Below, one piece after another: positions 1 through 64,000 of a DNA stretch of 64,000 nt. A program made the translations under genes and the position numbers. The DNA lies in the NCBI GenBank assembly GCA_038918905.1, contig JBCKZS010000011.1, forward strand, positions 1,062-65,061, written 5' to 3'. Positions within the stretch are counted from its first letter, which is position 1. Every line of letters starts with the position of its first letter. The stretch is from Vicinamibacterales bacterium (GTDB taxonomy: Bacteria > Acidobacteriota > Vicinamibacteria > Vicinamibacterales > SCN-69-37). Under the pieces are notes generated by a model that was given only the letters and a program-made list of their open reading frames with translations, did not search any database and had not been told where the DNA came from.

Positions 1-21
1 ACCGACGCCGGGTGGGCGTCC

Positions 22-549
22 ATGATTCCCGTGGGACGCATCGTGCGGCCGCACGGAATTCGGGGACAGGTGGTCGTGGCGCCGGAAACGGACGTCGGCG
101 ACGAACGGTTTGCGACCGGCGTGTCGCTCTGGGGAAAGACTTCGCGGGGCGCGCCCGAGATCCTGACGGTGATCTCGGGGCGGCCACACCGGGAGCGGTG
201 GGTGATCGCGTTCGACGGGCTTGAGACGATGGAGGCGGCCGAACGGTGGCGCGGCGCGGAGTTGCGAATTGCCGCGGACGCGCTCAAGTCACTCGGCCCG
301 CGGGAGTATTACCTGCACGACCTCGTGGGATGCGCGGTCGTGACGACGGAGGGGGTGGCTGTGGGGGCGGTGCGCGCGGTGTATCCCGGCGCGGCGCACG
401 CGTTGCTGGGGATCGACAGCCCGCGGGGTGAAGTGCTGGTGCCGCTGGTGCCGGCGATTTGTCCGGACGTGGATGTGGTGGCCCGGCGCATCACCATCGC
501 GCCGCCCGAGGGGTTGCTGGAGGTGAACGCCGTGGAGCCGCGGTCGTGA
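22..549 (+). CDS. rimM: 16S rRNA processing protein RimM
   Basis: 175-aa ORF. N-terminal [13 protein letters not shown] motif typical of RimM. Conserved rimM-trmD-rplS order. Confidence 0.85.
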
Positions 550-1298
550 TGACGGTCGATATCGTCACGATCTTTCCGGCGATGGTGGACGCCATGCTGG
601 CCGAGGGCGTGGTGGGCCGGGCCAGCGCGCGGGGGGTGGTGGACGTGAAGGCGCGCGACCTGCGCGACTTCACGGACGACCGTCATCGGATGGTGGATGA
701 CATCCCGTACGGCGGTGGCCACGGAATGGTGCTCAAGCCCGAGCCGCTGTTTCGCGCGGTGGAGGCGATTACGGCCGAGCGGGGCGCCCCGTCGGCGGTG
801 GTGTTGATGAGCCCGCAGGGACGGCCGTTGTCGCACGCGGACGCCCAGCGGTTTGCCGGGATGGCGCGGCTGATCGTGTTGTGCGGGCGGTACGAAGGGG
901 TGGACGAGCGGGTCACCGCAACGCTCGTCACCGATGAAGTGTCCATCGGGGATTACGTGCTGACGGGCGGCGAGTTGCCGGCGTTGGTGCTGGTGGATGC
1001 GGTGGTACGGTTGGTGCCGGGCGTGGTGGGTGACGAGTCGTCGGTGCGGGAGGACTCGTTTGTGCGGGGACTGCTGGACCACCCGCACTACACGCGACCG
1101 GCGGAGTGTCGTGGGTTGGCGGTGCCTGAGGTGCTGCTGTCAGGACACCATGCGGCGATCGAGCAGTGGCGGTTGCGCCAGCGGGTGGCCCGGACACTCG
1201 CGCGGCGGCCGGAATTGCTGGACGCGGCGTCGTTGTCCGACGAGGAGCGACGAGCGCTGGCACAGTTGGTGGATGAGGGAAAGGAGCACAGCTCATGA
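549..1298 (+). CDS. trmD: tRNA (guanine37-N1)-methyltransferase TrmD
   Basis: [13 protein letters not shown] start and [12 protein letters not shown] motif. The ATG at 549 overlaps the rimM stop. The ORF-track start at 459 is judged too early. Confidence 0.9.
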
Positions 1299-1642
1299 AT
1301 GCGGTAGAGATGATCGAACAGGCGCACCTGGTGAACCGGCCGGCGATGCGGTCGGGCGACACGGTGCGGGTGCACGTCAAGGTGCGCGAAGGTGAGAAGG
1401 AGCGCATCCAGGTGTTTGAGGGACTGGTGATCGGGATGCATCGCGGCGGGTCGCGCGCGTCGTTCACCGTGCGCAAGGTGTCGTTCGGCCAGGGCGTGGA
1501 GCGTATCTTCCCGCTGCACTCGCCGGCGATCGACAAGATCGAAGTCGTGCGGAGTGCGAAGGTGCGTCGCGCGAAGCTGTACTACCTGCGGGAACTGCGC
1601 GGCAAGGCCGCCCGCATGCAAGAGAAGAAGCGCCCGGTCTGA
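1295..1642 (+). CDS. rplS: 50S ribosomal protein L19
   Basis: 115 aa with the [23 protein letters not shown] signature. ATGA overlap with trmD. Confidence 0.95.
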
Positions 1643-2284
1643 ATGCCACCACGAGCCGGAGCGTCGCGCGCGCTGGAGAATGCCGCGCGGCGCCTTGGTC
1701 TTGTGCACGTGGCAGGGGTGGACGAAGTGGGGCGGGGATGCCTCGCCGGGCCCGTCGTGGCCGGCGCGGTCATCCTCCATCCCGACCGTCACATCGCCGG
1801 ACTGGCCGACTCCAAGGCGCTTCGTCCCGACACCCGCGAGCGGCTGGCCGCGCAGATCGCGGCCGCAGCGGTGGCGTGGGCCGTCGCGGTGGTCGAGCCG
1901 GCGGAAATCGACCGCGTGAACATTCATCGCGCCTCGCTGCAGGCGATGCGCCAGGCGCTGATGGCCCTCGTGCCGCTGCCCAGCCTGGCGCTGGTCGACG
2001 GCACGTTCCTGATTCCCGGGCTGGTGCTCCCCCAGCGCGCGCTGGTCGGAGGCGACCGGCGCGTGTCGGCCATTGCCGCGGCGTCCATTGTCGCGAAAGT
2101 TGCCCGCGACCGGCTGATGGCCAGCCTCCACGAGCGGGATCCCCGTTATGGGTTCGACCGGCACAAAGGCTACGCGACGGCCGATCATCTGGCCGCCGTG
2201 GCCCGATTCGGATACTCCGACGCCCACCGGCGGACATTTCGGCCACCGACCCTTTTCGATCTCTCTGATACGATGGCGGACTAG
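1643..2284 (+). CDS. rnhB: ribonuclease HII
   Basis: GVDEVGRGCLAGPVV active-site motif. 213 aa. Confidence 0.9.
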   Translation: MPPRAGASRALENAARRLGLVHVAGVDEVGRGCLAGPVVAGAVILHPDRHIAGLADSKALRPDTRERLAAQIAAAAVAWAVAVVEPAEIDRVNIHRASLQAMRQALMALVPLPSLALVDGTFLIPGLVLPQRALVGGDRRVSAIAAASIVAKVARDRLMASLHERDPRYGFDRHKGYATADHLAAVARFGYSDAHRRTFRPPTLFDLSDTMAD

Positions 2285-2370
2285 CGAGCCGCGTCGGAGT
2301 TTCCCCAATCCGCTTCTTCACTCGTCTTCTCGTCGCCGCGTATCTCATCAAGGCCGGATTCCTGCTGGCC

Positions 2371-2556
2371 GTGGCCCCATGGACGTTGTTGTGGGAACGC
2401 AACTACTTCGGGGCTCTCTGGCCGTGGCTCGGTGTGTGGATGGCGAATTTCTACGTGCGTGGCGCCGTGACGGGCGTGGGTCTGGTGACCGTCTGGGTCG
2501 GCGTGCGTGCTTTGGCCTCGGCGATCGCGGGCCGGCGGTCGGCACCGAAGCCATGA
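2371..2556 (+). CDS. small hydrophobic protein (hypothetical)
   Basis: 61-aa ORF with Trp-rich hydrophobic segments. Its TGA overlaps the ATG of the next gene (ATGA). In-frame hydrophobic sequence continues upstream without a canonical start. Confidence 0.3.
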   Translation: MAPWTLLWERNYFGALWPWLGVWMANFYVRGAVTGVGLVTVWVGVRALASAIAGRRSAPKP

Positions 2557-3218
2557 CGGTGTGTCTCGTCACCGACCGGCAGCGGCTGTGTCCGGGTGCG
2601 CGGACGGAGCGAGCGGCGGTGTCCGCGTTGGTGGCGTGGTTGACCGAGGCGGTGGAGGCGGGCGTTGATCTGATTCAGATCCGCGAGCGCGACTTGTCGG
2701 CTCGTGCGCTGCGGACGGTGGCGTGGGAAGTGACCGCGGTGGCGGCCGGGGGCCGCACCCGGGTGCTCGTGAACGACCGCGCGGATGTCGCGCTGGCGGC
2801 CGGGTGTGCGGGTGTTCATCTTCGGGGGGACAGCCCACCGGCCAGCCGGGTGCGGCGTGTGGGGCCGGCGTCGTGGCTGGTGAGCCGGGCGGTGCACGAC
2901 GAGGCGGACCTGGCGGACCTGGGCCCGGTGGACCTCGCAGTGTTCGGCGCGGTGTTTCCAACGGGGACCAAACCCGCGCGCGGTCTGGAGGCGTTGCGGC
3001 GCGTGGCGGCGCGCTGCGGCGTGCCGGTGCTCGCGATTGGCGGGGTGACCGCCGACAACGCCGCCGCGTGCCTGGCGGCGGGCGCGGCGGGGGTGGCGGC
3101 GATTTCGATCTTCCTTCCCGAAGGGGGTGCCCCTGGGGCGCTTGGGGTGCGGCGGGCCGTGACGCGGCTTCGTGCGGCGATTGACCCTGCGTCAACGCGT
3201 CCTCTACAGTTACGGTGA
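2553..3218 (+). CDS. thiamine-phosphate synthase family protein (ThiE/TenI-like paralogue)
   Basis: MTVCLVTDR start, GVDLIQIRERDL, VLVNDRADVA and AIGGV motifs of the TMP-TENI fold. Only the last 221 aa of the 356-aa ORF look coding. Confidence 0.7.
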   Translation: MTVCLVTDRQRLCPGARTERAAVSALVAWLTEAVEAGVDLIQIRERDLSARALRTVAWEVTAVAAGGRTRVLVNDRADVALAAGCAGVHLRGDSPPASRVRRVGPASWLVSRAVHDEADLADLGPVDLAVFGAVFPTGTKPARGLEALRRVAARCGVPVLAIGGVTADNAAACLAAGAAGVAAISIFLPEGGAPGALGVRRAVTRLRAAIDPASTRPLQLR

Positions 3219-3229
3219 TAGATAGCCAC

Positions 3230-4105
3230 ATGAGCGACTTCGGAGCACAGCTCAAACAAGCGCGTGAACATCGGGGCATTTCCCTGCGGCAGATCGCCAC
3301 GTCCACGAAGATCTCGATCGTGGCGCTGGAGGCGCTGGAGCGGGGCGACCTCACGCGGTTGCCCGGCGGCATCTTCAGCCGCGCGTTCGTGCGCGCGTAT
3401 GCGCTCGAGGTCGGGTTGGACCCGGACGCGATCGTCAACCAGTTCCTCGCCGAACTCGGCGTGCTGGCCGAGCGTCGCGACGACCAGGCGCCGCGACCGG
3501 AGGTGACCGCCGACGACCGCGCCTTTCTCGAGCGGCAACGCAAGGCCTGGCTGGCGTTGCGCGTGGGGGTGGTCGTGCTGGTGCTGCTGGTGATCCTGGC
3601 GATCGTCAGTTGGCAGGTGGCGTGGCGCGGCGACGCCTCAGGGCCCGGGACCGCGCCCTCCGCGGCCTCCTCACCGTCCCCCTCGACCTCCACACCGGCG
3701 TCCGACGCCGAGGCGGCCACGCCAGGACCGTCGGTCGTGCCGCCCGCGTCGGCGCCAACCACGGCGCGCCTGACGGTCGAAATCGTCGCGTCCGACCGTT
3801 GTTGGGTGCAGGTGACCACGGATGGGTCGGTCGTGCCGGCGCGCGAGTTCGCCGCTGGCGATCGTCAGCGATTCGAGGCGAACAGGGAAGTCATCCTGCA
3901 GGTCGGCAGCGCCGGCGCGATCCGGTGGACCATCAATGGCCGCGCCGCGCGCTCGCTGGGGCAACTGGGCGAAGTGAAAACCGTCCGGGTGTCCGCCGGG
4001 AACCTGTCGGAGTTCCTCCAGGAGCCGGACGCATCGGCGACAGGCTCACCCTCAGTCCTTCTTCTTCAATCGAACAGTCGAGTACCTGCGCGCCGGCTGA
4101 GGTGA
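3230..4105 (+). CDS. RodZ-like cytoskeleton protein (XRE-type HTH, TM segment, DUF4115-like C-terminus)
   Basis: N-terminal HTH (GISLRQIATSTKISIVALEALERGD), one TM helix, a Pro/Ser/Ala linker and a C-terminal CWVQVTTDG...INGR beta domain. Confidence 0.7.
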   Translation: MSDFGAQLKQAREHRGISLRQIATSTKISIVALEALERGDLTRLPGGIFSRAFVRAYALEVGLDPDAIVNQFLAELGVLAERRDDQAPRPEVTADDRAFLERQRKAWLALRVGVVVLVLLVILAIVSWQVAWRGDASGPGTAPSAASSPSPSTSTPASDAEAATPGPSVVPPASAPTTARLTVEIVASDRCWVQVTTDGSVVPAREFAAGDRQRFEANREVILQVGSAGAIRWTINGRAARSLGQLGEVKTVRVSAGNLSEFLQEPDASATGSPSVLLLQSNSRVPARRLR

Positions 4106-5069
4106 GCGCGTGGGCGACGTCGGCCTTGCGATCGGGTTCGACCAGGCAGAACAGACAGCCGCCGCCTCCGGCCCCGCAGACCTTGCCGGCCGAAGCGCCG
4201 GCCGCGCGAGCGGCGGCGAGCAACCCGTCAATCTCTGGCGTCGTCACTCCAGGTGCCAGTCGCATCCGGCAGTGCCATTCGGCGGCGAGGTGTCGCCCGG
4301 CCGCGTCCCAGTCGCCTGACGACAACGCCGCGCGCATGCCGGCGGCTGCGTCGCGAATGCCGTTGAACGCCGCGATGACCTGCGGGTCGCCGTCGATCCG
4401 GCGCTTCATCACGTCCCAGTTGTTGATGCCGGACTGGCGCGACGCGCCGGTGTAGGCGACGACGATGCGTGAGGAGAGGGCGGCGGCAGAGACCGGCAGG
4501 GCCACGCGTGTGACCCCAGTGGCGCGCAGCTCGACCGCCGAGACGCCGCCGTACAACGCCGGCCGATAGTCCTGCGCTCCGGTCGGCACGCGGATGACCT
4601 GGGTTTCCACGTTCATCGCGATCGCCAGCAACTCGTCGTCAGTCAGCGTGCGATCGGTCCAGGCCGCGAGGGCGGCAGCCAGGGCCACGTGCATCGCCGA
4701 CGAGCCGGCAATGCCGGCGCCCACAGGCGAGTCTGACCGCGTGGTGACCTCGAGACCTCCATGGCCGGCGATGGCGCGCCCGGGATGTGGCCAGACGTCA
4801 GCGGCCAGAAACAGGTGAACGAGACGCGCGACGAGCGGCAGGCGATCGAGATCCAGATCGCGAACCGAGAGGGCTTCGACGCGTTCGCCCGTGTCGTCCG
4901 ACCGAAGGACGATCCGGCCATCGGCGCGCGACTGCAGCGTGCAGAAGGCGCGCAGGCTCAACGCCGCGTTGATCGTCTGCGCGCCGTCGTGAAAAAGATA
5001 GAGGGGCCAGATGTCAAACGTGCCGCCCGCGAGGTCGATGCGGGTCGGCGCCGAGGAGTCGATGCGCAC
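3933..5069 (-). CDS. GHMP-family sugar kinase (substrate unknown)
   Basis: RIDLAGGTFDIWP N-terminus and SPVGAGIAGSSAM GHMP motif II. GTG start at 5069. Confidence 0.75.
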   Translation of the reverse strand: MRIDSSAPTRIDLAGGTFDIWPLYLFHDGAQTINAALSLRAFCTLQSRADGRIVLRSDDTGERVEALSVRDLDLDRLPLVARLVHLFLAADVWPHPGRAIAGHGGLEVTTRSDSPVGAGIAGSSAMHVALAAALAAWTDRTLTDDELLAIAMNVETQVIRVPTGAQDYRPALYGGVSAVELRATGVTRVALPVSAAALSSRIVVAYTGASRQSGINNWDVMKRRIDGDPQVIAAFNGIRDAAAGMRAALSSGDWDAAGRHLAAEWHCRMRLAPGVTTPEIDGLLAAARAAGASAGKVCGAGGGGCLFCLVEPDRKADVAHALTSAGAQVLDCSIEEEGLRVSLSPMRPAPGGTPTGSRRTPGRFSLRPVAPASARRGH

Positions 5070-5073
5070 GCGG

Positions 5074-5083
5074 CATTATAATG
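5074..5083. promoter_or_regulatory. palindromic CATTATAATG placing a TATAAT box on each strand of a 21-bp divergent spacer
   Basis: TATAAT at 5077-5082 (+) lies 8 nt before the nagZ ATG at 5091. TATAAT at 5080-5075 (-) lies 5 nt before the kinase GTG at 5069. No SD fits in the spacer. Confidence 0.4.
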
Positions 5084-5090
5084 GCGGCAC

Positions 5091-6173
5091 ATGTCGCTTC
5101 GTAATCTCCGGCGTGAGGTGGGACAGTTGGCCATCGTCGGATTCCCCGGCCATACGGTGCCGGACGATCTGAAGCGGGTGGCGTCAGCCTTTGACCTGGG
5201 GGGCGTGATTTACTTCGCCCGCAACGTGGCCGAGCCGGCGCAGGTGGCCGAGTTGTCGCGGGAGGCGGCGAGCCTGGCCCGTGAGTGGCCGCTCTGGATC
5301 AGCGTGGATCAGGAAGGCGGACGTGTCGCGAGGTTCCGGCGGCCGTTTACGGAGTGGCCGCCGATGCGCACACTCGGCCGCGGCGGCGATGAGGCGTTGG
5401 CTGAGGCGTGCGCGACGGCCCTCGCCGCGGAACTGCGCGCGGTCGGGGTCAACCTCGACTACACCCCGGTCCTCGATATCCACACGAACCCGAAGAACCC
5501 CATCATCGGCGATCGCGCGCTGGGCGACACCCCGGAGGTGGCCGCGCGTTTTGGCAGCGCCCTCGTCAGGGCATTGCACCGCGGTGGCGTGGTGGCGTGC
5601 GGCAAACACTTTCCCGGGCACGGCGACACCAGCACCGATTCGCACCTGGAACTGCCCGTGGTGGAGCATCCCCCTGACCGGCTGGAGGCCGTCGAGTTCG
5701 TACCGTTCAAGGCGGCGATCGCCGCCGGCCTGGCGACGATCATGACCGCGCACGTGCTGGTGCCGGCGCTCGATCCCGACCGCCCTGCGACGCTGTCGAG
5801 GCCGATCGTGGAAGGCGTGCTGAAGGGATCGCTGGGCTTTGAGGGCCTGGTGATCAGCGATGATCTTGGCATGCAGGCCGTGAGTGACGCCTGGCCGCTG
5901 CCTGAAGCAATGGTCGCCGCGCTGCAGGCCGGGTGTGACGCGGTGTTGTTGTGCCACTCGACGATCGACGACCAGATGGCCGCACTCGAGGCCGTGATTC
6001 ACGCCGTCGAGTCTGGCGAACTGCCGCTGGCGCGCGTCGAGGATGCGCTGGCCCGCCAGCGCAACGTGAAGACCCGTTTCGCGGACGTGATGCGGCCCGT
6101 GACCGGGGACCTGTCGATCATCGGGCAGGACGCGCATCAGGCGATCGCCCGGCGCATGGCGGCGTGGCTGTGA
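5091..6173 (+). CDS. nagZ: beta-N-acetylhexosaminidase NagZ (GH3)
   Basis: VDQEGGRVARF and KHFPGHGDTSTDSH motifs. 360 aa. Confidence 0.9.
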   Translation: MSLRNLRREVGQLAIVGFPGHTVPDDLKRVASAFDLGGVIYFARNVAEPAQVAELSREAASLAREWPLWISVDQEGGRVARFRRPFTEWPPMRTLGRGGDEALAEACATALAAELRAVGVNLDYTPVLDIHTNPKNPIIGDRALGDTPEVAARFGSALVRALHRGGVVACGKHFPGHGDTSTDSHLELPVVEHPPDRLEAVEFVPFKAAIAAGLATIMTAHVLVPALDPDRPATLSRPIVEGVLKGSLGFEGLVISDDLGMQAVSDAWPLPEAMVAALQAGCDAVLLCHSTIDDQMAALEAVIHAVESGELPLARVEDALARQRNVKTRFADVMRPVTGDLSIIGQDAHQAIARRMAAWL

Positions 6174-7129
6174 GCACGCGGACACGCGCGGGGCTTCGGA
6201 AAGTGCGTCCCGTCGGCCCCGGCAGCCGTGTGCAGCTTGTGGCCCCCGCCAGCCCGTTCGACCGCGCCGACTTCGACGCGGGGCTGGCCGAGTTGCGACG
6301 GCTCGATCTGGAGCCGGTGTTTGATGCACGCGTCTTCGAACGGCAGGACTACGTCGCCGGAAGCGCCGCGTCGCGCGTGGCCCAGTTGGTGGAGGCCTGG
6401 CGCCGCCCCGACATCGATTTGCTGCTGGCCGTGCGAGGCGGGTACGGGTGCATCCAGATGCTGCCGTTGCTCTCGAGCGCTGCGCTCACCGGCGACGCGC
6501 CGGCTGGCGTGTGTGGGTACAGCGACATCACGTCCCTCCATGTGTGGCTGGGGTGCCACGCGGGCGTGGCGTCGATTCACGGCCCCATGGTCGACCGTCG
6601 CCTCGCGGTCGGGCCGGCCGCGTACGACGCAGTGACGTTCCTGCGCAGTGTGTCGTCCACGCCTCTGGGGGAGCTGACGCCTGAGGGACTGGAGCCGCTG
6701 GTGCGTGGCGAGGCGGCCGGACCGCTGTTTGGCGGCACGTTGACGCAACTGCTGGCCTCGCTCGGCACGCCGTTCGCGTTTGATCCGCCACAGGGGTACG
6801 TGCTCTTTCTGGACGAGGTGGGGGAACGGCCGTATCGCCTCGACCGCATGCTGGTGCAGGCCCAACAGGCCGGACTGCTGGCGCGGGCGTCAGCGGTGAT
6901 CGTGGGGCAATTGCCGCGGTGCGATGAACCTGACGGGACGATCACGGCGCGCCGCGTGGTGGCCGAGACCCTCAAGGAGTTCCCTGGCCCCGTCCTGTTC
7001 GGGTTTCCGTCCGGGCACACCACCACGCCCCTGGTCACGTTGCCGTTCGGGGTGCACACGCGGGTCGTGGCCGGAGCGCGGCCGGCGGTGGTCGTTGAGG
7101 AGTCACCGGTGCTGGGGAGTCAGCCATGA
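6170..7129 (+). CDS. ldcA: muramoyltetrapeptide LD-carboxypeptidase (peptidase S66)
   Basis: VQLVAPASPF, VAGSAASRVAQL, AVRGGYG and FGFPSGHT motifs. The GTG at 6170 overlaps the nagZ stop. Confidence 0.85.
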   Translation: MSTRTRAGLRKVRPVGPGSRVQLVAPASPFDRADFDAGLAELRRLDLEPVFDARVFERQDYVAGSAASRVAQLVEAWRRPDIDLLLAVRGGYGCIQMLPLLSSAALTGDAPAGVCGYSDITSLHVWLGCHAGVASIHGPMVDRRLAVGPAAYDAVTFLRSVSSTPLGELTPEGLEPLVRGEAAGPLFGGTLTQLLASLGTPFAFDPPQGYVLFLDEVGERPYRLDRMLVQAQQAGLLARASAVIVGQLPRCDEPDGTITARRVVAETLKEFPGPVLFGFPSGHTTTPLVTLPFGVHTRVVAGARPAVVVEESPVLGSQP

Positions 7130-8523
7130 AGCGCGTGCACTTCATCGGCGTCTGCGGCACCGCCATGGCCACGCTGGCCGCGATGTTGAAGGCCCGGGGG
7201 TTCGACGTGCAGGGGTCCGACCACGGCGTCTACCCGCCGATGAGCGAGTTTCTGGCGCGGGAGCACATCCGGGTGTTCGACGGCTACCGGGCGGACCAGA
7301 TCACCGGCGACATCGGCACGGTGATCGTCGGCAACGCGATTTCGCGCGGGAACGTGGAACTGGAAGCGGTGCTCGACCGGAAGGTGCGGTACCTCTCGCT
7401 GCCTGAGGCGATTCGCGAGCACTTCCTGTGGGACCGCCGGTCGATTGTCATCGCGGGCACCCATGGCAAGACGACCACGACATCGCTGGCGGCCTGGTTG
7501 CTCACGTCGGCGGGCGCCGATCCGAGCCTGCTGGTGGGCGGCATCGCCAACAACTTCAATGGCAGTTATCGCCTCGGCAGCGGCCGCGACTTCGTGATCG
7601 AGGGTGACGAGTACGACAGCGCGTTTTTCGACAAGACCGCGAAGTTTCTGAAATACCTGCCCGACATTGCCGTCATCGGCAACGTGGAGTACGACCACGC
7701 CGACATCTACCCCGACATGGAGTCGCTGCGCACGGCGTTCCGGCGCCTGGTCAATCTGATTCCGCGGCACGGCCGGTTGATTCTCGGCGCCGACTGCCCG
7801 GAAGCCAGTCGCCTGGCCCGACTCGCGCCGTCGCCCGTCGAGACCTTTGGCTTTGCCCCCAATGCCGACTGGCGGGTGGCTTGCGTGGAGCCACGGGGCG
7901 ACCGCACCCGATTCGAACTGACGCACCACGGCGAGCCGTTGGGACACTTCGAGGTGTCGCTGTATGGCGAGCACAACGTGCGAAACGCGGTCGCCGCCAT
8001 CGCGGTGGGGCACGCCGCGGGGATCGCCCCGGATTCGTTGCGTGAAGGCCTGCGGTCGTTTACCGGCGTGCGGCGGCGCCTCGAGCAACGTGGCGAGGCG
8101 AACGGCGTGTCGGTGTACGACGACTTCGCCCATCACCCGACCGCCATCCTCGAGACGATTCGCGCGATCAGGACGACCCACCCCGACGGGCGCGTGTGGG
8201 CCGTGTTCGAGCCGCGTTCGGCCACCTCGTGCCGGCGGGTGTTCCAGGACGACTTCCTGCGCGCGTTCGACGAGTCGGGCGCCGACGAGGTCATTCTGGC
8301 TTCCGTGTTCCGGGCCTCGCTGCCCGACGACGAGCGCCTGGACGTGGACGCGATTGTCGCGGCGTTGCGGCAGCGCGGACGGCAGGCCCGGCACCTGCCC
8401 GGCGTGCCGGAAATTGTTGCGGCGATCGCCAGCGAGGCCGCGCCGGGTGACATCGTGGTGCTCATGTCGAACGGCGGCTTTGATGGCATTCACGACAAAC
8501 TTCTGGCGGCGCTGGCAGCGTAA
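7126..8523 (+). CDS. mpl: UDP-N-acetylmuramate:L-alanyl-gamma-D-glutamyl-meso-DAP ligase
   Basis: MKRVHFIGVCGTAMATLAAML N-terminus and GTHGKTTTTS P-loop, in Mur-ligase architecture. ATGA overlap with ldcA. Confidence 0.9.
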   Translation: MKRVHFIGVCGTAMATLAAMLKARGFDVQGSDHGVYPPMSEFLAREHIRVFDGYRADQITGDIGTVIVGNAISRGNVELEAVLDRKVRYLSLPEAIREHFLWDRRSIVIAGTHGKTTTTSLAAWLLTSAGADPSLLVGGIANNFNGSYRLGSGRDFVIEGDEYDSAFFDKTAKFLKYLPDIAVIGNVEYDHADIYPDMESLRTAFRRLVNLIPRHGRLILGADCPEASRLARLAPSPVETFGFAPNADWRVACVEPRGDRTRFELTHHGEPLGHFEVSLYGEHNVRNAVAAIAVGHAAGIAPDSLREGLRSFTGVRRRLEQRGEANGVSVYDDFAHHPTAILETIRAIRTTHPDGRVWAVFEPRSATSCRRVFQDDFLRAFDESGADEVILASVFRASLPDDERLDVDAIVAALRQRGRQARHLPGVPEIVAAIASEAAPGDIVVLMSNGGFDGIHDKLLAALAA

Positions 8524-8525
8524 TC

Positions 8526-9452
8526 GTGCGTGCATCCCTGGCCGCCATCGTCGGTCCGTCGCGTGTTCATGCGCAGGCGCCGTTGGGGCCGTTGACGACT
8601 TTTGGTGTCGGGGGACCCGCCGACTGGCTGGTTGAGGTGCGGTCGGTCGGCGAACTGCAGTCGGTGATCGCGCTGGCGCGCGCGGCCGGACAACCCGTGC
8701 ACGTGTTGGGTGGTGGCTCGAACGTGCTGGTGTCGGACCGCGGCGTGCGGGGTGTCGTGGTGCGGGTGAAACTGACCGGCGTGGCGCAGGTCGGCCCGGG
8801 AACGGTGCGTGCCGAGGCGGGACTCACCATCAACGGGCTCGTCCGGTGGCTCGTGGGGCGCGGCCTGGCGGGACTTGAGGCGTGGGCCGGCACCCCGGGC
8901 ACGGTCGGCGGCGCGATCCACGGCAACGCGCACTACGGGGGGCAGAACATCAGCGACTGTGTGACCGGCGTGGGGCTCATCACCCCGGACGGCGAGGGGC
9001 GGGACGTGCCAGCCTCGGCGATGGGGTTTGGGTACGACACGAGCCGATTGTTCGAGACGAGGGAGATTGTCGTGTGGGCGGACGTTGCCGTGCGCCCGGG
9101 TGACCCCGAGGAGCTGCGCGCGGTGGCGCGCGTATCGTTGGCGCACAGGAAGCAGACGCAGCCGCTGCACCTGCCGAGCGCCGGCTGCGTGTTTCAGAAT
9201 CCCGATCCGGCGCGCGATCGCGTGCCCGACGGCGTGCCCTGGTCGGCCGGGGCGCTGGTGGATCGCGCGGGGCTCAGGGGCGCGAGGGTGGGGGGCGCGC
9301 AGGTCTCCACCACCCACGCCAACTTCATCGTCGCGGATCGATCGGCCACCGCGTCAGACGTCCGCGCGCTGATCGACCAGGCGCGTGAGGCCGTTCGGGC
9401 CCGGTTCGGTGTCCAACTCAGGGAAGAGATTGTGTACCTCGGAGACTTCTGA
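8526..9452 (+). CDS. murB: UDP-N-acetylenolpyruvoylglucosamine reductase
   Basis: FAD-binding PLGPLTTFGVGGPADW and GGGSNVLV motifs. AGCVFQNP near the C-terminus. Confidence 0.9.
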   Translation: MRASLAAIVGPSRVHAQAPLGPLTTFGVGGPADWLVEVRSVGELQSVIALARAAGQPVHVLGGGSNVLVSDRGVRGVVVRVKLTGVAQVGPGTVRAEAGLTINGLVRWLVGRGLAGLEAWAGTPGTVGGAIHGNAHYGGQNISDCVTGVGLITPDGEGRDVPASAMGFGYDTSRLFETREIVVWADVAVRPGDPEELRAVARVSLAHRKQTQPLHLPSAGCVFQNPDPARDRVPDGVPWSAGALVDRAGLRGARVGGAQVSTTHANFIVADRSATASDVRALIDQAREAVRARFGVQLREEIVYLGDF

Positions 9453-10711
9453 TGGCTTCTCTCGTTGTGCGTGGTGGGCGCCAACTGTCGGGCCGGATTG
9501 CCGTGGCGGGTAACAAGAACGCCGCGTTGCCCTTGCTGGCGGCGTGCGTGCTGACGCCGGACCCGTGCGAATTGCGCAATGTGCCGCAGATTCGCGACGT
9601 GGCCGTGATGATTGCCCTGCTTCGCTCGCTTGGCGCCACCGTGGAAGGGGAGGAAACGTCCACGCTGCGGGTGACCTGCGCGGACATCACCTCGGGCGCG
9701 CCTGACCCTGCCCTGGTCGGCCGGCTGCGCGGCTCGGTGATGCTCATGGGCTCGCTGCTCGCACGGGTGGGGTGGGCGAGCCTGGCCCCTCCGGGTGGAG
9801 ACTTTCCCGCGCGCCGGACCATCACCACCCACCTGCGGGCGCTCAGCGCGCTGGGGGCCCGCGTCACCGAAGGATCCGCCGGGCATCGGCTTGAGGCCCC
9901 CGAGGGGTTGCGCGCCGCGTCGATGTATCTGCCCGAGGCCAGCGTCACGGGCACGGAAACCGCGCTCATGGCCGCGGCCGCCGCTGACGGCGTCACCGAG
10001 ATTCGCCACGCCGCGTGTGAACCCCACGTCGTCGAGTTGTGCCGGATGCTGCGCGCGATGGGCGCGGGCGTGGAAGGCGAGGGCACGTCCACGATTCGCG
10101 TCACCGGCACGCGATCGCTGCGCGGCGCGACCCACACGTTGCGTGGCGACTACATCGAGGCGGCCAGTTGGGGCGTGGTGGGCGCGGTCACGGGAAGCGC
10201 ACTCACCATCACCGGATGCCACGCCGTCGACCTCGAGCCGGCCACGACCGTGCTGGGGGAGATGGGACTGACCTTCGACTTGCGCGACGACACGTTCGTC
10301 GTGCACCCGTCGGACCTGCGCGCTGCCAAGCGCATCACCACGGGCCTCTGGCCCGCGTTCCCGTCCGACATCGTCAGTCTGGTGACCGTGCTGGCGACGC
10401 AGGCCACTGGGCGCACGCTGCTGCACGACTGGATGTACGAGTTGCGGCTGTTTGCCCTGGAGCAACTCAGCGCGATGGGCGCTGACCTCTTCCTCTGCGA
10501 CTCTCACCGCATCATCGTGACCGGTCCGTCCCCCTTGCGGGGCCGGTCGCTCGACAGCCGGGACATTCGATCGGGGATGGCGCTGGTGGCCGCGGCGCTG
10601 GTCGCCGAAGGCGAGAGCCGTATTCTGGAGATTGAGACGGTCGAGCGCGGCTACGCGGACCTGGTGAACCGGCTCACTTCACTTGGGGCCGACATCGAGC
10701 GGGCGGAGTAG
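9452..10711 (+). CDS. murA: UDP-N-acetylglucosamine 1-carboxyvinyltransferase with Asp at the Cys115-equivalent position
   Basis: GNKNAALPLLAA, PAFPSD and DIRSG motifs. The loop reads PPGGDFPARR where E. coli has LPGGCTIGARP. Confidence 0.85.
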   Translation: MASLVVRGGRQLSGRIAVAGNKNAALPLLAACVLTPDPCELRNVPQIRDVAVMIALLRSLGATVEGEETSTLRVTCADITSGAPDPALVGRLRGSVMLMGSLLARVGWASLAPPGGDFPARRTITTHLRALSALGARVTEGSAGHRLEAPEGLRAASMYLPEASVTGTETALMAAAAADGVTEIRHAACEPHVVELCRMLRAMGAGVEGEGTSTIRVTGTRSLRGATHTLRGDYIEAASWGVVGAVTGSALTITGCHAVDLEPATTVLGEMGLTFDLRDDTFVVHPSDLRAAKRITTGLWPAFPSDIVSLVTVLATQATGRTLLHDWMYELRLFALEQLSAMGADLFLCDSHRIIVTGPSPLRGRSLDSRDIRSGMALVAAALVAEGESRILEIETVERGYADLVNRLTSLGADIERAE

Positions 10712-10713
10712 CC

Positions 10714-10733
10714 GGCGCGGCTGAAGCCACGCC
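10714..10733. terminator. GC-rich hairpin (8-bp stem with one mismatch, TGAA loop) between convergent murA and permease genes
   Basis: GGCGCGGC-TGAA-GCCACGCC read directly from the sequence. No U-tract. Confidence 0.4.
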
Positions 10734-10746
10734 CTTGTGTCTTGCC

Positions 10747-11967
10747 TCACTCGAAGCGCAGGGCTTCGATCGGGTCCAGCCCGGCGGCTTTGCGGGCGGG
10801 GTAGTAGCCGAAGAACACGCCGATGCTGCCGGCGACGCCGAACGCCATGATGACGGCATCGACGGGCACGACCGCGGGCCAGTCGCGATACCAGCGCACG
10901 AACTCCGCAGCGCCGAACCCCAGGGCAATCCCCAGGACGCCGCCCGCCAGGCTGATGAGCAGCGCCTCGACGAGGAACTGCAGGAGCACGTCCCCGCCCC
11001 TGGCGCCGATCGCCATCCGCAGGCCAATCTCCCGCGTCCGTTCGGTGACCGACACCAGCATGATGTTCATGATGCCGATGCCGCCCACCATCAGCGAGAC
11101 GCCGGCGATGCCCGCCAGCAGCGATGTCAGCGTGTTGGTCGCTTCGGTCCGCATCGCCACCAGGTCGTCCATGGTCTGGACGCGGAAATCATCGTCCTGG
11201 CCCGGCCCGATGTCGTGTTGCACCCGCAGCAGTGTCGAGACGGCGGCTGACGCCTTCGGAATCATGTCGCCGGAGATGGCGGAGGCCAGAATGTAGTTCA
11301 GATGCTGGGCGCCCGTGATCTTCTTCTGCACCGTGGTGTAGGGCATGAAGACCTGGTCATCCTGGTTCTGGCCTGACGAGGACGCGCCCTTGGGGGCCAT
11401 GACGCCGACGACCTTGACGACGTGGTTGCGGATGCGGACCTGCTCGCCGGTCGGATCGACCTCGGCGCCGAAGAGGATCTCGGCGACGTTGACCCCCAGC
11501 GCCACGACCTTGGCCGCACTCTGCACGTCCTGTTCCGTGAAAAACGCGCCGTGTGTCATCGGCCACGACTTGACGAGCGTATAGTCCACGCCGGTGCCGA
11601 CGATGCTGGCGTTCCAGTTCTGATTGCCCGCGATGACCTGCTGGCGCGAGGTCACGCCCTCGGCGACATAGGCGATCTCCGGCAATCCACGAAGCGCCTG
11701 GGCGTCGGCCACGACCAGGCGCGGCGAGTGGCCTTCCCCCATGCGCACGCCGCCGGCCGTGGTGAAGTTACCTGGGAAAATCGTGATCATGTTGGTGCCG
11801 GCCCCGCGAATCTGTTCTTCAATCGCGGCCTGCGCGCCGTTGCCAAGGGCCACCAGCGTAATGACGGCGCCCACGCCGATGATCATGCCGAGCATGGTCA
11901 ACGACGTGCGCATCTTGTTGCGGGCCAGGGCCTTCAAGGCCACACGAAACACCATCAGGATTGACAT
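10747..11967 (-). CDS. MacB/FtsX-family ABC transporter permease (no ATPase adjacent)
   Basis: FRVALKALARNKMRTSLTMLGMIIGVGAVI N-terminus, a large periplasmic domain and a C-terminal FtsX helix bundle with ERTREIG. Confidence 0.85.
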   Translation of the reverse strand: MSILMVFRVALKALARNKMRTSLTMLGMIIGVGAVITLVALGNGAQAAIEEQIRGAGTNMITIFPGNFTTAGGVRMGEGHSPRLVVADAQALRGLPEIAYVAEGVTSRQQVIAGNQNWNASIVGTGVDYTLVKSWPMTHGAFFTEQDVQSAAKVVALGVNVAEILFGAEVDPTGEQVRIRNHVVKVVGVMAPKGASSSGQNQDDQVFMPYTTVQKKITGAQHLNYILASAISGDMIPKASAAVSTLLRVQHDIGPGQDDDFRVQTMDDLVAMRTEATNTLTSLLAGIAGVSLMVGGIGIMNIMLVSVTERTREIGLRMAIGARGGDVLLQFLVEALLISLAGGVLGIALGFGAAEFVRWYRDWPAVVPVDAVIMAFGVAGSIGVFFGYYPARKAAGLDPIEALRFE

Positions 11968-11970
11968 AGC

Positions 11971-12002
11971 AGTCCAGAAGTCCAGGAGTCCGGAAGTCCG
12001 AA
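11971..12002. repeat. 4 x 8-bp tandem repeat AGTCCRGR filling the secretin-permease spacer
   Basis: The units agtccaga, agtccagg, agtccgga and agtccgaa are contiguous and end 3 nt from the permease ATG. Confidence 0.9.
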
Positions 12003-12010
12003 TCCTTCGC

Positions 12011-13768
12011 TCACTTGATGATGACGTCCCTCGGCGGTGGGGGCACGATGGGCGTGAATTCCACCGGCAGCCCCCCGCCGCCGTCTCGCGGGACGCGCAG
12101 GGGACGCAGGTCTTCCTCGGTCAACTCCAACACCCGCACAATGTGCGGCGTGAGCGTGAGGACGATATCAGTTTCCTGGGTCTCGCGCTTGTTGCGGGCA
12201 AAGAGGCGCCCGATCACCGGCAGGTCGGACAGGCCGGGAATGCCATCGAGCACCGTGCGTTCGTTGTCGCGGATGAGGCCGGCCATGATGTTCGTCTCGC
12301 CATCACGCAGACGGAGGGTCGTGACGATCTCACGGTTGCCGAACGTCGGGTAGCCCGAGAAACCGGTGCCGGACACGGTGCTGAGCGACACCTTCACCTG
12401 CAGCGTGACGTCGTTGTTGGCGTGGGTGCGCGGCGTGATGTCGATGTTGACGCCGATGTTCTCGTAGTTGACGTTCTGGATGATTTGTTGATTGGCGCCC
12501 CCCTGAAAGAGCGGCACGACCTGCGAGGACGGCACGGGCACACGTTCCCCGAACTTGGCCTGGGCGAGCGAACCGTCGATGGTGCGCAGGTGCGGGTTGG
12601 CGAGCGTCCGGGTATTGGTGTCGGTCTTGAGCAGACGGTAGTAGAGCGCCGGGATGCCGGAGACCAGGACGTCGGCCTGCGTGAGGCTGCGCAGGCTCCG
12701 CAAGGTCATCTGATCGCTGTTGGGATCGAGGGCGCCGTCGATGCCTGGTGAACCGGGCGACGAAAACTGCAGGCCGTACTCACGGAGGTTGGTCCGATCC
12801 ACCTCGAGGATCTCGACGTTGATGATGACTTCGGCGCGGGCCTTGTCGATGGCCGCGAGGAGCCGTCCGACCGCCTGCAGGCGCTCCGGCGTGTCGCGAA
12901 TGGTCAACGTGTTGGTGCTGACCGGTTGAATCTGCCGCACGTCGGCGACCACACGCAGCAGGTCCACGACTTCCTTCATGTCGAGGTTGCTGACGAAGAA
13001 CGTGCGAATTTCCTCGTCGGTGTACTCGCGCCGTTTGGCCGGGTTGTCCGGAATGATCGTCAGGGTGCGGGGGCCCGTGACCTTGTAGAAGCTTGACGTG
13101 GCGGCCGCGACGGCGTCGAGCGCCCGGCGCAGCGTCATGTCGCGCAAACTGACTTCAGCGGGTGTCTCTCGGAACTGCGAGTCAAACACCACACTCAGGC
13201 CGCCGAGTTTCGCGAGCATCAGATAGAGCTGCCGGCTGGTCGTCCGCGGACCGGTGTCGATGGTGCCCGGCAGCGTCACGTCGGGCAGTTCAAGGCCCGA
13301 CGGCGGCAGGTCGCGCGTGCGGGCGAGGAGGGTCTCGAGCGCGGTGGGGCCCCCCTCGGGCACCGCCAGTTTCGCGCGCAGGGCGGTGCGGGCCGCGCGC
13401 AAGTCCGACTCGATGACGGCATTGGCCGGGTTCAACTCGTACGCCAACTGCAGCTCGACCACGGCATCGTCGTATTTGCCCTGCGAGAACAGGCGGCGGC
13501 CCCGGCCGAGGTGCGACTGGGAGGCGCGCAATTTCGCGCGGTCGAGGCCCAGACGGGCCTCGCGGTTCTCGGGTTGTGTGCGCACCAGCCGCGCGTAGTA
13601 CGCGACCGCGAGGTCGAAGTCTTCGGCGGTTTCGGCGGCGCGGGCCTGCCGCATCAGGGCACTCGTCGCACACGCGGCCGTGATGGCGAGTGCGACGCCG
13701 ACGAGAGCCAGCCGCGCCAGCCATCGCCGCGCGAACGTGTTACCGGGCGCGTCCAGACGATACGACAT
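12011..13768 (-). CDS. secretin-family outer-membrane channel with N-terminal lipobox and TPR region (putative liposecretin)
   Basis: LALVGVALAITAAC lipobox-like signal, TPR-like helices, then GspD/PilQ-type N domains and a secretin core (GIPGLSDLPVIGRLF, LTLTPHIV). The start is taken at MSYRL. An alternative ATG lies at 13801. Confidence 0.8.
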   Translation of the reverse strand: MSYRLDAPGNTFARRWLARLALVGVALAITAACATSALMRQARAAETAEDFDLAVAYYARLVRTQPENREARLGLDRAKLRASQSHLGRGRRLFSQGKYDDAVVELQLAYELNPANAVIESDLRAARTALRAKLAVPEGGPTALETLLARTRDLPPSGLELPDVTLPGTIDTGPRTTSRQLYLMLAKLGGLSVVFDSQFRETPAEVSLRDMTLRRALDAVAAATSSFYKVTGPRTLTIIPDNPAKRREYTDEEIRTFFVSNLDMKEVVDLLRVVADVRQIQPVSTNTLTIRDTPERLQAVGRLLAAIDKARAEVIINVEILEVDRTNLREYGLQFSSPGSPGIDGALDPNSDQMTLRSLRSLTQADVLVSGIPALYYRLLKTDTNTRTLANPHLRTIDGSLAQAKFGERVPVPSSQVVPLFQGGANQQIIQNVNYENIGVNIDITPRTHANNDVTLQVKVSLSTVSGTGFSGYPTFGNREIVTTLRLRDGETNIMAGLIRDNERTVLDGIPGLSDLPVIGRLFARNKRETQETDIVLTLTPHIVRVLELTEEDLRPLRVPRDGGGGLPVEFTPIVPPPPRDVIIK

Positions 13769-14408
13769 GGGTACCTCGTGGAAAGGTGAAGACAAACTCA
13801 CTGTCGGTCAACCCCGCGTTTTCGCGCAGGTTGGAGAACCGGATGATTGACGTGCCGCCCTGATGGTCCACCGTGCTCAGCCCCTTGAAGGCGAGTGAAG
13901 CGCGATCGACATACAGCGTCAACGTGGCGAAGTCGTCCTGGCGCACGCGCGGTGTGAGCCGCAGGTGCCACTCGCCGTCGGGATGGGTGGTGGGCATTGA
14001 CGCCGTGAAATCACGCTGCAGATCGCCCCGCCCCGTCAGAAACAGCACCGCGGTGGACAGGTTGTCGCCGGTGGGCATCGGACTTCTGGTGCCGGTGCGG
14101 TCGCTCGCGTTGTAGTAATACAGTTGCGCGCCGTCGGCGACCAGCGATTGACGATGGGGCGCGCTGTAGGCCCACCACATCCGGCCGGGCTTCTTGACAC
14201 GGACCTGGCCGCGTTGTTCCGATTGCACCGCCCGCAGGACTCCGCCCTGCATCGTCTGTGAAAAGTCCGCGCGGAAGTCGCGAATCGTCGCGTACCGCTT
14301 CTGCAGCGACGCGGCAAGGTCCCCCGGCGACGGCGCCTGACCGGCGACGGGGAGGGCGGCGGCCAGCAGGCCGACGACCAGCGCTGGCGTGATGCTCCAG
14401 GGGCGCAT
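13740..14408 (-). CDS. lolA: outer-membrane lipoprotein carrier protein LolA-like
   Basis: Signal peptide, then LQKRYATIRDFRADFSQT...G.VRVKKPGRMWW, collinear with E. coli LolA. Confidence 0.8.
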   Translation of the reverse strand: MRPWSITPALVVGLLAAALPVAGQAPSPGDLAASLQKRYATIRDFRADFSQTMQGGVLRAVQSEQRGQVRVKKPGRMWWAYSAPHRQSLVADGAQLYYYNASDRTGTRSPMPTGDNLSTAVLFLTGRGDLQRDFTASMPTTHPDGEWHLRLTPRVRQDDFATLTLYVDRASLAFKGLSTVDHQGGTSIIRFSNLRENAGLTDSEFVFTFPRGTHVVSSGRAR

Positions 14409-14480
14409 GCGCCCATGTTAGCCCGGATCTCACCACGCCGTGGAGGCGGGCGGGTATACTCGGCGGCGTGGAGGATGTCA

Positions 14481-14705
14481 ATGTCGCGTGACGAAGCGAA
14501 CGCCTTATTGGCGCTCAAGAATGCCTGGCTGGGGGTGGTGACCTCCGCGGCCGAGATCCAGCACATGTCGCCGGCCGTGCAGGCCGTGCCTGAGAAGACG
14601 CCCGTGGCGGACCTCGACCTCGAGACCTATCACCGGGTCACCATGGCCCACGCCAACGCCCTGATGGCCCTCCGCGGGCTCATTGAGGAACTCCGGCCCC
14701 GGTAG
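14481..14705 (+). CDS. hypothetical small protein
   Basis: 74-aa ORF with GGAGG 6 nt upstream of the ATG at 14481. No recognisable family. Confidence 0.3.
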   Translation: MSRDEANALLALKNAWLGVVTSAAEIQHMSPAVQAVPEKTPVADLDLETYHRVTMAHANALMALRGLIEELRPR

Positions 14706-14752
14706 ATGAATGGGCGAGGCGGGCCTCGCCCTGTACGCTCGGGTAAAACGAT

Positions 14753-14828
14753 TGGTGGACGGCGCGAGGATCGAACTCGCGACCTCTACGATGCGAACGT
14801 AGCGCTCTCCCAGCTGAGCTAGCCGCCC
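14753..14828 (-). tRNA. tRNA-Ala (anticodon CGC)
   Basis: 76-nt cloverleaf read by hand. It has the G3:U70 identity pair, the anticodon loop TTCGCAT, a GGTTCGATCC-type T arm and an encoded CCA. Confidence 0.95.
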
Positions 14829-14927
14829 CCACAGGTGTCACCGCGACTGCGGCGAGCCCCAATTCTAGCCCGATCGTCGACAGCCCGGCAAGGGGTGCGC
14901 ATCCGTTGCGATACACTCGAATCCCAC

Positions 14928-16010
14928 ATGACAACAGTGAAGAGAATTGGGATTCTGACGGGCGGGGGCGATGCGCCTGGCTTGAATGCCGTGATTCGCG
15001 CCGTGGTGAAAGCGGCGGCCAATGCCGGCGTGGAATGTCTGGGGCTGGAGGACAGCTTCGACGGTCTGATCTTCCCGGAACGCTCGCGGCCGCTGACACC
15101 ACGCGACGTGACCGGGATCCTGCGACTGGGCGGCACCATTCTTGGTACCACCAATCGCGGCAATCCGTTTGCCTATCCGGTCAACACGTCATCGGGACCC
15201 GCCGACTACTCGGACCGGTGTGTCGAGAACTTCCACACGCTGGGCCTCGACGGGCTCGTCGTGATCGGCGGCGACGGCACGTTGGCCATCGCCTACGAAC
15301 TGCACAAGCGCGGCGTGCCCATGGTCGGCGTGCCCAAGACCATCGACAACGACATCGTGGAGACCACGATGACGTTCGGATTTGACACGGCGGTCGAGTT
15401 CGCCACGGATGCGATCGACCGGCTGCACTCGACCGCGCAGGCGCATCACCGCGTGATGGTGGTCGAGGTGATGGGCCGCTACGCCGGCTGGATCGCCCTG
15501 CACTCGGGCATCGCCGGCGGCGCCGACGTCGTCCTGATCCCGGAACTGCCGTACGACCTCAGGAAGGTGGCCGCCCACATCATGGCGCGCGAAGTCTGGG
15601 GCGCGCGCTTCAGCATCGTCGTCACCGCCGAAGGCGCGGCGCCGATTGGGGGCGCGCGCACGGTGAAAACGGAGGGCACCGCCGACCGCATGGAACGGCT
15701 GGGCGGCATCGCCGAACGCGTGGCCCGCGAACTCGAACCGTTGACCGGGAAGGAATGCCGGCACGTGGTGCTGGGCCACCTGCAGCGCGGCGGCTCGCCG
15801 ACGTCCTACGACCGCGTGCTGGCCACGCGCTTCGGCAACGCCGCGGTCGAACTCATGCTGCGCGGCAGCTTCGGTGTCATGACGGCGCTGCATCCGCCTG
15901 ATGTGGTCGCCGTGCCGATTGCCAGTGTGGTCGGCCGCACGCGCCACGTGCCTGCCGACTCGGACATCGTGCGCACGGCCAAACACGTCGGCATCTGCTT
16001 CGGAGATTGA
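14928..16010 (+). CDS. pfk: 6-phosphofructokinase (phosphoryl donor not assignable)
   Basis: IGILTGGGDAPGLN, GGDGT and PKTIDND motifs. The start is taken at MTTVKRIG. Confidence 0.9.
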   Translation: MTTVKRIGILTGGGDAPGLNAVIRAVVKAAANAGVECLGLEDSFDGLIFPERSRPLTPRDVTGILRLGGTILGTTNRGNPFAYPVNTSSGPADYSDRCVENFHTLGLDGLVVIGGDGTLAIAYELHKRGVPMVGVPKTIDNDIVETTMTFGFDTAVEFATDAIDRLHSTAQAHHRVMVVEVMGRYAGWIALHSGIAGGADVVLIPELPYDLRKVAAHIMAREVWGARFSIVVTAEGAAPIGGARTVKTEGTADRMERLGGIAERVARELEPLTGKECRHVVLGHLQRGGSPTSYDRVLATRFGNAAVELMLRGSFGVMTALHPPDVVAVPIASVVGRTRHVPADSDIVRTAKHVGICFGD

Positions 16011-16015
16011 TGTAC

Positions 16016-16039
16016 GGACCCCTGGACCCCTGGACCTTC
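16016..16039. repeat. 3 x 8-bp tandem repeat GGACCYYY just after the pfk stop
   Basis: The units ggacccct, ggacccct and ggaccttc are contiguous. Confidence 0.85.
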
Positions 16040-16091
16040 TTACTGGCACTGGTAGTAGACACCGCCGGAGCCTACGATCCCGCACACGTAG

Positions 16092-16640
16092 ATGTCCGGC
16101 AACGTCCTCAACAGAAAACTCCACTACTGGGGCGCGGCCGTTATCGCCGTTCCGATCCTGGCGATGATCATCACCGGCGTGTTGCTTCAGATGAAGAAAC
16201 ATTGGACGTGGGTGCAGCCGGCCGAACACCGGGGATCCACGACGACGCCGGCGATTGAGCTCAGCGACATCTTGACCGCGATCCAGCAGCACGATCACCC
16301 GAATGTCCTGGTCCGGAGTTGGGCCGACATCAAGCGCCTGGACGTTCAGCCCGACCGCGGTGTGGCGAAGGCCACGCTGCAGACCGACTGGGAAGTGCAG
16401 GTCGATCTGGGCACGGGACGGGTGCTGCAGGTGGCCTATCGGCGCAGCGACTGGATCGAAACGATCCACGACGGATCGATCTTTGGGGACGTCGTCAAGT
16501 TGGGTGTCATTTTGCCGTCGGGCCTCATCCTGTTGTTCCTGTGGGGCAGCGGGATGTGGATGTGGATCTATCCGCTCCTGAACCGGCGCCGGGTGCGGCG
16601 CCGCAAGGCCGCATCCGTCCTCAGGTCGTCGTCGCTCTGA
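16092..16640 (+). CDS. PepSY-domain membrane protein
   Basis: An N-terminal and a C-terminal TM helix flank a PepSY-like periplasmic segment. Confidence 0.65.
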   Translation: MSGNVLNRKLHYWGAAVIAVPILAMIITGVLLQMKKHWTWVQPAEHRGSTTTPAIELSDILTAIQQHDHPNVLVRSWADIKRLDVQPDRGVAKATLQTDWEVQVDLGTGRVLQVAYRRSDWIETIHDGSIFGDVVKLGVILPSGLILLFLWGSGMWMWIYPLLNRRRVRRRKAASVLRSSSL

Positions 16641-16842
16641 CGACGTCGGCGGCGGCGGCCACGGTCGTAGTGCCGCCGAGCGCCACCATTTGCAGCAGTC
16701 TGGCGTTGGCGCCCGACACGTCTCCCGCCAGCAGGGCGCCCACCTGACCGTCGATGTCGGGGCGCTCGAGCCACGCGGCGGCGCCGGTCGCCGGATCCAG
16801 CGTCATCGAGATGGTGCCGCCGGTGAAGAGCAGGCCGATCAT
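16621..16842 (-). CDS. 73-aa ORF carrying the asparaginase N-terminal signature (probable gene remnant)
   Basis: LLFTGGTIS matches the asparaginase threonine active-site signature. The start overlaps the thrC stop (TGATG). It is far shorter than any asparaginase domain. Confidence 0.35.
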   Translation of the reverse strand: MIGLLFTGGTISMTLDPATGAAAWLERPDIDGQVGALLAGDVSGANARLLQMVALGGTTTVAAAADVVRATTT

Positions 16843-18020
16843 CAGAAGCTCTCAAGGACGTCGAGGTACTTCAGCGCGCCGCCCGTGTTGAACAACACCA
16901 CGGTTTCGTGGGGCTGCACGCGCCCGCTGGCGATGAGCAGCCGAAGGGCGTGCAGGGCGGCGCCGCTTTCCGGCGCGGCGCTGATCCCTTCAAGGCGCCC
17001 GAGGTCGCGCATCCCCGTCACCATGTCGCGGTCGTCAACCGCGACGGCGGCGCCGCCGCTCTCGCGGACCGCGCGCAGCACGAGGAAGTCCCCGATCGCG
17101 CGCGGCACACGCAGGCCGTCCGCCACCGTGTGGGCGTCCTCCCACGGCGCGGCCTTTTCGGCGCCGTCGTGGAAGGCTCGCACGATCGGCGCGCATCCGG
17201 ACGCCTGCACGGTCACCATCTTCGGCCGCTTCCGTGGATCGATCCAGCCGAGCGTGCTCATCTCGTCAAACGCCTTCCACATGCCGACGATGCCCGTGCC
17301 GCCGCCGGTCGGATACAGGATCCAGTCGGGCAGCACCCAGCCAAGTTGTTCGGCCAGTTCGTACCCCATCGTCTTCTTGCCTTCGATGCGGTACGGCTCC
17401 TTCAGCGTTGACACGTCGTACCAGCCGAGCGGCGTGCCCGTCTCCGCCGCGATGCGGCCGGCGTCGGTGATCAGTCCCTCGACCAGCGTGACGTCTGCGC
17501 CGTAGAGCTCGCACTCACGGATGAACGGCGTCTTGACGTCCCTCGGCATGAACACCTTCGCCGTGATGCCGGCATGGGCGGCGTAGGCGGCCAGGGCGTT
17601 GCCGGCATTGCCCGCCGTCGGAATCGACAGGACCGTGGCACCGAGGTGGTGCGCGCGGGTGACCGCCGCCGACAGACCGCGGGCCTTGAAGGAGTTGGTG
17701 GGGTTCAGCGACTCGTCCTTGACGAACAGGCGCGACAGGCCGAGCGATGCGCCCAGCCGTGGGGCGTGCGCCAGCGGCGTCCAGCCTTCACCCAGCGTGA
17801 CCGGAGCTTCGCCCTCGAACAGGGGCATCAGCTCGCGGTAGCGCCACATCGACGCCTCGCGCGCGGCCAGCGACGCCCGCGGCCAGGCTCGGGCCGCGGC
17901 GAGGTCGTAGCGGGCGACGAGCGGCGCGCCGCAGACGCACAGGTGCTGCACCTGGCGCGCGTCGTACGAGGGCGCGCCGCACGGAACGGAACACTCCAGA
18001 TGTGAGAAGTACGCGGCCAC
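16842..18020 (-). CDS. thrC: threonine synthase (with N-terminal Cys-rich zinc-ribbon-like segment)
   Basis: PTNSFKARG PLP-lysine motif and GNAGNALAAYAA. 392 aa. Confidence 0.9.
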   Translation of the reverse strand: MAAYFSHLECSVPCGAPSYDARQVQHLCVCGAPLVARYDLAAARAWPRASLAAREASMWRYRELMPLFEGEAPVTLGEGWTPLAHAPRLGASLGLSRLFVKDESLNPTNSFKARGLSAAVTRAHHLGATVLSIPTAGNAGNALAAYAAHAGITAKVFMPRDVKTPFIRECELYGADVTLVEGLITDAGRIAAETGTPLGWYDVSTLKEPYRIEGKKTMGYELAEQLGWVLPDWILYPTGGGTGIVGMWKAFDEMSTLGWIDPRKRPKMVTVQASGCAPIVRAFHDGAEKAAPWEDAHTVADGLRVPRAIGDFLVLRAVRESGGAAVAVDDRDMVTGMRDLGRLEGISAAPESGAALHALRLLIASGRVQPHETVVLFNTGGALKYLDVLESF

Positions 18021-18022
18021 GG

Positions 18023-18592
18023 CTACTTGCCGAGCAGGTCGATGTCTTTCTTCTTCTGCATGTCGTCGATGAGCGCCACGTGCCGGTCGGTGATCTTCTG
18101 CACGTCATCGAGGCCGCGCCGCTCGTCGTCTTCCGAAATGGCATGGTCCTTCAGCAGTTTCTTCAGACGATCGTTGGCGTCACGACGGACCTGCCGGACG
18201 GCGTTGCGGCCATCCTCGGCGTACTGGTGGACCAGGCGGGACATTTCCTTGCGACGTTCCTCGGTGAGCGCCGGAATCGGAATCCGCACCACCTTGCCGT
18301 CCGACGACGGGTTCAGCCCGAGGTTGCTCTTCTGCACGCCCCGCCCGATGGCCGTGAGGAGGGACGGGTCGAACGGTTGCGCGACGATGAGTGAGGGTTC
18401 GGGGACGGAGAGCTGGGCCACCTGATTCAGCGGCATCAGCGACCCATAGGCTTCGACCTGCACGGGGTCGAGGATCGACACCGAGGCGCGCCCGGTGCGC
18501 AGGCCGCTCAGTTCCTTGCGGACGCGCTCGAGCACGCCGTCCATGCGTCGTGTGACTTCAGCCGGGAGTCCTTTGAGGTCTTGAGCGTCCAT
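18023..18592 (-). CDS. frr: ribosome recycling factor
   Basis: LRTGRASVSILD, LTEERRKE and ISEDDERR motifs. The start is taken at MDAQD. Confidence 0.95.
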   Translation of the reverse strand: MDAQDLKGLPAEVTRRMDGVLERVRKELSGLRTGRASVSILDPVQVEAYGSLMPLNQVAQLSVPEPSLIVAQPFDPSLLTAIGRGVQKSNLGLNPSSDGKVVRIPIPALTEERRKEMSRLVHQYAEDGRNAVRQVRRDANDRLKKLLKDHAISEDDERRGLDDVQKITDRHVALIDDMQKKKDIDLLGK

Positions 18593-18618
18593 GCAGATAT
18601 CCAGCCGCGGGGGGAGGG

Positions 18619-19335
18619 TCAGACCCGGACGGTCGTGCCGACGGGTTCCCCCATGATCACCCGTCGCAGGTTGCCCGCCTCGCGCAGCTTGAACACGATG
18701 ATGGGCAGTTTGTTGTCCATACACAACGAAATGGCGGTGGCGTCCATGACCTTGAGGCCGCGCTCCAGCACGTCGAGATACGACAGGGTCTCGTACCGTG
18801 TCGCGGTCGGGTTGGTCATGGGGTCGGCGGTGTAGATGCCGTCCACTTTGGTGCCTTTGAGGATCACCTCCGAGCGCATTTCCATCGCGCGCAGGGCGGC
18901 GGCCGTATCGGTGGTGAAGTAGGGATTCCCGGTGCCCGCCGCAAAGACCACCACGCGGCCCTTTTCGAGGTGGCGAATCGCGCGGCGGCGGATGAACGGC
19001 TCGGCCACGGCGCGCATTTCGATGGCCGCGGCCACCCGCGTGGTCACGCCAATCTTCTCCAGCGCGTCCTGCAGAGCGAGCGCGTTGATCACCGTCGCGA
19101 GCATCCCCATGGAGTCGGCGGTCGCGCGGTCCATCCCCTTCGCGCTGGCCGCCAGGCCCCGAAACAGGTTGCCGCCGCCGATGACGACGCCGATCTGGAC
19201 GCCCATGGCCGAGACCTCACCGATTTCGCGCGCGATCTGCGTGGCGACGTCGGGGTCGATGCCAAACGGCTGATCGCCCATCAGGGCTTCGCCGGAAAGT
19301 TTCAGGAGAACGCGGGTGTAGGCGGGGGAGGACAC
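18619..19335 (-). CDS. pyrH: UMP kinase
   Basis: [21 protein letters not shown] and [10 protein letters not shown] motifs. GTG start. Confidence 0.95.
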
Positions 19336-19343
19336 GGGTACGG

Positions 19344-19349
19344 ATTATA
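19344..19349 (-). promoter_or_regulatory. TATAAT box 8 nt upstream of the pyrH GTG (leaderless candidate)
   Basis: The minus strand reads TTATAATccgtacccGTG. No SD is possible in 8 nt. Confidence 0.35.
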
Positions 19350-19400
19350 ACTGCGAGTGGCAGTGTTATCGGGAGGCGCCGCCAGGGACCGCGCGGCGCT

Positions 19401-20006
19401 CTAATTCCCTTCCCCGAGCTTGAAGCGCGCGAAGCGGGGGATCGCCACGTTCTCGCCGAGTTTGGCGATGGCCGCGGTGACCACCTGGCCGATGGTGACC
19501 TTGGGGTCGCGGATCGACGGCTGGTCGAGCAGCACGACCTGCTCGTAGTAGCTGTGGACCTTGCCCTCGATGATCTTCTCGATCACATTGGCCGGTTTTC
19601 CGGAGTTCTCAAGCTGGGCGCGGTAGATCGCTTTTTCCTGATCGATCACGGCGGCCGGCACATCGTCGCGGCGGGCGTAGAGGGGGCTGGCGGCCGCGAT
19701 GTGCATCGCGACTTCCTTCACGAGGGCCTGGAAGTCGCCGGTGCGCGCGACGAAGTCCGACTCGCAGTTCACTTCCACGAGCACGCCGATCTTGCCGCCC
19801 ATGTGGATGTACGAATTGATGACGCCTTCCGACGTGGATCGGCCCGACTTCCTGGCGGCCTGGGCCAGGCCGCGTTTGCGGAGGATGGTGGTGGCCGCGT
19901 CGAGGTCGCCGTCGGCTTCCTTCAGGGCCGTCTTGCACTCCATCATTCCAGCGCCGGTGCGGTCACGAAGGGTCTTCACTAATGCTGCGGTAATGTCAAC
20001 GGCCAT
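19401..20006 (-). CDS. tsf: elongation factor Ts (short form)
   Basis: ITAALVKTLRDRTGAGMMECKTAL UBA-like N-terminus. The start is taken at MAVDIT. Confidence 0.9.
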   Translation of the reverse strand: MAVDITAALVKTLRDRTGAGMMECKTALKEADGDLDAATTILRKRGLAQAARKSGRSTSEGVINSYIHMGGKIGVLVEVNCESDFVARTGDFQALVKEVAMHIAAASPLYARRDDVPAAVIDQEKAIYRAQLENSGKPANVIEKIIEGKVHSYYEQVVLLDQPSIRDPKVTIGQVVTAAIAKLGENVAIPRFARFKLGEGN

Positions 20007-20147
20007 GGTGCTCCTCATTGCTCCTGAATGCTCGTCAATAAAACACGGGGCGTACACTGAAACGCCGGCCTCATGCGGGGGCCGGCGCTTCCTGAAACGG
20101 GGGCGCGTGCGCGACACGCGCGAGGGGGTTCTGAAAGCGGACCGACG

Positions 20148-20945
20148 CTACACTGAGGCGGTCGGCGCGGGGACCTCGGCTTTGGTGACCGGGGCGACCG
20201 GGGTGACCGGCGCGACCGGCGTGACCGGCGCGGCCGGCATGTCCTCGGCCGACGCCGACTCGGCGATGCCGCGGCCCTCGAGGATGGCATCGGCGATGCC
20301 GGCCGAAAACAGCCGGATCGAGCGCAACGCATCGTCGTTGCCCGGAATCACGTAGTCGACCTGGTCGGGATCACAGTTGGTGTCCACGACGCCGATGACG
20401 GGAATCTTGAGCTTGCGCGCCTCGTCGACCGCGATCTGCTCGTTGCGGGTGTCCACGATGAACAGCGCGTCGGGCAGCCGGGTCATGCCGCGGATGCCGT
20501 CAAGGTTCTTCGACAGCTTGTGACGTTCCTTGTCGAGCCGGGCAATTTCCTTCTTCGAGAGCGTGTCGAAACGGCCGTCGGTGGCCATGGCTTCAAGTTC
20601 ACGCAGGCGGCCGAGCGACCGCTGAATCGTCGCGAAGTTGGTGAGCAGCCCGCCCAGCCAGCGCTGATTGACGAAGAACATGCCCGCGCGCTGGGCTTCC
20701 TCCGCGATGGCGTCCTGCGCCTGGCGCTTGGTGCCGACGAACAGGAAGGTCCCGCCCTGCGCCGCGGTCTCGGTCGCAAACTGCGCGGCCTCGCGGTAGA
20801 GCTTCGCCGTCCGCCCCAGGTCGATGATGTAGATGCCATTCCGTTCACCGAAGATATACGGCTTCATCTTCGGGTTCCACCGCCTAGTCTGGTGGCCAAA
20901 GTGTACGCCCGCTTCGAGCAGGTCCTTCATCGCGATCGCACTCAA
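20148..20945 (-). CDS. rpsB: 30S ribosomal protein S2 with repetitive Pro/Val/Thr/Ala C-terminal tail
   Basis: [19 protein letters not shown] signature. The tail reads [21 protein letters not shown]. Confidence 0.95.
20185..20238. repeat. 6 x 9-bp tandem repeat (GYGRCCGGN) inside the rpsB 3' end
   Basis: gtgaccggg gcgaccggg gtgaccggc gcgaccggc gtgaccggc gcggccggc. It encodes the PVTPVA tail. Confidence 0.9.
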
Positions 20946-20967
20946 AACTGCCTCGTCTTCTGAAAGG

Positions 20968-21360
20968 TTAACGCTTGCTGAACTGGAAGCGCTTGCGCGC
21001 GCCCTTCTGGCCGTACTTTTTCCGTTCCTTGGCGCGGGGATCGCGCGTCAGGAGGCCTTCTTTGCGCAGCGGCACCCGGAGTTCCTCGTTGAACTCCAGC
21101 AGCGCGCGCGCGATGCCGAGCCGCAGCGCGCCCGCCTGGCCGGCGACGCCGCCGCCATCCGTGGTCGCCATCACGTCAAAGCGTTCGGTCGTTTCAGTCG
21201 CCACCAGCGGATGACGAATGACGAGCCGCAGCGTCTCAGTGGGGAAGGCCACTTCGACGGGCTTGCGGTTGACGGTAATGGCCCCGGTGCCGGGGCGCAG
21301 GAACACACGAGCGGTGGAGGTCTTGCGGCGCCCCGTGCCGTAGAACTGAGTGCCTGCCAC
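20968..21360 (-). CDS. rpsI: 30S ribosomal protein S9
   Basis: [13 protein letters not shown] and the C-terminal [11 protein letters not shown]. The GTG at 21360 lies right after the rplM stop. The ORF-track ATG at 21414 would overlap rplM. Confidence 0.9.
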
Positions 21361-21361
21361 G

Positions 21362-21793
21362 TTACGCGACCTCACGCTTGCGCGGCTGCTGCGCCGCATG
21401 CGGGTGTTCGCCACCGGCGTACACCTTCAACTTGCCGTACATCGCGCTGCCCAGTTTCGTCTTGGGCAACATGCCGTGCACGGCGTCCTCGATCAACCGA
21501 ATCGGATGGCGCTGGCGCACGATCTTCGCCCGCGTTTCCCGCAACCCGCCTTCGTAGCCACTGTGCTGGCGGTAAATCTTTTGTTCGTCCTTGTTGCCCG
21601 TGAGCTTCACCTTCGCCGCGTTCACGACGATCACGTGATCGCCCCGATCGAGGAACGGCGTCCATTCCGGCTTGTGTTTGCCCTGCAGTAATCGTGCCGC
21701 GTCGGTCGCAATGCGTCCCAACACCTGCCCGTCTGCATCGATAATGTGCCACTGCCTCTCAATCACCTTGGCAGATGGGATAAACGTACCCAT
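21362..21793 (-). CDS. rplM: 50S ribosomal protein L13
   Basis: [16 protein letters not shown] and GDHVIVVNA motifs. 143 aa. Confidence 0.95.
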
Positions 21794-21833
21794 GGTCCCC
21801 TTCCAGCCGATTTCGTATCAACGGCAATCCGGA

Positions 21834-21862
21834 AGGATAGCTGGCGCACTGAAGAAAGTCAA
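21834..21862 (-). promoter_or_regulatory. sigma70-like promoter for rplM (TTGACT-17 nt-TATCCT)
   Basis: The minus strand reads TTGACTttcttcagtgcgccagcTATCCT, about 40 nt upstream of the rplM ATG, with GGAAGGGG as the SD. Confidence 0.4.
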
Positions 21863-21870
21863 TTTCCACA

Positions 21871-21914
21871 AGGGGAAACCGAGGGGAAACCGAGGGGAAA
21901 CCGAGGGGAAACCG
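21871..21914. repeat. 4 perfect copies of the 11-bp unit AGGGGAAACCG
   Basis: Four contiguous identical units in the rplM/pilM divergent region, starting 8 bp beyond the rplM -35 hexamer. Confidence 0.95.
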
Positions 21915-22083
21915 GCAGGCGTCCGCCGGCCGGTCCCCGCTTACAAAAGCGGCAGCCACACTCACAAACCCGGTGGGTCGCGGGCCATGCCCGGCTTCCC
22001 CTCCCGCCAGACTCACCTCAACCGGTCGCCTGAGCGTGGGTTTCGCCCGAATTGGCATCAGCCTTGCGGTCAATGTCGCCGCT

Positions 22084-23118
22084 ATGGGGCTCGCCTCCGC
22101 CTTCAAACCGCCCGTCGTGGGCCTCGATCTCGGGTCGCATACGGTCCGCGCGGTGGCGCTGCGCCAGAAACGGCGCGGATGGGCGTTGCTCGCGGTCGGG
22201 GAAGCGCCGATGCCAGCCGGGGAAGCGCCGACCCAGACCCAGATGGCTGAGACCGCCGCGACCCTGCTCGATGCCCTCGGCCTCCGCCGCGCGCGGGTGG
22301 CCGCCGCCGTACCCGGCCACGGAGTCATCGTCAAGCGACTGACGCTGCCCCCGATGAGCCAGGCGGAGCTGGCGGACGCTATCCCCTGGGAAGCCGAGCA
22401 GTACATTCCCTTCCCCCTGGCCGATGTGCAGGTGGACTATCAGGTGCTCGACGGCCCGCGCTCGATGCCCGCGGGCGCCCTGGACGTGTTACTGGTCGCC
22501 GCGCGTCGCGACCGCGTGGCCGAGCGGGTGGGCGCGATGACCGAGACCGGGCGCGCGCCCGTCGTGCTCGACGTCGAAGCCTTTGCGCTCGCCAACGCCT
22601 ACGAGGCGAACTATGCCGACCGCACCGACGCCCTCGTGGCGCTCGTGCACGTGGGGCGTGCCTCCACCGTCGTGTGTCTGCTGGAACGCGGACAGGTGGC
22701 GTTCACGCGCGACATCAGCCTCGGGGGGGCGGCCTACACCGAGGCGCTCGAACGTGAGCTGGGCCTCGACGCGGCCGCCGCGCAGCGACTCCTGCGCGCC
22801 CCACGACCTGACGATGACGCGGCGCGAAGCGCGTTGCGCGACGTCCATCAGCAACTGACGCTGGAGATTCGCAAGACGCTCGACTTCTACCGCGCGACGT
22901 CCGCGTCGGACCACCTCGACCGCGTGGTGCTGTCGGGTGGCGCCTGTCAGGTCGACGGACTCAGCGCCGTGCTGGCGGCCGAGTTCGACACCGAGGTGGA
23001 GATCGCCGACCCGTTCCGGCGGATTTCCCGGTCGTCCCGCGTCGTGGGCGCCGATCTGGAAGGGCCGGCGTTCGCGGTCGCCGTAGGGCTCGCCCTGCGG
23101 CGCGAGGGGGACCGATGA
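22084..23118 (+). CDS. pilM: type IV pilus assembly ATPase-fold protein PilM
   Basis: VVGLDLGSHTVRAVAL actin-like N-terminus and conserved pilMNOPQ order. The start is taken at MGLASAF. Confidence 0.85.
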   Translation: MGLASAFKPPVVGLDLGSHTVRAVALRQKRRGWALLAVGEAPMPAGEAPTQTQMAETAATLLDALGLRRARVAAAVPGHGVIVKRLTLPPMSQAELADAIPWEAEQYIPFPLADVQVDYQVLDGPRSMPAGALDVLLVAARRDRVAERVGAMTETGRAPVVLDVEAFALANAYEANYADRTDALVALVHVGRASTVVCLLERGQVAFTRDISLGGAAYTEALERELGLDAAAAQRLLRAPRPDDDAARSALRDVHQQLTLEIRKTLDFYRATSASDHLDRVVLSGGACQVDGLSAVLAAEFDTEVEIADPFRRISRSSRVVGADLEGPAFAVAVGLALRREGDR

Positions 23119-23723
23119 TTCGGGTCAACCTGCTCTCGAACGATCGCGGGCGCGGGCAGTCGGGGCTCGCGCGCTGGCTGGTCGTGCCCCCCGAACAACG
23201 CGCCGCGCTGTTTGGCGTCACGGTCCTGCTGGCCACGGCGCTCGGCGTGGCGGGCTGGTGGTGGTCGCTCGACCTCGAACGCCAGCGGCTGGAGACCGAG
23301 ATCGCCGCCCGCGAGGCCTCGCTGGTGCAGTTGCAGGAGGCGGCGCGTCTGGTGGAACAGGCCACCGCCCGCGAAAAAGACCTGCGCGATCGCCTGTCGT
23401 TGATCGACCGTTTGCGCGCGACCCAGCGGGCGCCCGTCGTGTTGCTCGAAACGGTCAGCGACAGTCTGCCCGACGGCGTGTGGCTGCTTGAGCTGCGCCA
23501 GACGGGCGCCATCGTGCAGATCGAGGGTCGCGCCGTGTCGCTCTCCGCGCTGGCCGACTTCGTCGACCGGCTGCAGGTCTCGCAGCGGTTTGTGCAGGCG
23601 CTCGACATCCTCACCACGAACATGGAAACGCTGGGCGAAACGTCCGTGGTGCGGTTTGCCGTGCGCGGCGAAGTGCGGGGCGTCACGGCGGCCGTGGCCG
23701 CGCCCGCGCGGGGAGGGGTGTAA
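23115..23723 (+). CDS. pilN: type IV pilus assembly protein PilN
   Basis: MIRVNLL start, a single TM and a coiled coil. ATGA overlap with pilM. Confidence 0.8.
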   Translation: MIRVNLLSNDRGRGQSGLARWLVVPPEQRAALFGVTVLLATALGVAGWWWSLDLERQRLETEIAAREASLVQLQEAARLVEQATAREKDLRDRLSLIDRLRATQRAPVVLLETVSDSLPDGVWLLELRQTGAIVQIEGRAVSLSALADFVDRLQVSQRFVQALDILTTNMETLGETSVVRFAVRGEVRGVTAAVAAPARGGV

Positions 23724-23724
23724 C

Positions 23725-24327
23725 GTGGCGCTGAGCTTCCACCAATACTCGCCGCGCGCCCAGGCCTTGATCTGTCTGGCCATCTCCGTGCTGGCGTTTG
23801 GCGCGGCCTGGCAGGTCCTGATCGCCCCCGAGCGCGCCGAACTCGCCCTGCGCCACGCTCGGCTGACGGTCGTGACGGGCGAGGTGGCGCGGGCCACCCA
23901 GACGGCGCAGCGGCTGCCGCAGGTGCAGCGCGACGTGGCGGCGCTGGAAGCGGCGCTCCGTAAGACCACCGCCGTGTTGCCCGACGAGAAAGATGCGCAG
24001 GACGTGCTCCGGGGCCTCCACCAGCTCGCGAGCGAATCCAACCTCAGCATCAGCAGCTTCACGCCGAAACCCGCCGCCGACCGCGCGCAATACACCGAAT
24101 GGCCGATCGAGCTGGGCCTGGAAGGCGGCTACCACGATCTGGGCGTGTTCTTCGACCGCGTCGCGACCGAGTCGCGACTGATTTCCGTGTCCAGCCTGCA
24201 CCTGAAGGCCAACCCGGTCTCGACGGGCGCGCGGCGCGGACTCGTCGTCGCGACGTGTGTGGCGACGACGTTTGTGTTCGGCGGGCCGGAGAAACCGCAG
24301 GGCGCGACGCCGGGAGGACAACCGTGA
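23725..24327 (+). CDS. pilO: type IV pilus assembly protein PilO
   Basis: TM helix plus coiled coil, then WPIELGLEGGYHDLGVFFDRV, a PilO-like core. GTG start after the pilN stop. Confidence 0.75.
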   Translation: MALSFHQYSPRAQALICLAISVLAFGAAWQVLIAPERAELALRHARLTVVTGEVARATQTAQRLPQVQRDVAALEAALRKTTAVLPDEKDAQDVLRGLHQLASESNLSISSFTPKPAADRAQYTEWPIELGLEGGYHDLGVFFDRVATESRLISVSSLHLKANPVSTGARRGLVVATCVATTFVFGGPEKPQGATPGGQP

Positions 24328-24782
24328 GCGTGAGGATCCGCGGGGCAAGCGTGCTGCTGCTGGTGCTGCTCGGCGGCGTCCCGGTCGCGTCCGCGGCGCA
24401 GGAGACCGTCGCCATCGGGAGCCGTGTCGGCGTGCCTCCCTCCGGCTACCAGGGCGCGGGTCGCCGCGACCCGTTCGCCAGTCTCATCGCGGCGCCCACG
24501 CCGTCGTCAGCGCCCGCCGCGCCGAGGGCCGCCGGTCTGGCGGGGATCGCGGTGGCCGACGTGGCCGTGAAAGGCATCATCACGAGCGGCAACACCTGGA
24601 TCGCCCTCCTCGAAGCGCCCGATGGCAAGACGTACCTGGCGCGTCCGCAAGACCGCCTGCACGACGGTGTGGTGCGGCGCATCGATGCCGACGCGGTGGT
24701 GTTCCTGACCCAGGCCGGCTCGGGCGCGGGCGCCGCGCGCGAAGTGCGAAAGGGGCTTCGGCCCACGGCGGGTGACCAATGA
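24324..24782 (+). CDS. pilP: PilP-like pilus assembly protein
   Basis: Signal peptide, RDPF motif and a C-terminal beta domain (WIALLEAPDGKTYLARPQDRL). Its position lies between pilO and pilQ. Confidence 0.6.
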   Translation: MSVRIRGASVLLLVLLGGVPVASAAQETVAIGSRVGVPPSGYQGAGRRDPFASLIAAPTPSSAPAAPRAAGLAGIAVADVAVKGIITSGNTWIALLEAPDGKTYLARPQDRLHDGVVRRIDADAVVFLTQAGSGAGAAREVRKGLRPTAGDQ

Positions 24783-26113
24783 CACGTGTCCGGATCGTCT
24801 GCCTGTCGCTCGTGTGGGTAGTGCTGACGGCCCTGCCGGCCAGTCAGGTGCCGCCCGCGTTGACGACGCCGCCGGGGCAGCCGAAGCGCTACACGGGCGC
24901 GCCAGCGGACTTTGATTTTCAGGGCGCGGATCTCCGGATGGTGCTGCGGTCGTTTGCCGAGATCAGCAGGCTCAACCTGGTGATCGATCCGGCGGTCAAG
25001 GGCACGGTCGATATCAAGCTGACGCGTGTGCCCTGGGATCAGGCGCTGGAAATCATCCTCAAGACCAGCAAGCTCGGCTACATCGTCGAAGGCACCGTGG
25101 TGCGCATCGTGCCACTGCAGGTGCTGGCGTCGGAGGAAGACGAGCGGCAGAAGCTGATCGATGCGCAGGCGCCCGCGTCGTTGACCGTGCGGACGTTTCC
25201 GCTCAACTACGCGCAGGCGGCCGATCTGGCACCGTTGCTCAAGGCGGTGGTGTTGTCCAAACACGGCGACACCCAGGTGGATGTGCGCACCAATACGCTC
25301 ATCGTGCGCGACCTGCCCGACCATCTGGAGGCGGTGGCGGCGCTGGTGCAGACGCTCGACCGGGCCGAGCCCCAGGTGGAGATCGAAGCGCGCGTGGTGC
25401 AGACCAACCGCGATTCGGCCCGTGCCTTGGGCGTGCAGTGGGGCGGGACGGGACGGATGGCGCCCGACCTGGGCAACACGACCGGACTGGCATTCCCGAA
25501 TGCGGTGGCGGTCAGCGGCCGTGCCGGCGACGGTGCGGTGGTCAGTTTGCCTGTGAGCCCCGCCACCTCCACCGTCGGACTCGCGATGGGGGCGATCAAC
25601 GGCGCGTTCAATCTGGATGTCGCGCTGTCGGCGCTGGAGCGCTCCGGGAACGGACGCATTCTGTCGAGCCCGCGTGTCACCACGCAGAACAACCGCCAGG
25701 CCGAGATGACCCAGGGCGTGCAGATTCCGATTCAGACGGTGTCCAACAACACCGTGACCGTGACGTTCAAGGACGCGGCGCTGAAGCTGCTCGTCACGCC
25801 GCGGATCACCGCCGCGAACACCGTGATCATGGAGGTGGAACTCGAGAACGCGACACCCGACTTCACGCGCCAGGTCAACAACATCCCGCCGATCGACACG
25901 CAGCGCGCGCGCACGTCCGTGCAGGTCTCCGACGGTGCGACGACGGTGATCGGCGGCATCTTCGTGAGCCGCGAGCAGTCCACGCAGGATCGCACGCCCG
26001 GGTTTCACCGCCTGCCGCTGCTGGGATGGTTGTTCAAGCGCGACTTGACGCAGGACGAGAGTCGCGAACTGCTGATCTTCATCACACCTCGCATCCTGCG
26101 GAGCGGGTCATGA
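24779..26113 (+). CDS. pilQ: type IV pilus secretin PilQ (short form, no AMIN domain seen)
   Basis: FQGADLRMVLRSFAE N0-like region and a secretin core (RTPGFHRLPLLGWLF, LLIFITPRIL). Confidence 0.9.
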   Translation: MTRVRIVCLSLVWVVLTALPASQVPPALTTPPGQPKRYTGAPADFDFQGADLRMVLRSFAEISRLNLVIDPAVKGTVDIKLTRVPWDQALEIILKTSKLGYIVEGTVVRIVPLQVLASEEDERQKLIDAQAPASLTVRTFPLNYAQAADLAPLLKAVVLSKHGDTQVDVRTNTLIVRDLPDHLEAVAALVQTLDRAEPQVEIEARVVQTNRDSARALGVQWGGTGRMAPDLGNTTGLAFPNAVAVSGRAGDGAVVSLPVSPATSTVGLAMGAINGAFNLDVALSALERSGNGRILSSPRVTTQNNRQAEMTQGVQIPIQTVSNNTVTVTFKDAALKLLVTPRITAANTVIMEVELENATPDFTRQVNNIPPIDTQRARTSVQVSDGATTVIGGIFVSREQSTQDRTPGFHRLPLLGWLFKRDLTQDESRELLIFITPRILRSGS

Positions 26114-26769
26114 GCCAATCACCACGAACGTGGAAGCGACGCGCGCGCGGCCTGTGGCAGGTCGCCGGCGTGACGGCGATCGCCGCCAGCATGGCCTGCA
26201 CGGCTGATGGGCGGCCGGGACAGGCGAACAGTTTCCTGATGGTCGACACCCTGCTGGCGGCCTCCGGCGCCCGCCCCACTGCTTTCGGCGGCACCCTGCC
26301 GTCCGACGTGCAGACGTACGTGAGCGCGACCGTCAACGGCCAGCAGGTGCGTGTCCCCAGGGTCTTCGAGGACCTCGCGCAGGTCACGTTCCGCCTGGCG
26401 ATGAAAAGTCCCGGGTCGCCGACACAGCCGGCCGCACCCGCGACGGTGAACTTCATCACGGTGCGCGGGTATCGCGTGACCTTCCGCCGCAGCGACGGCC
26501 GCAACACGCCGGGCGTGGACGTGCCGTACACCTTCGACGGCGCGCTCACGCTGACCGTGCGCGCGGAACCGGCCAGCGCCACGTTCGTGCTCGTCCGGAT
26601 GCAGGCCAAGGAAGAAGCGCCGTTGCGCGCGCTCGTCGGCCGCGGCGGCGCCATCGCCATTTCCACACTGGCGGAGATCACGTTTTTTGGCGCCGACCAG
26701 GCGGGCAGGGACGTGATCGTCACGGCCCAGATCAGCGTCAACTTTGCGGATTGGGGAGATCCGGAGTGA
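26110..26769 (+). CDS. hypothetical lipoprotein co-transcribed with pilQ
   Basis: 219 aa. The signal ends in AIAASMAC. ATGA overlap with the pilQ stop. No family recognised. Confidence 0.55.
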   Translation: MSQSPRTWKRRARGLWQVAGVTAIAASMACTADGRPGQANSFLMVDTLLAASGARPTAFGGTLPSDVQTYVSATVNGQQVRVPRVFEDLAQVTFRLAMKSPGSPTQPAAPATVNFITVRGYRVTFRRSDGRNTPGVDVPYTFDGALTLTVRAEPASATFVLVRMQAKEEAPLRALVGRGGAIAISTLAEITFFGADQAGRDVIVTAQISVNFADWGDPE

Positions 26770-27803
26770 TGAGGCCCATGACACCGAAGATCTGTGGCGC
26801 GGTGGTGTTCGGATGTGTCGTGTGTGTCGGTGCCGCGTGCGCGGTCGATCCGGTCGAGCGCCTGCTGCCCACCGGCCCCTCCGAGTTCGGCGTGTCGCTG
26901 GCCCTCTCGGCGACGCCCGACGTCCTCGTCCTCAGGCCGGACGGCGGGTCGACCGCCACGGTGGCCGCTGTGGCGCGTGACGCCGCGGGGGTGCCGCGCC
27001 CGGGTGTGACCGTGCGGTTCGAGACGCTGGTCGGCCACCTCAGAGTCGATTGCGGCATGTTGTCGGGCGGCACCGTGTCGACTGGCAGCGATGGGCGCGC
27101 GGCGGTGATCTACGTGGCCCCCGGCGCGCCGTGCCTGCCGGGCGGCGGGGACACCACCGTGACGATTCGCGCGACGATGGTGGGCGCCAACTACGCGAAC
27201 AGTCTGCCGCGCACCGTCGAAATCCTCCTGGTGCGGTCCGGCGTCATCCTGCCGCCGAACAGTCCGCCACGGCCCAGCTTCTTTGTCTCGCCCTCAACGG
27301 GCCGCGAAGACGAGCCGCTGCTCTTCGACGGGTCCGCGTCACGGGACGACGACGGCCAGATCGTGTCCTACCTCTGGCACTTTGGCGACGGCGCGATCGG
27401 GTCGGGCCAGAAGCGCCAGCACACCTACATCCTCGCAGGCGCCTATCAGGTCACGTTGACCGTGACCGACGATCGGGGGCTCAACGTGACGTCCGCCCCC
27501 ACGCCGGTCACAATCGTCGCCGCGGCCAATCCGGTGGCCGCGTTCACGATTTCGCCGACCGACCCCAGGGTCGGCACGTCCATCGTGTTCAACGCCGGGC
27601 CGTCGACCGTGCCGACCGGACGCACGCTGGTGGGCTTCGATTGGGACTTTGGCGACGGCAACCAGAAGTCTGGCATCACCGCCACACACACCTACAATCG
27701 TGTTGGCACCTTCACCGTCGTCCTGACAGTCACCGACAACACCGGTCGCAAGTCGGTGGCCTCCCGGACCGTGACAGTGCTGCCGGGGGCGACGCACCCT
27801 TGA
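26769..27803 (+). CDS. secreted Big_1-like plus 2 x PKD domain protein
   Basis: Cys-rich signal region, an invasin-like Ig segment (RPDGGSTATVAAVARDAAG) and two PKD units (WHFGDG...YQVTLTVTDDRG and WDFGDG...FTVVLTVTDNTG). TGATG overlap with the upstream gene. Confidence 0.8.
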   Translation: MRPMTPKICGAVVFGCVVCVGAACAVDPVERLLPTGPSEFGVSLALSATPDVLVLRPDGGSTATVAAVARDAAGVPRPGVTVRFETLVGHLRVDCGMLSGGTVSTGSDGRAAVIYVAPGAPCLPGGGDTTVTIRATMVGANYANSLPRTVEILLVRSGVILPPNSPPRPSFFVSPSTGREDEPLLFDGSASRDDDGQIVSYLWHFGDGAIGSGQKRQHTYILAGAYQVTLTVTDDRGLNVTSAPTPVTIVAAANPVAAFTISPTDPRVGTSIVFNAGPSTVPTGRTLVGFDWDFGDGNQKSGITATHTYNRVGTFTVVLTVTDNTGRKSVASRTVTVLPGATHP

Positions 27804-27832
27804 GCGCGCGAGGGGGAGATGGAGGGCATTCA

Positions 27833-28348
27833 ATGAACGCCGAACAACGACGCCGGGCGGGGGACTTCACGGGCGCGATCGACTTGTGCCGGGACGCGCT
27901 GGCGCGATTCCCGGAACACCTGTCGGCCCGGGTCACCCTGGGGTTGGCGCTGATGGATTTGGGGCGGGCGGCAGAGGCCCGTTCGGAGTTCGAGGCGGTG
28001 CGCAGGCTCGCGCCCGACAACATGGCCGCGTTGCGTGGCCTGGCACAGTTGCACGGGCAGTTCGACTCGTATGACGACCTTCATGTTGAGCCGGACCTTT
28101 CGGCACCGGACCCAGCGGACCCGGTGGTGGAGGTCCACGTGGCGGAGGTCCGCGAGGTCCATGTGGCGGAGGCCGACGTGGCGGAGCCCGCGCCGGTGGT
28201 GCGCAACCTCGAGTGCTGGCTGGAGGTGGTCGAGGACGCCGGTGTTCGCCGAGCGCGACACGATCGTTATGTGCGCAACCTCGAGTGCTGGCTGGAGGTG
28301 GTCGAGGCGCGCCGGACGGTTCTGACAGAATGCTCGGCGAGTGACTGA
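27833..28348 (+). CDS. TPR protein with duplicated VRNLECWLEVVE C-terminal motif
   Basis: 171 aa with two or three TPR-like helices and no signal peptide. SD GGGGGAG lies upstream. Confidence 0.6.
   Translation: MNAEQRRRAGDFTGAIDLCRDALARFPEHLSARVTLGLALMDLGRAAEARSEFEAVRRLAPDNMAALRGLAQLHGQFDSYDDLHVEPDLSAPDPADPVVEVHVAEVREVHVAEADVAEPAPVVRNLECWLEVVEDAGVRRARHDRYVRNLECWLEVVEARRTVLTECSASD
28199..28307. repeat. perfect 37-bp direct repeat (28199-28235 and 28271-28307) inside the TPR gene
   Basis: gtgcgcaacctcgagtgctggctggaggtggtcgagg occurs twice with a 72-bp period. Confidence 0.9.
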
Positions 28349-29214
28349 CCCGCCCCATCCCGACTGGTCCGCCAGACTGGCGACGCTCCGCCGCCGCTGG
28401 CAGGACCAACGCTGCGACGCCTGCGTCATCAATTCGCTGACCAACATCTTTTACCTGTGCGGCGTGCGCGCGAGCGCCGGCCTTCTCGTCCAGAGCCACG
28501 ACGCCAGTGACCTGTTGCTCGACGGCCGGTACACGACCGCCGTGCTCGCCGATCGGGCCACCGGTCGCGCCGGCCCCGTGACCGTGCAACGGGTCGACGG
28601 TTCGTAGGACACGGCACTGGCAGCCCTCCTTGTTCGCATCGGCGCTCGCCGTGTGGTGTTCGAGCCCGAGCACACGACCGTGTCGACGCTGGCGACGTGG
28701 CAGGGGATGTATCCCGCCGACTGGCATGGGGCCGGGCATCTGGTGGAACCGATGCGCCTCGTGAAGGATGCCTGGGAATTGGCGGTCTTTCGGCGAGCCG
28801 GGGCAGCACTCGGCGATGTGGCCGCCGGTCTGGGGGCGTGGGTCGCCGCCGGCCGTACCGAACGCGACATTGCCGCCGACATCAACCGCGCCATCCTCCG
28901 GGCCGGTTTCTCCCGCCCGGCCTTCGACACCATCGTCGCCGCCGGTCCCCACAGCGCCCATCCGCACGCGCGGCCGACCGACCGGCGCCTCGAATCGGGG
29001 ACCTGGTGGTGCTGGACTTCGGCGGGGTGTTAGACGGATACTGCGTCGACCTCACCCGGATGGCCGCGGTTGGCCAGGTGGAGAAGGACTTGGCGAGGCT
29101 TTTGTCCATGGAACCGGCCACGGACTCGGGTTGGAGGTGCACGAAGCCCCCCGGCTCTCCCGCCTCAGCGGGCCTGATGAAGTGCTGGGGACCGGCATAG
29201 TCCGCACCTTCTGA
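28341..29214 (+). pseudogene. pepP: decayed Xaa-Pro aminopeptidase (M24B, pepP-like)
   Basis: The homology runs through an in-frame TAG at 28605-28607, where a Tyr codon is expected. There is a -1 shift in a G run near 28995 (ESG|DLVVLDFGG). About 50 aa are missing between AAVGQV and GEAFVHGTGHGLGLEVHE. The C-terminus is truncated at GIVRTF. Confidence 0.8.
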
Positions 29215-29234
29215 CCATCTGACCATCTGACCTT
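29211..29234. repeat. 3 x 8-bp tandem repeat CTGACCWT abutting the accB ATG
   Basis: The units ctgaccat, ctgaccat and ctgacctt are followed directly by ATG at 29235. Confidence 0.9.
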
Positions 29235-29720
29235 ATGAATCTCGACGACATCAAAAATCTGCTGGAACTGGTTCGCGAGCACGACCTCGCGGAATTCGAG
29301 CTGGAGCAGGACGGCTTCAAAATGCGGGTCCGCAAGGCCGGCGCGGACGTCGTGGTGACGACGCCTGTGCCGGTGACGACCCATAGCGCAGCCCCGGGGC
29401 TGCCGGCGATGACTCCGGTCGCGGTCCCGCCGGCCACGCCGGCGCCCGTCGCACCCGAGCCGATCAACGAGGGCGTGCCGCTGGCGGTGGTCAAGGCGCC
29501 GATCGTCGGCACCCTGTACCGATCGGGCGAACCCGGCGCGAAGCCGCTTGCCGAGGTTGGCACCGTCGTGAAGAAGGGGCAGGTGCTCTGCATCATCGAA
29601 GCGATGAAGCTGATGAACGGGATCGAATCGGAGTGCGACGGCGAAGTCGCGGCGGTGTACGTGGAGAACGGTCAACCGGTGCAGTTTGGCGACCGCCTGT
29701 TTGCCATCAAGGTGAAGTAG
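29235..29720 (+). CDS. accB: biotin carboxyl carrier protein of acetyl-CoA carboxylase
   Basis: EAMKLMN biotinyl-lysine motif and a Pro/Ala linker. Confidence 0.95.
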   Translation: MNLDDIKNLLELVREHDLAEFELEQDGFKMRVRKAGADVVVTTPVPVTTHSAAPGLPAMTPVAVPPATPAPVAPEPINEGVPLAVVKAPIVGTLYRSGEPGAKPLAEVGTVVKKGQVLCIIEAMKLMNGIESECDGEVAAVYVENGQPVQFGDRLFAIKVK

Positions 29721-29723
29721 GCC

Positions 29724-31100
29724 GTGTTCAACAAGATCCTGATCGCGAACCGTGGCGAGATCGCGCTGCGCGTCATCTACGCGTGCCGCGAGATGGGCAT
29801 CAAGACGGTGGCGGTGTATTCGGAGGCCGACGAACACTCGCTGCACGTGCGCTTTGCCGACGAAGACGTGTGCATCGGCCCGGCGCGCAGCGCCGACAGC
29901 TACCTGAGCGTGCCCGCGATCATCAGCGCCGCGGAGATCACGGGCGCCGACGCGATCCATCCCGGCTACGGGTTTCTCTCTGAGAGTGCGTACCTGGCGG
30001 AAGTCTGCGAGGCGTGCCACATCAAGTTCATCGGGCCGGACCCCAACGTCATCCGGCTGCTCGGAGACAAGGCGCGCGCGCGCCGGGCGATGAAGAAGGC
30101 CGGCGTCCCGATTCTGCCTGGCAGCGACGGGCCGGTCGCCGGCGAAGAGCAGGCCGTCAAAGTGGCGAAGGAACTCGGGTTCCCGCTGATCGTCAAGGCG
30201 GTGGCCGGCGGCGGCGGCCGCGGCATGCGCATCGTCCGGAACGTCGAAGAGTTGCCGGGCCTGATGAAGACCGCGATGCGCGAAGCGGAAGCGGCGTTCG
30301 GGCTGGGGGATGTGTACTTCGAGCGGTATGTGGAGTCGCCGCGCCACATCGAGATTCAGGTGATGGGCGACCACCACGGCAACGTGGTGCACCTGGGCGA
30401 GCGCGAGTGTTCCATCCAGCGCCGGCACCAGAAGCTCATCGAGGAAGCGCCGTCGGCGGCGCTCACCGAGAAACAGCGCCGTAAGTTAGGCGCGATCGTC
30501 GTCGAGGCGGCGCGCGCGGTGCAATACAGCAACGCCGGCACGTTCGAGTTCCTGCTCGATGACACGGGGAACTTCTACTTCCTCGAGGTCAACACGCGTC
30601 TGCAGGTCGAACATCCGGTCACCGAGTTCATCACCGGCATCGACATCGTCAAGGAACAGATTCGGGTGGCCGCGGGCCAGAAATTGTCGATGCGGCAGAG
30701 CGACATCGAGTTCCGCGGGCATGCGCTTGAGTGCCGCGTGAACGCCGAGGACCCGGACACGTTTGCGCCCAGCCCGGGTCTCATCACGGCGTACAGCGTG
30801 CCGGGCGGCCCTGGGGTGCGCGTGGATTCGTTCGTGCACTCCGACTGCCTGGTGTCGCCGTATTACGACTCGCTCATCGCGAAGGTCATCACCTACGGCC
30901 GCGATCGGCAGGAAGCCATCGCCCGGATGCGGCGCACACTTGAGATGACCGTCGTGGAAGGCATCAAGACGTCGATCCCGCTGCACCTCAGGATTCTCAA
31001 CGACCCCGACTTCCAGGCGGCGCGCATCAACACGAGCTTCATGGAGCGCTTCATGCCCGACAAGGCCGCGGGCAGGAGCGCGCTCGCCGAAAGCGCGTAA
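29724..31100 (+). CDS. accC: biotin carboxylase
   Basis: [20 protein letters not shown] and [14 protein letters not shown] motifs. GTG start. Confidence 0.95.
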
Positions 31101-31106
31101 CCGCCC

Positions 31107-31772
31107 GTGCGTCCCGCGCTGGTGCTTCCGGCCCTCTACGCCATTCTCGATGTCGACGTGGTCACCGCCCGCGGGTGGGCACCAACGAACGTGTGCCGCG
31201 CCTGGCTGTCCGCTGGCGTGCGCCTCATTCAGCTCCGAGCCAAGTCGTTGTCCTCAGGAGCGTTCCTTGCGTTGGCCGACGAGGTGAGCGGTCTCTGCCG
31301 TGCCGCCGGGGCGCGCCTCATCGTCAACGACCGCGCGGACGTGGCCGTGATGTGCGGCGCCGACGGCGTCCATGTGGGGCAGGATGATCTGTCACCGGAG
31401 GACGCCCGGCGCGTCGTGGGACCGGACGCGATCGTCGGCCTGTCGACCCACACCGATGCGCAACTGGAGGCTGCCGCGGAGACGCCCGTGTCGTATCTGG
31501 CGATTGGGCCCGTCTACGGCACGCGCACGAAGGAGACTGGCGACGTCGCGGTCGGACTGGAACAGATCGCGCGGGCGAAGGTGGTGGCCCGCCGTGCAGG
31601 CGTTCCGCTCGTCGCCATTGGTGGCATCACACTTGAGCGCGCGCCGGCAGTTCTCGCGGCCGGTGCGGACTCACTGGCGGTGATTACGAACCTGCTGGAG
31701 GCTGGCGACCTCCGCGAGGTGGAAGAGCGGGCTCGCGCGTGGATGCGGGTCTCACCACCGTCTCCTGATTGA
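31107..31772 (+). CDS. thiE: thiamine-phosphate synthase
   Basis: LYAILD, IQLRAK, IVNDRADVA, GQDD, YLAIGPVYGT and AIGGI motifs. Confidence 0.85.
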   Translation: MRPALVLPALYAILDVDVVTARGWAPTNVCRAWLSAGVRLIQLRAKSLSSGAFLALADEVSGLCRAAGARLIVNDRADVAVMCGADGVHVGQDDLSPEDARRVVGPDAIVGLSTHTDAQLEAAAETPVSYLAIGPVYGTRTKETGDVAVGLEQIARAKVVARRAGVPLVAIGGITLERAPAVLAAGADSLAVITNLLEAGDLREVEERARAWMRVSPPSPD

Positions 31773-31798
31773 GCCCGATTGAAGGCGATTGAGCCCGA
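31767..31798. repeat. 10-bp periodic repeat GATTGAGCCC / GATTGAAGGC / GATTGAGCCC spanning the thiE stop
   Basis: Read directly from the sequence. A related copy, GATTGAGCCCG, lies at 33090-33100. Confidence 0.8.
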
Positions 31799-31860
31799 CC
31801 TGTTTGGGCCAACGGCTGCCGCGGCTTGTGAGGCCTCTCGCCGGACCGTCTGATAACCCC

Positions 31861-32175
31861 ATGGCCATGCAACTCACCGCCGTGTTTCGCAAGGTTCCGG
31901 AAGGATATATTGGGTTCGCCGAGGAGCTCCCTGGTGCCAATACCCAGGGCGCCACACTCGACGAGGCTCGAGAAAACCTTCGGGAAGCCATCACCCTTGT
32001 CCTGGAAGCAAACCGCGAATTGAGCGAGGAGACGTCACGTGGTCGCGAGGTCATCCGCGAACCGATCAAGGTCGGTACGACGCCGGGGACTCGAGCGTCG
32101 CTGGTCGCTATTCGAGCGGAATGCGTCCCTTGTTCTGCGCGAGCCATACGTCGAACGTTTGAAGCGAAGGATTGA
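31861..32175 (+). CDS. hicB: HicB-family antitoxin-like protein (no HicA partner seen)
   Basis: AVFRKVPEGYIGFAEELPGANTQGATLDEARENLREAI matches the UPF0150/HicB N-domain pattern. The 3' tail overlaps the convergent nmrA-like gene. Confidence 0.55.
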   Translation: MAMQLTAVFRKVPEGYIGFAEELPGANTQGATLDEARENLREAITLVLEANRELSEETSRGREVIREPIKVGTTPGTRASLVAIRAECVPCSARAIRRTFEAKD

Positions 32176-33058
32176 GGGCACGGGCGATGTCGGGGTTGCG
32201 CGCGCCACAGAACGCCTGCGCAAAGTCGCGATTGAACTGGAACATATTGCCGAGGTCCTCGGCCCCAGGGAACCCGAAGCCGCGGTATACCTCGGGGGGC
32301 ACCGCGTGGTACGTCACGTCCTTGCCAAGGGCTCGCTTGAGCGCGGAGGCCATCTGCGCGCCCGTCAGATGTTCTCCGGCGATGCCGACCGTTGTGCCGA
32401 TGTACTCGCTGCCCTTCTTGAAGATCCCGTACGCACACTTGCCGATGTCCTCTGAGGCAATGCCCGGCAACTTTTCGTCCCCCATTGGGAACGTGATCGC
32501 CAGCGTGCCGTCCGGGCCCTTCTTGGGGCCCATCCCGAAGTAGATCAAGTTCTCCCAGTAGAACGAGGTCAGCAGGAACGTCGTCGGCACTCCCAGCTGC
32601 GTGAATACGGCGTTGGCCTCGCCTTTGGAATCGAAGTGAGGGACCTTGTACTTGCCCAGTAACGTCGGCATGCGGTTGTCGCTGAGCGGGATCGATTTGC
32701 GCGTGTCTTCGAGCGTGGACCAGATGACATGCTCGACGCCGGCGTGCTTCGCGGCCTGTGCCATCGCGCGTGCCTCGACCATCTCTTTCTCGGGCGAAAA
32801 GTGCGCCCAGAAGAACGTCACGCAATAGGCCCCGTGGGCGCCTGCGAACGCGCGCTTCAGGCTCTCGACATCGTCAACGTCAGCCGTCACGATTTCGGCA
32901 CCCAGCGCAGCAAGCGCTCTCGCTTTATCGGAATTGACATCCCTCGTCAACGCGCGGACCTTGAATGGGCCGTTCCTGTCGTTCAAGATGGCGCGGACCA
33001 ATCCGCCACCCTGGGCGCCGGTTGCACCTACCACTGAAATAACTTTCTTGTCACCCAT
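32108..33058 (-). CDS. NmrA-family NAD(P)-binding protein
   Basis: VVGATGAQGGGLVRAIL Rossmann motif. 316 aa. NmrA/HSCARG-like throughout. Confidence 0.85.
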   Translation of the reverse strand: MGDKKVISVVGATGAQGGGLVRAILNDRNGPFKVRALTRDVNSDKARALAALGAEIVTADVDDVESLKRAFAGAHGAYCVTFFWAHFSPEKEMVEARAMAQAAKHAGVEHVIWSTLEDTRKSIPLSDNRMPTLLGKYKVPHFDSKGEANAVFTQLGVPTTFLLTSFYWENLIYFGMGPKKGPDGTLAITFPMGDEKLPGIASEDIGKCAYGIFKKGSEYIGTTVGIAGEHLTGAQMASALKRALGKDVTYHAVPPEVYRGFGFPGAEDLGNMFQFNRDFAQAFCGARNPDIARALNPSLQTFDVWLAQNKGRIPLE

Positions 33059-33128
33059 CGCGGTTGCTCCTTATCTGGGACCGAGTGAAGATTGAGCCCG
33101 CCAACGCTACGTTTCAGCCGCGGCCGCC

Positions 33129-33407
33129 TCAGCGGGCTTTGGACGACCGGCGCGCGGCCGCCGGCTGCAAACGTTTGTGAGCCAGCTTGCTACGACGAAC
33201 CCGCTCTGATTGGAGATACGCACGAAGGGCCCGATTCACACTCGAGCCCGACGGGAATGCTTCTGCCACATCCGGGTCGAGCAGCACGAGCGTCGTACCG
33301 GCGGTGGCACGCTCGTAGTACTTTCCCCGCACGCGGCCCGTGAGCGTGGCGAGGTCATACTCGGGCCGCAGTTCGTCAACGTGATTTGCGAGACTCTTGG
33401 TAGCCAT
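33129..33407 (-). CDS. brnA: BrnA-like antitoxin
   Basis: EYDLATLTGRVRGKYYERATAGTTLVLLDPDVAEAFP pattern typical of BrnT partners. It overlaps the brnT 3' end. Confidence 0.65.
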   Translation of the reverse strand: MATKSLANHVDELRPEYDLATLTGRVRGKYYERATAGTTLVLLDPDVAEAFPSGSSVNRALRAYLQSERVRRSKLAHKRLQPAAARRSSKAR

Positions 33408-33663
33408 GGCTCTCCGTCTTGGTCGCCGACCGCGCCCTGATAATCCGAACGTGATCCTCACCGTGGTCTGCGTGCGCGAGAAACAACACACGCTGCTTGT
33501 TCGACGTCCCGATCGTAATGAACCGCTCTTCGTCGACCGAGTGGCTGGGATCGTCGAACGTCAACGCAAGCGGATCCGTGAAGACCGACGCCGCTTCGTC
33601 AAACGAGACCCGGTGCTTCCTGAGGTTCGCTTGGGCCTTCTTCGGATCCCACTCGTAGAGCAC
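33376..33663 (-). CDS. brnT: BrnT ribonuclease toxin (DUF497)
   Basis: YEWDPKKAQANLRKHRVSFDEA and ERFITIG motifs. GTG start. Confidence 0.85.
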   Translation of the reverse strand: MLYEWDPKKAQANLRKHRVSFDEAASVFTDPLALTFDDPSHSVDEERFITIGTSNKQRVLFLAHADHGEDHVRIIRARSATKTESHGYQESRKSR

Positions 33664-33669
33664 GGTCCG

Positions 33670-33675
33670 ATTCTA
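33670..33675 (-). promoter_or_regulatory. TAGAAT box 6 nt upstream of the brnT GTG (leaderless candidate)
   Basis: The minus strand reads TAGAATcggaccGTG. Confidence 0.3.
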
Positions 33676-33812
33676 CGCCCGGACAGTAATCTTTCGCCCC
33701 GATCCATAGTGGCGCTCGACCAAGCGGGCAACGTTGCGGCTCACCGGCGGCCGCTCACGGTTCTTGACGCGCGGCCGTCCGGTGCAGCCGCGTGTTATGC
33801 CGTTCGGTGCAT

Positions 33813-34073
33813 TTATGGCAGAGGGTCAAGGCGGTTGAGCGGCTCCAATTTGGTCGCGCGACCCCACAGGACTTGAAGTTCCTGCTGGTGAAGCGTCGCC
33901 CATTCCGCCACGAGTCCCATCGCGCGCGGCGGCAGGTCGCCGGACAACACCCCCAAGTTGTTGATCGCGATCCGGGCTTCGTGTTCCGCGTACTCCGCGT
34001 GAAAATGTGGGGGAGCGTGGTCGGCGAAATACATCTTGATGACGATGCCGTAGAAGCGGCAAATCTCAGGCAT
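33813..34073 (-). CDS. DUF4160 domain protein
   Basis: ICRFYGIVIKMYFADHAPPHFHAEY signature. 86 aa. Confidence 0.8.
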   Translation of the reverse strand: MPEICRFYGIVIKMYFADHAPPHFHAEYAEHEARIAINNLGVLSGDLPPRAMGLVAEWATLHQQELQVLWGRATKLEPLNRLDPLP

Positions 34074-34350
34074 CGGCCGAAACCACCCTGATGTCCGGGA
34101 GCACCTCCTCCACGGACTTTCCCGTCAGTCGCATGTACATCGCGTCTGGGCAGAGGTCAAGGTCGGCCGACCATTCGATGGCACCGTGAGATCCGAGGTG
34201 AACGGCGTTGAAGAACGCCGCATCGCTCCACGCTTCGAATACACCGTGCCCCGCCAGGTCGGAGAGATCGACTTCTCCCTCGATCCCGTCGTCGTACCGC
34301 AGCCAGATGCGGTGGCCTGATAGCGCCTTGACGTCAACTGGTTTCGGCAT
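34066..34350 (-). CDS. DUF2442 domain protein
   Basis: ALSGHRIWLRYDDGIEGEVDLS and AIEWSADLDLCPD patterns. 8-bp overlap with the DUF4160 gene. The start is taken at MPKPVD, with a GGGAG SD. Confidence 0.8.
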   Translation of the reverse strand: MPKPVDVKALSGHRIWLRYDDGIEGEVDLSDLAGHGVFEAWSDAAFFNAVHLGSHGAIEWSADLDLCPDAMYMRLTGKSVEEVLPDIRVVSADA

Positions 34351-34948
34351 GGTCAACACTCCCTTCACACCCCAGAGAATACCTCGATGTGCCCCGAAAA
34401 CCGCTCGATGGGAAATCCCGATCGACCACCGTCCTGTCGGCATAACAACAAGTATTCACCTGCAAGCCCCGGCCATATCCCTGCGAAATCTCGCGGCATA
34501 AGACCCCAGGCGCGCGACTCAGGAACCGCCGGAACGTGTTGAACGCGCGAATCGTAGCACAGAACGCCCAGCGGAGGAGCCGGAAAACCCTGCGAAATTC
34601 CGCAGCAGAACGCCGGACGGCTTCGCTGCACAACACCAGACGACTCTGGAGGCCGGACCACGGGAACCCAGAGCGGCGCCGGGGTGCGGAGGGTCTTGAT
34701 GACGGTCCTCCAGAACTCCACCCCTCGTTCGGGCATGCGCTCACGCGCGGGTCGGCAGTCGCTTGTGGCCGGTCCGGTGCACCATCGAATCGGAACCCGC
34801 GGTAGACTTGAGCCTCGAGTCAGCGCATCCTTCGATGGGGATGCCAGATGGTGCTGCGCCGTGACACATGCTGATGATCTGAGTCGGTATCCGCTACAAG
34901 CGCCTCGTCGTGGGTGTGGTCAGGTTCAGGTATTCCTGTCTCCTTGTA

Positions 34949-34965
34949 AGGACCTCTGAGGTCCT
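34949..34965. other. perfect hairpin AGGACC-tctga-GGTCCT 15 nt upstream of the glycosyltransferase ATG
   Basis: Read directly from the sequence. Confidence 0.5.
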
Positions 34966-34979
34966 GCGTCGGTGAGAGC

Positions 34980-36563
34980 ATGCCGCCACGACAATGGGTT
35001 TCCGGATCGCCTGACGCCGCGCCGCGTCGGGCGTTGGTCGCGACCGGAGTGGGCTTCGCCCTTTCACTGGTGTGCGCGGTGCTGTCTGACGGGGTGTATC
35101 ACGAAGATGACCTCGTGCACCTGCAGATGGCCGAGTGGGCCTTCCGCGACCCACGCTATCTGCTGGACAGTTGGGGTCGACCCGGATTCACGGCGCTCTA
35201 TGCTATTCCGGCGCAGGCGGGTTGGCTCTCGGCGCGCATCTTCACCGCCGTGCTCGCCGCCGCGACCGCGTGGCTCAGTTTTCGCATCGCCCAGGGGTTC
35301 GGACTGCGGCTCGCGTGGATCGTTCCCGCGTTGCTCTGGGCGCAGCCGCTCTACTTCACCCTGACGTACACCACCCTCACGGAAACCACGGCCGCGTTCT
35401 ACCTGACCCTGGCGATGTACGCGTGGCAACGCGGGTCCCTCACGTGCAGCGCCGCGCTGGTGTCGCTGCTGGTCCTCACCCGGCACGAAGCGGTCGTCGT
35501 CGCCGGACTGTGGGGCCTGATGCTGCTGCAGAGACGCGCGCCCTGGTCCGCGTGGCTGGCGCTCGCGTGGGCGCCGGTGGCCCACAACGTGCTGTCGTTT
35601 GTCTTTCTTGGCCGGGTGCCGATCGAGGCGTTTCTGGAACCGAAGCCCGCGGACTTCTATGGGTCGGGCCACTGGTTCACGATGAGCCTTCACGCACACT
35701 GGGCGTATTCGTCAGCCGTCGTCTTTCTGGCCGGCGCAGGTGCGGCCGCGCTGGCGGTGAGACGGAACGCCGGCGCGTGGTGGCTGGCCGCCGGCGGGGT
35801 GTGGATCCTGACCCACACCGTGGTCTTCAAATTCGGGCTGTTTGGCAGCGGCGGATATGCCCGGTTCCTGCTCGTGGTTTCGCCGGTCATCGCGACCGCC
35901 GCCGCGTTCGGGATCGATCGCGCGCTCCGCCTCCATCACATTGCGCGGCATCGCCGGCCGCCTCGCGGCACGATCGCCGGACTGACGCTGGGGCTGGGCG
36001 GCGTCGCGGCCGTCACCGCCATGAGTCTCGCGGCGGCGGCCTCGTCACGCGTGCTGGATTGGCGCTGGCTCGTCGGGCTCGCGGTGCTGTTGGCCGCGTT
36101 GTGGTTCGCGGCAGCCTCCAGCGGGCGCAAACGGTGGGCGTTCTCCTGGGTGCCGCAGGTGTCGTTGGCGCTGTGGGTCGCGCATGTCGTGATTCTGTGG
36201 ACGGTGGCCGCCGGCTGGGGGCAGGCCGGCCCGCTACGGCTCCAGCACGACCAGCACTGCGTGAAAGCGGCGGCGGAGTGGATTACCGCCAGGCAGCCGG
36301 ATGCCCCGGACATCGCGTCGGCATCCCCCTGGGTGGAGGTGTTTGCTGGAGGCTGGCGGCCGTGGGGCGGAAGACCGCTGGCCAGTCGTGTGGCCCAGCT
36401 TGACGCGGGGAGTTTCTACCTGTGGGAATCACGCCACGCGCCGTACAGGGAGGCGGCCCTGCAGCCAGACAGTCTCCTGGCGGACCCCACGATGATCGAG
36501 GTGTTCTCGGTACCGTCCAGTCGCGGGACCGAGCCCTGTGCGCGTGTGTTTCAGAGACGCTGA
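34980..36563 (+). CDS. polytopic membrane protein, GT-C fold glycosyltransferase-like (PMT_2/GT39-like)
   Basis: 527 aa with more than 10 predicted TM helices. The first-loop acidic motif YHEDDLVHL resembles the DE motif of PMT/ArnT-type enzymes. Confidence 0.5.
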   Translation: MPPRQWVSGSPDAAPRRALVATGVGFALSLVCAVLSDGVYHEDDLVHLQMAEWAFRDPRYLLDSWGRPGFTALYAIPAQAGWLSARIFTAVLAAATAWLSFRIAQGFGLRLAWIVPALLWAQPLYFTLTYTTLTETTAAFYLTLAMYAWQRGSLTCSAALVSLLVLTRHEAVVVAGLWGLMLLQRRAPWSAWLALAWAPVAHNVLSFVFLGRVPIEAFLEPKPADFYGSGHWFTMSLHAHWAYSSAVVFLAGAGAAALAVRRNAGAWWLAAGGVWILTHTVVFKFGLFGSGGYARFLLVVSPVIATAAAFGIDRALRLHHIARHRRPPRGTIAGLTLGLGGVAAVTAMSLAAAASSRVLDWRWLVGLAVLLAALWFAAASSGRKRWAFSWVPQVSLALWVAHVVILWTVAAGWGQAGPLRLQHDQHCVKAAAEWITARQPDAPDIASASPWVEVFAGGWRPWGGRPLASRVAQLDAGSFYLWESRHAPYREAALQPDSLLADPTMIEVFSVPSSRGTEPCARVFQRR

Positions 36564-36569
36564 CGTCGC

Positions 36570-38003
36570 TCAGTTCCCGATGCGCGCCCCGGTCGTCGGA
36601 TGGGTCACCGCGTACTCTTTGCCGGTGCCGGTGAAGTAATCGGCCGTGATCTTTCTCACCACGCCCAGCAGCAGGAACAGCCCGACGAGGTTCGGGAAGG
36701 CCATGAACCCGTTGAGCAGCGTGCCGATGGCCCACACAAGCGGGACCGACACCACCGAGCCCACCATGATGAGCAGCGTGAACACGGCGCGGTAGACCTT
36801 CGTGTACGCCGAGCCGAAGATGTACTCGAAGCACTTCTCGCCGTAGTAGCTCCAGCCGATGAGCGTCGTGAACCCGAACAGGAAGGAGCAGATCGCCACG
36901 ATGACCGTTGCGTAGGGGATCGACGTGCTCATCGCGGCCGCCGTGAGATCGCCGCTGGCCTTCTGATAGGCCGGGTCCATCCACATGCCCGACGACAGGA
37001 TGACGAACGCGGTCATGGAGCAGACAATGATCGTGTCAAGGAAGACTTCGAAGACCCCCACCACGCCCTGCTCGGCGGGGTGTTTGACGTTGGCGATGCC
37101 GTGGGCGATGGGCGCGCTGCCCAGGCCGGCTTCGTTCGAGAGCACGCCGCGGCTGACGCCCGCCGCGATGGACTGGGCCACGGTGGACCCGACAAACCCG
37201 CCGACGGCGGCGGTCGGCGAGAAGGCTTCACTGAAGATCAGGCCGAACACGTGCGGCAACTGGCCGGCGTTGATGATGATGAAGGCCACCGAGGCCACCA
37301 CGTAGAGCACGATCATCGAGGGCACGAGCTTTTCGGCGACGTGGGCGATGCGCTTGATGCCGCCGAGCAGCACGAGGCCCACCGCGACCGTGATGAGCAC
37401 GCCAGGCACCCACTGTTCGATCGTGGCGCCCGTGGTGACGCGCACGGCTTCAACGAACGTGCGGGCGACCGTATTGGACTGCGCCATGTTGCCCGTGCCG
37501 AACATCGCGGCCGCGATGCCGAAGAAGGCGAACAGCCACGCCAGCGTCTTGCCCACCGAGCTGCCCCCCAGGCCCCGCGTGATGTAGTACATCGGACCGC
37601 TGGCCAGTTCACCGTTCTCGCGCGTGACGCGGAAGTGGACGCCCAGCACCGCTTCCGAGTATTTGGTGGCCATGCCCACCGTGGCGCAGACCCACATCCA
37701 GAAGATGGCGCCCGGTCCGCCGATCAGGATCGCGGTGGCGACACCGCCGATGTTGCCGTTGCCGACGGTCGCGGCCAGGGCCGTCGACAACGCCTGGAAC
37801 GGCGTGATCGTCTTGGACCCCTTGTCTTCCTTCTTGAACGCGCCCTTCATCACCATCCGCAGCGCGGCGGGGAAGTGACGGATTTGCACGAAGCCCGTCG
37901 CGATCGTGAGCAAGCCGCCCACGATCACCAGGACAAGTGGCATCGCAAACGGCTGCCACACCAGGCTGTCTATCGAAATAATCCACTCAGTCAGTTGCGT
38001 CAT
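36570..38003 (-). CDS. alanine/glycine:cation symporter (AGCS family)
   Basis: TPFQALSTALAATVGNGNIGGVATAI and GPGAIFWMW motifs. Confidence 0.9.
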   Translation of the reverse strand: MTQLTEWIISIDSLVWQPFAMPLVLVIVGGLLTIATGFVQIRHFPAALRMVMKGAFKKEDKGSKTITPFQALSTALAATVGNGNIGGVATAILIGGPGAIFWMWVCATVGMATKYSEAVLGVHFRVTRENGELASGPMYYITRGLGGSSVGKTLAWLFAFFGIAAAMFGTGNMAQSNTVARTFVEAVRVTTGATIEQWVPGVLITVAVGLVLLGGIKRIAHVAEKLVPSMIVLYVVASVAFIIINAGQLPHVFGLIFSEAFSPTAAVGGFVGSTVAQSIAAGVSRGVLSNEAGLGSAPIAHGIANVKHPAEQGVVGVFEVFLDTIIVCSMTAFVILSSGMWMDPAYQKASGDLTAAAMSTSIPYATVIVAICSFLFGFTTLIGWSYYGEKCFEYIFGSAYTKVYRAVFTLLIMVGSVVSVPLVWAIGTLLNGFMAFPNLVGLFLLLGVVRKITADYFTGTGKEYAVTHPTTGARIGN

Positions 38004-38032
38004 CGAGGATCCTCATGAAAAGAGCGCTGGTT

Positions 38033-39397
38033 TCAGCCCAACAGGTCGCGGATGGTGAAGATGATGATCATGCCGATGGCCACGGGGCACACCCATCGGA
38101 TGAGGAAGCTCCAGAAGGCGGCGCCCGGCATCCGGCCGCCGAGGTTGAGTTCTTCAAGGGCTTTGTCGGCGCGCCAGACGTGGCCCACGAAGATGGCCAG
38201 CAGGAAACCGCCGACCGGGAGCGCGAAGTCGTTCCACATGATGGCCATCAGGTCCAGGAAACCCATGCCGAGGCCCGGAAGATTGGAGAAGAACCCCGAG
38301 GCGCCCTGCGAGAGCGCCGAGGGGATCGCCAGCAGGAACGTGATCCCGGTCAGCGTCAGCACGGCCGGCTTCCGCTGCCACCCGTGCGAATCAATGAGGT
38401 GCGCGGTCGGCACCTCGAGCAGGGAAATCGTCGACGTGATGGCTGCCATGCTCAACATGATGAAGAAGGCGGCGCCCACCAGTTGCCCGCCGGGCATCGT
38501 CGCGAAGAGCTGAGGCAGGATGACGAAGATCAGGCCGGGGCCGCTGGTGTTCGGATCGAAACCGGCGAGGCTGAATCCCGCGGGGAAGATGATGAAGCCG
38601 GCCATCAACGCCACCGTCGTGTCCAACAGGACCACCCACATCGCCGCGCGGGCCAGGTTCTCCTTCTTCGACAGGTAACTGCCGTACGTGATCATCGCAC
38701 CCATGCCCAGGCTCAGCGAGAAAAACGCCTGGCCGAGGGCGGCGTTGATGACCGGCATGTGGAAGACCTTGTCGAAGTCCGGCTTCAGGTAGTAGGCCAG
38801 ACCGGCGTCGGCGCCGGGCAACGTCAGCGCGCGCACCATCAGCAGGATCAGCAGGCCGAACAACATCGGCATGAGCGCCTTGGTCATGCGCTCGATGCCC
38901 TGGCGCACGCCGCCCAGCAGCGTGGCGGCCGTAATCGCCAGGACGACAAACGTGAGGCCGATGCTCACGCCAGGCGTGCTGACGAACTGCCCGAAGAACT
39001 CGCCGGTGGCGGCGGAGTTGCCCGTGACCGCACCGGTGGCGGCGAAGTACACGTAGGCGATCGTCCACCCGGCGATGACCGAGTAGAAGGACAGGATGCC
39101 CACGCCGGCGAGCACCCCGAGCGCGCCGGTGAGCCACCAGGCGCTTCCGGGCTTGATCACGCGGAAGGCGCCGACCGGGTCCTTGCGGGAGCGACGCCCG
39201 ACGGCGAACTCGGCAATCATGATGGGCGCGCAGATGAGCGCGACGCAGACCAGGTACACCAGCACAAACGCCGCGCCGCCGCCCTGGCCCACCTTCGTGG
39301 GAAAGCCCCAGATGTTGCCCAGGCCGATGGCCGATCCTGCCGCCGCCAGAATGAATCCGAACCGGGACCCGAAGGCTCCACGATCACTCACTGCCAT
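38033..39397 (-). CDS. sodium-dependent transporter, NSS/SNF family
   Basis: FGFILAAAGSAIGLGNIWGFP signature. The start is taken at MAVSDRG, with an AAGGGAG SD. Confidence 0.9.
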   Translation of the reverse strand: MAVSDRGAFGSRFGFILAAAGSAIGLGNIWGFPTKVGQGGGAAFVLVYLVCVALICAPIMIAEFAVGRRSRKDPVGAFRVIKPGSAWWLTGALGVLAGVGILSFYSVIAGWTIAYVYFAATGAVTGNSAATGEFFGQFVSTPGVSIGLTFVVLAITAATLLGGVRQGIERMTKALMPMLFGLLILLMVRALTLPGADAGLAYYLKPDFDKVFHMPVINAALGQAFFSLSLGMGAMITYGSYLSKKENLARAAMWVVLLDTTVALMAGFIIFPAGFSLAGFDPNTSGPGLIFVILPQLFATMPGGQLVGAAFFIMLSMAAITSTISLLEVPTAHLIDSHGWQRKPAVLTLTGITFLLAIPSALSQGASGFFSNLPGLGMGFLDLMAIMWNDFALPVGGFLLAIFVGHVWRADKALEELNLGGRMPGAAFWSFLIRWVCPVAIGMIIIFTIRDLLG

Positions 39398-39443
39398 TGC
39401 GTTGCTCCCTTGACTGACCGCCAGCCTGTCGAACGGTCTGAGG

Positions 39444-39472
39444 ATGATACGGGGAGAGCGCCCAAGGCTCAA
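39444..39472 (-). promoter_or_regulatory. sigma70-like promoter for the NSS/AGCS transporter pair (TTGAGC-17 nt-TATCAT)
   Basis: The minus strand reads TTGAGCcttgggcgctctccccgTATCAT, about 45 nt upstream of the ATG at 39397. Confidence 0.35.
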
Positions 39473-39486
39473 GGGTCAACTTTTTG

Positions 39487-39598
39487 GAGCACTTGTGCTC
39501 GGGTGCTCCGGTGCTCTGGTGCGCCCGTGCGCCAGAGCACCCGAGCACTGGAGCACGTGAGCACCCGAGCACCCGAGCACTGGAGCACTGGTGCACCT
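39487..39598. repeat. 14 x 8-bp strictly periodic array of G-W-G-C-N-C words with an orientation switch
   Basis: Words start every 8 bp from 39487 to 39591: gagcac, gtgctc x3, gtgcgc x2, gagcac x7, gtgcac. The left and right halves are partly complementary. Confidence 0.95.
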
Positions 39599-39602
39599 AT
39601 AA
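39597..39602 (+). promoter_or_regulatory. consensus TATAAT at the end of the octamer array, upstream of folD
   Basis: cacctataattgc lies 29 nt before the GTG at 39632. No good -35 is present, and the -35 position falls inside the array. Confidence 0.3.
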
Positions 39603-39631
39603 TTGCCCCGGCTGAACAAGGGGGCGACGAC

Positions 39632-40612
39632 GTGGGCGAGGTAATGAACGGCGCGAGGGTGGCGAAGGCGATCCGCGCGGAGGTGGCCCCCCAGGTGGCG
39701 GCCTTCCGCGCCGCGCGCGGGCGGGCCCCGGCGCTGCACATCCTGCTGGTCGGCGAGGACCCCGCCTCACAGATTTATGTGCGGAACAAGGAACGGGCGG
39801 GCACCGAGGCCGGTCTGACCGTGCAGGTGCACCGGCTCCCCGCCGCTGCCGCGCTCGACCGGGTCCTGGACCAGGTGCGGGCGCTCAACGACGATTCCCT
39901 GTGTGACGGCATCCTGGTGCAGGCGCCGCTGCCCGCCGCGATTGGCAAACACGGCACCGAGCAGGTGTTTGACGCCATCGATCCGCGCAAGGACGTGGAC
40001 GGGTTTCATCCCCACAACGTCGGGCTGCTCGTGCAGGGCCGCGCCGCGCTCAAGCCGTGTACGCCGTCCGGCGTGATCGAACTGCTGAATCGAACCGGGC
40101 ACACCATCGCGGGGAAACATGCCGTGGTGATCGGGCGCAGCGAGATCGTCGGCAAGCCGATGGCCCTGCTGCTGTTGCAAGGCGATGCCACGGTCACCAT
40201 CTGCCACTCGAAGACGCCGGATCTGGCGGCCACCTGCGCGCGGGCCGACATCCTGGTGGCGGCCATCGGCCGCGCGGGGTTTGTGACCCCCGACTTCGTC
40301 AAGCCCGGCGCGGTCGTGATTGACGTCGGCATCAACCGGGTGGACGTGCGCGATCGTATGGTGGATCTGTTCGGCGCGGCCCACCCGCGCGTGGCCGAGT
40401 TCGATAAAAAGGGCTCCGCGGTGGTCGGCGACGTGCACCCTGCAGTCGCGGCCGTCGCCGGAGCCATGACCCCCGTCCCCGGCGGCGTCGGCCCGCTCAC
40501 GATCGCCATGCTGCTCAAAAATACGCTGGCCGCGGCGGAATCACGAGAGAGAAGATTGCAGCCTCTCCCAGATGTTCCTCGTCCGCTCCCCGGTCTGCTC
40601 CAGCGTCCCTGA
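39632..40612 (+). CDS. folD: bifunctional methylenetetrahydrofolate dehydrogenase/cyclohydrolase
   Basis: LLVGEDPASQIYVRNK, KDVDGFHP, GRSEIVGKP and PVPGGVGP motifs. The GTG at 39632 has an AAGGGGG SD. An alternative ATG lies at 39644. The upstream 540 aa of the 865-aa ORF are antisense shadow. Confidence 0.9.
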   Translation: MGEVMNGARVAKAIRAEVAPQVAAFRAARGRAPALHILLVGEDPASQIYVRNKERAGTEAGLTVQVHRLPAAAALDRVLDQVRALNDDSLCDGILVQAPLPAAIGKHGTEQVFDAIDPRKDVDGFHPHNVGLLVQGRAALKPCTPSGVIELLNRTGHTIAGKHAVVIGRSEIVGKPMALLLLQGDATVTICHSKTPDLAATCARADILVAAIGRAGFVTPDFVKPGAVVIDVGINRVDVRDRMVDLFGAAHPRVAEFDKKGSAVVGDVHPAVAAVAGAMTPVPGGVGPLTIAMLLKNTLAAAESRERRLQPLPDVPRPLPGLLQRP

Positions 40613-41146
40613 GGTATCGATCACGTAGTCGGCCCGTGTGACCTTGTCGGCCAGCGGCCACTGGGCCGCGATGCGCGCGCGCGCGTCCGCCTCGCTGAGG
40701 CCGCTGCGCGTCATCAGCCGGGCCAATTGTTGCTCCGGGCGGCACGCGGCCACCACAACGACATCGAAGTCGCCGGCGCGGCCGGTTTCAAACAGCAGCG
40801 GAATGTCGGCGACGCCCGCCGGCGCGTCGAGTGTCGCGAACCAGTGCTCGACCGCGGCGTAGACCCGCGGATGAACGATCGCCTCAAGGTCGCGGCGCGC
40901 GGCTGGGTCCGCAAAGACCCGGGCCCCGAGCGCCGCGCGATTGAGATGGCCGGCAGGAAGCAGTACCGACGGGCCGAACCGCGCGATCACCGCGGCGAGC
41001 CCCGGGGTCCCCGGGGCCACGGCGTCGCGGGCCAGGTGATCGGCGTCAATCACCGGCGCGCCGACGCGCGCAAACGCCGCGAGGCACACCGACTTGCCCG
41101 TGGCAATCCCGCCGGTGAGCGCGATGCGACGCGGCCGGCTCGCCAC
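40541..41146 (-). CDS. coaE: dephospho-CoA kinase
   Basis: IALTGGIATGKS P-loop, VIDADHLAR and IVHPRV motifs. The GTG at 41146 lies 1 nt downstream of the lapB stop codon. Confidence 0.85.
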   Translation of the reverse strand: MASRPRRIALTGGIATGKSVCLAAFARVGAPVIDADHLARDAVAPGTPGLAAVIARFGPSVLLPAGHLNRAALGARVFADPAARRDLEAIVHPRVYAAVEHWFATLDAPAGVADIPLLFETGRAGDFDVVVVAACRPEQQLARLMTRSGLSEADARARIAAQWPLADKVTRADYVIDTSGTLEQTGERTRNIWERLQSSLS

Positions 41147-41147
41147 G

Positions 41148-42389
41148 TCACCCCACCGGGCTGGAGGGCATGTCGGACTCGATGTCGCCGGCCGGCGTAA
41201 TCCGCTCCTCGACGAACGAGTTCCACTCGTGACATTGCGGACATTGCCACAGCAGTTCGGAGGTCCGATACCGGCAGCCCGTGCAGACGTGCGGGTCGAG
41301 ATAGAACACCGACTGCCGGGTGATCTCGATGTAACGGGCCACGAGCGGCTGCGGCAGGTCCAGCGTCGACAGCAGTGGCCAGATCGCCTGGTGAATCGCC
41401 AGCGCGTGCGGATTGTGCTCGAGCGCGCCAAACAACATTTCGAGCGCGCGCGCCGGCTGACCCTGCGCCACCAGATGGCGCGCGAGTGCCGCCCGGGCCC
41501 GCCACTCCCGCGGCGCGGCGGCCGTCAGGCGTTCGCAGAGCGCCGTGAAGCGGTCACCGCGGCCCTGGCTGACGTACAGCGCTTCGAGTCGTTCGAGTGG
41601 CAGATACGCGCGGTCGGGCAACACATCGACCGCGGCCTCCCAGATCGCGGCCGCACCGGCGGGATCCCCTTGCTGCCGTCGCACGTCCCCCAGGCTCAGG
41701 TACGCGGGAATGACGCCGCGATCGAGTTCGATCGCCGCCGTGAACCGCCTGGTGGCTTCGGCCAGGTCGCCCTGGCTCAGTGCCTGCGCGCCCAGTTCGT
41801 ACTCGAGGAACGCGAGAATCGTCTGCGATCGCGCCTGGCCGGCCGCGCCGGTGAGCGCCGCCAGCCGCTGGCGCGTGGCATACGCCTCCTGCCATTGGTG
41901 TTGTTCTTCCTGGAGCTTCTCGAGATTGTTCAGCGCCGCCTCGTTCTCGGGATCGAGTTTCAACACCTCGGAGAACGCTTCAGTGGCCCGGTCGACAAAC
42001 CCGCCGCTGCGGTAGTCGAGCCCGAGACACAACAACACGTTGGCGTGTTCCATCGGGTTCAGGCGCGGCCGTTGCAGCAGCGACTGATGTTCCTGAATCG
42101 CCCGGCCGACCTGTCCGCGTTCCCGATACAGATTCCCCAGCACCAGGCGCAGCTCAAGCGCGGCGGGATCGAGCGCCGATGCTTTCTCCAACTGCTCAAT
42201 CGCCAGATCCACCCGGCCGGCGACCAGGTAGTTCAGCCCGACAATAAAATGTGGCGTCTGGCGGACGCGCCGCCGGTCCACCCACTGGCCCTGGATGAGT
42301 TTGTAGCGCTCCCAGGCCTTGCCCCCGGCGATGCCGAGGAGCAGGGCGACGATGATCGCGAGTAAGGCGAGGGTCGGGTCCATGGTCAA
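41148..42389 (-). CDS. lapB: lipopolysaccharide assembly protein LapB (YciM)-like
   Basis: N-terminal TM helix, multiple TPRs and a C-terminal rubredoxin-type CTGC...CPQC motif. Confidence 0.8.
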   Translation of the reverse strand: MTMDPTLALLAIIVALLLGIAGGKAWERYKLIQGQWVDRRRVRQTPHFIVGLNYLVAGRVDLAIEQLEKASALDPAALELRLVLGNLYRERGQVGRAIQEHQSLLQRPRLNPMEHANVLLCLGLDYRSGGFVDRATEAFSEVLKLDPENEAALNNLEKLQEEQHQWQEAYATRQRLAALTGAAGQARSQTILAFLEYELGAQALSQGDLAEATRRFTAAIELDRGVIPAYLSLGDVRRQQGDPAGAAAIWEAAVDVLPDRAYLPLERLEALYVSQGRGDRFTALCERLTAAAPREWRARAALARHLVAQGQPARALEMLFGALEHNPHALAIHQAIWPLLSTLDLPQPLVARYIEITRQSVFYLDPHVCTGCRYRTSELLWQCPQCHEWNSFVEERITPAGDIESDMPSSPVG

Positions 42390-42922
42390 CTGAGATGCGC
42401 CCGCACGAGCGTATCCCAGCAGCCGCGTCCGCGCAGAATCAGTTCGATGAACTCCCGGACCGCGCCACGGCCTCCGGGCGCCTGGGTCACGAAGTGCACG
42501 CGCTGCCGGACTTCTTCCGAGGCGTCCCCGGGCGCCGCCGACAGGCCCACCCGGCGCAGCACGGGCAGGTCCAGCAGGTCGTCGCCCATGTAGGCCATGT
42601 GATCGTCCTTGAGGCTCTGGCTGGTGGCCAGCCGGAGATAGGCCGCGCGTTTGTCCAGTTCTCCCTGGATGACCAGCGTGATCCCGAGTTCGGCCGCGCG
42701 GCGCGTGGTGGCCTCCGACGCCCGGCCGCTCAGCAGCCCGACCTCCAACCCCGCCCTCCGCGCCCAGACGATTGCCGCGCCATCGCGGATAAAAAACGAC
42801 TTCTGTTCGTCGCCGGTGGCGGACACGCCGATCGTGCCGTCAGTCAGCACGCCGTCCACGTCAAAGAGGAGCAGACGCAGGTTGCGCGCGCGCGCTTCGA
42901 GGGCGTCTCTGGTGAGGGCCAT
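42386..42922 (-). CDS. kdsC: 3-deoxy-D-manno-octulosonate 8-phosphate phosphatase
   Basis: LLLFDVDGVLTDG HAD motif and MGDDLLDLP. Confidence 0.85.
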   Translation of the reverse strand: MALTRDALEARARNLRLLLFDVDGVLTDGTIGVSATGDEQKSFFIRDGAAIVWARRAGLEVGLLSGRASEATTRRAAELGITLVIQGELDKRAAYLRLATSQSLKDDHMAYMGDDLLDLPVLRRVGLSAAPGDASEEVRQRVHFVTQAPGGRGAVREFIELILRGRGCWDTLVRAHLS

Positions 42923-43896
42923 CAGATCATCTGGGTGCGCCAGAGGTCGTGCAGGTGCACGACGCCTTCGACGCGACCGTGGTCATCCACGACGACAATC
43001 GACGTGATCTTCCGTTGTTCCATCAGGCGCAGGGCTTCGACCGCCAGCGCCGTTGGGGTGATCGTGACGGGCCTGGTGGTCATGATGTCGCCGGCCGACT
43101 GGTTCAGCAGGGCCGTGCCGTTGACCATGTGCCGGCGCAGGTCGCCGTCCGTGACAAGGCCGAGGAGTTGCCCGTCCGCGTCGACCACACACGTCATCCC
43201 GAGGCGTTTGCTCGAGATTTCGTGAATCACATCCGGCATGGCGGTCCCGGCCTGCACACGCGGCACCGCGTCGCCGGCGTGCATCAGCGACTCGACGCGC
43301 ATCAGCTTCCTGCCGAGGCGTCCGCCGGGGTGCAGCGTGGCGAACTCCTCCGCGCGAAATCCCTTGCGGCGCGAGAGCGCCAGCGCCAGCGCATCGCCCA
43401 GGGCCAGCGCGGCCGTGGTGCTCGCGGTGGGCGCCAGGTTCAGCGGGCACGCTTCCTCGGCCACATGGCAACTGAGCGCGACGTCCGCCGCCTGGGCCAG
43501 GGTCGATCCCGGGTGGCCGGAGATGACGATCAACCGGGCGCCGATGCGCCGAATCGCCTCGACCAGGCGCACGATCTCTTCCGTCTCGCCGCTGTGCGAC
43601 AGCGCCAGCACGACATCCTCGGCGCGGACGGCACCCAAGTCGCCGTGAATCGCCTCGGCTGGATGGAGGAAAAACGCCGAGGTGCCGGTGCTCGACAACG
43701 TTGCGGCGATCTTGTGCGAAATGATCCCCGACTTGCCCATGCCGGTGACAATCACGCGGCCGCGGCAGTCGTGCAGCAGCCCCACGGCGTGCGTGAACGT
43801 CTCGGAGAGCTGGGGGACGAGGCCAAGAATGGCCCGCGCCTCGGTCTCAAGCACCTGGCGCGCGATGTCGAGCGGGTCCTGTCCGTCGGCCGTCAT
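42922..43896 (-). CDS. kdsD: arabinose-5-phosphate isomerase (SIS plus tandem CBS)
   Basis: GRVIVTGMGKSG and ALSHSGETEE motifs, with two CBS domains at the C-terminus. Confidence 0.9.
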   Translation of the reverse strand: MTADGQDPLDIARQVLETEARAILGLVPQLSETFTHAVGLLHDCRGRVIVTGMGKSGIISHKIAATLSSTGTSAFFLHPAEAIHGDLGAVRAEDVVLALSHSGETEEIVRLVEAIRRIGARLIVISGHPGSTLAQAADVALSCHVAEEACPLNLAPTASTTAALALGDALALALSRRKGFRAEEFATLHPGGRLGRKLMRVESLMHAGDAVPRVQAGTAMPDVIHEISSKRLGMTCVVDADGQLLGLVTDGDLRRHMVNGTALLNQSAGDIMTTRPVTITPTALAVEALRLMEQRKITSIVVVDDHGRVEGVVHLHDLWRTQMI

Positions 43897-44731
43897 AGCG
43901 TTGCCACTGCGTCTGACATCGTGACCAGATTATGGATCTGAACCAGTTGGAGAAGCAGAGGCTCCAGCAGGGTGAGGCGGAGGGCGTTCTGCCCGTCACT
44001 TTTCGCGCGCGCGGGATCTTCGTGCACTTCGAGGAACACTCCATCCACACCCGCCGCCACTCCCGCGCGAGCCAGCGGCGTGATGTACTCCGCGAGGCCC
44101 GCCGTGACGCCGTCGCCGCCGCCTGGCAACTGCAGGCTGTGGGTGACGTCGAAGATGACCGGGGCGCCGAGCGCGCGCATCATCGGAAACGCGCGCATGT
44201 CGACGACGAGGTTGTTGTAGCCGAAGCTGTACCCGCGCTCGGTGATCGAGACCTTCGTGTTGCCCGCCGCCAGCACCTTGTCGATGGCGTGGCGCATGTC
44301 GAGCGGCGCCAGGAACTGGCCCTTCTTGAGGTTGACGACCCGCCCGGTGCGAGCGGCGGCCGTGATGAGGTCGGTCTGGCGTGATAGAAACGCCGGAATC
44401 TGCAGCACGTCGGCGACTTCGGCCACCGGGGCCGCCTGCGACGCCTCGTGGATGTCGGTGAGAATCGGCACGCCGAGCGCGGCTTTGACACCCGCCAGCG
44501 CCTTGAGTCCCTCGTCGAGGCCGGGACCGCGAAACGAGGCGGCCGACGTCCGGTTGGCTTTGTCGAACGACGCCTTGAACACGTAGGGCATCCCCACGCG
44601 CCGGGCAATCTCGGCGATGGCGCCACCAAGGTCGATGAGGTGCGACGGACTTTCGATGACACACGGACCGGCGACGAGCACCAGGCGCGGGCCGCCGAGC
44701 ACCACCTCGTCGGTAATGGGAACAAGCTGCA

Positions 44732-44732
<1 letters not shown>
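43893..44732 (-). CDS. kdsA: 2-dehydro-3-deoxyphosphooctonate aldolase
   Basis: LVAGPCVIES, FKASFDKANR, IPAFLSRQTDL and HSLQLPGG motifs. The GTG at 44732 overlaps the pyrG stop. Confidence 0.9.
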
Positions 44733-47159
<2,427 letters not shown>

Positions 47160-47296
47160 GGGGCCATGAACGACGAGCCCAGCGGGTACGACAACTGGCA
47201 CGCGGAATCTTAGCACGTGTTGACAACGACCGAACGCTGGCCGAACGACTTGACGCCCCCTGGTCAATTTAATTGCTGTGCGCTCCGATCACGAGA

Positions 47297-47674
47297 TCAG
47301 GAGGCGCCTGACCTCCCGCCCTGGGCGTGTGCGTGCTTCCGGCTGACGAACTTCACGTCCGCGTCGTCGTCGGCAATCCCTGACAACACGACCGGGCCAC
47401 GGTCCGGAAATTCGGCCACAAGAGACAGATTGCCACCCATCGCCTCGACGGTCTTCCGAAGTGTCGACAACAAGAGGTCGCTGCGTTTCTCGAGGCGCGA
47501 CACGCCGTCCTGGGTGATGCCAAGCGCCTTGGCCATGCGAACCTGCGTCAGTTTCCGAGCGTGCCGGAGTTCCTGCAAGGTCATTTCCTCCGCAGTGAGC
47601 TGCGCGGCGCGGGCAGCGATCTTCTTGCGGCGCGCGGGGCTCAGTCCCTTCCTGATTTGTTCGAGGTTCGTCAT
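47297..47674 (-). CDS. XRE-family HTH antitoxin (HigA-like)
   Basis: LQELRHARKLTQVRMAKALGITQDGVSRLEKRSD HTH. The start overlaps the toxin stop (ATGA). Confidence 0.75.
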   Translation of the reverse strand: MTNLEQIRKGLSPARRKKIAARAAQLTAEEMTLQELRHARKLTQVRMAKALGITQDGVSRLEKRSDLLLSTLRKTVEAMGGNLSLVAEFPDRGPVVLSGIADDDADVKFVSRKHAHAQGGRSGAS

Positions 47675-48054
47675 CGTTGCGACTTCCTTTCCTGTTCTTT
47701 CCGCTTCTTGATGCCGGCCAGATGAGCGTCAAGCCGCGCGTCAGCGCGCCCTATCAGTTGCACATAGAATCGCTTCTCGCTCCCGCCGGACTTGTCACCG
47801 CCGCACAGGATGATTGCCTGACGCTTCGGGTCAAAGGCAGACGCGAAACGCCACACGCCGTCCGCGGCATCGAACCGCAGTTCCTTCATGTTCGCGTGGC
47901 GAGAGCCATTGAGCGTGTCGACACGTGGCCGCCCAAGCAATGGCCCAACCTGTTCAAGCAACGTGACGCAGGCCAACAGCTCGTCTTGAACGTCCCTGGG
48001 GAACTCGTGGTACTCCACAACGAAGTCGTCATGGAGTTCAACGTTCCAGGCCAC
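47671..48054 (-). CDS. RelE/ParE-superfamily toxin (HigB/Gp49-like)
   Basis: LLEQVGPLLGRPRVDTLNGSRHANMKELRF...WRFASAFDPKRQAIILCGGDK pattern. The start is taken at the GTG at 48054. The upstream part of the 272-aa ORF looks non-coding. Confidence 0.75.
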   Translation of the reverse strand: MAWNVELHDDFVVEYHEFPRDVQDELLACVTLLEQVGPLLGRPRVDTLNGSRHANMKELRFDAADGVWRFASAFDPKRQAIILCGGDKSGGSEKRFYVQLIGRADARLDAHLAGIKKRKEQERKSQR

Positions 48055-48060
48055 CTGCAA

Positions 48061-48089
48061 ATGATGCGCTTTGAAGCATATGTTGTCAA
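48061..48089 (-). promoter_or_regulatory. TTGACA-17 nt-CATCAT promoter ending 6 nt before the toxin GTG
   Basis: The minus strand reads TTGACAacatatgcttcaaagcgCATCATttgcagGTG. Confidence 0.4.
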
Positions 48090-48484
48090 ATACATAAGGC
48101 AGCGAGCGCCATTGCGAAAGGGCGACAGGGCGAAAGCGGCCGAAATGTCGCGGGTTGGCGTCACAATGGCCAGACATGATCCCGGGAGGGAGGCCGCGAT
48201 GATTCAACGACTGCTGACAGCCGTGGTGATTACAGCCGCCATACTGACCGCTGGAGCAGAACGGCCGGCGGCTTGCTCGTGCGTCGGGCCGCTCGTGGCG
48301 TGCGAGTCGGCTTGGACCACCGATTGAGCGTGATCGCCGGTCGTTCGCATCGTCTACTCGTGGAGTGGTGGCCGGTCGTTGAAGGGCGCCAGGTCTACCG
48401 CTCCGCCGAGTGAAGCCACAGCCGGCCTTCCCCCGCTCCGCCTGGTGGTGCAGGACCGCGCCCAGCGCTGAGCACCCGGCATTT

Positions 48485-48519
48485 GGCACGCGGCACGAGG
48501 CACTGGGAACTGGCCCAGG
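48485..48519. repeat. about 5 x 7-bp tandem repeat GGCACKN
   Basis: The contiguous units are ggcacgc, ggcacga, ggcactg, ggaactg and gcccagg, about 75 bp upstream of the ATG at 48592. Confidence 0.8.
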
Positions 48520-48591
48520 GTTGATCGAGTGATGGCAGGGGAATGTTGCCGGTGTGACATCGCAGTGGTACTATCCCTCCCAGGTGGCCTG

Positions 48592-49116
48592 ATGCATCGA
48601 TTCACCTCGGCCGTTCTGCTTGGTGCTGGCGTGTTGGTGACGACGTGGGTGGCCGCGCCCGCGGCGCCGTCGGCGCCACCCGCGCGCGTGTCGGAGGCCG
48701 ACCTCGCGCGCATTGACGAGCTGGCGCCCCTCGTGACCGAGGTCGTCCAGGAAGCCGAGCGTCTGCGAGCCCGTCTGGCGGTGGTGCCGGATGTGCCGGC
48801 GCCTCGCCGCGATCCCTTCCGATTCGGCGGTCGTCGACCCGATCCCGCGCCCAACCCTGAACCGGTTCCAGAAGTGACGCGTCCAGTCGATGCGACGCCC
48901 ACCATGTTGTGGCCGACACTTGCGGCCGTGATGGCCGCGGTGGGTGACGCGGGGGACGTGCCCACGCGAACGGCCGTCATGGCGTGGGGTGATGCGATCG
49001 AGTTCCTCAAGGCCGGCGAAGACCTGGGCGATTTCCGTGTCGTCACGGTGTCCGTTGACGCCGTCGAGCTTCTGCACGTGCCGACCGCGAGCACGCGGCG
49101 CGTCACGCTTCGGTAG
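48592..49116 (+). CDS. hypothetical secreted protein
   Basis: 174 aa with a signal-like MHRFTSAVLLGAGVLVTTWVAAPA and a Pro-rich middle. The C-terminal beta segment is loosely PilP/GspC-like. Confidence 0.45.
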   Translation: MHRFTSAVLLGAGVLVTTWVAAPAAPSAPPARVSEADLARIDELAPLVTEVVQEAERLRARLAVVPDVPAPRRDPFRFGGRRPDPAPNPEPVPEVTRPVDATPTMLWPTLAAVMAAVGDAGDVPTRTAVMAWGDAIEFLKAGEDLGDFRVVTVSVDAVELLHVPTASTRRVTLR

Positions 49117-49385
49117 GTCGCTCTCCACGACGCGACGCATCTCGCGCGTTTCAAAAATGGAGGCCGGGTCTTCGCGCGTTGCGCGTTGCACCAGTGTGGT
49201 GCAATGCGCTGATGCGGCAACAAGGACGGGAGAATTCGTCGCGCGGCGTCGACTTTTCCACACAGTTTTCAACAGATCCTGTGAAGATCCCGTGACGGAC
49301 CGGCCCAGTCGGGAAGGGACGTGACCTAAAAGACGCCGCAGGAGAGCGCAAGGACGATGACGCACGGTAGCATTCTGGAGACGGT

Positions 49386-50327
49386 ATGAATCGCAAAGTC
49401 ACGGTCGTGGGCGGAGCAGGCAACGTGGGAGCGACGGTGGCGCGGGCCATCGCCGTCAAGGAATTGGCGGACGTCGTCATTGTCGACATCGCGGCGGAGA
49501 AGGCCGCGGGCATCGCGCTCGACATTTACGAGGCGTGCCCGATTGATGGATCGGACACCCGGCTCATCGGGACGTCCGACTATGCGGCCACGGCCGGCTC
49601 GGACGTCGTCGTGATCACGTCGGGCGTGCCGCGCAAGCCTGGCATGAGCCGCGACGACCTGTTGAACGTGAACTACAAGATCATGCAGGCGGTCGTGGCG
49701 CAGGTGGTCAAATATTCGCCCAACTGCATCATCGTCCCCGTCGCGAATCCGCTGGATGCGATGTGCCAGGCCGTGTATCGGCTGAGCGGATTCCCGCGCG
49801 AGCGCGTGGTCGGTATGGCCGGCGTGCTGGACTCGGCGCGCATGCGGACGTTCATCGCGATGGAGCTGAACGTATCGGTGGGGAACGTGCACGCGTTTGT
49901 GCTGGGGGGCCACGGCGACACGATGGTGCCGCTGCCGCGGTTCTCGACCGTGGCGGGCATCCCGCTGACCGAACTGGTGGCGATGGGCAAACTCTCGCAG
50001 GCGAAGCTCGACGAGATCTGCGCGCGCACGGCCAATGGTGGCGCAGAGATCACGAAGCTGGTCGGCACCAGCGCCTGGTATGCGCCCGGGGCCGCCGTGG
50101 TCGAGATGGTCGAGGCGATCCTCAAGGACAAGAAGTCCATCCTGCCGTGTTCGGTGTATCTGCAGGGCGAATACGGGGTGAAGGATCTGTTCGTCGGTGT
50201 GCCGGTCAAACTCGGCAAGGGCGGCGCGGAAGAGATCATCGAGATCCGCCTGACGGCCGACGAGCAAGCCGCGTTCAACAAGTCCGCCGCGGCGGTCAAG
50301 GAACTGACGACCGTCATCGGAGTTTAG
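49386..50327 (+). CDS. mdh: malate dehydrogenase (LDH-like family)
   Basis: [30 protein letters not shown] and GGHGDTMVP motifs. Confidence 0.95.
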
Positions 50328-50384
50328 AAGGTCCAAGGGTCCGTCAATCGCCGAACCGCGAGTTACCAAGTCTTCGATGGGCTG

Positions 50385-50711
50385 GTGACGGCCATACGCC
50401 GTGCTGACATTACCCTTTGTGCGGTTGAAGCCGTTTCTGCCGCGCCCGGTCGCAGCGGCGACGGGATGGCGCGCGGGGCGGGGCAGGATCAATCGCTGTG
50501 GCTGATTCACAACGCCGTTGGCGGACGATACGACCGGGTCACCGACGTGATGGCCCTGAGCGACGCCGGCACGCGTCTGGCCGCCGGCCTGATGTCTGCG
50601 TATCGCCTGACGTTTGAAGCGACGGCATCCGGGAACATTCCGCTTCAGATCGAGATCAGGGGACGTCAGCGCGTGATCGTGATTGCACCCGCCTGGGCGC
50701 CGCGCAAATGA
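50385..50711 (+). pseudogene. C-terminal fragment of a VWA-type (VWFA-related acidobacterial domain-like) protein
   Basis: The tail SAYRLTFEATASGNIPLQIEIRGRQRVIVIAPAWAPRK resembles the ...Y.LgY.P....g...i.V.v.r.g..v.aR.GY ending of that family. No VWA domain lies upstream. Confidence 0.35.
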
Positions 50712-50769
50712 GCTCGGAGGTAATTTCCCACTGCCTGTTTCCGGGAAATCACCTCCGAGCTCATTTCGC
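50702..50769. repeat. 68-bp near-perfect hairpin element (27/28-nt arms, 13-nt loop)
   Basis: The left arm is GCGCAAATGAGCTCGGAGGTAATTTCCC. The reverse complement of the right arm is GCGAAATGAGCTCGGAGGTGATTTCCC, which differs by one indel and one mismatch. Confidence 0.9.
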
Positions 50770-50802
50770 ACACGGCTGCACCGGGTTGGTGCAAGGGCAC
50801 CG

Positions 50803-50913
50803 CTACCACGTCGTTGTTGGTGTCAGGTGGTCACGAATCCACGCGGCGAGCTCGCTGCGGCCAATGATTCCTGATGCCAGGTCGAGCACCTCGCCGAGCG
50901 TGAGGTAGCGCAT
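50803..50913 (-). pseudogene. doc: truncated death-on-curing (Doc/Fic) toxin, first 36 codons only
   Basis: MRYLTLGEVLDL...IRD matches the Doc N-terminus, then a TAG follows at 50805-50803. The ATG overlaps the antitoxin stop (TGATG). Confidence 0.5.
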
Positions 50914-51107
50914 CAGGCGAGACGACGGTAAAGGTCGCGATTCTTCGTCAGGATGTGTCGGGCCGCGGCGCTGAAAGTCTCGTCGGACCCTGACAGCAGG
51001 TCCGCGACGGCAGCTTTCGCAAGGCCGGCGGGCGGCACACCAAGCTACGCCGCCTGTCTCTCCAACTGCTCCGACTGCGCCGGCGTGAGGTCGATGGCCA
51101 CCTTCAT
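50913..51107 (-). pseudogene. Doc-associated antitoxin with in-frame TAG
   Basis: MKVAIDLTPAQSEQLERQAA*LGVPPAGLAKAAVADLL...NRDLYRRLA, with the stop at 51047-51045. Confidence 0.5.
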
Positions 51108-51252
51108 GATGGTTTCCACTCTACCGTCGTCCGGACCGATATCACAAGAGGGCCCCTTGTAGAGGTCGACGTCCGACCGATCCCCGCGCCGTATCGTCTC
51201 AGCGGCAGTCGGAGGGCGCCTGCTTCTGCCGCGGTTTCCTGCTGATTGCCCG

Positions 51253-51995
51253 TTACCGGTTCGCCAGAATCGCCTTGACGTACTCGCGGTTCATCGTCGC
51301 GATGTGTTTCAGCGAGATGTCCTTGGGGCAGACGGCTTCGCATTCGCCTTCGTTGGAGCAGCCGCCGAAGCCGGCGGCGTCCATCGCGTCCACCATGGAG
51401 ACAACGCGGGTGTGGGCTTCGACCTTGCCCTGGGGCAGAAGGGCGAGCTGGGTGATCTTGGCGGATGTGAATAGCGCGGCCGACGCGTTCTTGCAAGCGG
51501 CCACACACGCGCCGCATCCGATGCACTGCGCGGCGTCGAACGCCTCGTCGGCCACGGTCTTCGGAATCAGAATTGCGTTGGCATCAGGCGCGCCGCCGAT
51601 GTTCACCGACGTGTACCCGCCCGCAGCGATGATCGTGTCAAACGCCGCGCGATCCACCACCAGGTCCTTGATGAGGGGAAACGCCCGGGCCTGCCAGGGC
51701 TCAATGACGATGGTGTCGCCGTCCTTGTAGCGACGCATGTAGAGTTGACAGACCGTGGTGCAGGGGTCGGGGCCGTGGGGGCGGCCGTCCACCATCACGC
51801 CGCAGGTGCCGCAGATGCCTTCGCGGCAGTCCGAGTCGAACGCGATCGGGTCTTCGCCCTTCTCGATGAGGGTCTCGTTGACCGCGTCGAGCATCTCCAG
51901 AAACGACATGTCCGGTGAAATCCGGTCGGCGGTGTAGTCCACGAGCCGGCCCGGCGCGTTCGGGCCCGCCTGGCGCCAGACCTTGAGGCGCACCT

Positions 51996-51999
<4 letters not shown>
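51253..51999 (-). CDS. sdhB: succinate dehydrogenase/fumarate reductase iron-sulfur subunit
   Basis: [21 protein letters not shown] and [12 protein letters not shown] cluster motifs. Confidence 0.95.
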
Positions 52000-53909
<1,910 letters not shown>

Positions 53910-53928
53910 AAAGAGCGCTCGTCGAGGG

Positions 53929-54591
53929 TCATAGGAAGAAATACACCCACACGGGGATGAGGGCGAAGCCGCCGGCCAGCACCACGGCGAGGCCGAGGCC
54001 CCCGGAAAGAATCGTGGGCGTCCAGCCTGGTGTCATCAGACCCAGCGACTGGAACGCACTTGAGATGCCGTGGCGCAGGTGCATCCCCACGGCGCCCATG
54101 GCCACCACATAAAACACGACGTAGACGGGAGACTGGAACACCTCCACCACCAGCGTGTAGAGATCACGCACACCCGCCTCGGCGGCGGGGTAGTAGGCGC
54201 CGAACTTGAACGTGATGATGTGCGTGACGAGGAAGATCGACAGAATGATGCCCGACACGGCCATCGTTGTCGACGCCCACGTCTTGCGGCTGGGACCGCC
54301 AGCCCAGACCTTCTTCACATTGGCGTGCGGCCGCGCCTCGCGCCCGCGCCAGACGTGGCGCAGGGCCATGAAGGTGTGGAGGAACAACAACCCGAGGAGA
54401 CCGAATTCCGCTGGAATAATGAGGGGGTTGCTGATCAGTGCGTGGGAGTAACCGTTGAAGGCGTCGGGACCCAGCAACATCAACAAGTTGCCGGCGAGAT
54501 GGATGATCAGGAATCCGACCAGCGACAGTCCCGTAAGCGCGACGAGGAGCTTCGACCCGACGGATGTGCTGAGGGCGTGCCACAGCTTCAT
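53929..54591 (-). CDS. sdhC: succinate dehydrogenase cytochrome b subunit (five-helix, type B-like)
   Basis: 220 aa with about 5 TM helices and conserved His residues. Its position is upstream of sdhA. Confidence 0.8.
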
Positions 54592-54672
54592 TCACACTCT
54601 CCATCGCGCATTCTATCTGTCCGATCACGCGTGCGGCAAATCACGCGCGGCTTTGATAGACTTCCGTCCCGC

Positions 54673-55833
54673 ATGAAGATTCACGAATACCAGGGCAAAT
54701 CCATCCTCGCGCGTCACGGTGTCGCCGTGCCGCGGGGCCACGTGGCGTACACGCCGGACGAGGTGCGGGCGCACGCGCGGACGCTCGGCGGCGGCACCCT
54801 GGTCGTCAAGGCGCAGATTCACGCAGGCGGCCGCGGCAAAGGCGGCGGGGTGAAGGTCGTCAACGGACCCGATGCCGCGCACGACGCCGGCAAGGCCATG
54901 CTGGGCATGACACTCGTGACCCGCCAGACCGGACCGGCCGGGCAGGTGGTGTCGCGTGTGCTGGTCGAAGAAGGCCTCCAGATGACCCGCGAACTGTATC
55001 TGGGCATGGTCATCGATCGGTCAACGCGGAAGATCGTGCTGATGGCCAGCGGGGAGGGTGGTGTCGAAATCGAGAAGGTTGCTGAAGAGACACCGGAGAA
55101 GATTTTCAAGGCCTTTGTACATCCGGCGATCGGCCTGCAGCCGTTTCAGGCGCGTGAGCTCGCGTTTCAGTTGGGGCTGAAGGGCGACGAGGTGAAAAGG
55201 GCCGTCAGACTCATGCTGGCGGTCTACGACGCGTTTGTGGTGAACGACGCCGCGCTGCTGGAAATCAATCCGCTGGTGGTCACTGCGTCCGGCGACCTGA
55301 TCGCGTTGGACGCCAAGATCAACTTCGACGACAACGCCCTCTACCGGCATCCCGACATCAAAGAATTCCGCGACATGGCGGAAGAGGATCCGCTGGAGAT
55401 CGAAGCGTCGCAGTATTCCCTCAACTACATCAAGCTGGACGGCACCATCGGGTGCATGGTCAACGGCGCCGGCCTGGCGATGGCGACGATGGACATCATC
55501 AAGCTGGCGGGGGGTGAGCCGGCCAACTTTCTGGACGTGGGCGGTGGCGCCAACGCCGAACAGATCAAGAACGCCTTTCGCATCCTGATGTCGGACACGA
55601 GCGTGAAGGCCGTGCTCATCAACATCTTCGGCGGCATCCTCCGGTGTGACGTGCTGGCGCAGGGCGTCATCGCCGCGGTGAAAGACCTGGGCGTGCGGGT
55701 GCCGATTGTCATCCGCATGGAAGGCACCAACGTGGAGCTGGGCAAGCAGATGTTGAAGGACAGCGGACTGAACTTCACGACGGCCGACGCCATGGACGAG
55801 GCCGCCGAGCGCGTCGTCGCGCTGGCCCACTGA
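54673..55833 (+). CDS. sucC: succinyl-CoA synthetase beta subunit
   Basis: [17 protein letters not shown] start, [15 protein letters not shown] and NIFGGI motifs. Confidence 0.95.
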
Positions 55834-55842
55834 TCGATGGAG

Positions 55843-55889
55843 GGCGGACCTTCAGGTCCGCCGTGGTCCGGCGGGGCTGAAGCCCCGCC
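55843..55889. repeat. two adjacent perfect 8-bp-stem hairpins (GGCGGACC-ttca-GGTCCGCC and GGCGGGGC-tgaa-GCCCCGCC) between sucC and sucD
   Basis: Read directly from the sequence at 55843-55862 and 55870-55889. Confidence 0.9.
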
Positions 55890-55934
55890 CTACGGATGAC
55901 AAGGAACCACGGACGACAAGGAACAAGAGGACGA

Positions 55935-56801
55935 ATGGCCGTGCTGATTGACAAGTCAACCCGCCTCCTCGTGCAGGGCCTGACCGGCCGCGAGGGGACC
56001 TTCCACGCCAGGCAGGCCCAGGCCTACGGCACCACCGTGGTCGGCGGTGTCACCCCGGGCAAGGGCGGCACGACGCACGAGGGGTGGCCGGTGTTCAACA
56101 CCGTGGCTGATGCCGTGGCGGCGACCGGCGCGAACGCCTCGGTCATTTTTGTGCCTCCTCCAGGCGGCGCCGATGCCGTGATGGAGGCGGCGGCCGCCGG
56201 GCTCGATCTGGCGGTGTGTATCACCGAGGGCATTCCCACGATCGACATGCTGCGGGCGCTGGAGTTCATGAAGGGCACAAGGATGCGCCTGATCGGGCCC
56301 AACTGTCCGGGGCTGATCTCGGCGGGTCGGGCCAAAGCGGGCATCATTCCAGGCCATATCTGCAAGGAAGGCCGGGTCGGCATCGTGTCCAGGAGCGGGA
56401 CGTTGACCTACGAGGCCATCCACCAACTCACGCACCTGGGTCTGGGGCAGACCACCTGCATCGGGATCGGCGGCGACCCGCTGATCGGCACGTCGTTCAT
56501 TGACGCGCTGAAGCTCTTTGCCCAGGACCCGGAGACCGAAGCCGTCGTCATGATCGGCGAAATCGGCGGCAGCGCCGAAGAAGAAGCCGCTGCCTACATC
56601 AAGGCATCGTTCAAGAAACCTGTGGTGGGCTTCATCGCGGGCCAGACGGCGCCCCCGGGACGCCGCATGGGCCACGCCGGGGCGATCATCGCGGGCGGCA
56701 AGGGCACGGCCGCGGAAAAGATGTCGGCGCTGACTGCCGCGGGTGTGCGGGTGGTCAACAGCCCGGCCGACATCGGCCGCGCGATGATGGAGGCCATATA
56801 A
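55935..56801 (+). CDS. sucD: succinyl-CoA synthetase alpha subunit
   Basis: [22 protein letters not shown] and MGHAGAII motifs. Confidence 0.95.
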
Positions 56802-56808
56802 TGGCTGC

Positions 56809-58647
56809 ATGAGCCTTCCGCTTGCCACGGCCGAGCCCGCCGGCGCCCCACCTGATTCGCACGTCGTCAACGATTTCAGCATTTCGGTCGCCACCGTCAA
56901 CGGATCGGGCAGTCAGACGGCCAACATGATCCTGCTGCGCGCCATGTTCCAGATGGGCGTGCCTGTGTCGGGCAAGAACATGTTCCCGTCAAACATCGCG
57001 GGATTGCCCACGTGGTACACCATCCGCGCCAATCACAAGGGCTACATGGCGCGAAAGAAACAAATCGATTTCCTGGTCGCGATGAACGCCGAGACGGCGC
57101 GCGAAGATGTGTTGGCGCTCGATCCCGGCCGCGCGGTGGTGTACGACGCGCCGCTCAAACTCAATGAACTGCGCGACGACCTGATCTTGTATCCCGTCCC
57201 GTTCGACAGGATCGTCGCCGAGGTCTGTCCGGACGCGAAGCTGCGACGCCTGGTCAGGAACATGATCTATGACGGCGTCCTCGCCCACCTGCTCTCCATC
57301 GACCTGGGTGAAATGGAGAAGGCGCTGTCGACGCAGATGGGCAGGAAGCCGAAAGCGATGACGCTCAACATGAGCGCGATTGAGGCCGGCGCGAAGTACG
57401 CCGCCGAACACTTCCCCGAGCTCCGCCATCCGTACCGTATTCAGCGGCTGAACAAGACCGATGGCCAGATCCTGGTCGACGGCAACGCCGCTGCCGCCAT
57501 GGGGTGCCTGTTTGCCGGGTGCACGGTCGTGGCCTGGTATCCCATCACGCCGTCCTCGTCGCTCCCCGAGTCCCTGATCGGCTACATGCGCAAGTACCGC
57601 ATGGACAAGGAGACGGGCCAGGCGACGTTTGCCGTCGTGCAGGCCGAAGACGAGATCGCGGCCCTGGGGATGGTGATCGGGGCCAGTTGGGCCGGCGCGC
57701 GGGCGATGACGTCCACCTCCGGGCCGGGGATCTCGCTCATGTCCGAATTCGCCGGCCTCGCGTACTACGCCGAGGTGCCCGCCGTGGTGTTCGACATCCA
57801 GCGGATCGGCCCGTCCACCGGATTGCCCACCCGCACCGCGCAGGGCGACATCCTGTCCACCGCCGTCAACTCCCACGGCGACACCAAACACGTGCTGCTG
57901 CTGCCGTCTTCGATGGCCGAGTGTTTCGACATGGCCGGTGACGCGTTCGACCTGGCCGAACGCCTCCAGACCATCGTCTACGTGATGAGCGACCTGGACC
58001 TGGGCATGAACACCTGGATGTCCGAGCCGTTCACCTACCCGGCCAAACCCTTCGATCGCGGCAAGGTGCTCGACGAGGCCAAGGTCCGTGAGCTGGGCGT
58101 GACCTGGGGCCGTTACAAGGACCTCGACGACGACGGCATTCCGTGGCGTTCGTTGCCCGACACCAACACCCCGCCGTTTTTCACGCGTGGATCGGGGCAC
58201 AACTCGCAGGCGCAGTACAGCGAGCGCTCCGACGATTACGTCACGAACCTCGATCGTCTCGCGAAGAAGTTCGAGACCGCGAAAGGCCTGGTGCCGCAGC
58301 CCGTTGAGGACGCCGTGGCCGGGGCGACGGTGGGCATCATCGCCTACGGGTCGAGCCATTGGGCGGTGACCGAGTCGCGCGACCAACTTCGCGACGAGGC
58401 GTCCCTTGAGACGTCGTACCTGCGTCTGCGCGCGTACCCGGTCCCCAAGTCCGTCGAGGACTTCGTGCGCCGTCACGACCGGGTCTACGTCGTGGAGCAG
58501 AACCGCGACGCGCAGATGCTGAGTCTGTTCCGCATGGATCTCGATCCCGCCCTGCAGAGCCGCCTGCGGAGCGTGTTGCACTACAGCGGGTTGCCCCTTG
58601 ACGCCCGCAGCGTCACCCAGTCCATCGTCGCGCAGGAGAACCAGTAG
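56809..58647 (+). CDS. korA: 2-oxoglutarate/2-oxoacid:ferredoxin oxidoreductase alpha subunit
   Basis: 612 aa with fused gamma-alpha architecture, GNAAAAMG and YPITPSS motifs. Confidence 0.85.
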   Translation: MSLPLATAEPAGAPPDSHVVNDFSISVATVNGSGSQTANMILLRAMFQMGVPVSGKNMFPSNIAGLPTWYTIRANHKGYMARKKQIDFLVAMNAETAREDVLALDPGRAVVYDAPLKLNELRDDLILYPVPFDRIVAEVCPDAKLRRLVRNMIYDGVLAHLLSIDLGEMEKALSTQMGRKPKAMTLNMSAIEAGAKYAAEHFPELRHPYRIQRLNKTDGQILVDGNAAAAMGCLFAGCTVVAWYPITPSSSLPESLIGYMRKYRMDKETGQATFAVVQAEDEIAALGMVIGASWAGARAMTSTSGPGISLMSEFAGLAYYAEVPAVVFDIQRIGPSTGLPTRTAQGDILSTAVNSHGDTKHVLLLPSSMAECFDMAGDAFDLAERLQTIVYVMSDLDLGMNTWMSEPFTYPAKPFDRGKVLDEAKVRELGVTWGRYKDLDDDGIPWRSLPDTNTPPFFTRGSGHNSQAQYSERSDDYVTNLDRLAKKFETAKGLVPQPVEDAVAGATVGIIAYGSSHWAVTESRDQLRDEASLETSYLRLRAYPVPKSVEDFVRRHDRVYVVEQNRDAQMLSLFRMDLDPALQSRLRSVLHYSGLPLDARSVTQSIVAQENQ

Positions 58648-59715
58648 ATGTCGACCGAAACGCCCGCCCCCGCCCCCGCCCCCGCCCCCGGCCCCGCGAA
58701 GAAGACCAACCGCCTCGGGCTCGAACTCTCGACCTATCGCGGCAGCAAGACCACGCTCTGCGCGGGATGCGGTCACAACGCGATCACCGAGCGCATCATC
58801 GACGCCTGCTACGAGATGGGCGTGGACGCGAAGAAGGTGTTCAAACTCTCGGGCATCGGCTGCTCGAGCAAGAGCCCGGCGTACTTCCTCAACGCGTCAC
58901 ACGGTTTTAACTCCGTGCACGGCCGCATGCCCTCGGTCGCCACCGGCGCCATGCTCGCGAACAAGACGATGATGGCGATTGGCGTGAGCGGGGATGGGGA
59001 CACCGGCGCCATTGGCATCGGGCAGTTCGTGCACCTGATGCGCCGCAATCTGCCGATCATCTACATCATCGAGGACAACGGCTGCTACGGCCTGACCAAG
59101 GGCCAGTTCTCGCCGACGGCCGGCATGGGCACGAAGACCAAGAACGGCGTGGTCAACGACCTGCCGCCGATCGACACCTGCGCGCTGGCGATCGAACTCG
59201 GCGCGACGTTTGTCGCCCGGTCGTTCTCCGGTGACAAGAAGCAGTTGCTGAGCATCCTCAAAGCGGCCATCTCGCACCGCGGCACCTGCATGATCGATGT
59301 CATCTCCCCGTGTGTGACCTTCAACGACCACGAAGGGTCCACCAAGAGTTACGCCTACGTGAAAGAGCATGACGAAGCGCTGGGGGAAGTCACCTTTGTG
59401 CCGTTTTTCGAAGACATCACGGTGGAGTACGAGCCCGGCACCACGACCGAGGTCAAGATGCACGATGGTTCGCATCTGTATCTCAAGAAAATCGCCGAGG
59501 ACTACGATCCGACCGACAAACTGGCGGCGGCGCGGCTGCTGCACGAAACATCCCGGCGCGGCGAGTTCGCCACCGGAGTCATCTACCTCGAACTTGACAA
59601 GGACGACTTCCTGACGACGCTGAACATGGTGGACCAGCCGCTGGCGTTCCTGCCATCCGAGAAGGTGCGTCCGCCGCGGGCGGTGCTCGAAGAGTTGATG
59701 GACGGGCTGCGATAA
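58648..59715 (+). CDS. korB: 2-oxoglutarate/2-oxoacid:ferredoxin oxidoreductase beta subunit (TPP-binding)
   Basis: CAGCGHN, GIGCSS and GDGD TPP motifs. The ATG follows directly after the korA stop. Confidence 0.85.
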   Translation: MSTETPAPAPAPAPGPAKKTNRLGLELSTYRGSKTTLCAGCGHNAITERIIDACYEMGVDAKKVFKLSGIGCSSKSPAYFLNASHGFNSVHGRMPSVATGAMLANKTMMAIGVSGDGDTGAIGIGQFVHLMRRNLPIIYIIEDNGCYGLTKGQFSPTAGMGTKTKNGVVNDLPPIDTCALAIELGATFVARSFSGDKKQLLSILKAAISHRGTCMIDVISPCVTFNDHEGSTKSYAYVKEHDEALGEVTFVPFFEDITVEYEPGTTTEVKMHDGSHLYLKKIAEDYDPTDKLAAARLLHETSRRGEFATGVIYLELDKDDFLTTLNMVDQPLAFLPSEKVRPPRAVLEELMDGLR

Positions 59716-59751
59716 GTCGTGCGGGGTGCGGACCCTTGACCCCCTGGACGA

Positions 59752-59757
59752 TAGAAT
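59752..59757 (+). promoter_or_regulatory. TAGAAT box 9 nt upstream of the ndk ATG (leaderless candidate)
   Basis: gaTAGAATtgcccggttATG. No SD is present. Confidence 0.3.
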
Positions 59758-59766
59758 TGCCCGGTT

Positions 59767-60186
59767 ATGTCTACTGACCGAACGTTTGCCATCATCAAGC
59801 CGGACGCCGTGCGCGCCCGCGACACGGGCCGCATTCTGGCTCGCATCGAAGGACAGGGTTTCACGGTCCGCGCCATGCGGATGGTGCACCTCAGCAAGTC
59901 TGACGCCGAAGGGTTCTACGCGATCCATCGCGAGCGTCCGTTTTTTGGCAGCCTGACCGACTTCATGTCGTCGGGGCCGTGCGTGGTGTTGTGTCTGGAA
60001 GCGCCCGACGCGATCGAGAAGTGGCGCGCGGCCATGGGGGCGACCGATCCGGCCAAGGCCGAGGCCGGCACGCTGCGCAATGAGTTCGGCGCGTCGATCG
60101 AGAACAACGCGACGCACGGCTCAGACGCCCCGGACACCGCCGTCTTCGAACTGAGCTACTTCTTCCGCGGCCTTGATCTCAAATAA
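59767..60186 (+). CDS. ndk: nucleoside diphosphate kinase
   Basis: RTFAIIKPDAV and NATHGSD motifs. Confidence 0.95.
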   Translation: MSTDRTFAIIKPDAVRARDTGRILARIEGQGFTVRAMRMVHLSKSDAEGFYAIHRERPFFGSLTDFMSSGPCVVLCLEAPDAIEKWRAAMGATDPAKAEAGTLRNEFGASIENNATHGSDAPDTAVFELSYFFRGLDLK

Positions 60187-60224
60187 CAAATCGTAATTTG
60201 TAAATTTGAAATTGTAACTTTCCC
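60187..60224. other. 38-nt strongly AT-rich spacer with loose 7-8-bp periodicity between ndk and dcd
   Basis: caaatcgtaatttgtaaatttgaaattgtaactttccc stands out in an otherwise GC-rich window. Confidence 0.8.
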
Positions 60225-60779
60225 ATGTCTATCAAGGCCGACCGCTGGATTCGTCAGATGGCTCGTGACCACGGCATGATCGAGCCGTTTGTCGACGGGC
60301 AGGTGCGTGAGGGCGTCGTGTCGTACGGCCTGTCGTCGTACGGCTACGACATCCGGGTGGCGGATGAGTTCAAGGTGTTCACGAATATCAACAACACCGT
60401 GATCGACCCCAAGCACTTCGATCCGCGGTCGTTCGTGGACATTCAGTCGGATGTCTGCATTGTGCCACCGAATTCGTTCGCGCTGGCCCGCACCATCGAG
60501 TACTTCCGCATCCCGCGCGACGTGCTCACGGTGTGCCTGGGGAAGTCCACCTACGCCCGGTGCGGCATCATCGTGAACGTCACGCCGTTCGAACCCGAGT
60601 GGGAAGGGTTTGTGACACTCGAGATTTCGAACACCACGCCGCTGCCGGCGAAGATCTACGCGAACGAAGGCATCGCCCAGGTCTTGTTTTTCCAGAGCGA
60701 CGAGCCCTGCGAACGCTCCTACGCCGACAAAAAGGGCAAGTACTTGAAGCAGGTCGGCGTCACCCTGCCGAGAATCTAG
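60225..60779 (+). CDS. dcd: dCTP deaminase
   Basis: MSIKADRWI start and [10 protein letters not shown]. 184 aa. Confidence 0.95.
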
Positions 60780-60799
60780 AGTGCATTGCAGTAGAGGAG

Positions 60800-60819
60800 G
60801 CCGGGTCTTCAGACCCGGC
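60800..60819 (+). terminator. hairpin GCCGGGTC-ttca-GACCCGGC after dcd
   Basis: Perfect 8-bp stem 20 nt after the dcd stop. No U-tract. Confidence 0.4.
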
Positions 60820-60886
60820 GTGTGGCCGGCTCGCCGGGTCCCAGTTGCGTATTTGCCCTCGCCGGGATACCATGGGGCTTCCTTGA

Positions 60887-60963
<77 letters not shown>

Positions 60964-60975
60964 ACTTCCAGAAAC

Positions 60976-61013
60976 AAAGAGGCCGTCGGATTCCGACGGC
61001 CTCTTTGTCTTTC
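60976..61013 (+). terminator. rho-independent terminator after tRNA-fMet
   Basis: A 14-bp perfect stem, AAAGAGGCCGTCGG-att-CCGACGGCCTCTTT, followed by GTCTTTC. Confidence 0.65.
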
Positions 61014-61144
61014 CCGTTCGCGGGTTCAGCGTTTGATGGCGTTGCCGGCCTTCTGCACGGCCTCGCCCACCTGGCGCGGGCCCTGCCGACCGTGGCCTGC
61101 GTCTTCCCGGCCACCTCCTGATGACGTCCTTCCAAAAGCCGGCG

Positions 61145-61360
61145 TCAGGCCGGTCTGCGCATCAGGCGCATCCACCGCCGGACGCACTCAGGCGCCCTGA
61201 GTCGCGCCCGGTCGGGCGTGGCGTAGCGCACCTGGGGTGTCTGCTCCTTGACGCCGTCCAGCTTGAACAGGCGCACGGAGCGAAGAAGCGACGGCAGACT
61301 GTTGCCATCGAAGTGATACTGCTCGCGGCCGTAGCCGCCATGGCCGTAGGGTGATCGCAT
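61145..61360 (-). CDS. hypothetical small protein
   Basis: 71-aa ORF starting MRSPYGHGGYGREQYHF, with high GC3. A weak hairpin plus T run follows the stop. No family recognised. Confidence 0.3.
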   Translation of the reverse strand: MRSPYGHGGYGREQYHFDGNSLPSLLRSVRLFKLDGVKEQTPQVRYATPDRARLRAPECVRRWMRLMRRPA

Positions 61361-61373
61361 GGGTGTCCTCCTG

Positions 61374-62180
61374 CTATCCCTTGCCGAGGGGCACACGGAT
61401 GTCCACGGGCTGGTCGAGCGTCAGCGTGAGCAGTGTGCCTGCCGGCAACTTGACCTCACGACCCTCCGTCGTCAGGACGACCGCGGTGCCCGCACCGCCG
61501 CCGATGACGCCGCCAATCACGGCGCCCTTCTTCCCGCCAAGAATGCCGCCCAGGATGGCGCCGCCCACGGTGGGAATGCCGATCTTGGTGGCGTCTTCGC
61601 CCTTGGTGGCCGGAGCCACGCGACTCAGGCTGACCCTGATGTTGTAGGCGTCATCATGGCCCTGGACCCGGAGCGTGCGGAACCGCAGCGCCAGACTGGC
61701 GCGGCCCTTCACCTTGCCCGAGGACTCCACGGCCGTCACCTCGCCTTTGAGCGTGCTCCCCACGGGCAGCACGGTGACGCCGTCGGTCACCACGGCGTCC
61801 ACCAACGTTCCCGTGATCGCGTCCTCGACCTTGCTGGAGTCGGAACTCACGGCGGTGTCGAGGCGGACGTGGAGCGTCGTATTCGCCGGCAGCGTGTACT
61901 CGCGGAACCTGGCGATTGCAGGCAGCACCACGGGCGTGCTCTCGTGCACGACCTGCACGTCGGCGATCTGGTCGCGGGGCACCGTCCGCACGGTGCGGCC
62001 TTCGTTCACCTTGACCGTCTGGGCGTCTTTTTCGACGAGCGTGCCCTGCACGACGCCGCCATCCTGCCGCGTGACCGCGACCTCGGCGCCGACGGGAACG
62101 GTCTCGATATCGGCGGCCTTATTGCAGGCTACTGTGAGAGACAACACGGCGAGTGCGCAGAGACGAAGAGCGAGTGTCAT
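61374..62180 (-). CDS. lipoprotein with C-terminal glycine-zipper segment (hypothetical)
   Basis: LAVLSLTVAC lipobox, beta-rich repeats and the GIPTVGGAILGGILGGKKGAVIGGVIGGGAG glycine zipper. Confidence 0.6.
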   Translation of the reverse strand: MTLALRLCALAVLSLTVACNKAADIETVPVGAEVAVTRQDGGVVQGTLVEKDAQTVKVNEGRTVRTVPRDQIADVQVVHESTPVVLPAIARFREYTLPANTTLHVRLDTAVSSDSSKVEDAITGTLVDAVVTDGVTVLPVGSTLKGEVTAVESSGKVKGRASLALRFRTLRVQGHDDAYNIRVSLSRVAPATKGEDATKIGIPTVGGAILGGILGGKKGAVIGGVIGGGAGTAVVLTTEGREVKLPAGTLLTLTLDQPVDIRVPLGKG

Positions 62181-62244
62181 GGCGTAAGCTCCTGACAAAA
62201 ATCGCCACCGTGTCATGGCCCGGTGGACAGTTCACCTGCGAAAT

Positions 62245-62261
62245 ATGCAGGCACCGTGCCA
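62245..62261 (-). promoter_or_regulatory. sigma54-like -24/-12 element upstream of the glycine-zipper lipoprotein gene
   Basis: The minus strand reads TGGCACGGTGCCTGCAT against the consensus TGGCACG-N4-TTGCW. The GG and GC spacing is canonical. There is one mismatch in the -12 box. Confidence 0.3.
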
Positions 62262-62371
62262 TCCTGGAGGTTCCGCCTGGTTGTGGCTGTCCACTACAGG
62301 ACAGGTCATTTCGACCAGCAGGGCGTGAAAAAAGGTGGAGGGGTGGCGGCCAGAAGCCGCGGTGACAGGGA

Positions 62372-62779
62372 TCAGTCGCGCGTTTTGTCGCGCAACGTGA
62401 TCAAGGTTTCGCCCGGGCGAATCAGGCCCAGGTCCTGTCGCGCCGCTTCCTCGAGCGCCTTCGGATCCTCGCGCAGGCGCCGAGCCGCTTCGCGCAGCCG
62501 CAGATTCTCCGCGCGCACCTCGCGCAGCGCATCGGCCACCTGCTGCTGTTCGCGCTGCGCCTGGATGGTGGCCAGGTATCCCTTCTCGCCAACCACCGCG
62601 TTCACCATCAACACGCCGGAGACGATCAGCAGGCCATACCACCAGATCCGGCGCCGGCGCTCCCGGGCCTCGGGCCCGGACCGCGGGCGCCGCCGCACAC
62701 GGGGCCGCGACACCGGGGCCGGCGCGTCGGTGTCCGGGGTGTCCGGACTCACGGAAGAGGGCACATCGTCGTTGGTCAT
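62372..62779 (-). CDS. ftsB: cell division protein FtsB/DivIC-like (septum formation initiator)
   Basis: Single TM, a coiled coil (LREVRAENLRLREAARRL) and EEAARQDLGLIRPGE. Confidence 0.8.
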   Translation of the reverse strand: MTNDDVPSSVSPDTPDTDAPAPVSRPRVRRRPRSGPEARERRRRIWWYGLLIVSGVLMVNAVVGEKGYLATIQAQREQQQVADALREVRAENLRLREAARRLREDPKALEEAARQDLGLIRPGETLITLRDKTRD

Positions 62780-62835
62780 CGCGCAGTCAGGGTTGTACCA
62801 GGATTTCGACCGCAGTACAAGCGCAAAATAGGGGC

Positions 62836-63156
62836 ATGGCCGACATCGTGCTTGTGCTGACCACCGTGCCGGAGGATTTTGATGCGGCGCAACTTGCCAG
62901 AACCCTCGTCGACGCGGGCCACGCCGCCTGCGTCAGCCTCCTGCCGCCGATGGAGTCGGTCTACCGCTGGCAGGGCGCGATCGAGTCCGCGCAGGAACGG
63001 CAGATCCTGATCAAGACCAGCACGGATCGCACCGGCGCGCTGCAGGCCGCGCTCAAGGCCCTGCACCCCTACGACGTCCCCGAATTCCTCGTCGTGCCCG
63101 TCATTGGGGGCAGCCCGGAGTATCTCGCCTGGGTGTTGGGGGCTACAGCAGTGTGA
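62836..63156 (+). CDS. cutA: divalent-cation tolerance protein CutA
   Basis: SVYRWQGAIE, LIKT and HPYDVPE motifs. 106 aa. Confidence 0.9.
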   Translation: MADIVLVLTTVPEDFDAAQLARTLVDAGHAACVSLLPPMESVYRWQGAIESAQERQILIKTSTDRTGALQAALKALHPYDVPEFLVVPVIGGSPEYLAWVLGATAV

Positions 63157-63745
63157 TCGCCGCGAAGCCGGCCACCAGCAGCACGAGGAACGCCAGGGCG
63201 AACGCGTCGAAGTGTTTTTCGATCATCGCGCGCACGGGGACGCCGAAGATCCTGAGCAGGATGGCGACGAGAAAAAACCGCGCCGCCCGACCCACGAGGC
63301 TGACACCGACAAACGGCCAGAACGCCATGCCGGTGGCGCCCGCCGCAATCGTCGCCACCTTGAAGGGAATCGGCGTAAACGCCGCGCTCAGCAGGAACAG
63401 CAGGCCGACGTCGCTCGTGTAGTAGGCGACGACGGTGTCCCACGCGCCCTGTGCGTGGTAGAAGTCCACAATCGGCTGTCCGATGACCGGCATGAACGCC
63501 GCGCCGATGGCGTACCCGATCATGGCGCCAATCACCGACCCGACTGAACACAGGACCGCCGCGGCCAGCCACCGCTGCGTGTTGGCCGCCACGATCGCAA
63601 TCAGCAGCACATCGGGCGGAATCGGAAAGACCGACGACTCGGCGATCGCAATCAGAAACAGCGCCGCCAGGCTGTAGGGCGTGTCCGCCCACGTCATCGT
63701 CCAGTCGTAGAGGCCGCGGATCCCGCGGCGGATCGCCGCGATCAT
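63143..63745 (-). CDS. yqaA: YqaA/DedA-related membrane protein
   Basis: AIAESSVFPIPPDVLL motif and 4-5 TM helices. Confidence 0.75.
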   Translation of the reverse strand: MIAAIRRGIRGLYDWTMTWADTPYSLAALFLIAIAESSVFPIPPDVLLIAIVAANTQRWLAAAVLCSVGSVIGAMIGYAIGAAFMPVIGQPIVDFYHAQGAWDTVVAYYTSDVGLLFLLSAAFTPIPFKVATIAAGATGMAFWPFVGVSLVGRAARFFLVAILLRIFGVPVRAMIEKHFDAFALAFLVLLVAGFAAITLL

Positions 63746-64000
63746 GCCAGGGCCTGCCGCAGGTCGTTCTTGAGGTCCTCGATGTCCTCAATGCCGGCAG
63801 AGATGCGGATCAGGCTGTCGCTGAGGCCAATCGCTGCCCGGCGTTCGGGCGGCACCGACGCATGGGTCATCGACGCGGGGTGGCAGACAAGCGTCTCCAC
63901 GCCGCCGAGGCTCTCGGCCAGCGCCATCAGACGAAACTTGTTCAGCACCGTGCGCGCGTCTTCCAGCGAGGCCATCTCGAACGACAACATGCCCCCGCAG
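63742..64000 (-). CDS. Cys/Met-metabolism PLP-dependent enzyme, C-terminal part (gene continues beyond the window)
   Basis: SLGGVETLVCHPASMTH and LIRISAGIEDIEDL motifs, shared by cystathionine gamma-synthase and O-acetylhomoserine sulfhydrylase-type enzymes. Confidence 0.75.
   Translation of the reverse strand, partial: CGGMLSFEMASLEDARTVLNKFRLMALAESLGGVETLVCHPASMTHASVPPERRAAIGLSDSLIRISAGIEDIEDLKNDLRQALA

Follow-up and report, generated by a model that had tools for sequence, protein, structure and literature searches.

The liposecretin HxcQ belongs to the Hxc type II secretion system of Pseudomonas aeruginosa (Viarre et al. 2009, J Biol Chem 284:33815, via PMC3230066), and it combines a lipoprotein signal and an N-terminal Cys with the lack of an S-domain and of a separate pilotin gene. 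Its expected route to the outer membrane is the Lol pathway; it is encoded in its own secretion operon and has no TPR region. The secretin described here, from a metagenome-assembled genome of the Vicinamibacterales (Acidobacteriota), resembles HxcQ in its signal and Cys, in lacking both S-domain and separate pilotin gene, and in its expected route; it differs in being an orphan behind lolA, with about three TPR repeats between anchor and N0-like domain, and its lipidation is predicted. TPR lipoproteins that act as pilotins include PilF, PilW and Tgl of type IVa pili and TadD, which works with RcpA (PMC10499894). They share with this secretin a lipid anchor, TPR repeats and a tie to secretin assembly, but here the TPR region is fused to the secretin and has about three repeats where the pilotins have about six, and the TPR similarity is generic only. 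The presence of an unlinked secretin paralogue in addition to the one encoded in the secretion cluster recalls XqhA, an orphan secretin of P. aeruginosa which Martinez et al. reportedly found in 1998 to be able to substitute for XcpQ in the Xcp system. For XqhA the substitution was demonstrated, whereas for the present secretin it would be by analogy, and XqhA, unlike this protein, is neither lipidated nor linked to lolA. MacAB-TolC pumps with a separate ATPase are comparable to the permease of this locus in its MacB_PCD and FtsX domains and conserved coupling helix, but, in contrast to their operons, it is not accompanied by a gene for an ATPase, fusion protein or duct, and its periplasmic domain has diverged. 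With respect to the LolCDE-LolA system, the lolA of this locus passes the equivalog threshold and the secretin is predicted to be carried by this pathway; the permease, however, is not LolC/E.

The window (the whole stretch of 64,000 nucleotides that was analysed) carries these three genes on the minus strand. Their identities had been proposed from the sequence in an original prediction and were borne out by Pfam and NCBIfam domain searches. The features are as follows, by position in the window.

14453..14481, minus strand: candidate sigma-70-type promoter, TTGACA (14481-14476), 17-nt spacer, TATACC (14458-14453)
13740..14408, minus strand: lolA, periplasmic lipoprotein carrier, 222 aa (PF03548 and TIGR00547)
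12011..13768, minus strand: orphan short-type TPR-liposecretin, 585 aa from ATG 13768 (Pfam/NCBIfam matches, AlphaFold2 model)
13670..13768, minus strand: predicted lipoprotein signal peptide and lipobox of the secretin, residues 1-33 (...LALVGVALAITAAC33-ATS)
13364..13669, minus strand: TPR region, about three repeats, residues 34-135 (TPR_2, TPR_14, model)
13019..13273, minus strand: N0-like (STN/FecR_C-like) domain, residues 166-250 (compact alpha/beta fold, pLDDT about 91-94)
12839..13012, minus strand: N3-type Secretin_N domain, residues 253-310 (PF03958 just under its cut-off; fold in the model)
12101..12838, minus strand: secretin pore domain (PF00263; beta-rich model)
12011..12100, minus strand: short Pro-rich tail of the secretin (pLDDT below 50)
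11968..12010, minus strand: secretin-permease spacer, 43 nt, with four 8-bp repeats (GGACTTCC, GGACTCCT, GGACTTCT, GGACTGCT)
10747..11967, minus strand: MacB-type FtsX permease (copy A), 406 aa (MacB_PCD and FtsX domains)

We favour, with a probability of roughly 0.6, the reading that this is a single transcription unit which came together in two steps and not a three-part machine, and that the secretin would be a self-piloted spare channel expressed together with its carrier.

The genes run head to tail. ATG 13768, which has GAGG 5 nt upstream and was taken as the best secretin start, lies inside lolA (stop codon 13740-13742), and the 29 nt shared by the two genes agree with the overlap originally predicted; a second possible start, GTG 13801, would extend it to 62 nt. 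No strong Shine-Dalgarno sequence was found in the 43-nt secretin-permease spacer, and a terminator scan of the lolA/secretin/permease junctions returned no terminator-like site in any of them. The TTGACA/TATACC pair, picked out in the sequence some 45 nt before the ATG of lolA, is a putative operon promoter; as its second hexamer ends in C, it was missed by a consensus promoter scan. The unit is flanked by murA on one side and by a small ORF, tRNA-Ala and pfk on the other, and none of these flanking genes encodes a gsp, membrane-fusion or other secretion function. The genes lolA, secretin and permease are probably co-transcribed.

The lipobox-like AITAAC noted at the secretin N-terminus is genuine. 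All readable N-termini of the orthologues examined carry the pattern [LVA][AST][GA]C and then A-[TS], Cys33 is nearly invariant in an alignment of 77 sequences, and the Cys recurs in the long-type paralogues (LTIVGGC). The N-terminus is predicted to be a lipoprotein signal and fits the signal peptidase II type, and the likeness to self-piloting liposecretins such as HxcQ that had been suggested is supported. Behind it, TPR_2 (29.8 bits) and TPR_14 (26.7 bits) both exceed their cut-offs, and the region was modelled by AlphaFold2 as helical hairpins (pLDDT 95-98). The N0-like domain has no Pfam match in this secretin itself, and FecR_C matches fall in the equivalent stretch of its paralogues. 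PF03958 scores just below its cut-off (E 1.7e-05, 25.3 bits against 28.2) and its fold is seen in the model, while PF00263 is matched well above threshold over residues 391-556 (E 5.1e-38, 130.8 bits, cut-off 27.5). The whole model, built from the 77-sequence alignment, has a pLDDT of 78.8, and in a Foldseek search it is matched best by GspD, ExeD and PilQ (E 2e-16 to 1e-12). No pilotins were among the Foldseek matches, and a search for pilotin likeness in the TPR region gave consensus-TPR matches only, with PilF (2fi7) at E 0.97. The protein also falls short of the GspD equivalog TIGR02517 (149.1 bits against a cut-off of 351). As predicted, it is separate from the pilus channel, and the window has its own pilQ-type secretin gene at 24779-26113.

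Full-length matches to the TPR-liposecretin family were found in 286 of 301 Acidobacteriota genomes. The long-type member is set in a type II secretion-like cluster of the order gspF-gspE-PilN-like-secretin-pseudopilins, and all cluster-type loci fetched from other classes (L040-L044 and L048-L051) carry the long type in the gspF-gspE-...-secretin-pseudopilin order. This cluster is also present in five Vicinamibacterales genomes, two of them from the genus of the window, and the type II secretion-like platform of the window's own genome lies on contigs C115 and C122 with its own long secretin. In the tree, the short-type sequences group together (99/99) and fall outside the long-type clade of the Vicinamibacteria. 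On these sequence comparisons the lolA-linked secretin is a shorter, orphan paralogue of the main long-type branch. A full-text literature search found no paper describing an acidobacterial TPR-liposecretin in its type II secretion-like machine.

The lolA product matches PF03548 (E 2.6e-26) and exceeds the equivalog threshold of TIGR00547 (119.1 bits, cut-off 112), and its N-terminus, MRPWSITPALVVGLLAAALPVAGQA, resembles a signal peptide. It is the sole LolA match in this 91%-complete genome and is not private to the secretin. The best LolCE match in the genome, on contig C19, reaches 338 bits against a LolC/LolE cut-off (TIGR02212) of 362 and is adjoined by an ABC ATPase; this is the true LolCE-LolD pair. 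A search of the genome for LolB gave no match.

In 18 of 20 sampled Vicinamibacteria genomes lolA lies immediately 5' of the short secretin, and two genomes of another order keep the pair despite having other flanking genes. The conserved unit is thus the lolA-secretin pair, within the class Vicinamibacteria only. One explanation is that the adjacency is inherited synteny without functional meaning, the short secretin being a redundant paralogue or one in decay. In two complete Vicinamibacterales genomes (G073 and G044) the secretin has indeed been lost and lolA kept, and lolA has an old conserved neighbourhood, with pilMNOPQ about 12 kb away in the window as in many families. Against this, the secretin has stayed intact, at 43-79% identity within the class, with many invariant residues and a nearly invariant lipobox Cys, and an overlap or very tight spacing with lolA is held in nearly all loci; we regard this explanation as unlikely.

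The same class-wide retention of an overlapped pair through changes of flank may reflect more than co-expression, and it could mean that the liposecretin works within the Lol pathway as an outer-membrane acceptor or exit for LolA-carried lipoproteins in a lineage without LolB, in keeping with the empty LolB search. Two other acidobacterial lineages, family f42 and G045, also have a lolA-type gene located 3-8 kb 5' of a TPR-secretin, an arrangement which hints at a deeper Lol-secretin link; G045, from another class, encodes on one strand an FtsX protein, an ABC ATPase, a LolA-like protein, three further genes and the TPR-secretin. However, G073 and G044 have lolA without the short secretin, which is therefore dispensable for Lol function, lolA is unlinked to any secretin in most other acidobacterial classes, and the secretin, as modelled, has the standard N0/N3/secretin architecture of type IV filament channels. 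Such a role within the Lol pathway is very improbable, and slightly more so in the form of a functional lolA-liposecretin partnership serving, for example, surface display in a phylum without LolB.

Copy A of the permease matches MacB_PCD (E 7.3e-47) and FtsX (E 2.3e-18), fits the MacB_PCD plus four-helix FtsX permease type, and is far closer to the permease half of MacB (E 1.1e-82) than to lolCE (E 6.1e-05). Of the original description as LolCE/MacB-like, the MacB part stands. LolC/LolE was rejected as its identity, with 22.1 bits in TIGR02212 and the LolCE-LolD pair located elsewhere. In agreement with the prediction, a scan for ORFs with the Walker A plus signature motif of an ABC ATPase was negative up to 4 kb from the permease, and no membrane-fusion protein gene adjoins it. 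The suggestion that the missing ATPase be sought elsewhere yielded two candidates in the genome, C23:1100-1909 and C3:27535-28326, the latter without a recognisable permease alongside, and none at the locus.

A 72%-identical paralogue (copy B) is encoded on contig C23 beside an ATPase and a membrane-fusion protein. In the permease tree, with three out-of-genus copies (L060-L062, 58-60% identity) as outgroups, the secretin-adjacent copies form a clade (100/99) and share a genus-level clade with the operon copies (100/100). The outgroup copies and a fourth locus (L063) are all in fusion-protein/ATPase/permease operons; no ATPase was detected beside either of two more distant copies in G009 (47-48%). 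Of 15 loci of the window's genus, 14 have the permease behind the secretin, the exception being L011; the 18 loci of other families and orders of the Vicinamibacteria all lack it there. Copy A is a recent genus-level duplicate of an ordinary MacAB-type operon permease. It is under purifying selection (dN/dS 0.07-0.20, like copy B), with identities to copy B of 94% for the coupling helix and 62% for the periplasmic domain.

This distribution largely refutes the original proposal of a dedicated module, in which LolA, liposecretin and permease would form a private channel-sorting route or a minimal envelope-spanning exporter. The compact, terminator-free layout, the retention of the permease under purifying selection and the one-strand cluster of G045 would suit such a module. 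On the other side are the absence of the permease from all 18 out-of-genus loci and one in-genus locus, its recent origin from a MacAB operon, a LolA that is the single housekeeping copy, a LolCE-LolD pair encoded elsewhere, and a locus with neither ATPase nor fusion protein. Furthermore, the FtsX and LolA-like proteins of G045 are only distant relatives of the window's own (20-25% identity), and its cluster-specific proteins have no homologue in the window's genome. We consider the dedicated module highly improbable.

Given its retention in 14 of 15 loci, the permease may nevertheless have a genus-specific functional link to the secretin. The duplicated permease might have recruited the secretin for a MacB-type pump, in which the secretin would serve as outer-membrane exit in place of a TolC-like duct; the permease was inserted directly behind the secretin and kept there, and its periplasmic domain has diverged while the cytoplasmic coupling parts have not. 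MacB pumps reach the outer membrane only via a fusion protein, however, and none is encoded at the locus, L011 lost or never gained the permease, and insertion at a permissive operon end beside a convergent gene is a simpler account. We know of no secretin-MacB system, and recruitment of this kind seems very unlikely.

In the preferred reading, the first step would be as old as the class Vicinamibacteria and would have produced a unit of a housekeeping lolA and an overlapping orphan TPR-liposecretin gene, the latter a shorter paralogue of the outer-membrane channel of an Acidobacteriota-wide type II secretion-like (type IV filament) system. The short secretin would leave the cytoplasm by the Sec route, be acylated at Cys33 and, once released by LolCDE (C19), travel with LolA to the outer membrane, where it would pilot itself and multimerise like the liposecretin HxcQ; a separate TPR pilotin may be replaced by the fused TPR. 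Translational coupling to lolA would ensure that the secretin is co-expressed with the carrier it needs. As N0-like and N3-type domains appear to be retained, it would most likely dock on the type II secretion-like inner-membrane platform as a spare or alternative channel, comparable to XqhA in the Xcp system. The second step took place in the ancestor of the genus, when a duplicate of a MacAB-type pump permease was inserted between secretin and murA. Copy A is probably still served by a MacB-type ATPase elsewhere, that of the C23 operon or that on C3, since it is under purifying selection and its coupling helix is nearly unchanged despite the diverged periplasmic domain.

The proposed export module is not a conserved unit and is not worth pursuing as such. 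The permease offers a clean and datable instance of a MacB-type permease whose duplicate became separated from the ATPase, and duplication of this kind is thought to be the origin of the LolC/LolE heterodimer. Acidobacteriota almost universally carry a TPR-fused secretin with a predicted lipid anchor within a type II secretion-like machine, and the extra secretin that one class keeps translationally coupled to its only lolA offers a natural case in which to study pilotin-free secretin targeting and the co-expression of a Lol client with its carrier.

The source of the window is a MAG of 3.17 Mb with a completeness of 91%, and its nearest relatives carry the labels Vicinamibacterales or Vicinamibacteria (phylum Acidobacteriota). 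The three minus-strand genes of the original prediction were confirmed, and a small ORF was located between lolA and tRNA-Ala:

10747-11967, minus strand: permease (MacB_PCD, E 7.3e-47; FtsX, E 2.3e-18)
12011-13801 or 12011-13768, minus strand: secretin (Secretin, E 5.1e-38; Secretin_N at 25.3 bits, slightly under its cut-off; both TPR_2 and TPR_14 over theirs)
13740-14408, minus strand: lolA (PF03548, E 2.6e-26; TIGR00547, 119.1 bits against a cut-off of 112)
14478-14705, plus strand: 75-aa ORF between lolA and tRNA-Ala

The best candidate for the secretin start is ATG 13768, which is preceded by GAGG 5 nt 5' and lies 29 nt within lolA, so the overlap that had been described between the secretin start and the 3' end of lolA was borne out. 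The spacer from secretin to permease is 43 nt and is composed of four 8-bp repeats, and no terminator-like sites were found at the lolA/secretin or secretin/permease junctions in a terminator scan. A TTGACA-17-TATACC sequence ~45 nt upstream of lolA may be a promoter-type motif. The unit is bounded on one side by the convergent murA, and on the other by the divergent 75-aa ORF, tRNA-Ala(CGC) and pfk. Pfam searches gave no match for the 75-aa ORF upstream of lolA, nor for a 50-residue N-terminal fragment. This ORF is conserved in relatives at 54-77% identity (L005, L008 and L013), and in some loci it is flipped with respect to lolA.

The gene order pfk, small ORF, lolA, secretin, ftsX, murA, murB was found across 15 same-genus loci, in which secretin identity is 69-79%, and the permease follows the secretin in 14 of them, being missing from L011. 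The wider comparison took in 18 further loci, drawn from the order's other families and a second order of the class; every one of them has the lolA-secretin pair, and the permease is absent throughout. The distance from the secretin end to murA is ~100-300 bp in most of the 16 out-of-genus loci with murA nearby; in two loci (L026 and L027) this gap is larger, yet these are also without the permease.

Whole-genome searches detected two permease copies in same-genus genomes (73-80% and 67-75% identical), and a single close copy outside the genus, with 58-60% identity, in four sampled families. Within the genus, the more similar copy in the fetched loci is always directly after the secretin, and the less similar copy is always preceded by an ABC ATPase, with a membrane-fusion protein 5' of that ATPase wherever the contig extends far enough. 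All four out-of-genus copies are likewise within fusion-protein/ATPase/permease operons. In the maximum-likelihood tree the secretin-adjacent permeases form one clade (100/99), nested in a genus-level clade (100/100) shared with the operon copies, to which three of the out-of-genus operon copies are outgroups. The window's own genome has its operon permease (copy B), 72% identical to the secretin-adjacent permease (copy A), at one end of contig C23. Ahead of copy B come genes for an ATPase (C23:1100-1909) and a fusion protein (C23:1934-3685), and an RND pump is encoded further upstream. The proposal that the three genes constitute one dedicated module is not supported, as the permease is restricted in this way, is a duplicate of the operon permease, and is accompanied by a LolA that is not private: the window's lolA is the only LolA match in its own genome.

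Copy A is under purifying selection, with a dN/dS of 0.07-0.20, similar to that of copy B. Between the two copies, identity is 92-94% in the cytoplasmic coupling helix and the C-terminus, and just 62% in the periplasmic domain. It is predicted that copy A most likely still partners a MacB-type ATPase encoded elsewhere, and copies A and B may pair as a heterodimer. A second MacB-type ATPase gene, without a recognisable FtsX neighbour, is located at C3:27535-28326, and its product shares 61% identity with the C23 ATPase. Elsewhere in this genome (C2:29940-33791), a fusion protein and two tandem FtsX permeases were observed with no ATPase-like ORF within 4 kb, and unlinked pump parts seem to be common here. 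The permease was also considered as a LolC/E and this was ruled out, as profile searches gave E 1.1e-82 against the MacB permease half and merely 6.1e-05 against lolCE, and a better LolC/E-like gene is carried on contig C19 (338 bits to TIGR02212), adjoined by an ABC ATPase. LolB was not found in this genome.

The secretin N-terminus reads ...RRWLARLALVGVALAITAAC33-ATS, and the motif [LVA][AST][GA]-C-A-[TS] ends every readable orthologous N-terminus among 35 fetched loci. Cys33 hardly varies across an alignment of 77 sequences, and the lipobox is genuine. An AlphaFold2 model based on the same alignment (pLDDT 78.8) has the following architecture:

N-terminus: signal helix
residues 34-135: approximately three TPR hairpins (pLDDT 95-98), then a linker
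residues 166-250: N0-like alpha/beta domain
residues 253-310: probable N3 domain
residues 311-546: secretin domain
C-terminus: short disordered Pro-rich tail, with the S-domain absent

Foldseek matches of the model were ExeD, GspD, PilQ, InvG, pIV and RcpA. A pilotin-like identity for the TPR part was not supported, as it showed solely generic or consensus TPR similarity (PilF, E 0.97).

Of the 301 Acidobacteriota genomes sampled, 286 have a match over the full length of the secretin, TPR part included, and the family comprises two types, long and short. Long-type reading frames are 700-1000 aa and lie within a conserved cluster in all of the cluster-type loci fetched from other classes (L040-L044 and L048-L051); the same cluster surrounds the long type in five Vicinamibacterales genomes, two of which are from the window's genus. 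In genome G004 it opens with T2SSF and an MshEN-containing T2SSE, which are followed by a 392-aa product, a PilN-like protein, two further proteins of 271 and 199 aa, the TPR-secretin and finally three proteins bearing prepilin N-methylation motifs. The cluster ATPase scores about equally as PilB and GspE, both under the cut-off. In the window's genome the cluster is split over small contigs, of which C115 carries gspF-gspE and C122 the long secretin. On the latter (C122:3-3614) the long-type TPR-secretin is joined to a LysM-like C-terminus and comM, and in same-genus relatives (L066 and L067) the LysM gene and comM are ~11 kb off on the opposite strand; C122 is probably a chimeric assembly or a record of rearrangement. 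In several genomes, a gene for a Big_1/PKD-like protein was observed within a few kb of the cluster's long-type secretin (L066-L069, L045, L048 and L050), and is a possible candidate for a cargo or accessory of the type II secretion-like system. One locus from a complete Vicinamibacterales genome (L045, G258:C1:572000-591000) carries two long-type TPR-secretins ~6 kb apart on opposite strands, one of which has an in-frame TGA in the search output, and neither gspE nor gspF was found around them within the 19-kb locus.

The gene linked to lolA is of the short type (~585-640 aa). In a tree, short-type secretins make up a separate clade (99/99), which falls outside the Vicinamibacteria long-type clade (96/93); its sister, with weak support (85/92), is an orphan secretin from the acidobacterial family f42, whose neighbours are fadL, acyl-CoA synthetase, ksgA, uppP and ftsK (genes in these low-GC loci were read from the ORF listing and Pfam). 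On this placement, the short type is an old, orphan paralogue, distinct from the channel that belongs to the cluster.

Linkage of the short secretin to lolA, immediately 5' of it, was found in 18 of 20 sampled Vicinamibacteria genomes, and the two exceptions (G073 and G044) are without a short secretin. In the second order (G278 and G059) a CorC-like gene and lpdA occur in place of murA and murB, and the pair is kept. In one 100%-complete relative (G218) the only lolA match, which lies immediately 5' of the secretin, is broken into two segments in different frames (L023, G218:C4:1056827-1057331), reflecting either a frameshift or a sequencing error.

No direct lolA-secretin adjacency was found in 47 genomes of other classes. 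In f42, ~8 kb separates lolA from the cluster secretin downstream, in the order lolA, ECF-sigma-like gene, putative anti-sigma gene (both labelled from N-terminal sequence alone), gspF, gspE, further genes and secretin, and in several families lolA is 40-48 kb from the cluster secretin. It is ~10-13 kb (typically ~12 kb) from a pilQ-type secretin in the window (~13740-26113) and in several other acidobacterial families (G005, G276, G119, G143 and G165), and this looks like an old conserved neighbourhood. The window's pilQ-type ORF (24779-26113) is just 444 aa, where pilQ-type frames of other classes are 700-980 aa; AMIN domains may be missing from it, or the gene may be split. Genome G045, from another acidobacterial family, has a LolA-like gene (98.8 bits, under the cut-off) 3 kb from a TPR-secretin, at a locus (L071, G045:C51:69000-77725) that encodes on one strand a divergent FtsX, a LolD-like ATPase, the LolA-like protein, a 363-aa protein, a PKD/Big_1 protein, a 190-aa protein and the TPR-secretin. 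This cluster is nearer to the original prediction than the window itself; no homologues of its specific proteins were found in the window's genome, and it is therefore not the window's system.

The data support a two-step history of the locus, in which an operon of lolA and the orphan liposecretin would be as old as the class, and a duplicated MacB-type permease would have been inserted at its 3' end at the genus level. The most economical mechanism would be delivery of a self-piloted secretin by the Lol pathway. For the lipidated secretin HxcQ of Pseudomonas aeruginosa, direct passage to the outer membrane by this route is considered probable (PMC3230066; Viarre et al. 2009). Translational coupling to lolA would lead to the secretin being co-expressed with its carrier. 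As the N0 and N3 domains appear to be retained, the secretin would most likely serve as an alternative channel for the phylum's type II secretion-like platform, and XqhA, an orphan secretin of P. aeruginosa, is reportedly a precedent for an alternative secretin serving an existing secretion platform. No description of a TPR-liposecretin or of a lolA-secretin operon was found in the literature searched. The conserved lolA-secretin pair is considered a variation on liposecretin biology that is already known.

Follow-up and report, generated by a model that had tools for sequence, protein, structure and literature searches.

An octamer array between two divergent promoters

We analysed a 64-kb window, by which we mean the whole stretch of 64,000 nucleotides, from a soil bacterium that the names of homologues assign to the Acidobacteriota, order Vicinamibacterales. 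In this window folD and the gene for a Na+-dependent transporter diverge from an intergenic region of 246 bp. This region holds an array of octamer units, and the genes and features in and around it are as follows.

36570–38003, minus strand: gene of the Na+/alanine-glycine symporter (AGCS) family, downstream in the transporter operon (Pfam PF01235, E = 2e-128)
38033–39397, minus strand: gene for an SNF/NSS-family Na+-dependent transporter of 454 aa (Pfam PF00209, E = 1e-55)
39444–39472, minus strand: transporter promoter from a promoter scan, with −35 TTGAGC (39472–39467), a 17-bp spacer and −10 TATCAT (39449–39444)
39475–39486, minus strand: 12-bp A/T-containing linker GTCAACTTTTTG, CAAAAAGTTGAC when read on the minus strand, at about −38 to −49 of the transporter promoter
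39475–39595: lineage-specific 121-bp insertion, consisting of GTCAACTTTTTG and the array, between conserved GGCTCAAGG and CCTATAAT (by comparison with the related loci L204, L205 and L208)
39487–39596, no strand: octamer array of 14 hexamer words, 110 bp (direct reading, pattern count and TRF)
39495–39518, no strand: left arm, GTGCTC three times (units 2–4; three-assembly alignment)
39519–39534, no strand: symmetry centre, GTGCGC twice in the window, GTGCTC/GTGCAC in other alleles
39535–39590, no strand: right arm, GAGCAC seven times with spacers CC, TG or GT, the part most rearranged among strains
39598–39603, plus strand: folD −10 box TATAAT, 1 bp past the last word (direct reading)
39644–40612, plus strand: folD, methylene-THF dehydrogenase/cyclohydrolase, 322 aa (Pfam PF00763 and PF02882)

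The promoter scan returned one site for the transporter compared with 0.0 in shuffled sequences, and its −35 box, 14 bp from the array, has the coordinates given for it in an initial annotation of this DNA (39467–39472, minus strand). The folD −10 box lies one base further right than the 39597–39602 reported there. No −35 element of folD is recognisable; at 17-bp spacing its position does fall inside the array, as had been proposed, but the GAGCAC word found there (39575–39580) matches TTGACA at only one of six positions. The linker occupies an UP-element-like position, and a role as UP element is something that we only infer. Since the array is located upstream of both promoters, it should not be transcribed from either one. 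At its other end, folD overlaps the convergent coaE gene by ~72 bp (3′ ends, 40541–40612 in the L001 gene calls).

Direct reading agreed with the annotated succession of 14 words at exact 8-bp steps (starts at 39487 + 8k, k = 0 to 13), which runs GAGCAC, three GTGCTC, two GTGCGC, seven GAGCAC and one GTGCAC, all separated by variable 2-nt spacers; the last word stops at 39596 and not, as annotated, at 39598. TRF reported periods of 8, 16 and 24 for this array. The two-unit pattern GWGCNCNNGWGCNC matched 26 times in the window versus 2.9 ± 1.8 times in 100 shuffles (maximum 10), with 23 matches inside the array and three outside, where chance predicts 2.9 per 64 kb. The lone GAGCAC word showed no enrichment outside the array (65 seen versus 51 expected in the window, with 11 in the array), and the window contains only one GWGCWC array. 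This motif is its own reverse complement, and the two halves of the array are mutually reverse-complementary as annotated, a GTGCTC block being followed by a GAGCAC block.

Positions G1, G3, C4 and C6 are constant in all 14 units of the window (0 of 56 deviations versus 15 of 28 at spacer positions; P = 2.5e-9, Fisher test), a comparison that overstates independence because the variant units are themselves duplicated. The constancy could result from selection on the word; it could equally stem from few independent events, since few spacer types were amplified by duplication. The small open reading frames spanning the array are translated repeat. As annotated, the array is not a CRISPR: its words are 6 bp and its spacers 2 bp long, compared with CRISPR repeats of ~23–50 bp and unique spacers of similar length. 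An Rfam scan of the window gave no hit at the array, and only two tRNAs reached the gathering score. There is no turn of the GC skew within the window, which leaves a reading as replication origin or terminus without support.

Variation among conspecific assemblies

Two NCBI assemblies, L001 and L002, provided conspecific alleles; they were retrieved by exact-protein look-ups with the SNF transporter, FolD and the AGCS symporter. Both encode a transporter identical to that of the window, and identity around the array is 99.4–99.6%. An ungapped alignment of the window with L001 covers 14,305 bp and shows 64 differences, 16 of which are located within the 110-bp array. This amounts to a difference rate of 14.5% in the array versus 0.34% elsewhere, a ~40-fold excess (binomial P = 5e-20). 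Thirteen of the 16 array differences cluster at 39543–39582, mostly at spacer positions. The L002 array has 13 units compared with 14 in the window and in L001 (8-bp deletion, placed at 39516–39523), and carries 19 more differences versus ~40 substitutions in the remaining 12.7 kb.

Units 1–4 are common to the three alleles; the centre and the right arm differ in unit order, spacer type and degenerate units. Over the left arm (39495–39518) the window and L001 have the same sequence, and L002 aligns here as one 8-bp unit shorter. Changes in the core word (AGCCAC, GGGCAC and GTACCC) are found in L001 and L002, and irregularity is greatest at or beside the centre in all three alleles, i.e. at the two GTGCGC words of the window and at AGCCAC/GGGCAC in units 8–9 of L001 and L002. 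The flanks of all three assemblies are identical over the 22 bp that directly adjoin the array on the left and over ~90 bp on the right. Such differences in unit order and spacer type are the signature that repeated gain and loss of whole units, together with register shifts, would leave behind. That two alleles have exactly 14 units despite their different internal order could reflect selection on length.

These data support the suggestion of the initial annotation that the array is hypermutable, as conspecifics are polymorphic in both unit number and unit order. The same annotation had named an assembly artefact as a possible objection and inter-strain copy number as a check: three independent assemblies contain the array in variant forms, and gross misassembly is unlikely because a typical read is longer than the array, whose longest exact internal repeat is ~22 bp. 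If the assemblies are metagenome-derived, their sequences could represent population consensuses. Outside the array, the transporter gene (38033–39397) has 10 nucleotide differences from L001 and encodes an identical protein, a pattern that indicates strong purifying selection on a gene adjoining a hypervariable array. In addition, L002 lacks a 712-bp stretch (47463–48174) that both the window and L001 contain; this stretch spans a Gp49/HigB-like toxin gene, part of its HTH antitoxin gene and an octamer repeat at 48114.

Contingency repeats such as those of Haemophilus influenzae hmw are found between promoter and start codon or between −35 and −10 boxes, at surface-protein genes of host-adapted pathogens. 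The presence of 13 versus 14 units among near-identical strains, in a promoter region as with the 7-bp repeats of hmw, raised the question of a classical contingency (phase-variation) locus, in which unit gain or loss would switch folD or transporter expression; the initial annotation had also listed this option. However, the repeat lies neither between −35 and −10 nor in a 5′ UTR or ORF. The transporter −35 and both −10 boxes are outside it, and any unit change leaves an identical repeat word at the folD −35 position. Moreover, the genes serve housekeeping metabolism and transport rather than surface or host interaction, and similar repeats occur at many unrelated junctions in the lineage. 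The array thus shares with the promoter-located simple sequence repeats (SSRs) of contingency loci (summarized in PMC12721329) a multi-copy 7–8-bp unit near a promoter and a copy number that differs by strain, but it is situated upstream of both promoters, beside housekeeping genes of a soil bacterium. We consider a contingency switch most improbable here.

The opposed arms also led us to weigh a structural role. Between divergent promoters the twin-domain model predicts negative supercoiling, under which the arms could extrude as a cruciform and couple or insulate the two promoters. In favour of this, the array is positioned exactly in such a region, and its DNA fold energies of −44.6 kcal/mol in the window and −48.3 kcal/mol in L001 correspond to z = −7.6 and −10 against dinucleotide shuffles (about −7.4 to −10 for single-stranded folds of the three alleles). 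The arms of L001 and L002 form a 22-bp stem, complementary spacers included, which beats 395 of 400 shuffles of unit order. In the window allele, by contrast, 93 of 400 unit-order shuffles fold equally well; since this allele is unexceptional, most of the fold signal must come from the self-complementary GWGCWC word. The differences between alleles are non-compensatory: the left arm is unchanged and the rearranged right arm weakens the stem, which in L002 is shorter (−36.9 kcal/mol), and we saw no sign of symmetry being maintained. A cruciform function is accordingly regarded as quite unlikely, and the hairpin was rejected as the key feature, given that the z-scores from dinucleotide shuffles shrink under the unit-order shuffle.

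The folD–transporter junction in related species

Orthologous loci were obtained by a metagenome scan and by protein look-ups. Divergent folD and SNF genes occur widely as a pair (L122, L125, L127–L130, L163, L204, L205 and L208), and the array is absent from L122, L204, L205, L208, L209, L210 and L211 as well as from the distant folD–SNF loci L125, L127–L130 and L163. In the closest species, whose transporters are 82–86% identical to that of the window, both ATTATAGG (the folD-side −10) and CTTGAGC (the transporter −35) are kept. More specifically, ATTATAGG is conserved in L122, L204, L206, L208, L210 and L211, and the transporter −35 recurs in L204, L206, L208, L210 and L211. The transporter −10 is found in these same five loci and in L209, as TATGAT in L206 and L210 and as TATCAT otherwise; TATCAT is the only recognisable transporter box in L122. 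The distance between the promoter hexamers varies as follows.

L204, L205 and L208: 4 bp, with nothing beyond the junction in between
L211: ~30 bp, with a small palindrome in between
L206: 35 bp, including GGGCACAC CTGCACGA
L210: 65 bp, GC-rich
Window: 125 bp, with the 121-bp block 39475–39595 (GTCAACTTTTTG and the array)

GGCTCAAGG and CCTATAAT abut directly in L204, L205 and L208, and the array is of recent origin. Unrelated inserts of ~26, 31 and 61 bp occupy the same junction in other species. A MAFFT alignment placed the two GNGCAC units of L206 against the transporter-proximal units of the window, which suggests that the array may have grown in place from a two-unit seed like that of L206; being roughly as distant from one of the other species as from the next, the lineage of the window gives no order for the events.

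Among iterated operators, MetJ binds 8-bp boxes in arrays of 2–5 and omega 7-bp boxes in arrays of 7–10, in promoter regions in both cases, and MetJ governs methionine and one-carbon-linked genes. Their arrays are conserved among relatives, recur across the regulon and have a known cognate protein. By analogy, a dimeric DNA-binding protein (e.g. of the ribbon-helix-helix, MetJ/omega type) might polymerize on the 8-bp boxes and co-regulate folD and the transporter, and the initial annotation had proposed a platform that co-controls folD and amino-acid uptake. The self-complementarity of GWGCWC, its strict 8-bp register, in which a conserved core alternates with a variable spacer as in MetJ metbox tandems, and the location of the array, abutting the folD −10 and close to the transporter −35, would all suit an operator. 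In the same vein, paired octamer sites of Geobacter metallireducens were proposed, without a test, to bind IHF/HU-like global regulators (PMC2700814).

The likeness ends with contiguous, self-complementary short boxes, palindromic or in either orientation, in a promoter region; conservation in relatives, recurrence across a regulon, a cognate protein and a comparable box number were not seen here. The array is missing in all sister species that keep the gene pair and both promoters, the two-box pattern is no more frequent outside the array than expected by chance in the 64 kb, and conspecific strains show reshuffled, lost and degenerate units. The L001 gene content revealed no candidate gene for a cognate DNA-binding protein adjacent to the array. 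The genes beside GAGCAC arrays in other Acidobacteriota are unrelated (they encode a glycosyltransferase, a YeiH-like protein, an FGE-sulfatase and aldehyde dehydrogenases), other repeats in this genome are built on unrelated words, and 14 boxes far exceed the known operators of the MetJ/omega type. Collectively, this makes an operator unlikely, and the proposed co-control of the two genes found no backing.

The discrete 121-bp insertion at a precise junction also raised the possibility of a remnant or miniature of a mobile or inserted element with inverted octamer-array ends, either MITE-like or resembling a cargo-less intervening-sequence (IVS) cassette. The occurrence of the same words at non-orthologous sites in the phylum would fit such an origin, and in Geobacter IS elements are located at fixed distances from paired octamer sites (PMC2700814). 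A related arrangement is seen in L021 (Vicinamibacterales; 3356–4010), where four GTGCTCGG units and seven GAGCACCY units are inverted around a 570-bp cassette of lower GC that encodes a PF05635 23S-rRNA-intervening-sequence protein; this locus might represent an inserted cassette bounded by repeat arrays. However, neither a target-site duplication nor a terminal inverted repeat beyond the repeat itself is visible at the 39475/39595 boundaries, a second copy is absent from the 64 kb, and the window contains no homologue of the IVS protein. The unrelated inserts at the same junction point to local sequence turnover, not transposition, and the possible two-unit precursor in L206 favours expansion in situ. 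We rate a mobile origin as very unlikely; the features of a MITE/REP-type element were not found in the window, and a link to the IVS cassette was rejected.

Long-unit intergenic repeats and the probable growth of the array

The array is not the only intergenic repeat of this lineage. The window contains about ten further short intergenic tandem repeats with periods of 7–17 bp, 2–4 copies and unrelated words (11971–11999, 16016–16036, 20009–20039, 21871–21914, 29206–29232, 31767–31798, 48114–48136, 48477–48515, 55892–55924 and 60195–60221). Several of them directly precede start codons, and one is a perfect 11-mer in four copies within another divergent intergenic region. The related array that had been annotated at 48470–48519 is real but weak, with three exact GGCAC words at 7-bp spacing and degenerate flanking units (TRF: 48485–48503, 2.7 copies, score 31); as its period and word differ from those of the octamer array, it is better seen as one of these ten.

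Such repeats are far denser in the window than at distant loci: counting non-triplet repeats of at least three copies, we found 11 loci in ~97 kb of close Vicinamibacterales versus three loci in ~441 kb of distant sequence, all sampled without regard to repeat content. Another junction of the window illustrates their turnover. Between LapB and CoaE there is 1 bp in the window, but 6.7 copies of GGTCCAG in L122 (1356–1403), and in L204 (112–202) a two-armed array made of GGTTC words, four GCACCCA and GAACC words. At this junction exactly one 7-bp unit distinguishes L204 from L205, to which it is nearly identical.

Long SSRs with units of 5–11 nt are abundant in some bacteria and have been ascribed to polymerase slippage (Mrazek et al., 2007, as summarized in PMC4679880 and PMC4692102). 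In the accounts given by these papers and by PMC2700814, those whose unit length is not divisible by three are intergenic, array length varies among close relatives, and inverted pairs can occur. The initial annotation had found no repeat class to which the array belongs, yet it fits this one, including the inverted-pair form of Xanthomonas and Geobacter: its 8-nt units are arranged head to tail, form a run longer than chance allows, are intergenic and vary in number between close relatives, and its two arms are opposed. Unlike other long SSRs, it combines a constant 6-nt core with a variable spacer dinucleotide, and it is placed upstream of two divergent promoters. We found no earlier report of long SSRs in Vicinamibacterales in the literature.

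The heptamer GGGAATC of Xanthomonas forms arrays of up to 14 units that are 89–93% intergenic and of unknown function (Rehm et al., 2015; PMC4692102). This one word occupies ~185 sites per genome, 7–8% of them between divergent genes, with 70–75 convergent inverted pairs per genome; closely related species differ in array length and sequence, Xcc and Xac have conserved repeat sites, and the G-rich units form G-quadruplexes (PMC4692102). Our array resembles these in being intergenic, variable in length, 14 units long and of the inverted-pair form, but different loci of the DNA examined here use different words, GWGCWC has no G-tracts, and the array is species-specific. Paired tandem sites of G. 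metallireducens (GTTGCTYN in four copies, TCTCCGTS in three and MTYCTGA in five; Aklujkar et al., 2009; PMC2700814) lie on opposite strands in intergenic regions and are species-specific, being absent from the sister species. They have 3–5 units per site, a variable gap between partners and many copies per class per genome (PMC2700814). The octamer GTTGCTYN resembles GTGCTCNN, and species specificity and opposed arms are likewise shared; the difference lies in the 14 contiguous units found here versus 3–5 per gapped site. The paired or two-armed class noted in Xanthomonas and Geobacter has never been explained. The array is an addition to this loosely defined and functionally unexplained kind of repeat, from which it differs in word, host phylum and position.

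Collectively, this pointed to the array as probably a slippage-driven long-unit SSR, i.e. an octanucleotide minisatellite, that is recent and whose main consequence is architectural. It would have arisen recently in the lineage of this species, inside the very short spacer between back-to-back promoters, with whole 8-bp units being gained, lost and reshuffled via replication slippage; the self-complementary GWGCWC and the hairpin between the arms probably aid this process. A dedicated binding protein would not be needed. The main consequence would be that the promoters are pushed apart and that the upstream DNA of each one is replaced by repeat DNA.

In L204 the −10 boxes are 27 bp apart, compared with ~154 bp between −10 centres in the window and L001 and ~146 bp in L002. 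Where the hexamers are 4 bp apart, as in L204, L205 and L208, RNA polymerases at the two promoters would have to overlap in their footprints, and a distance of ~154 bp should allow both promoters to be occupied at once and uncoupled, so that growth of the array may have relieved promoter interference. A spacer or insulator effect through this separation of the promoter boxes is plausible. Gain or loss of one unit changes the spacing by 8 bp and leaves the core elements untouched, for which reason its effect on expression should be graded or nil rather than on/off, and the helical phase of 14.7 versus 13.9 turns between alleles argues against a phase-dependent function; the variation itself may be near-neutral.

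If the array grew in this way, an expanding simple repeat can separate compact, abutting divergent promoters over no more than a species' lifetime. The spacings at this one junction (4, ~30, 35, 65 and 125 bp) provide a natural series for testing promoter interference. The data flag Vicinamibacterales as rich in long-unit intergenic repeats, two-armed ones included. Such arrays can serve as strain-level markers, and they mimic iterated binding sites, which makes them a hazard for promoter and operator prediction.

A pattern scan for three GAGCAC units found at least 119 loci in many phyla, mostly perfect single-word octamer microsatellites. Within the Acidobacteriota, several members have arrays with GAGCAC/GGTGC and GGTTC words at non-orthologous sites. 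Random slippage does not predict this recurrence of words, which keeps alive, at low probability, a sequence-directed reading: Vicinamibacterales, and perhaps Acidobacteriota, might hold a process that seeds and expands two-armed GGTGC(TC)/GGTTC-type arrays at gene junctions, a proposal that we think improbable. Were it true, the agent could be a protein that binds and stabilizes the words, a cargo-less mobile element or hairpin-templated copying, and the folD array would be its largest local product, possibly a real platform for protein binding or supercoil sensing.

Several arrays in other genomes may be recorded here. Two-armed tandem-repeat palindromes were found in other Acidobacteriota, namely in L061 (483–639; GGTGC/GGTTC versus GCACC/GAACC), L095 (1381–1448; TGGATTT versus AATCCAA) and L108 (4842–4956; TCAGCTA versus GATAGCT), i.e. 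the architecture recurs and the word changes. In an uncultured Bacteroidales MAG, CAYVJA01, octamer arrays of AGTGCTCT were seen on at least seven contigs (L012, L034, L047, L075, L076, L097 and L119), so that, as in Xanthomonas, one word makes up a repeat family. Of 115 GAGCAC arrays among the matches listed, 11 have a −10-like hexamer (5 or more of 6 positions matching) within 30 bp downstream and 4 have one upstream; as a general rule the association was rejected, the signal being too weak and many of these arrays residing in AT-rich genomes. Four GAGCAC-type arrays of Acidobacteriota end 0–16 bp from such a hexamer, roughly in 8-bp register: L016 (6191–6274, TATAAT), L035 (2419–2478, TATAAA), L021 (3949–4025, TATGAT) and the window (39535–39603, TATAAT).
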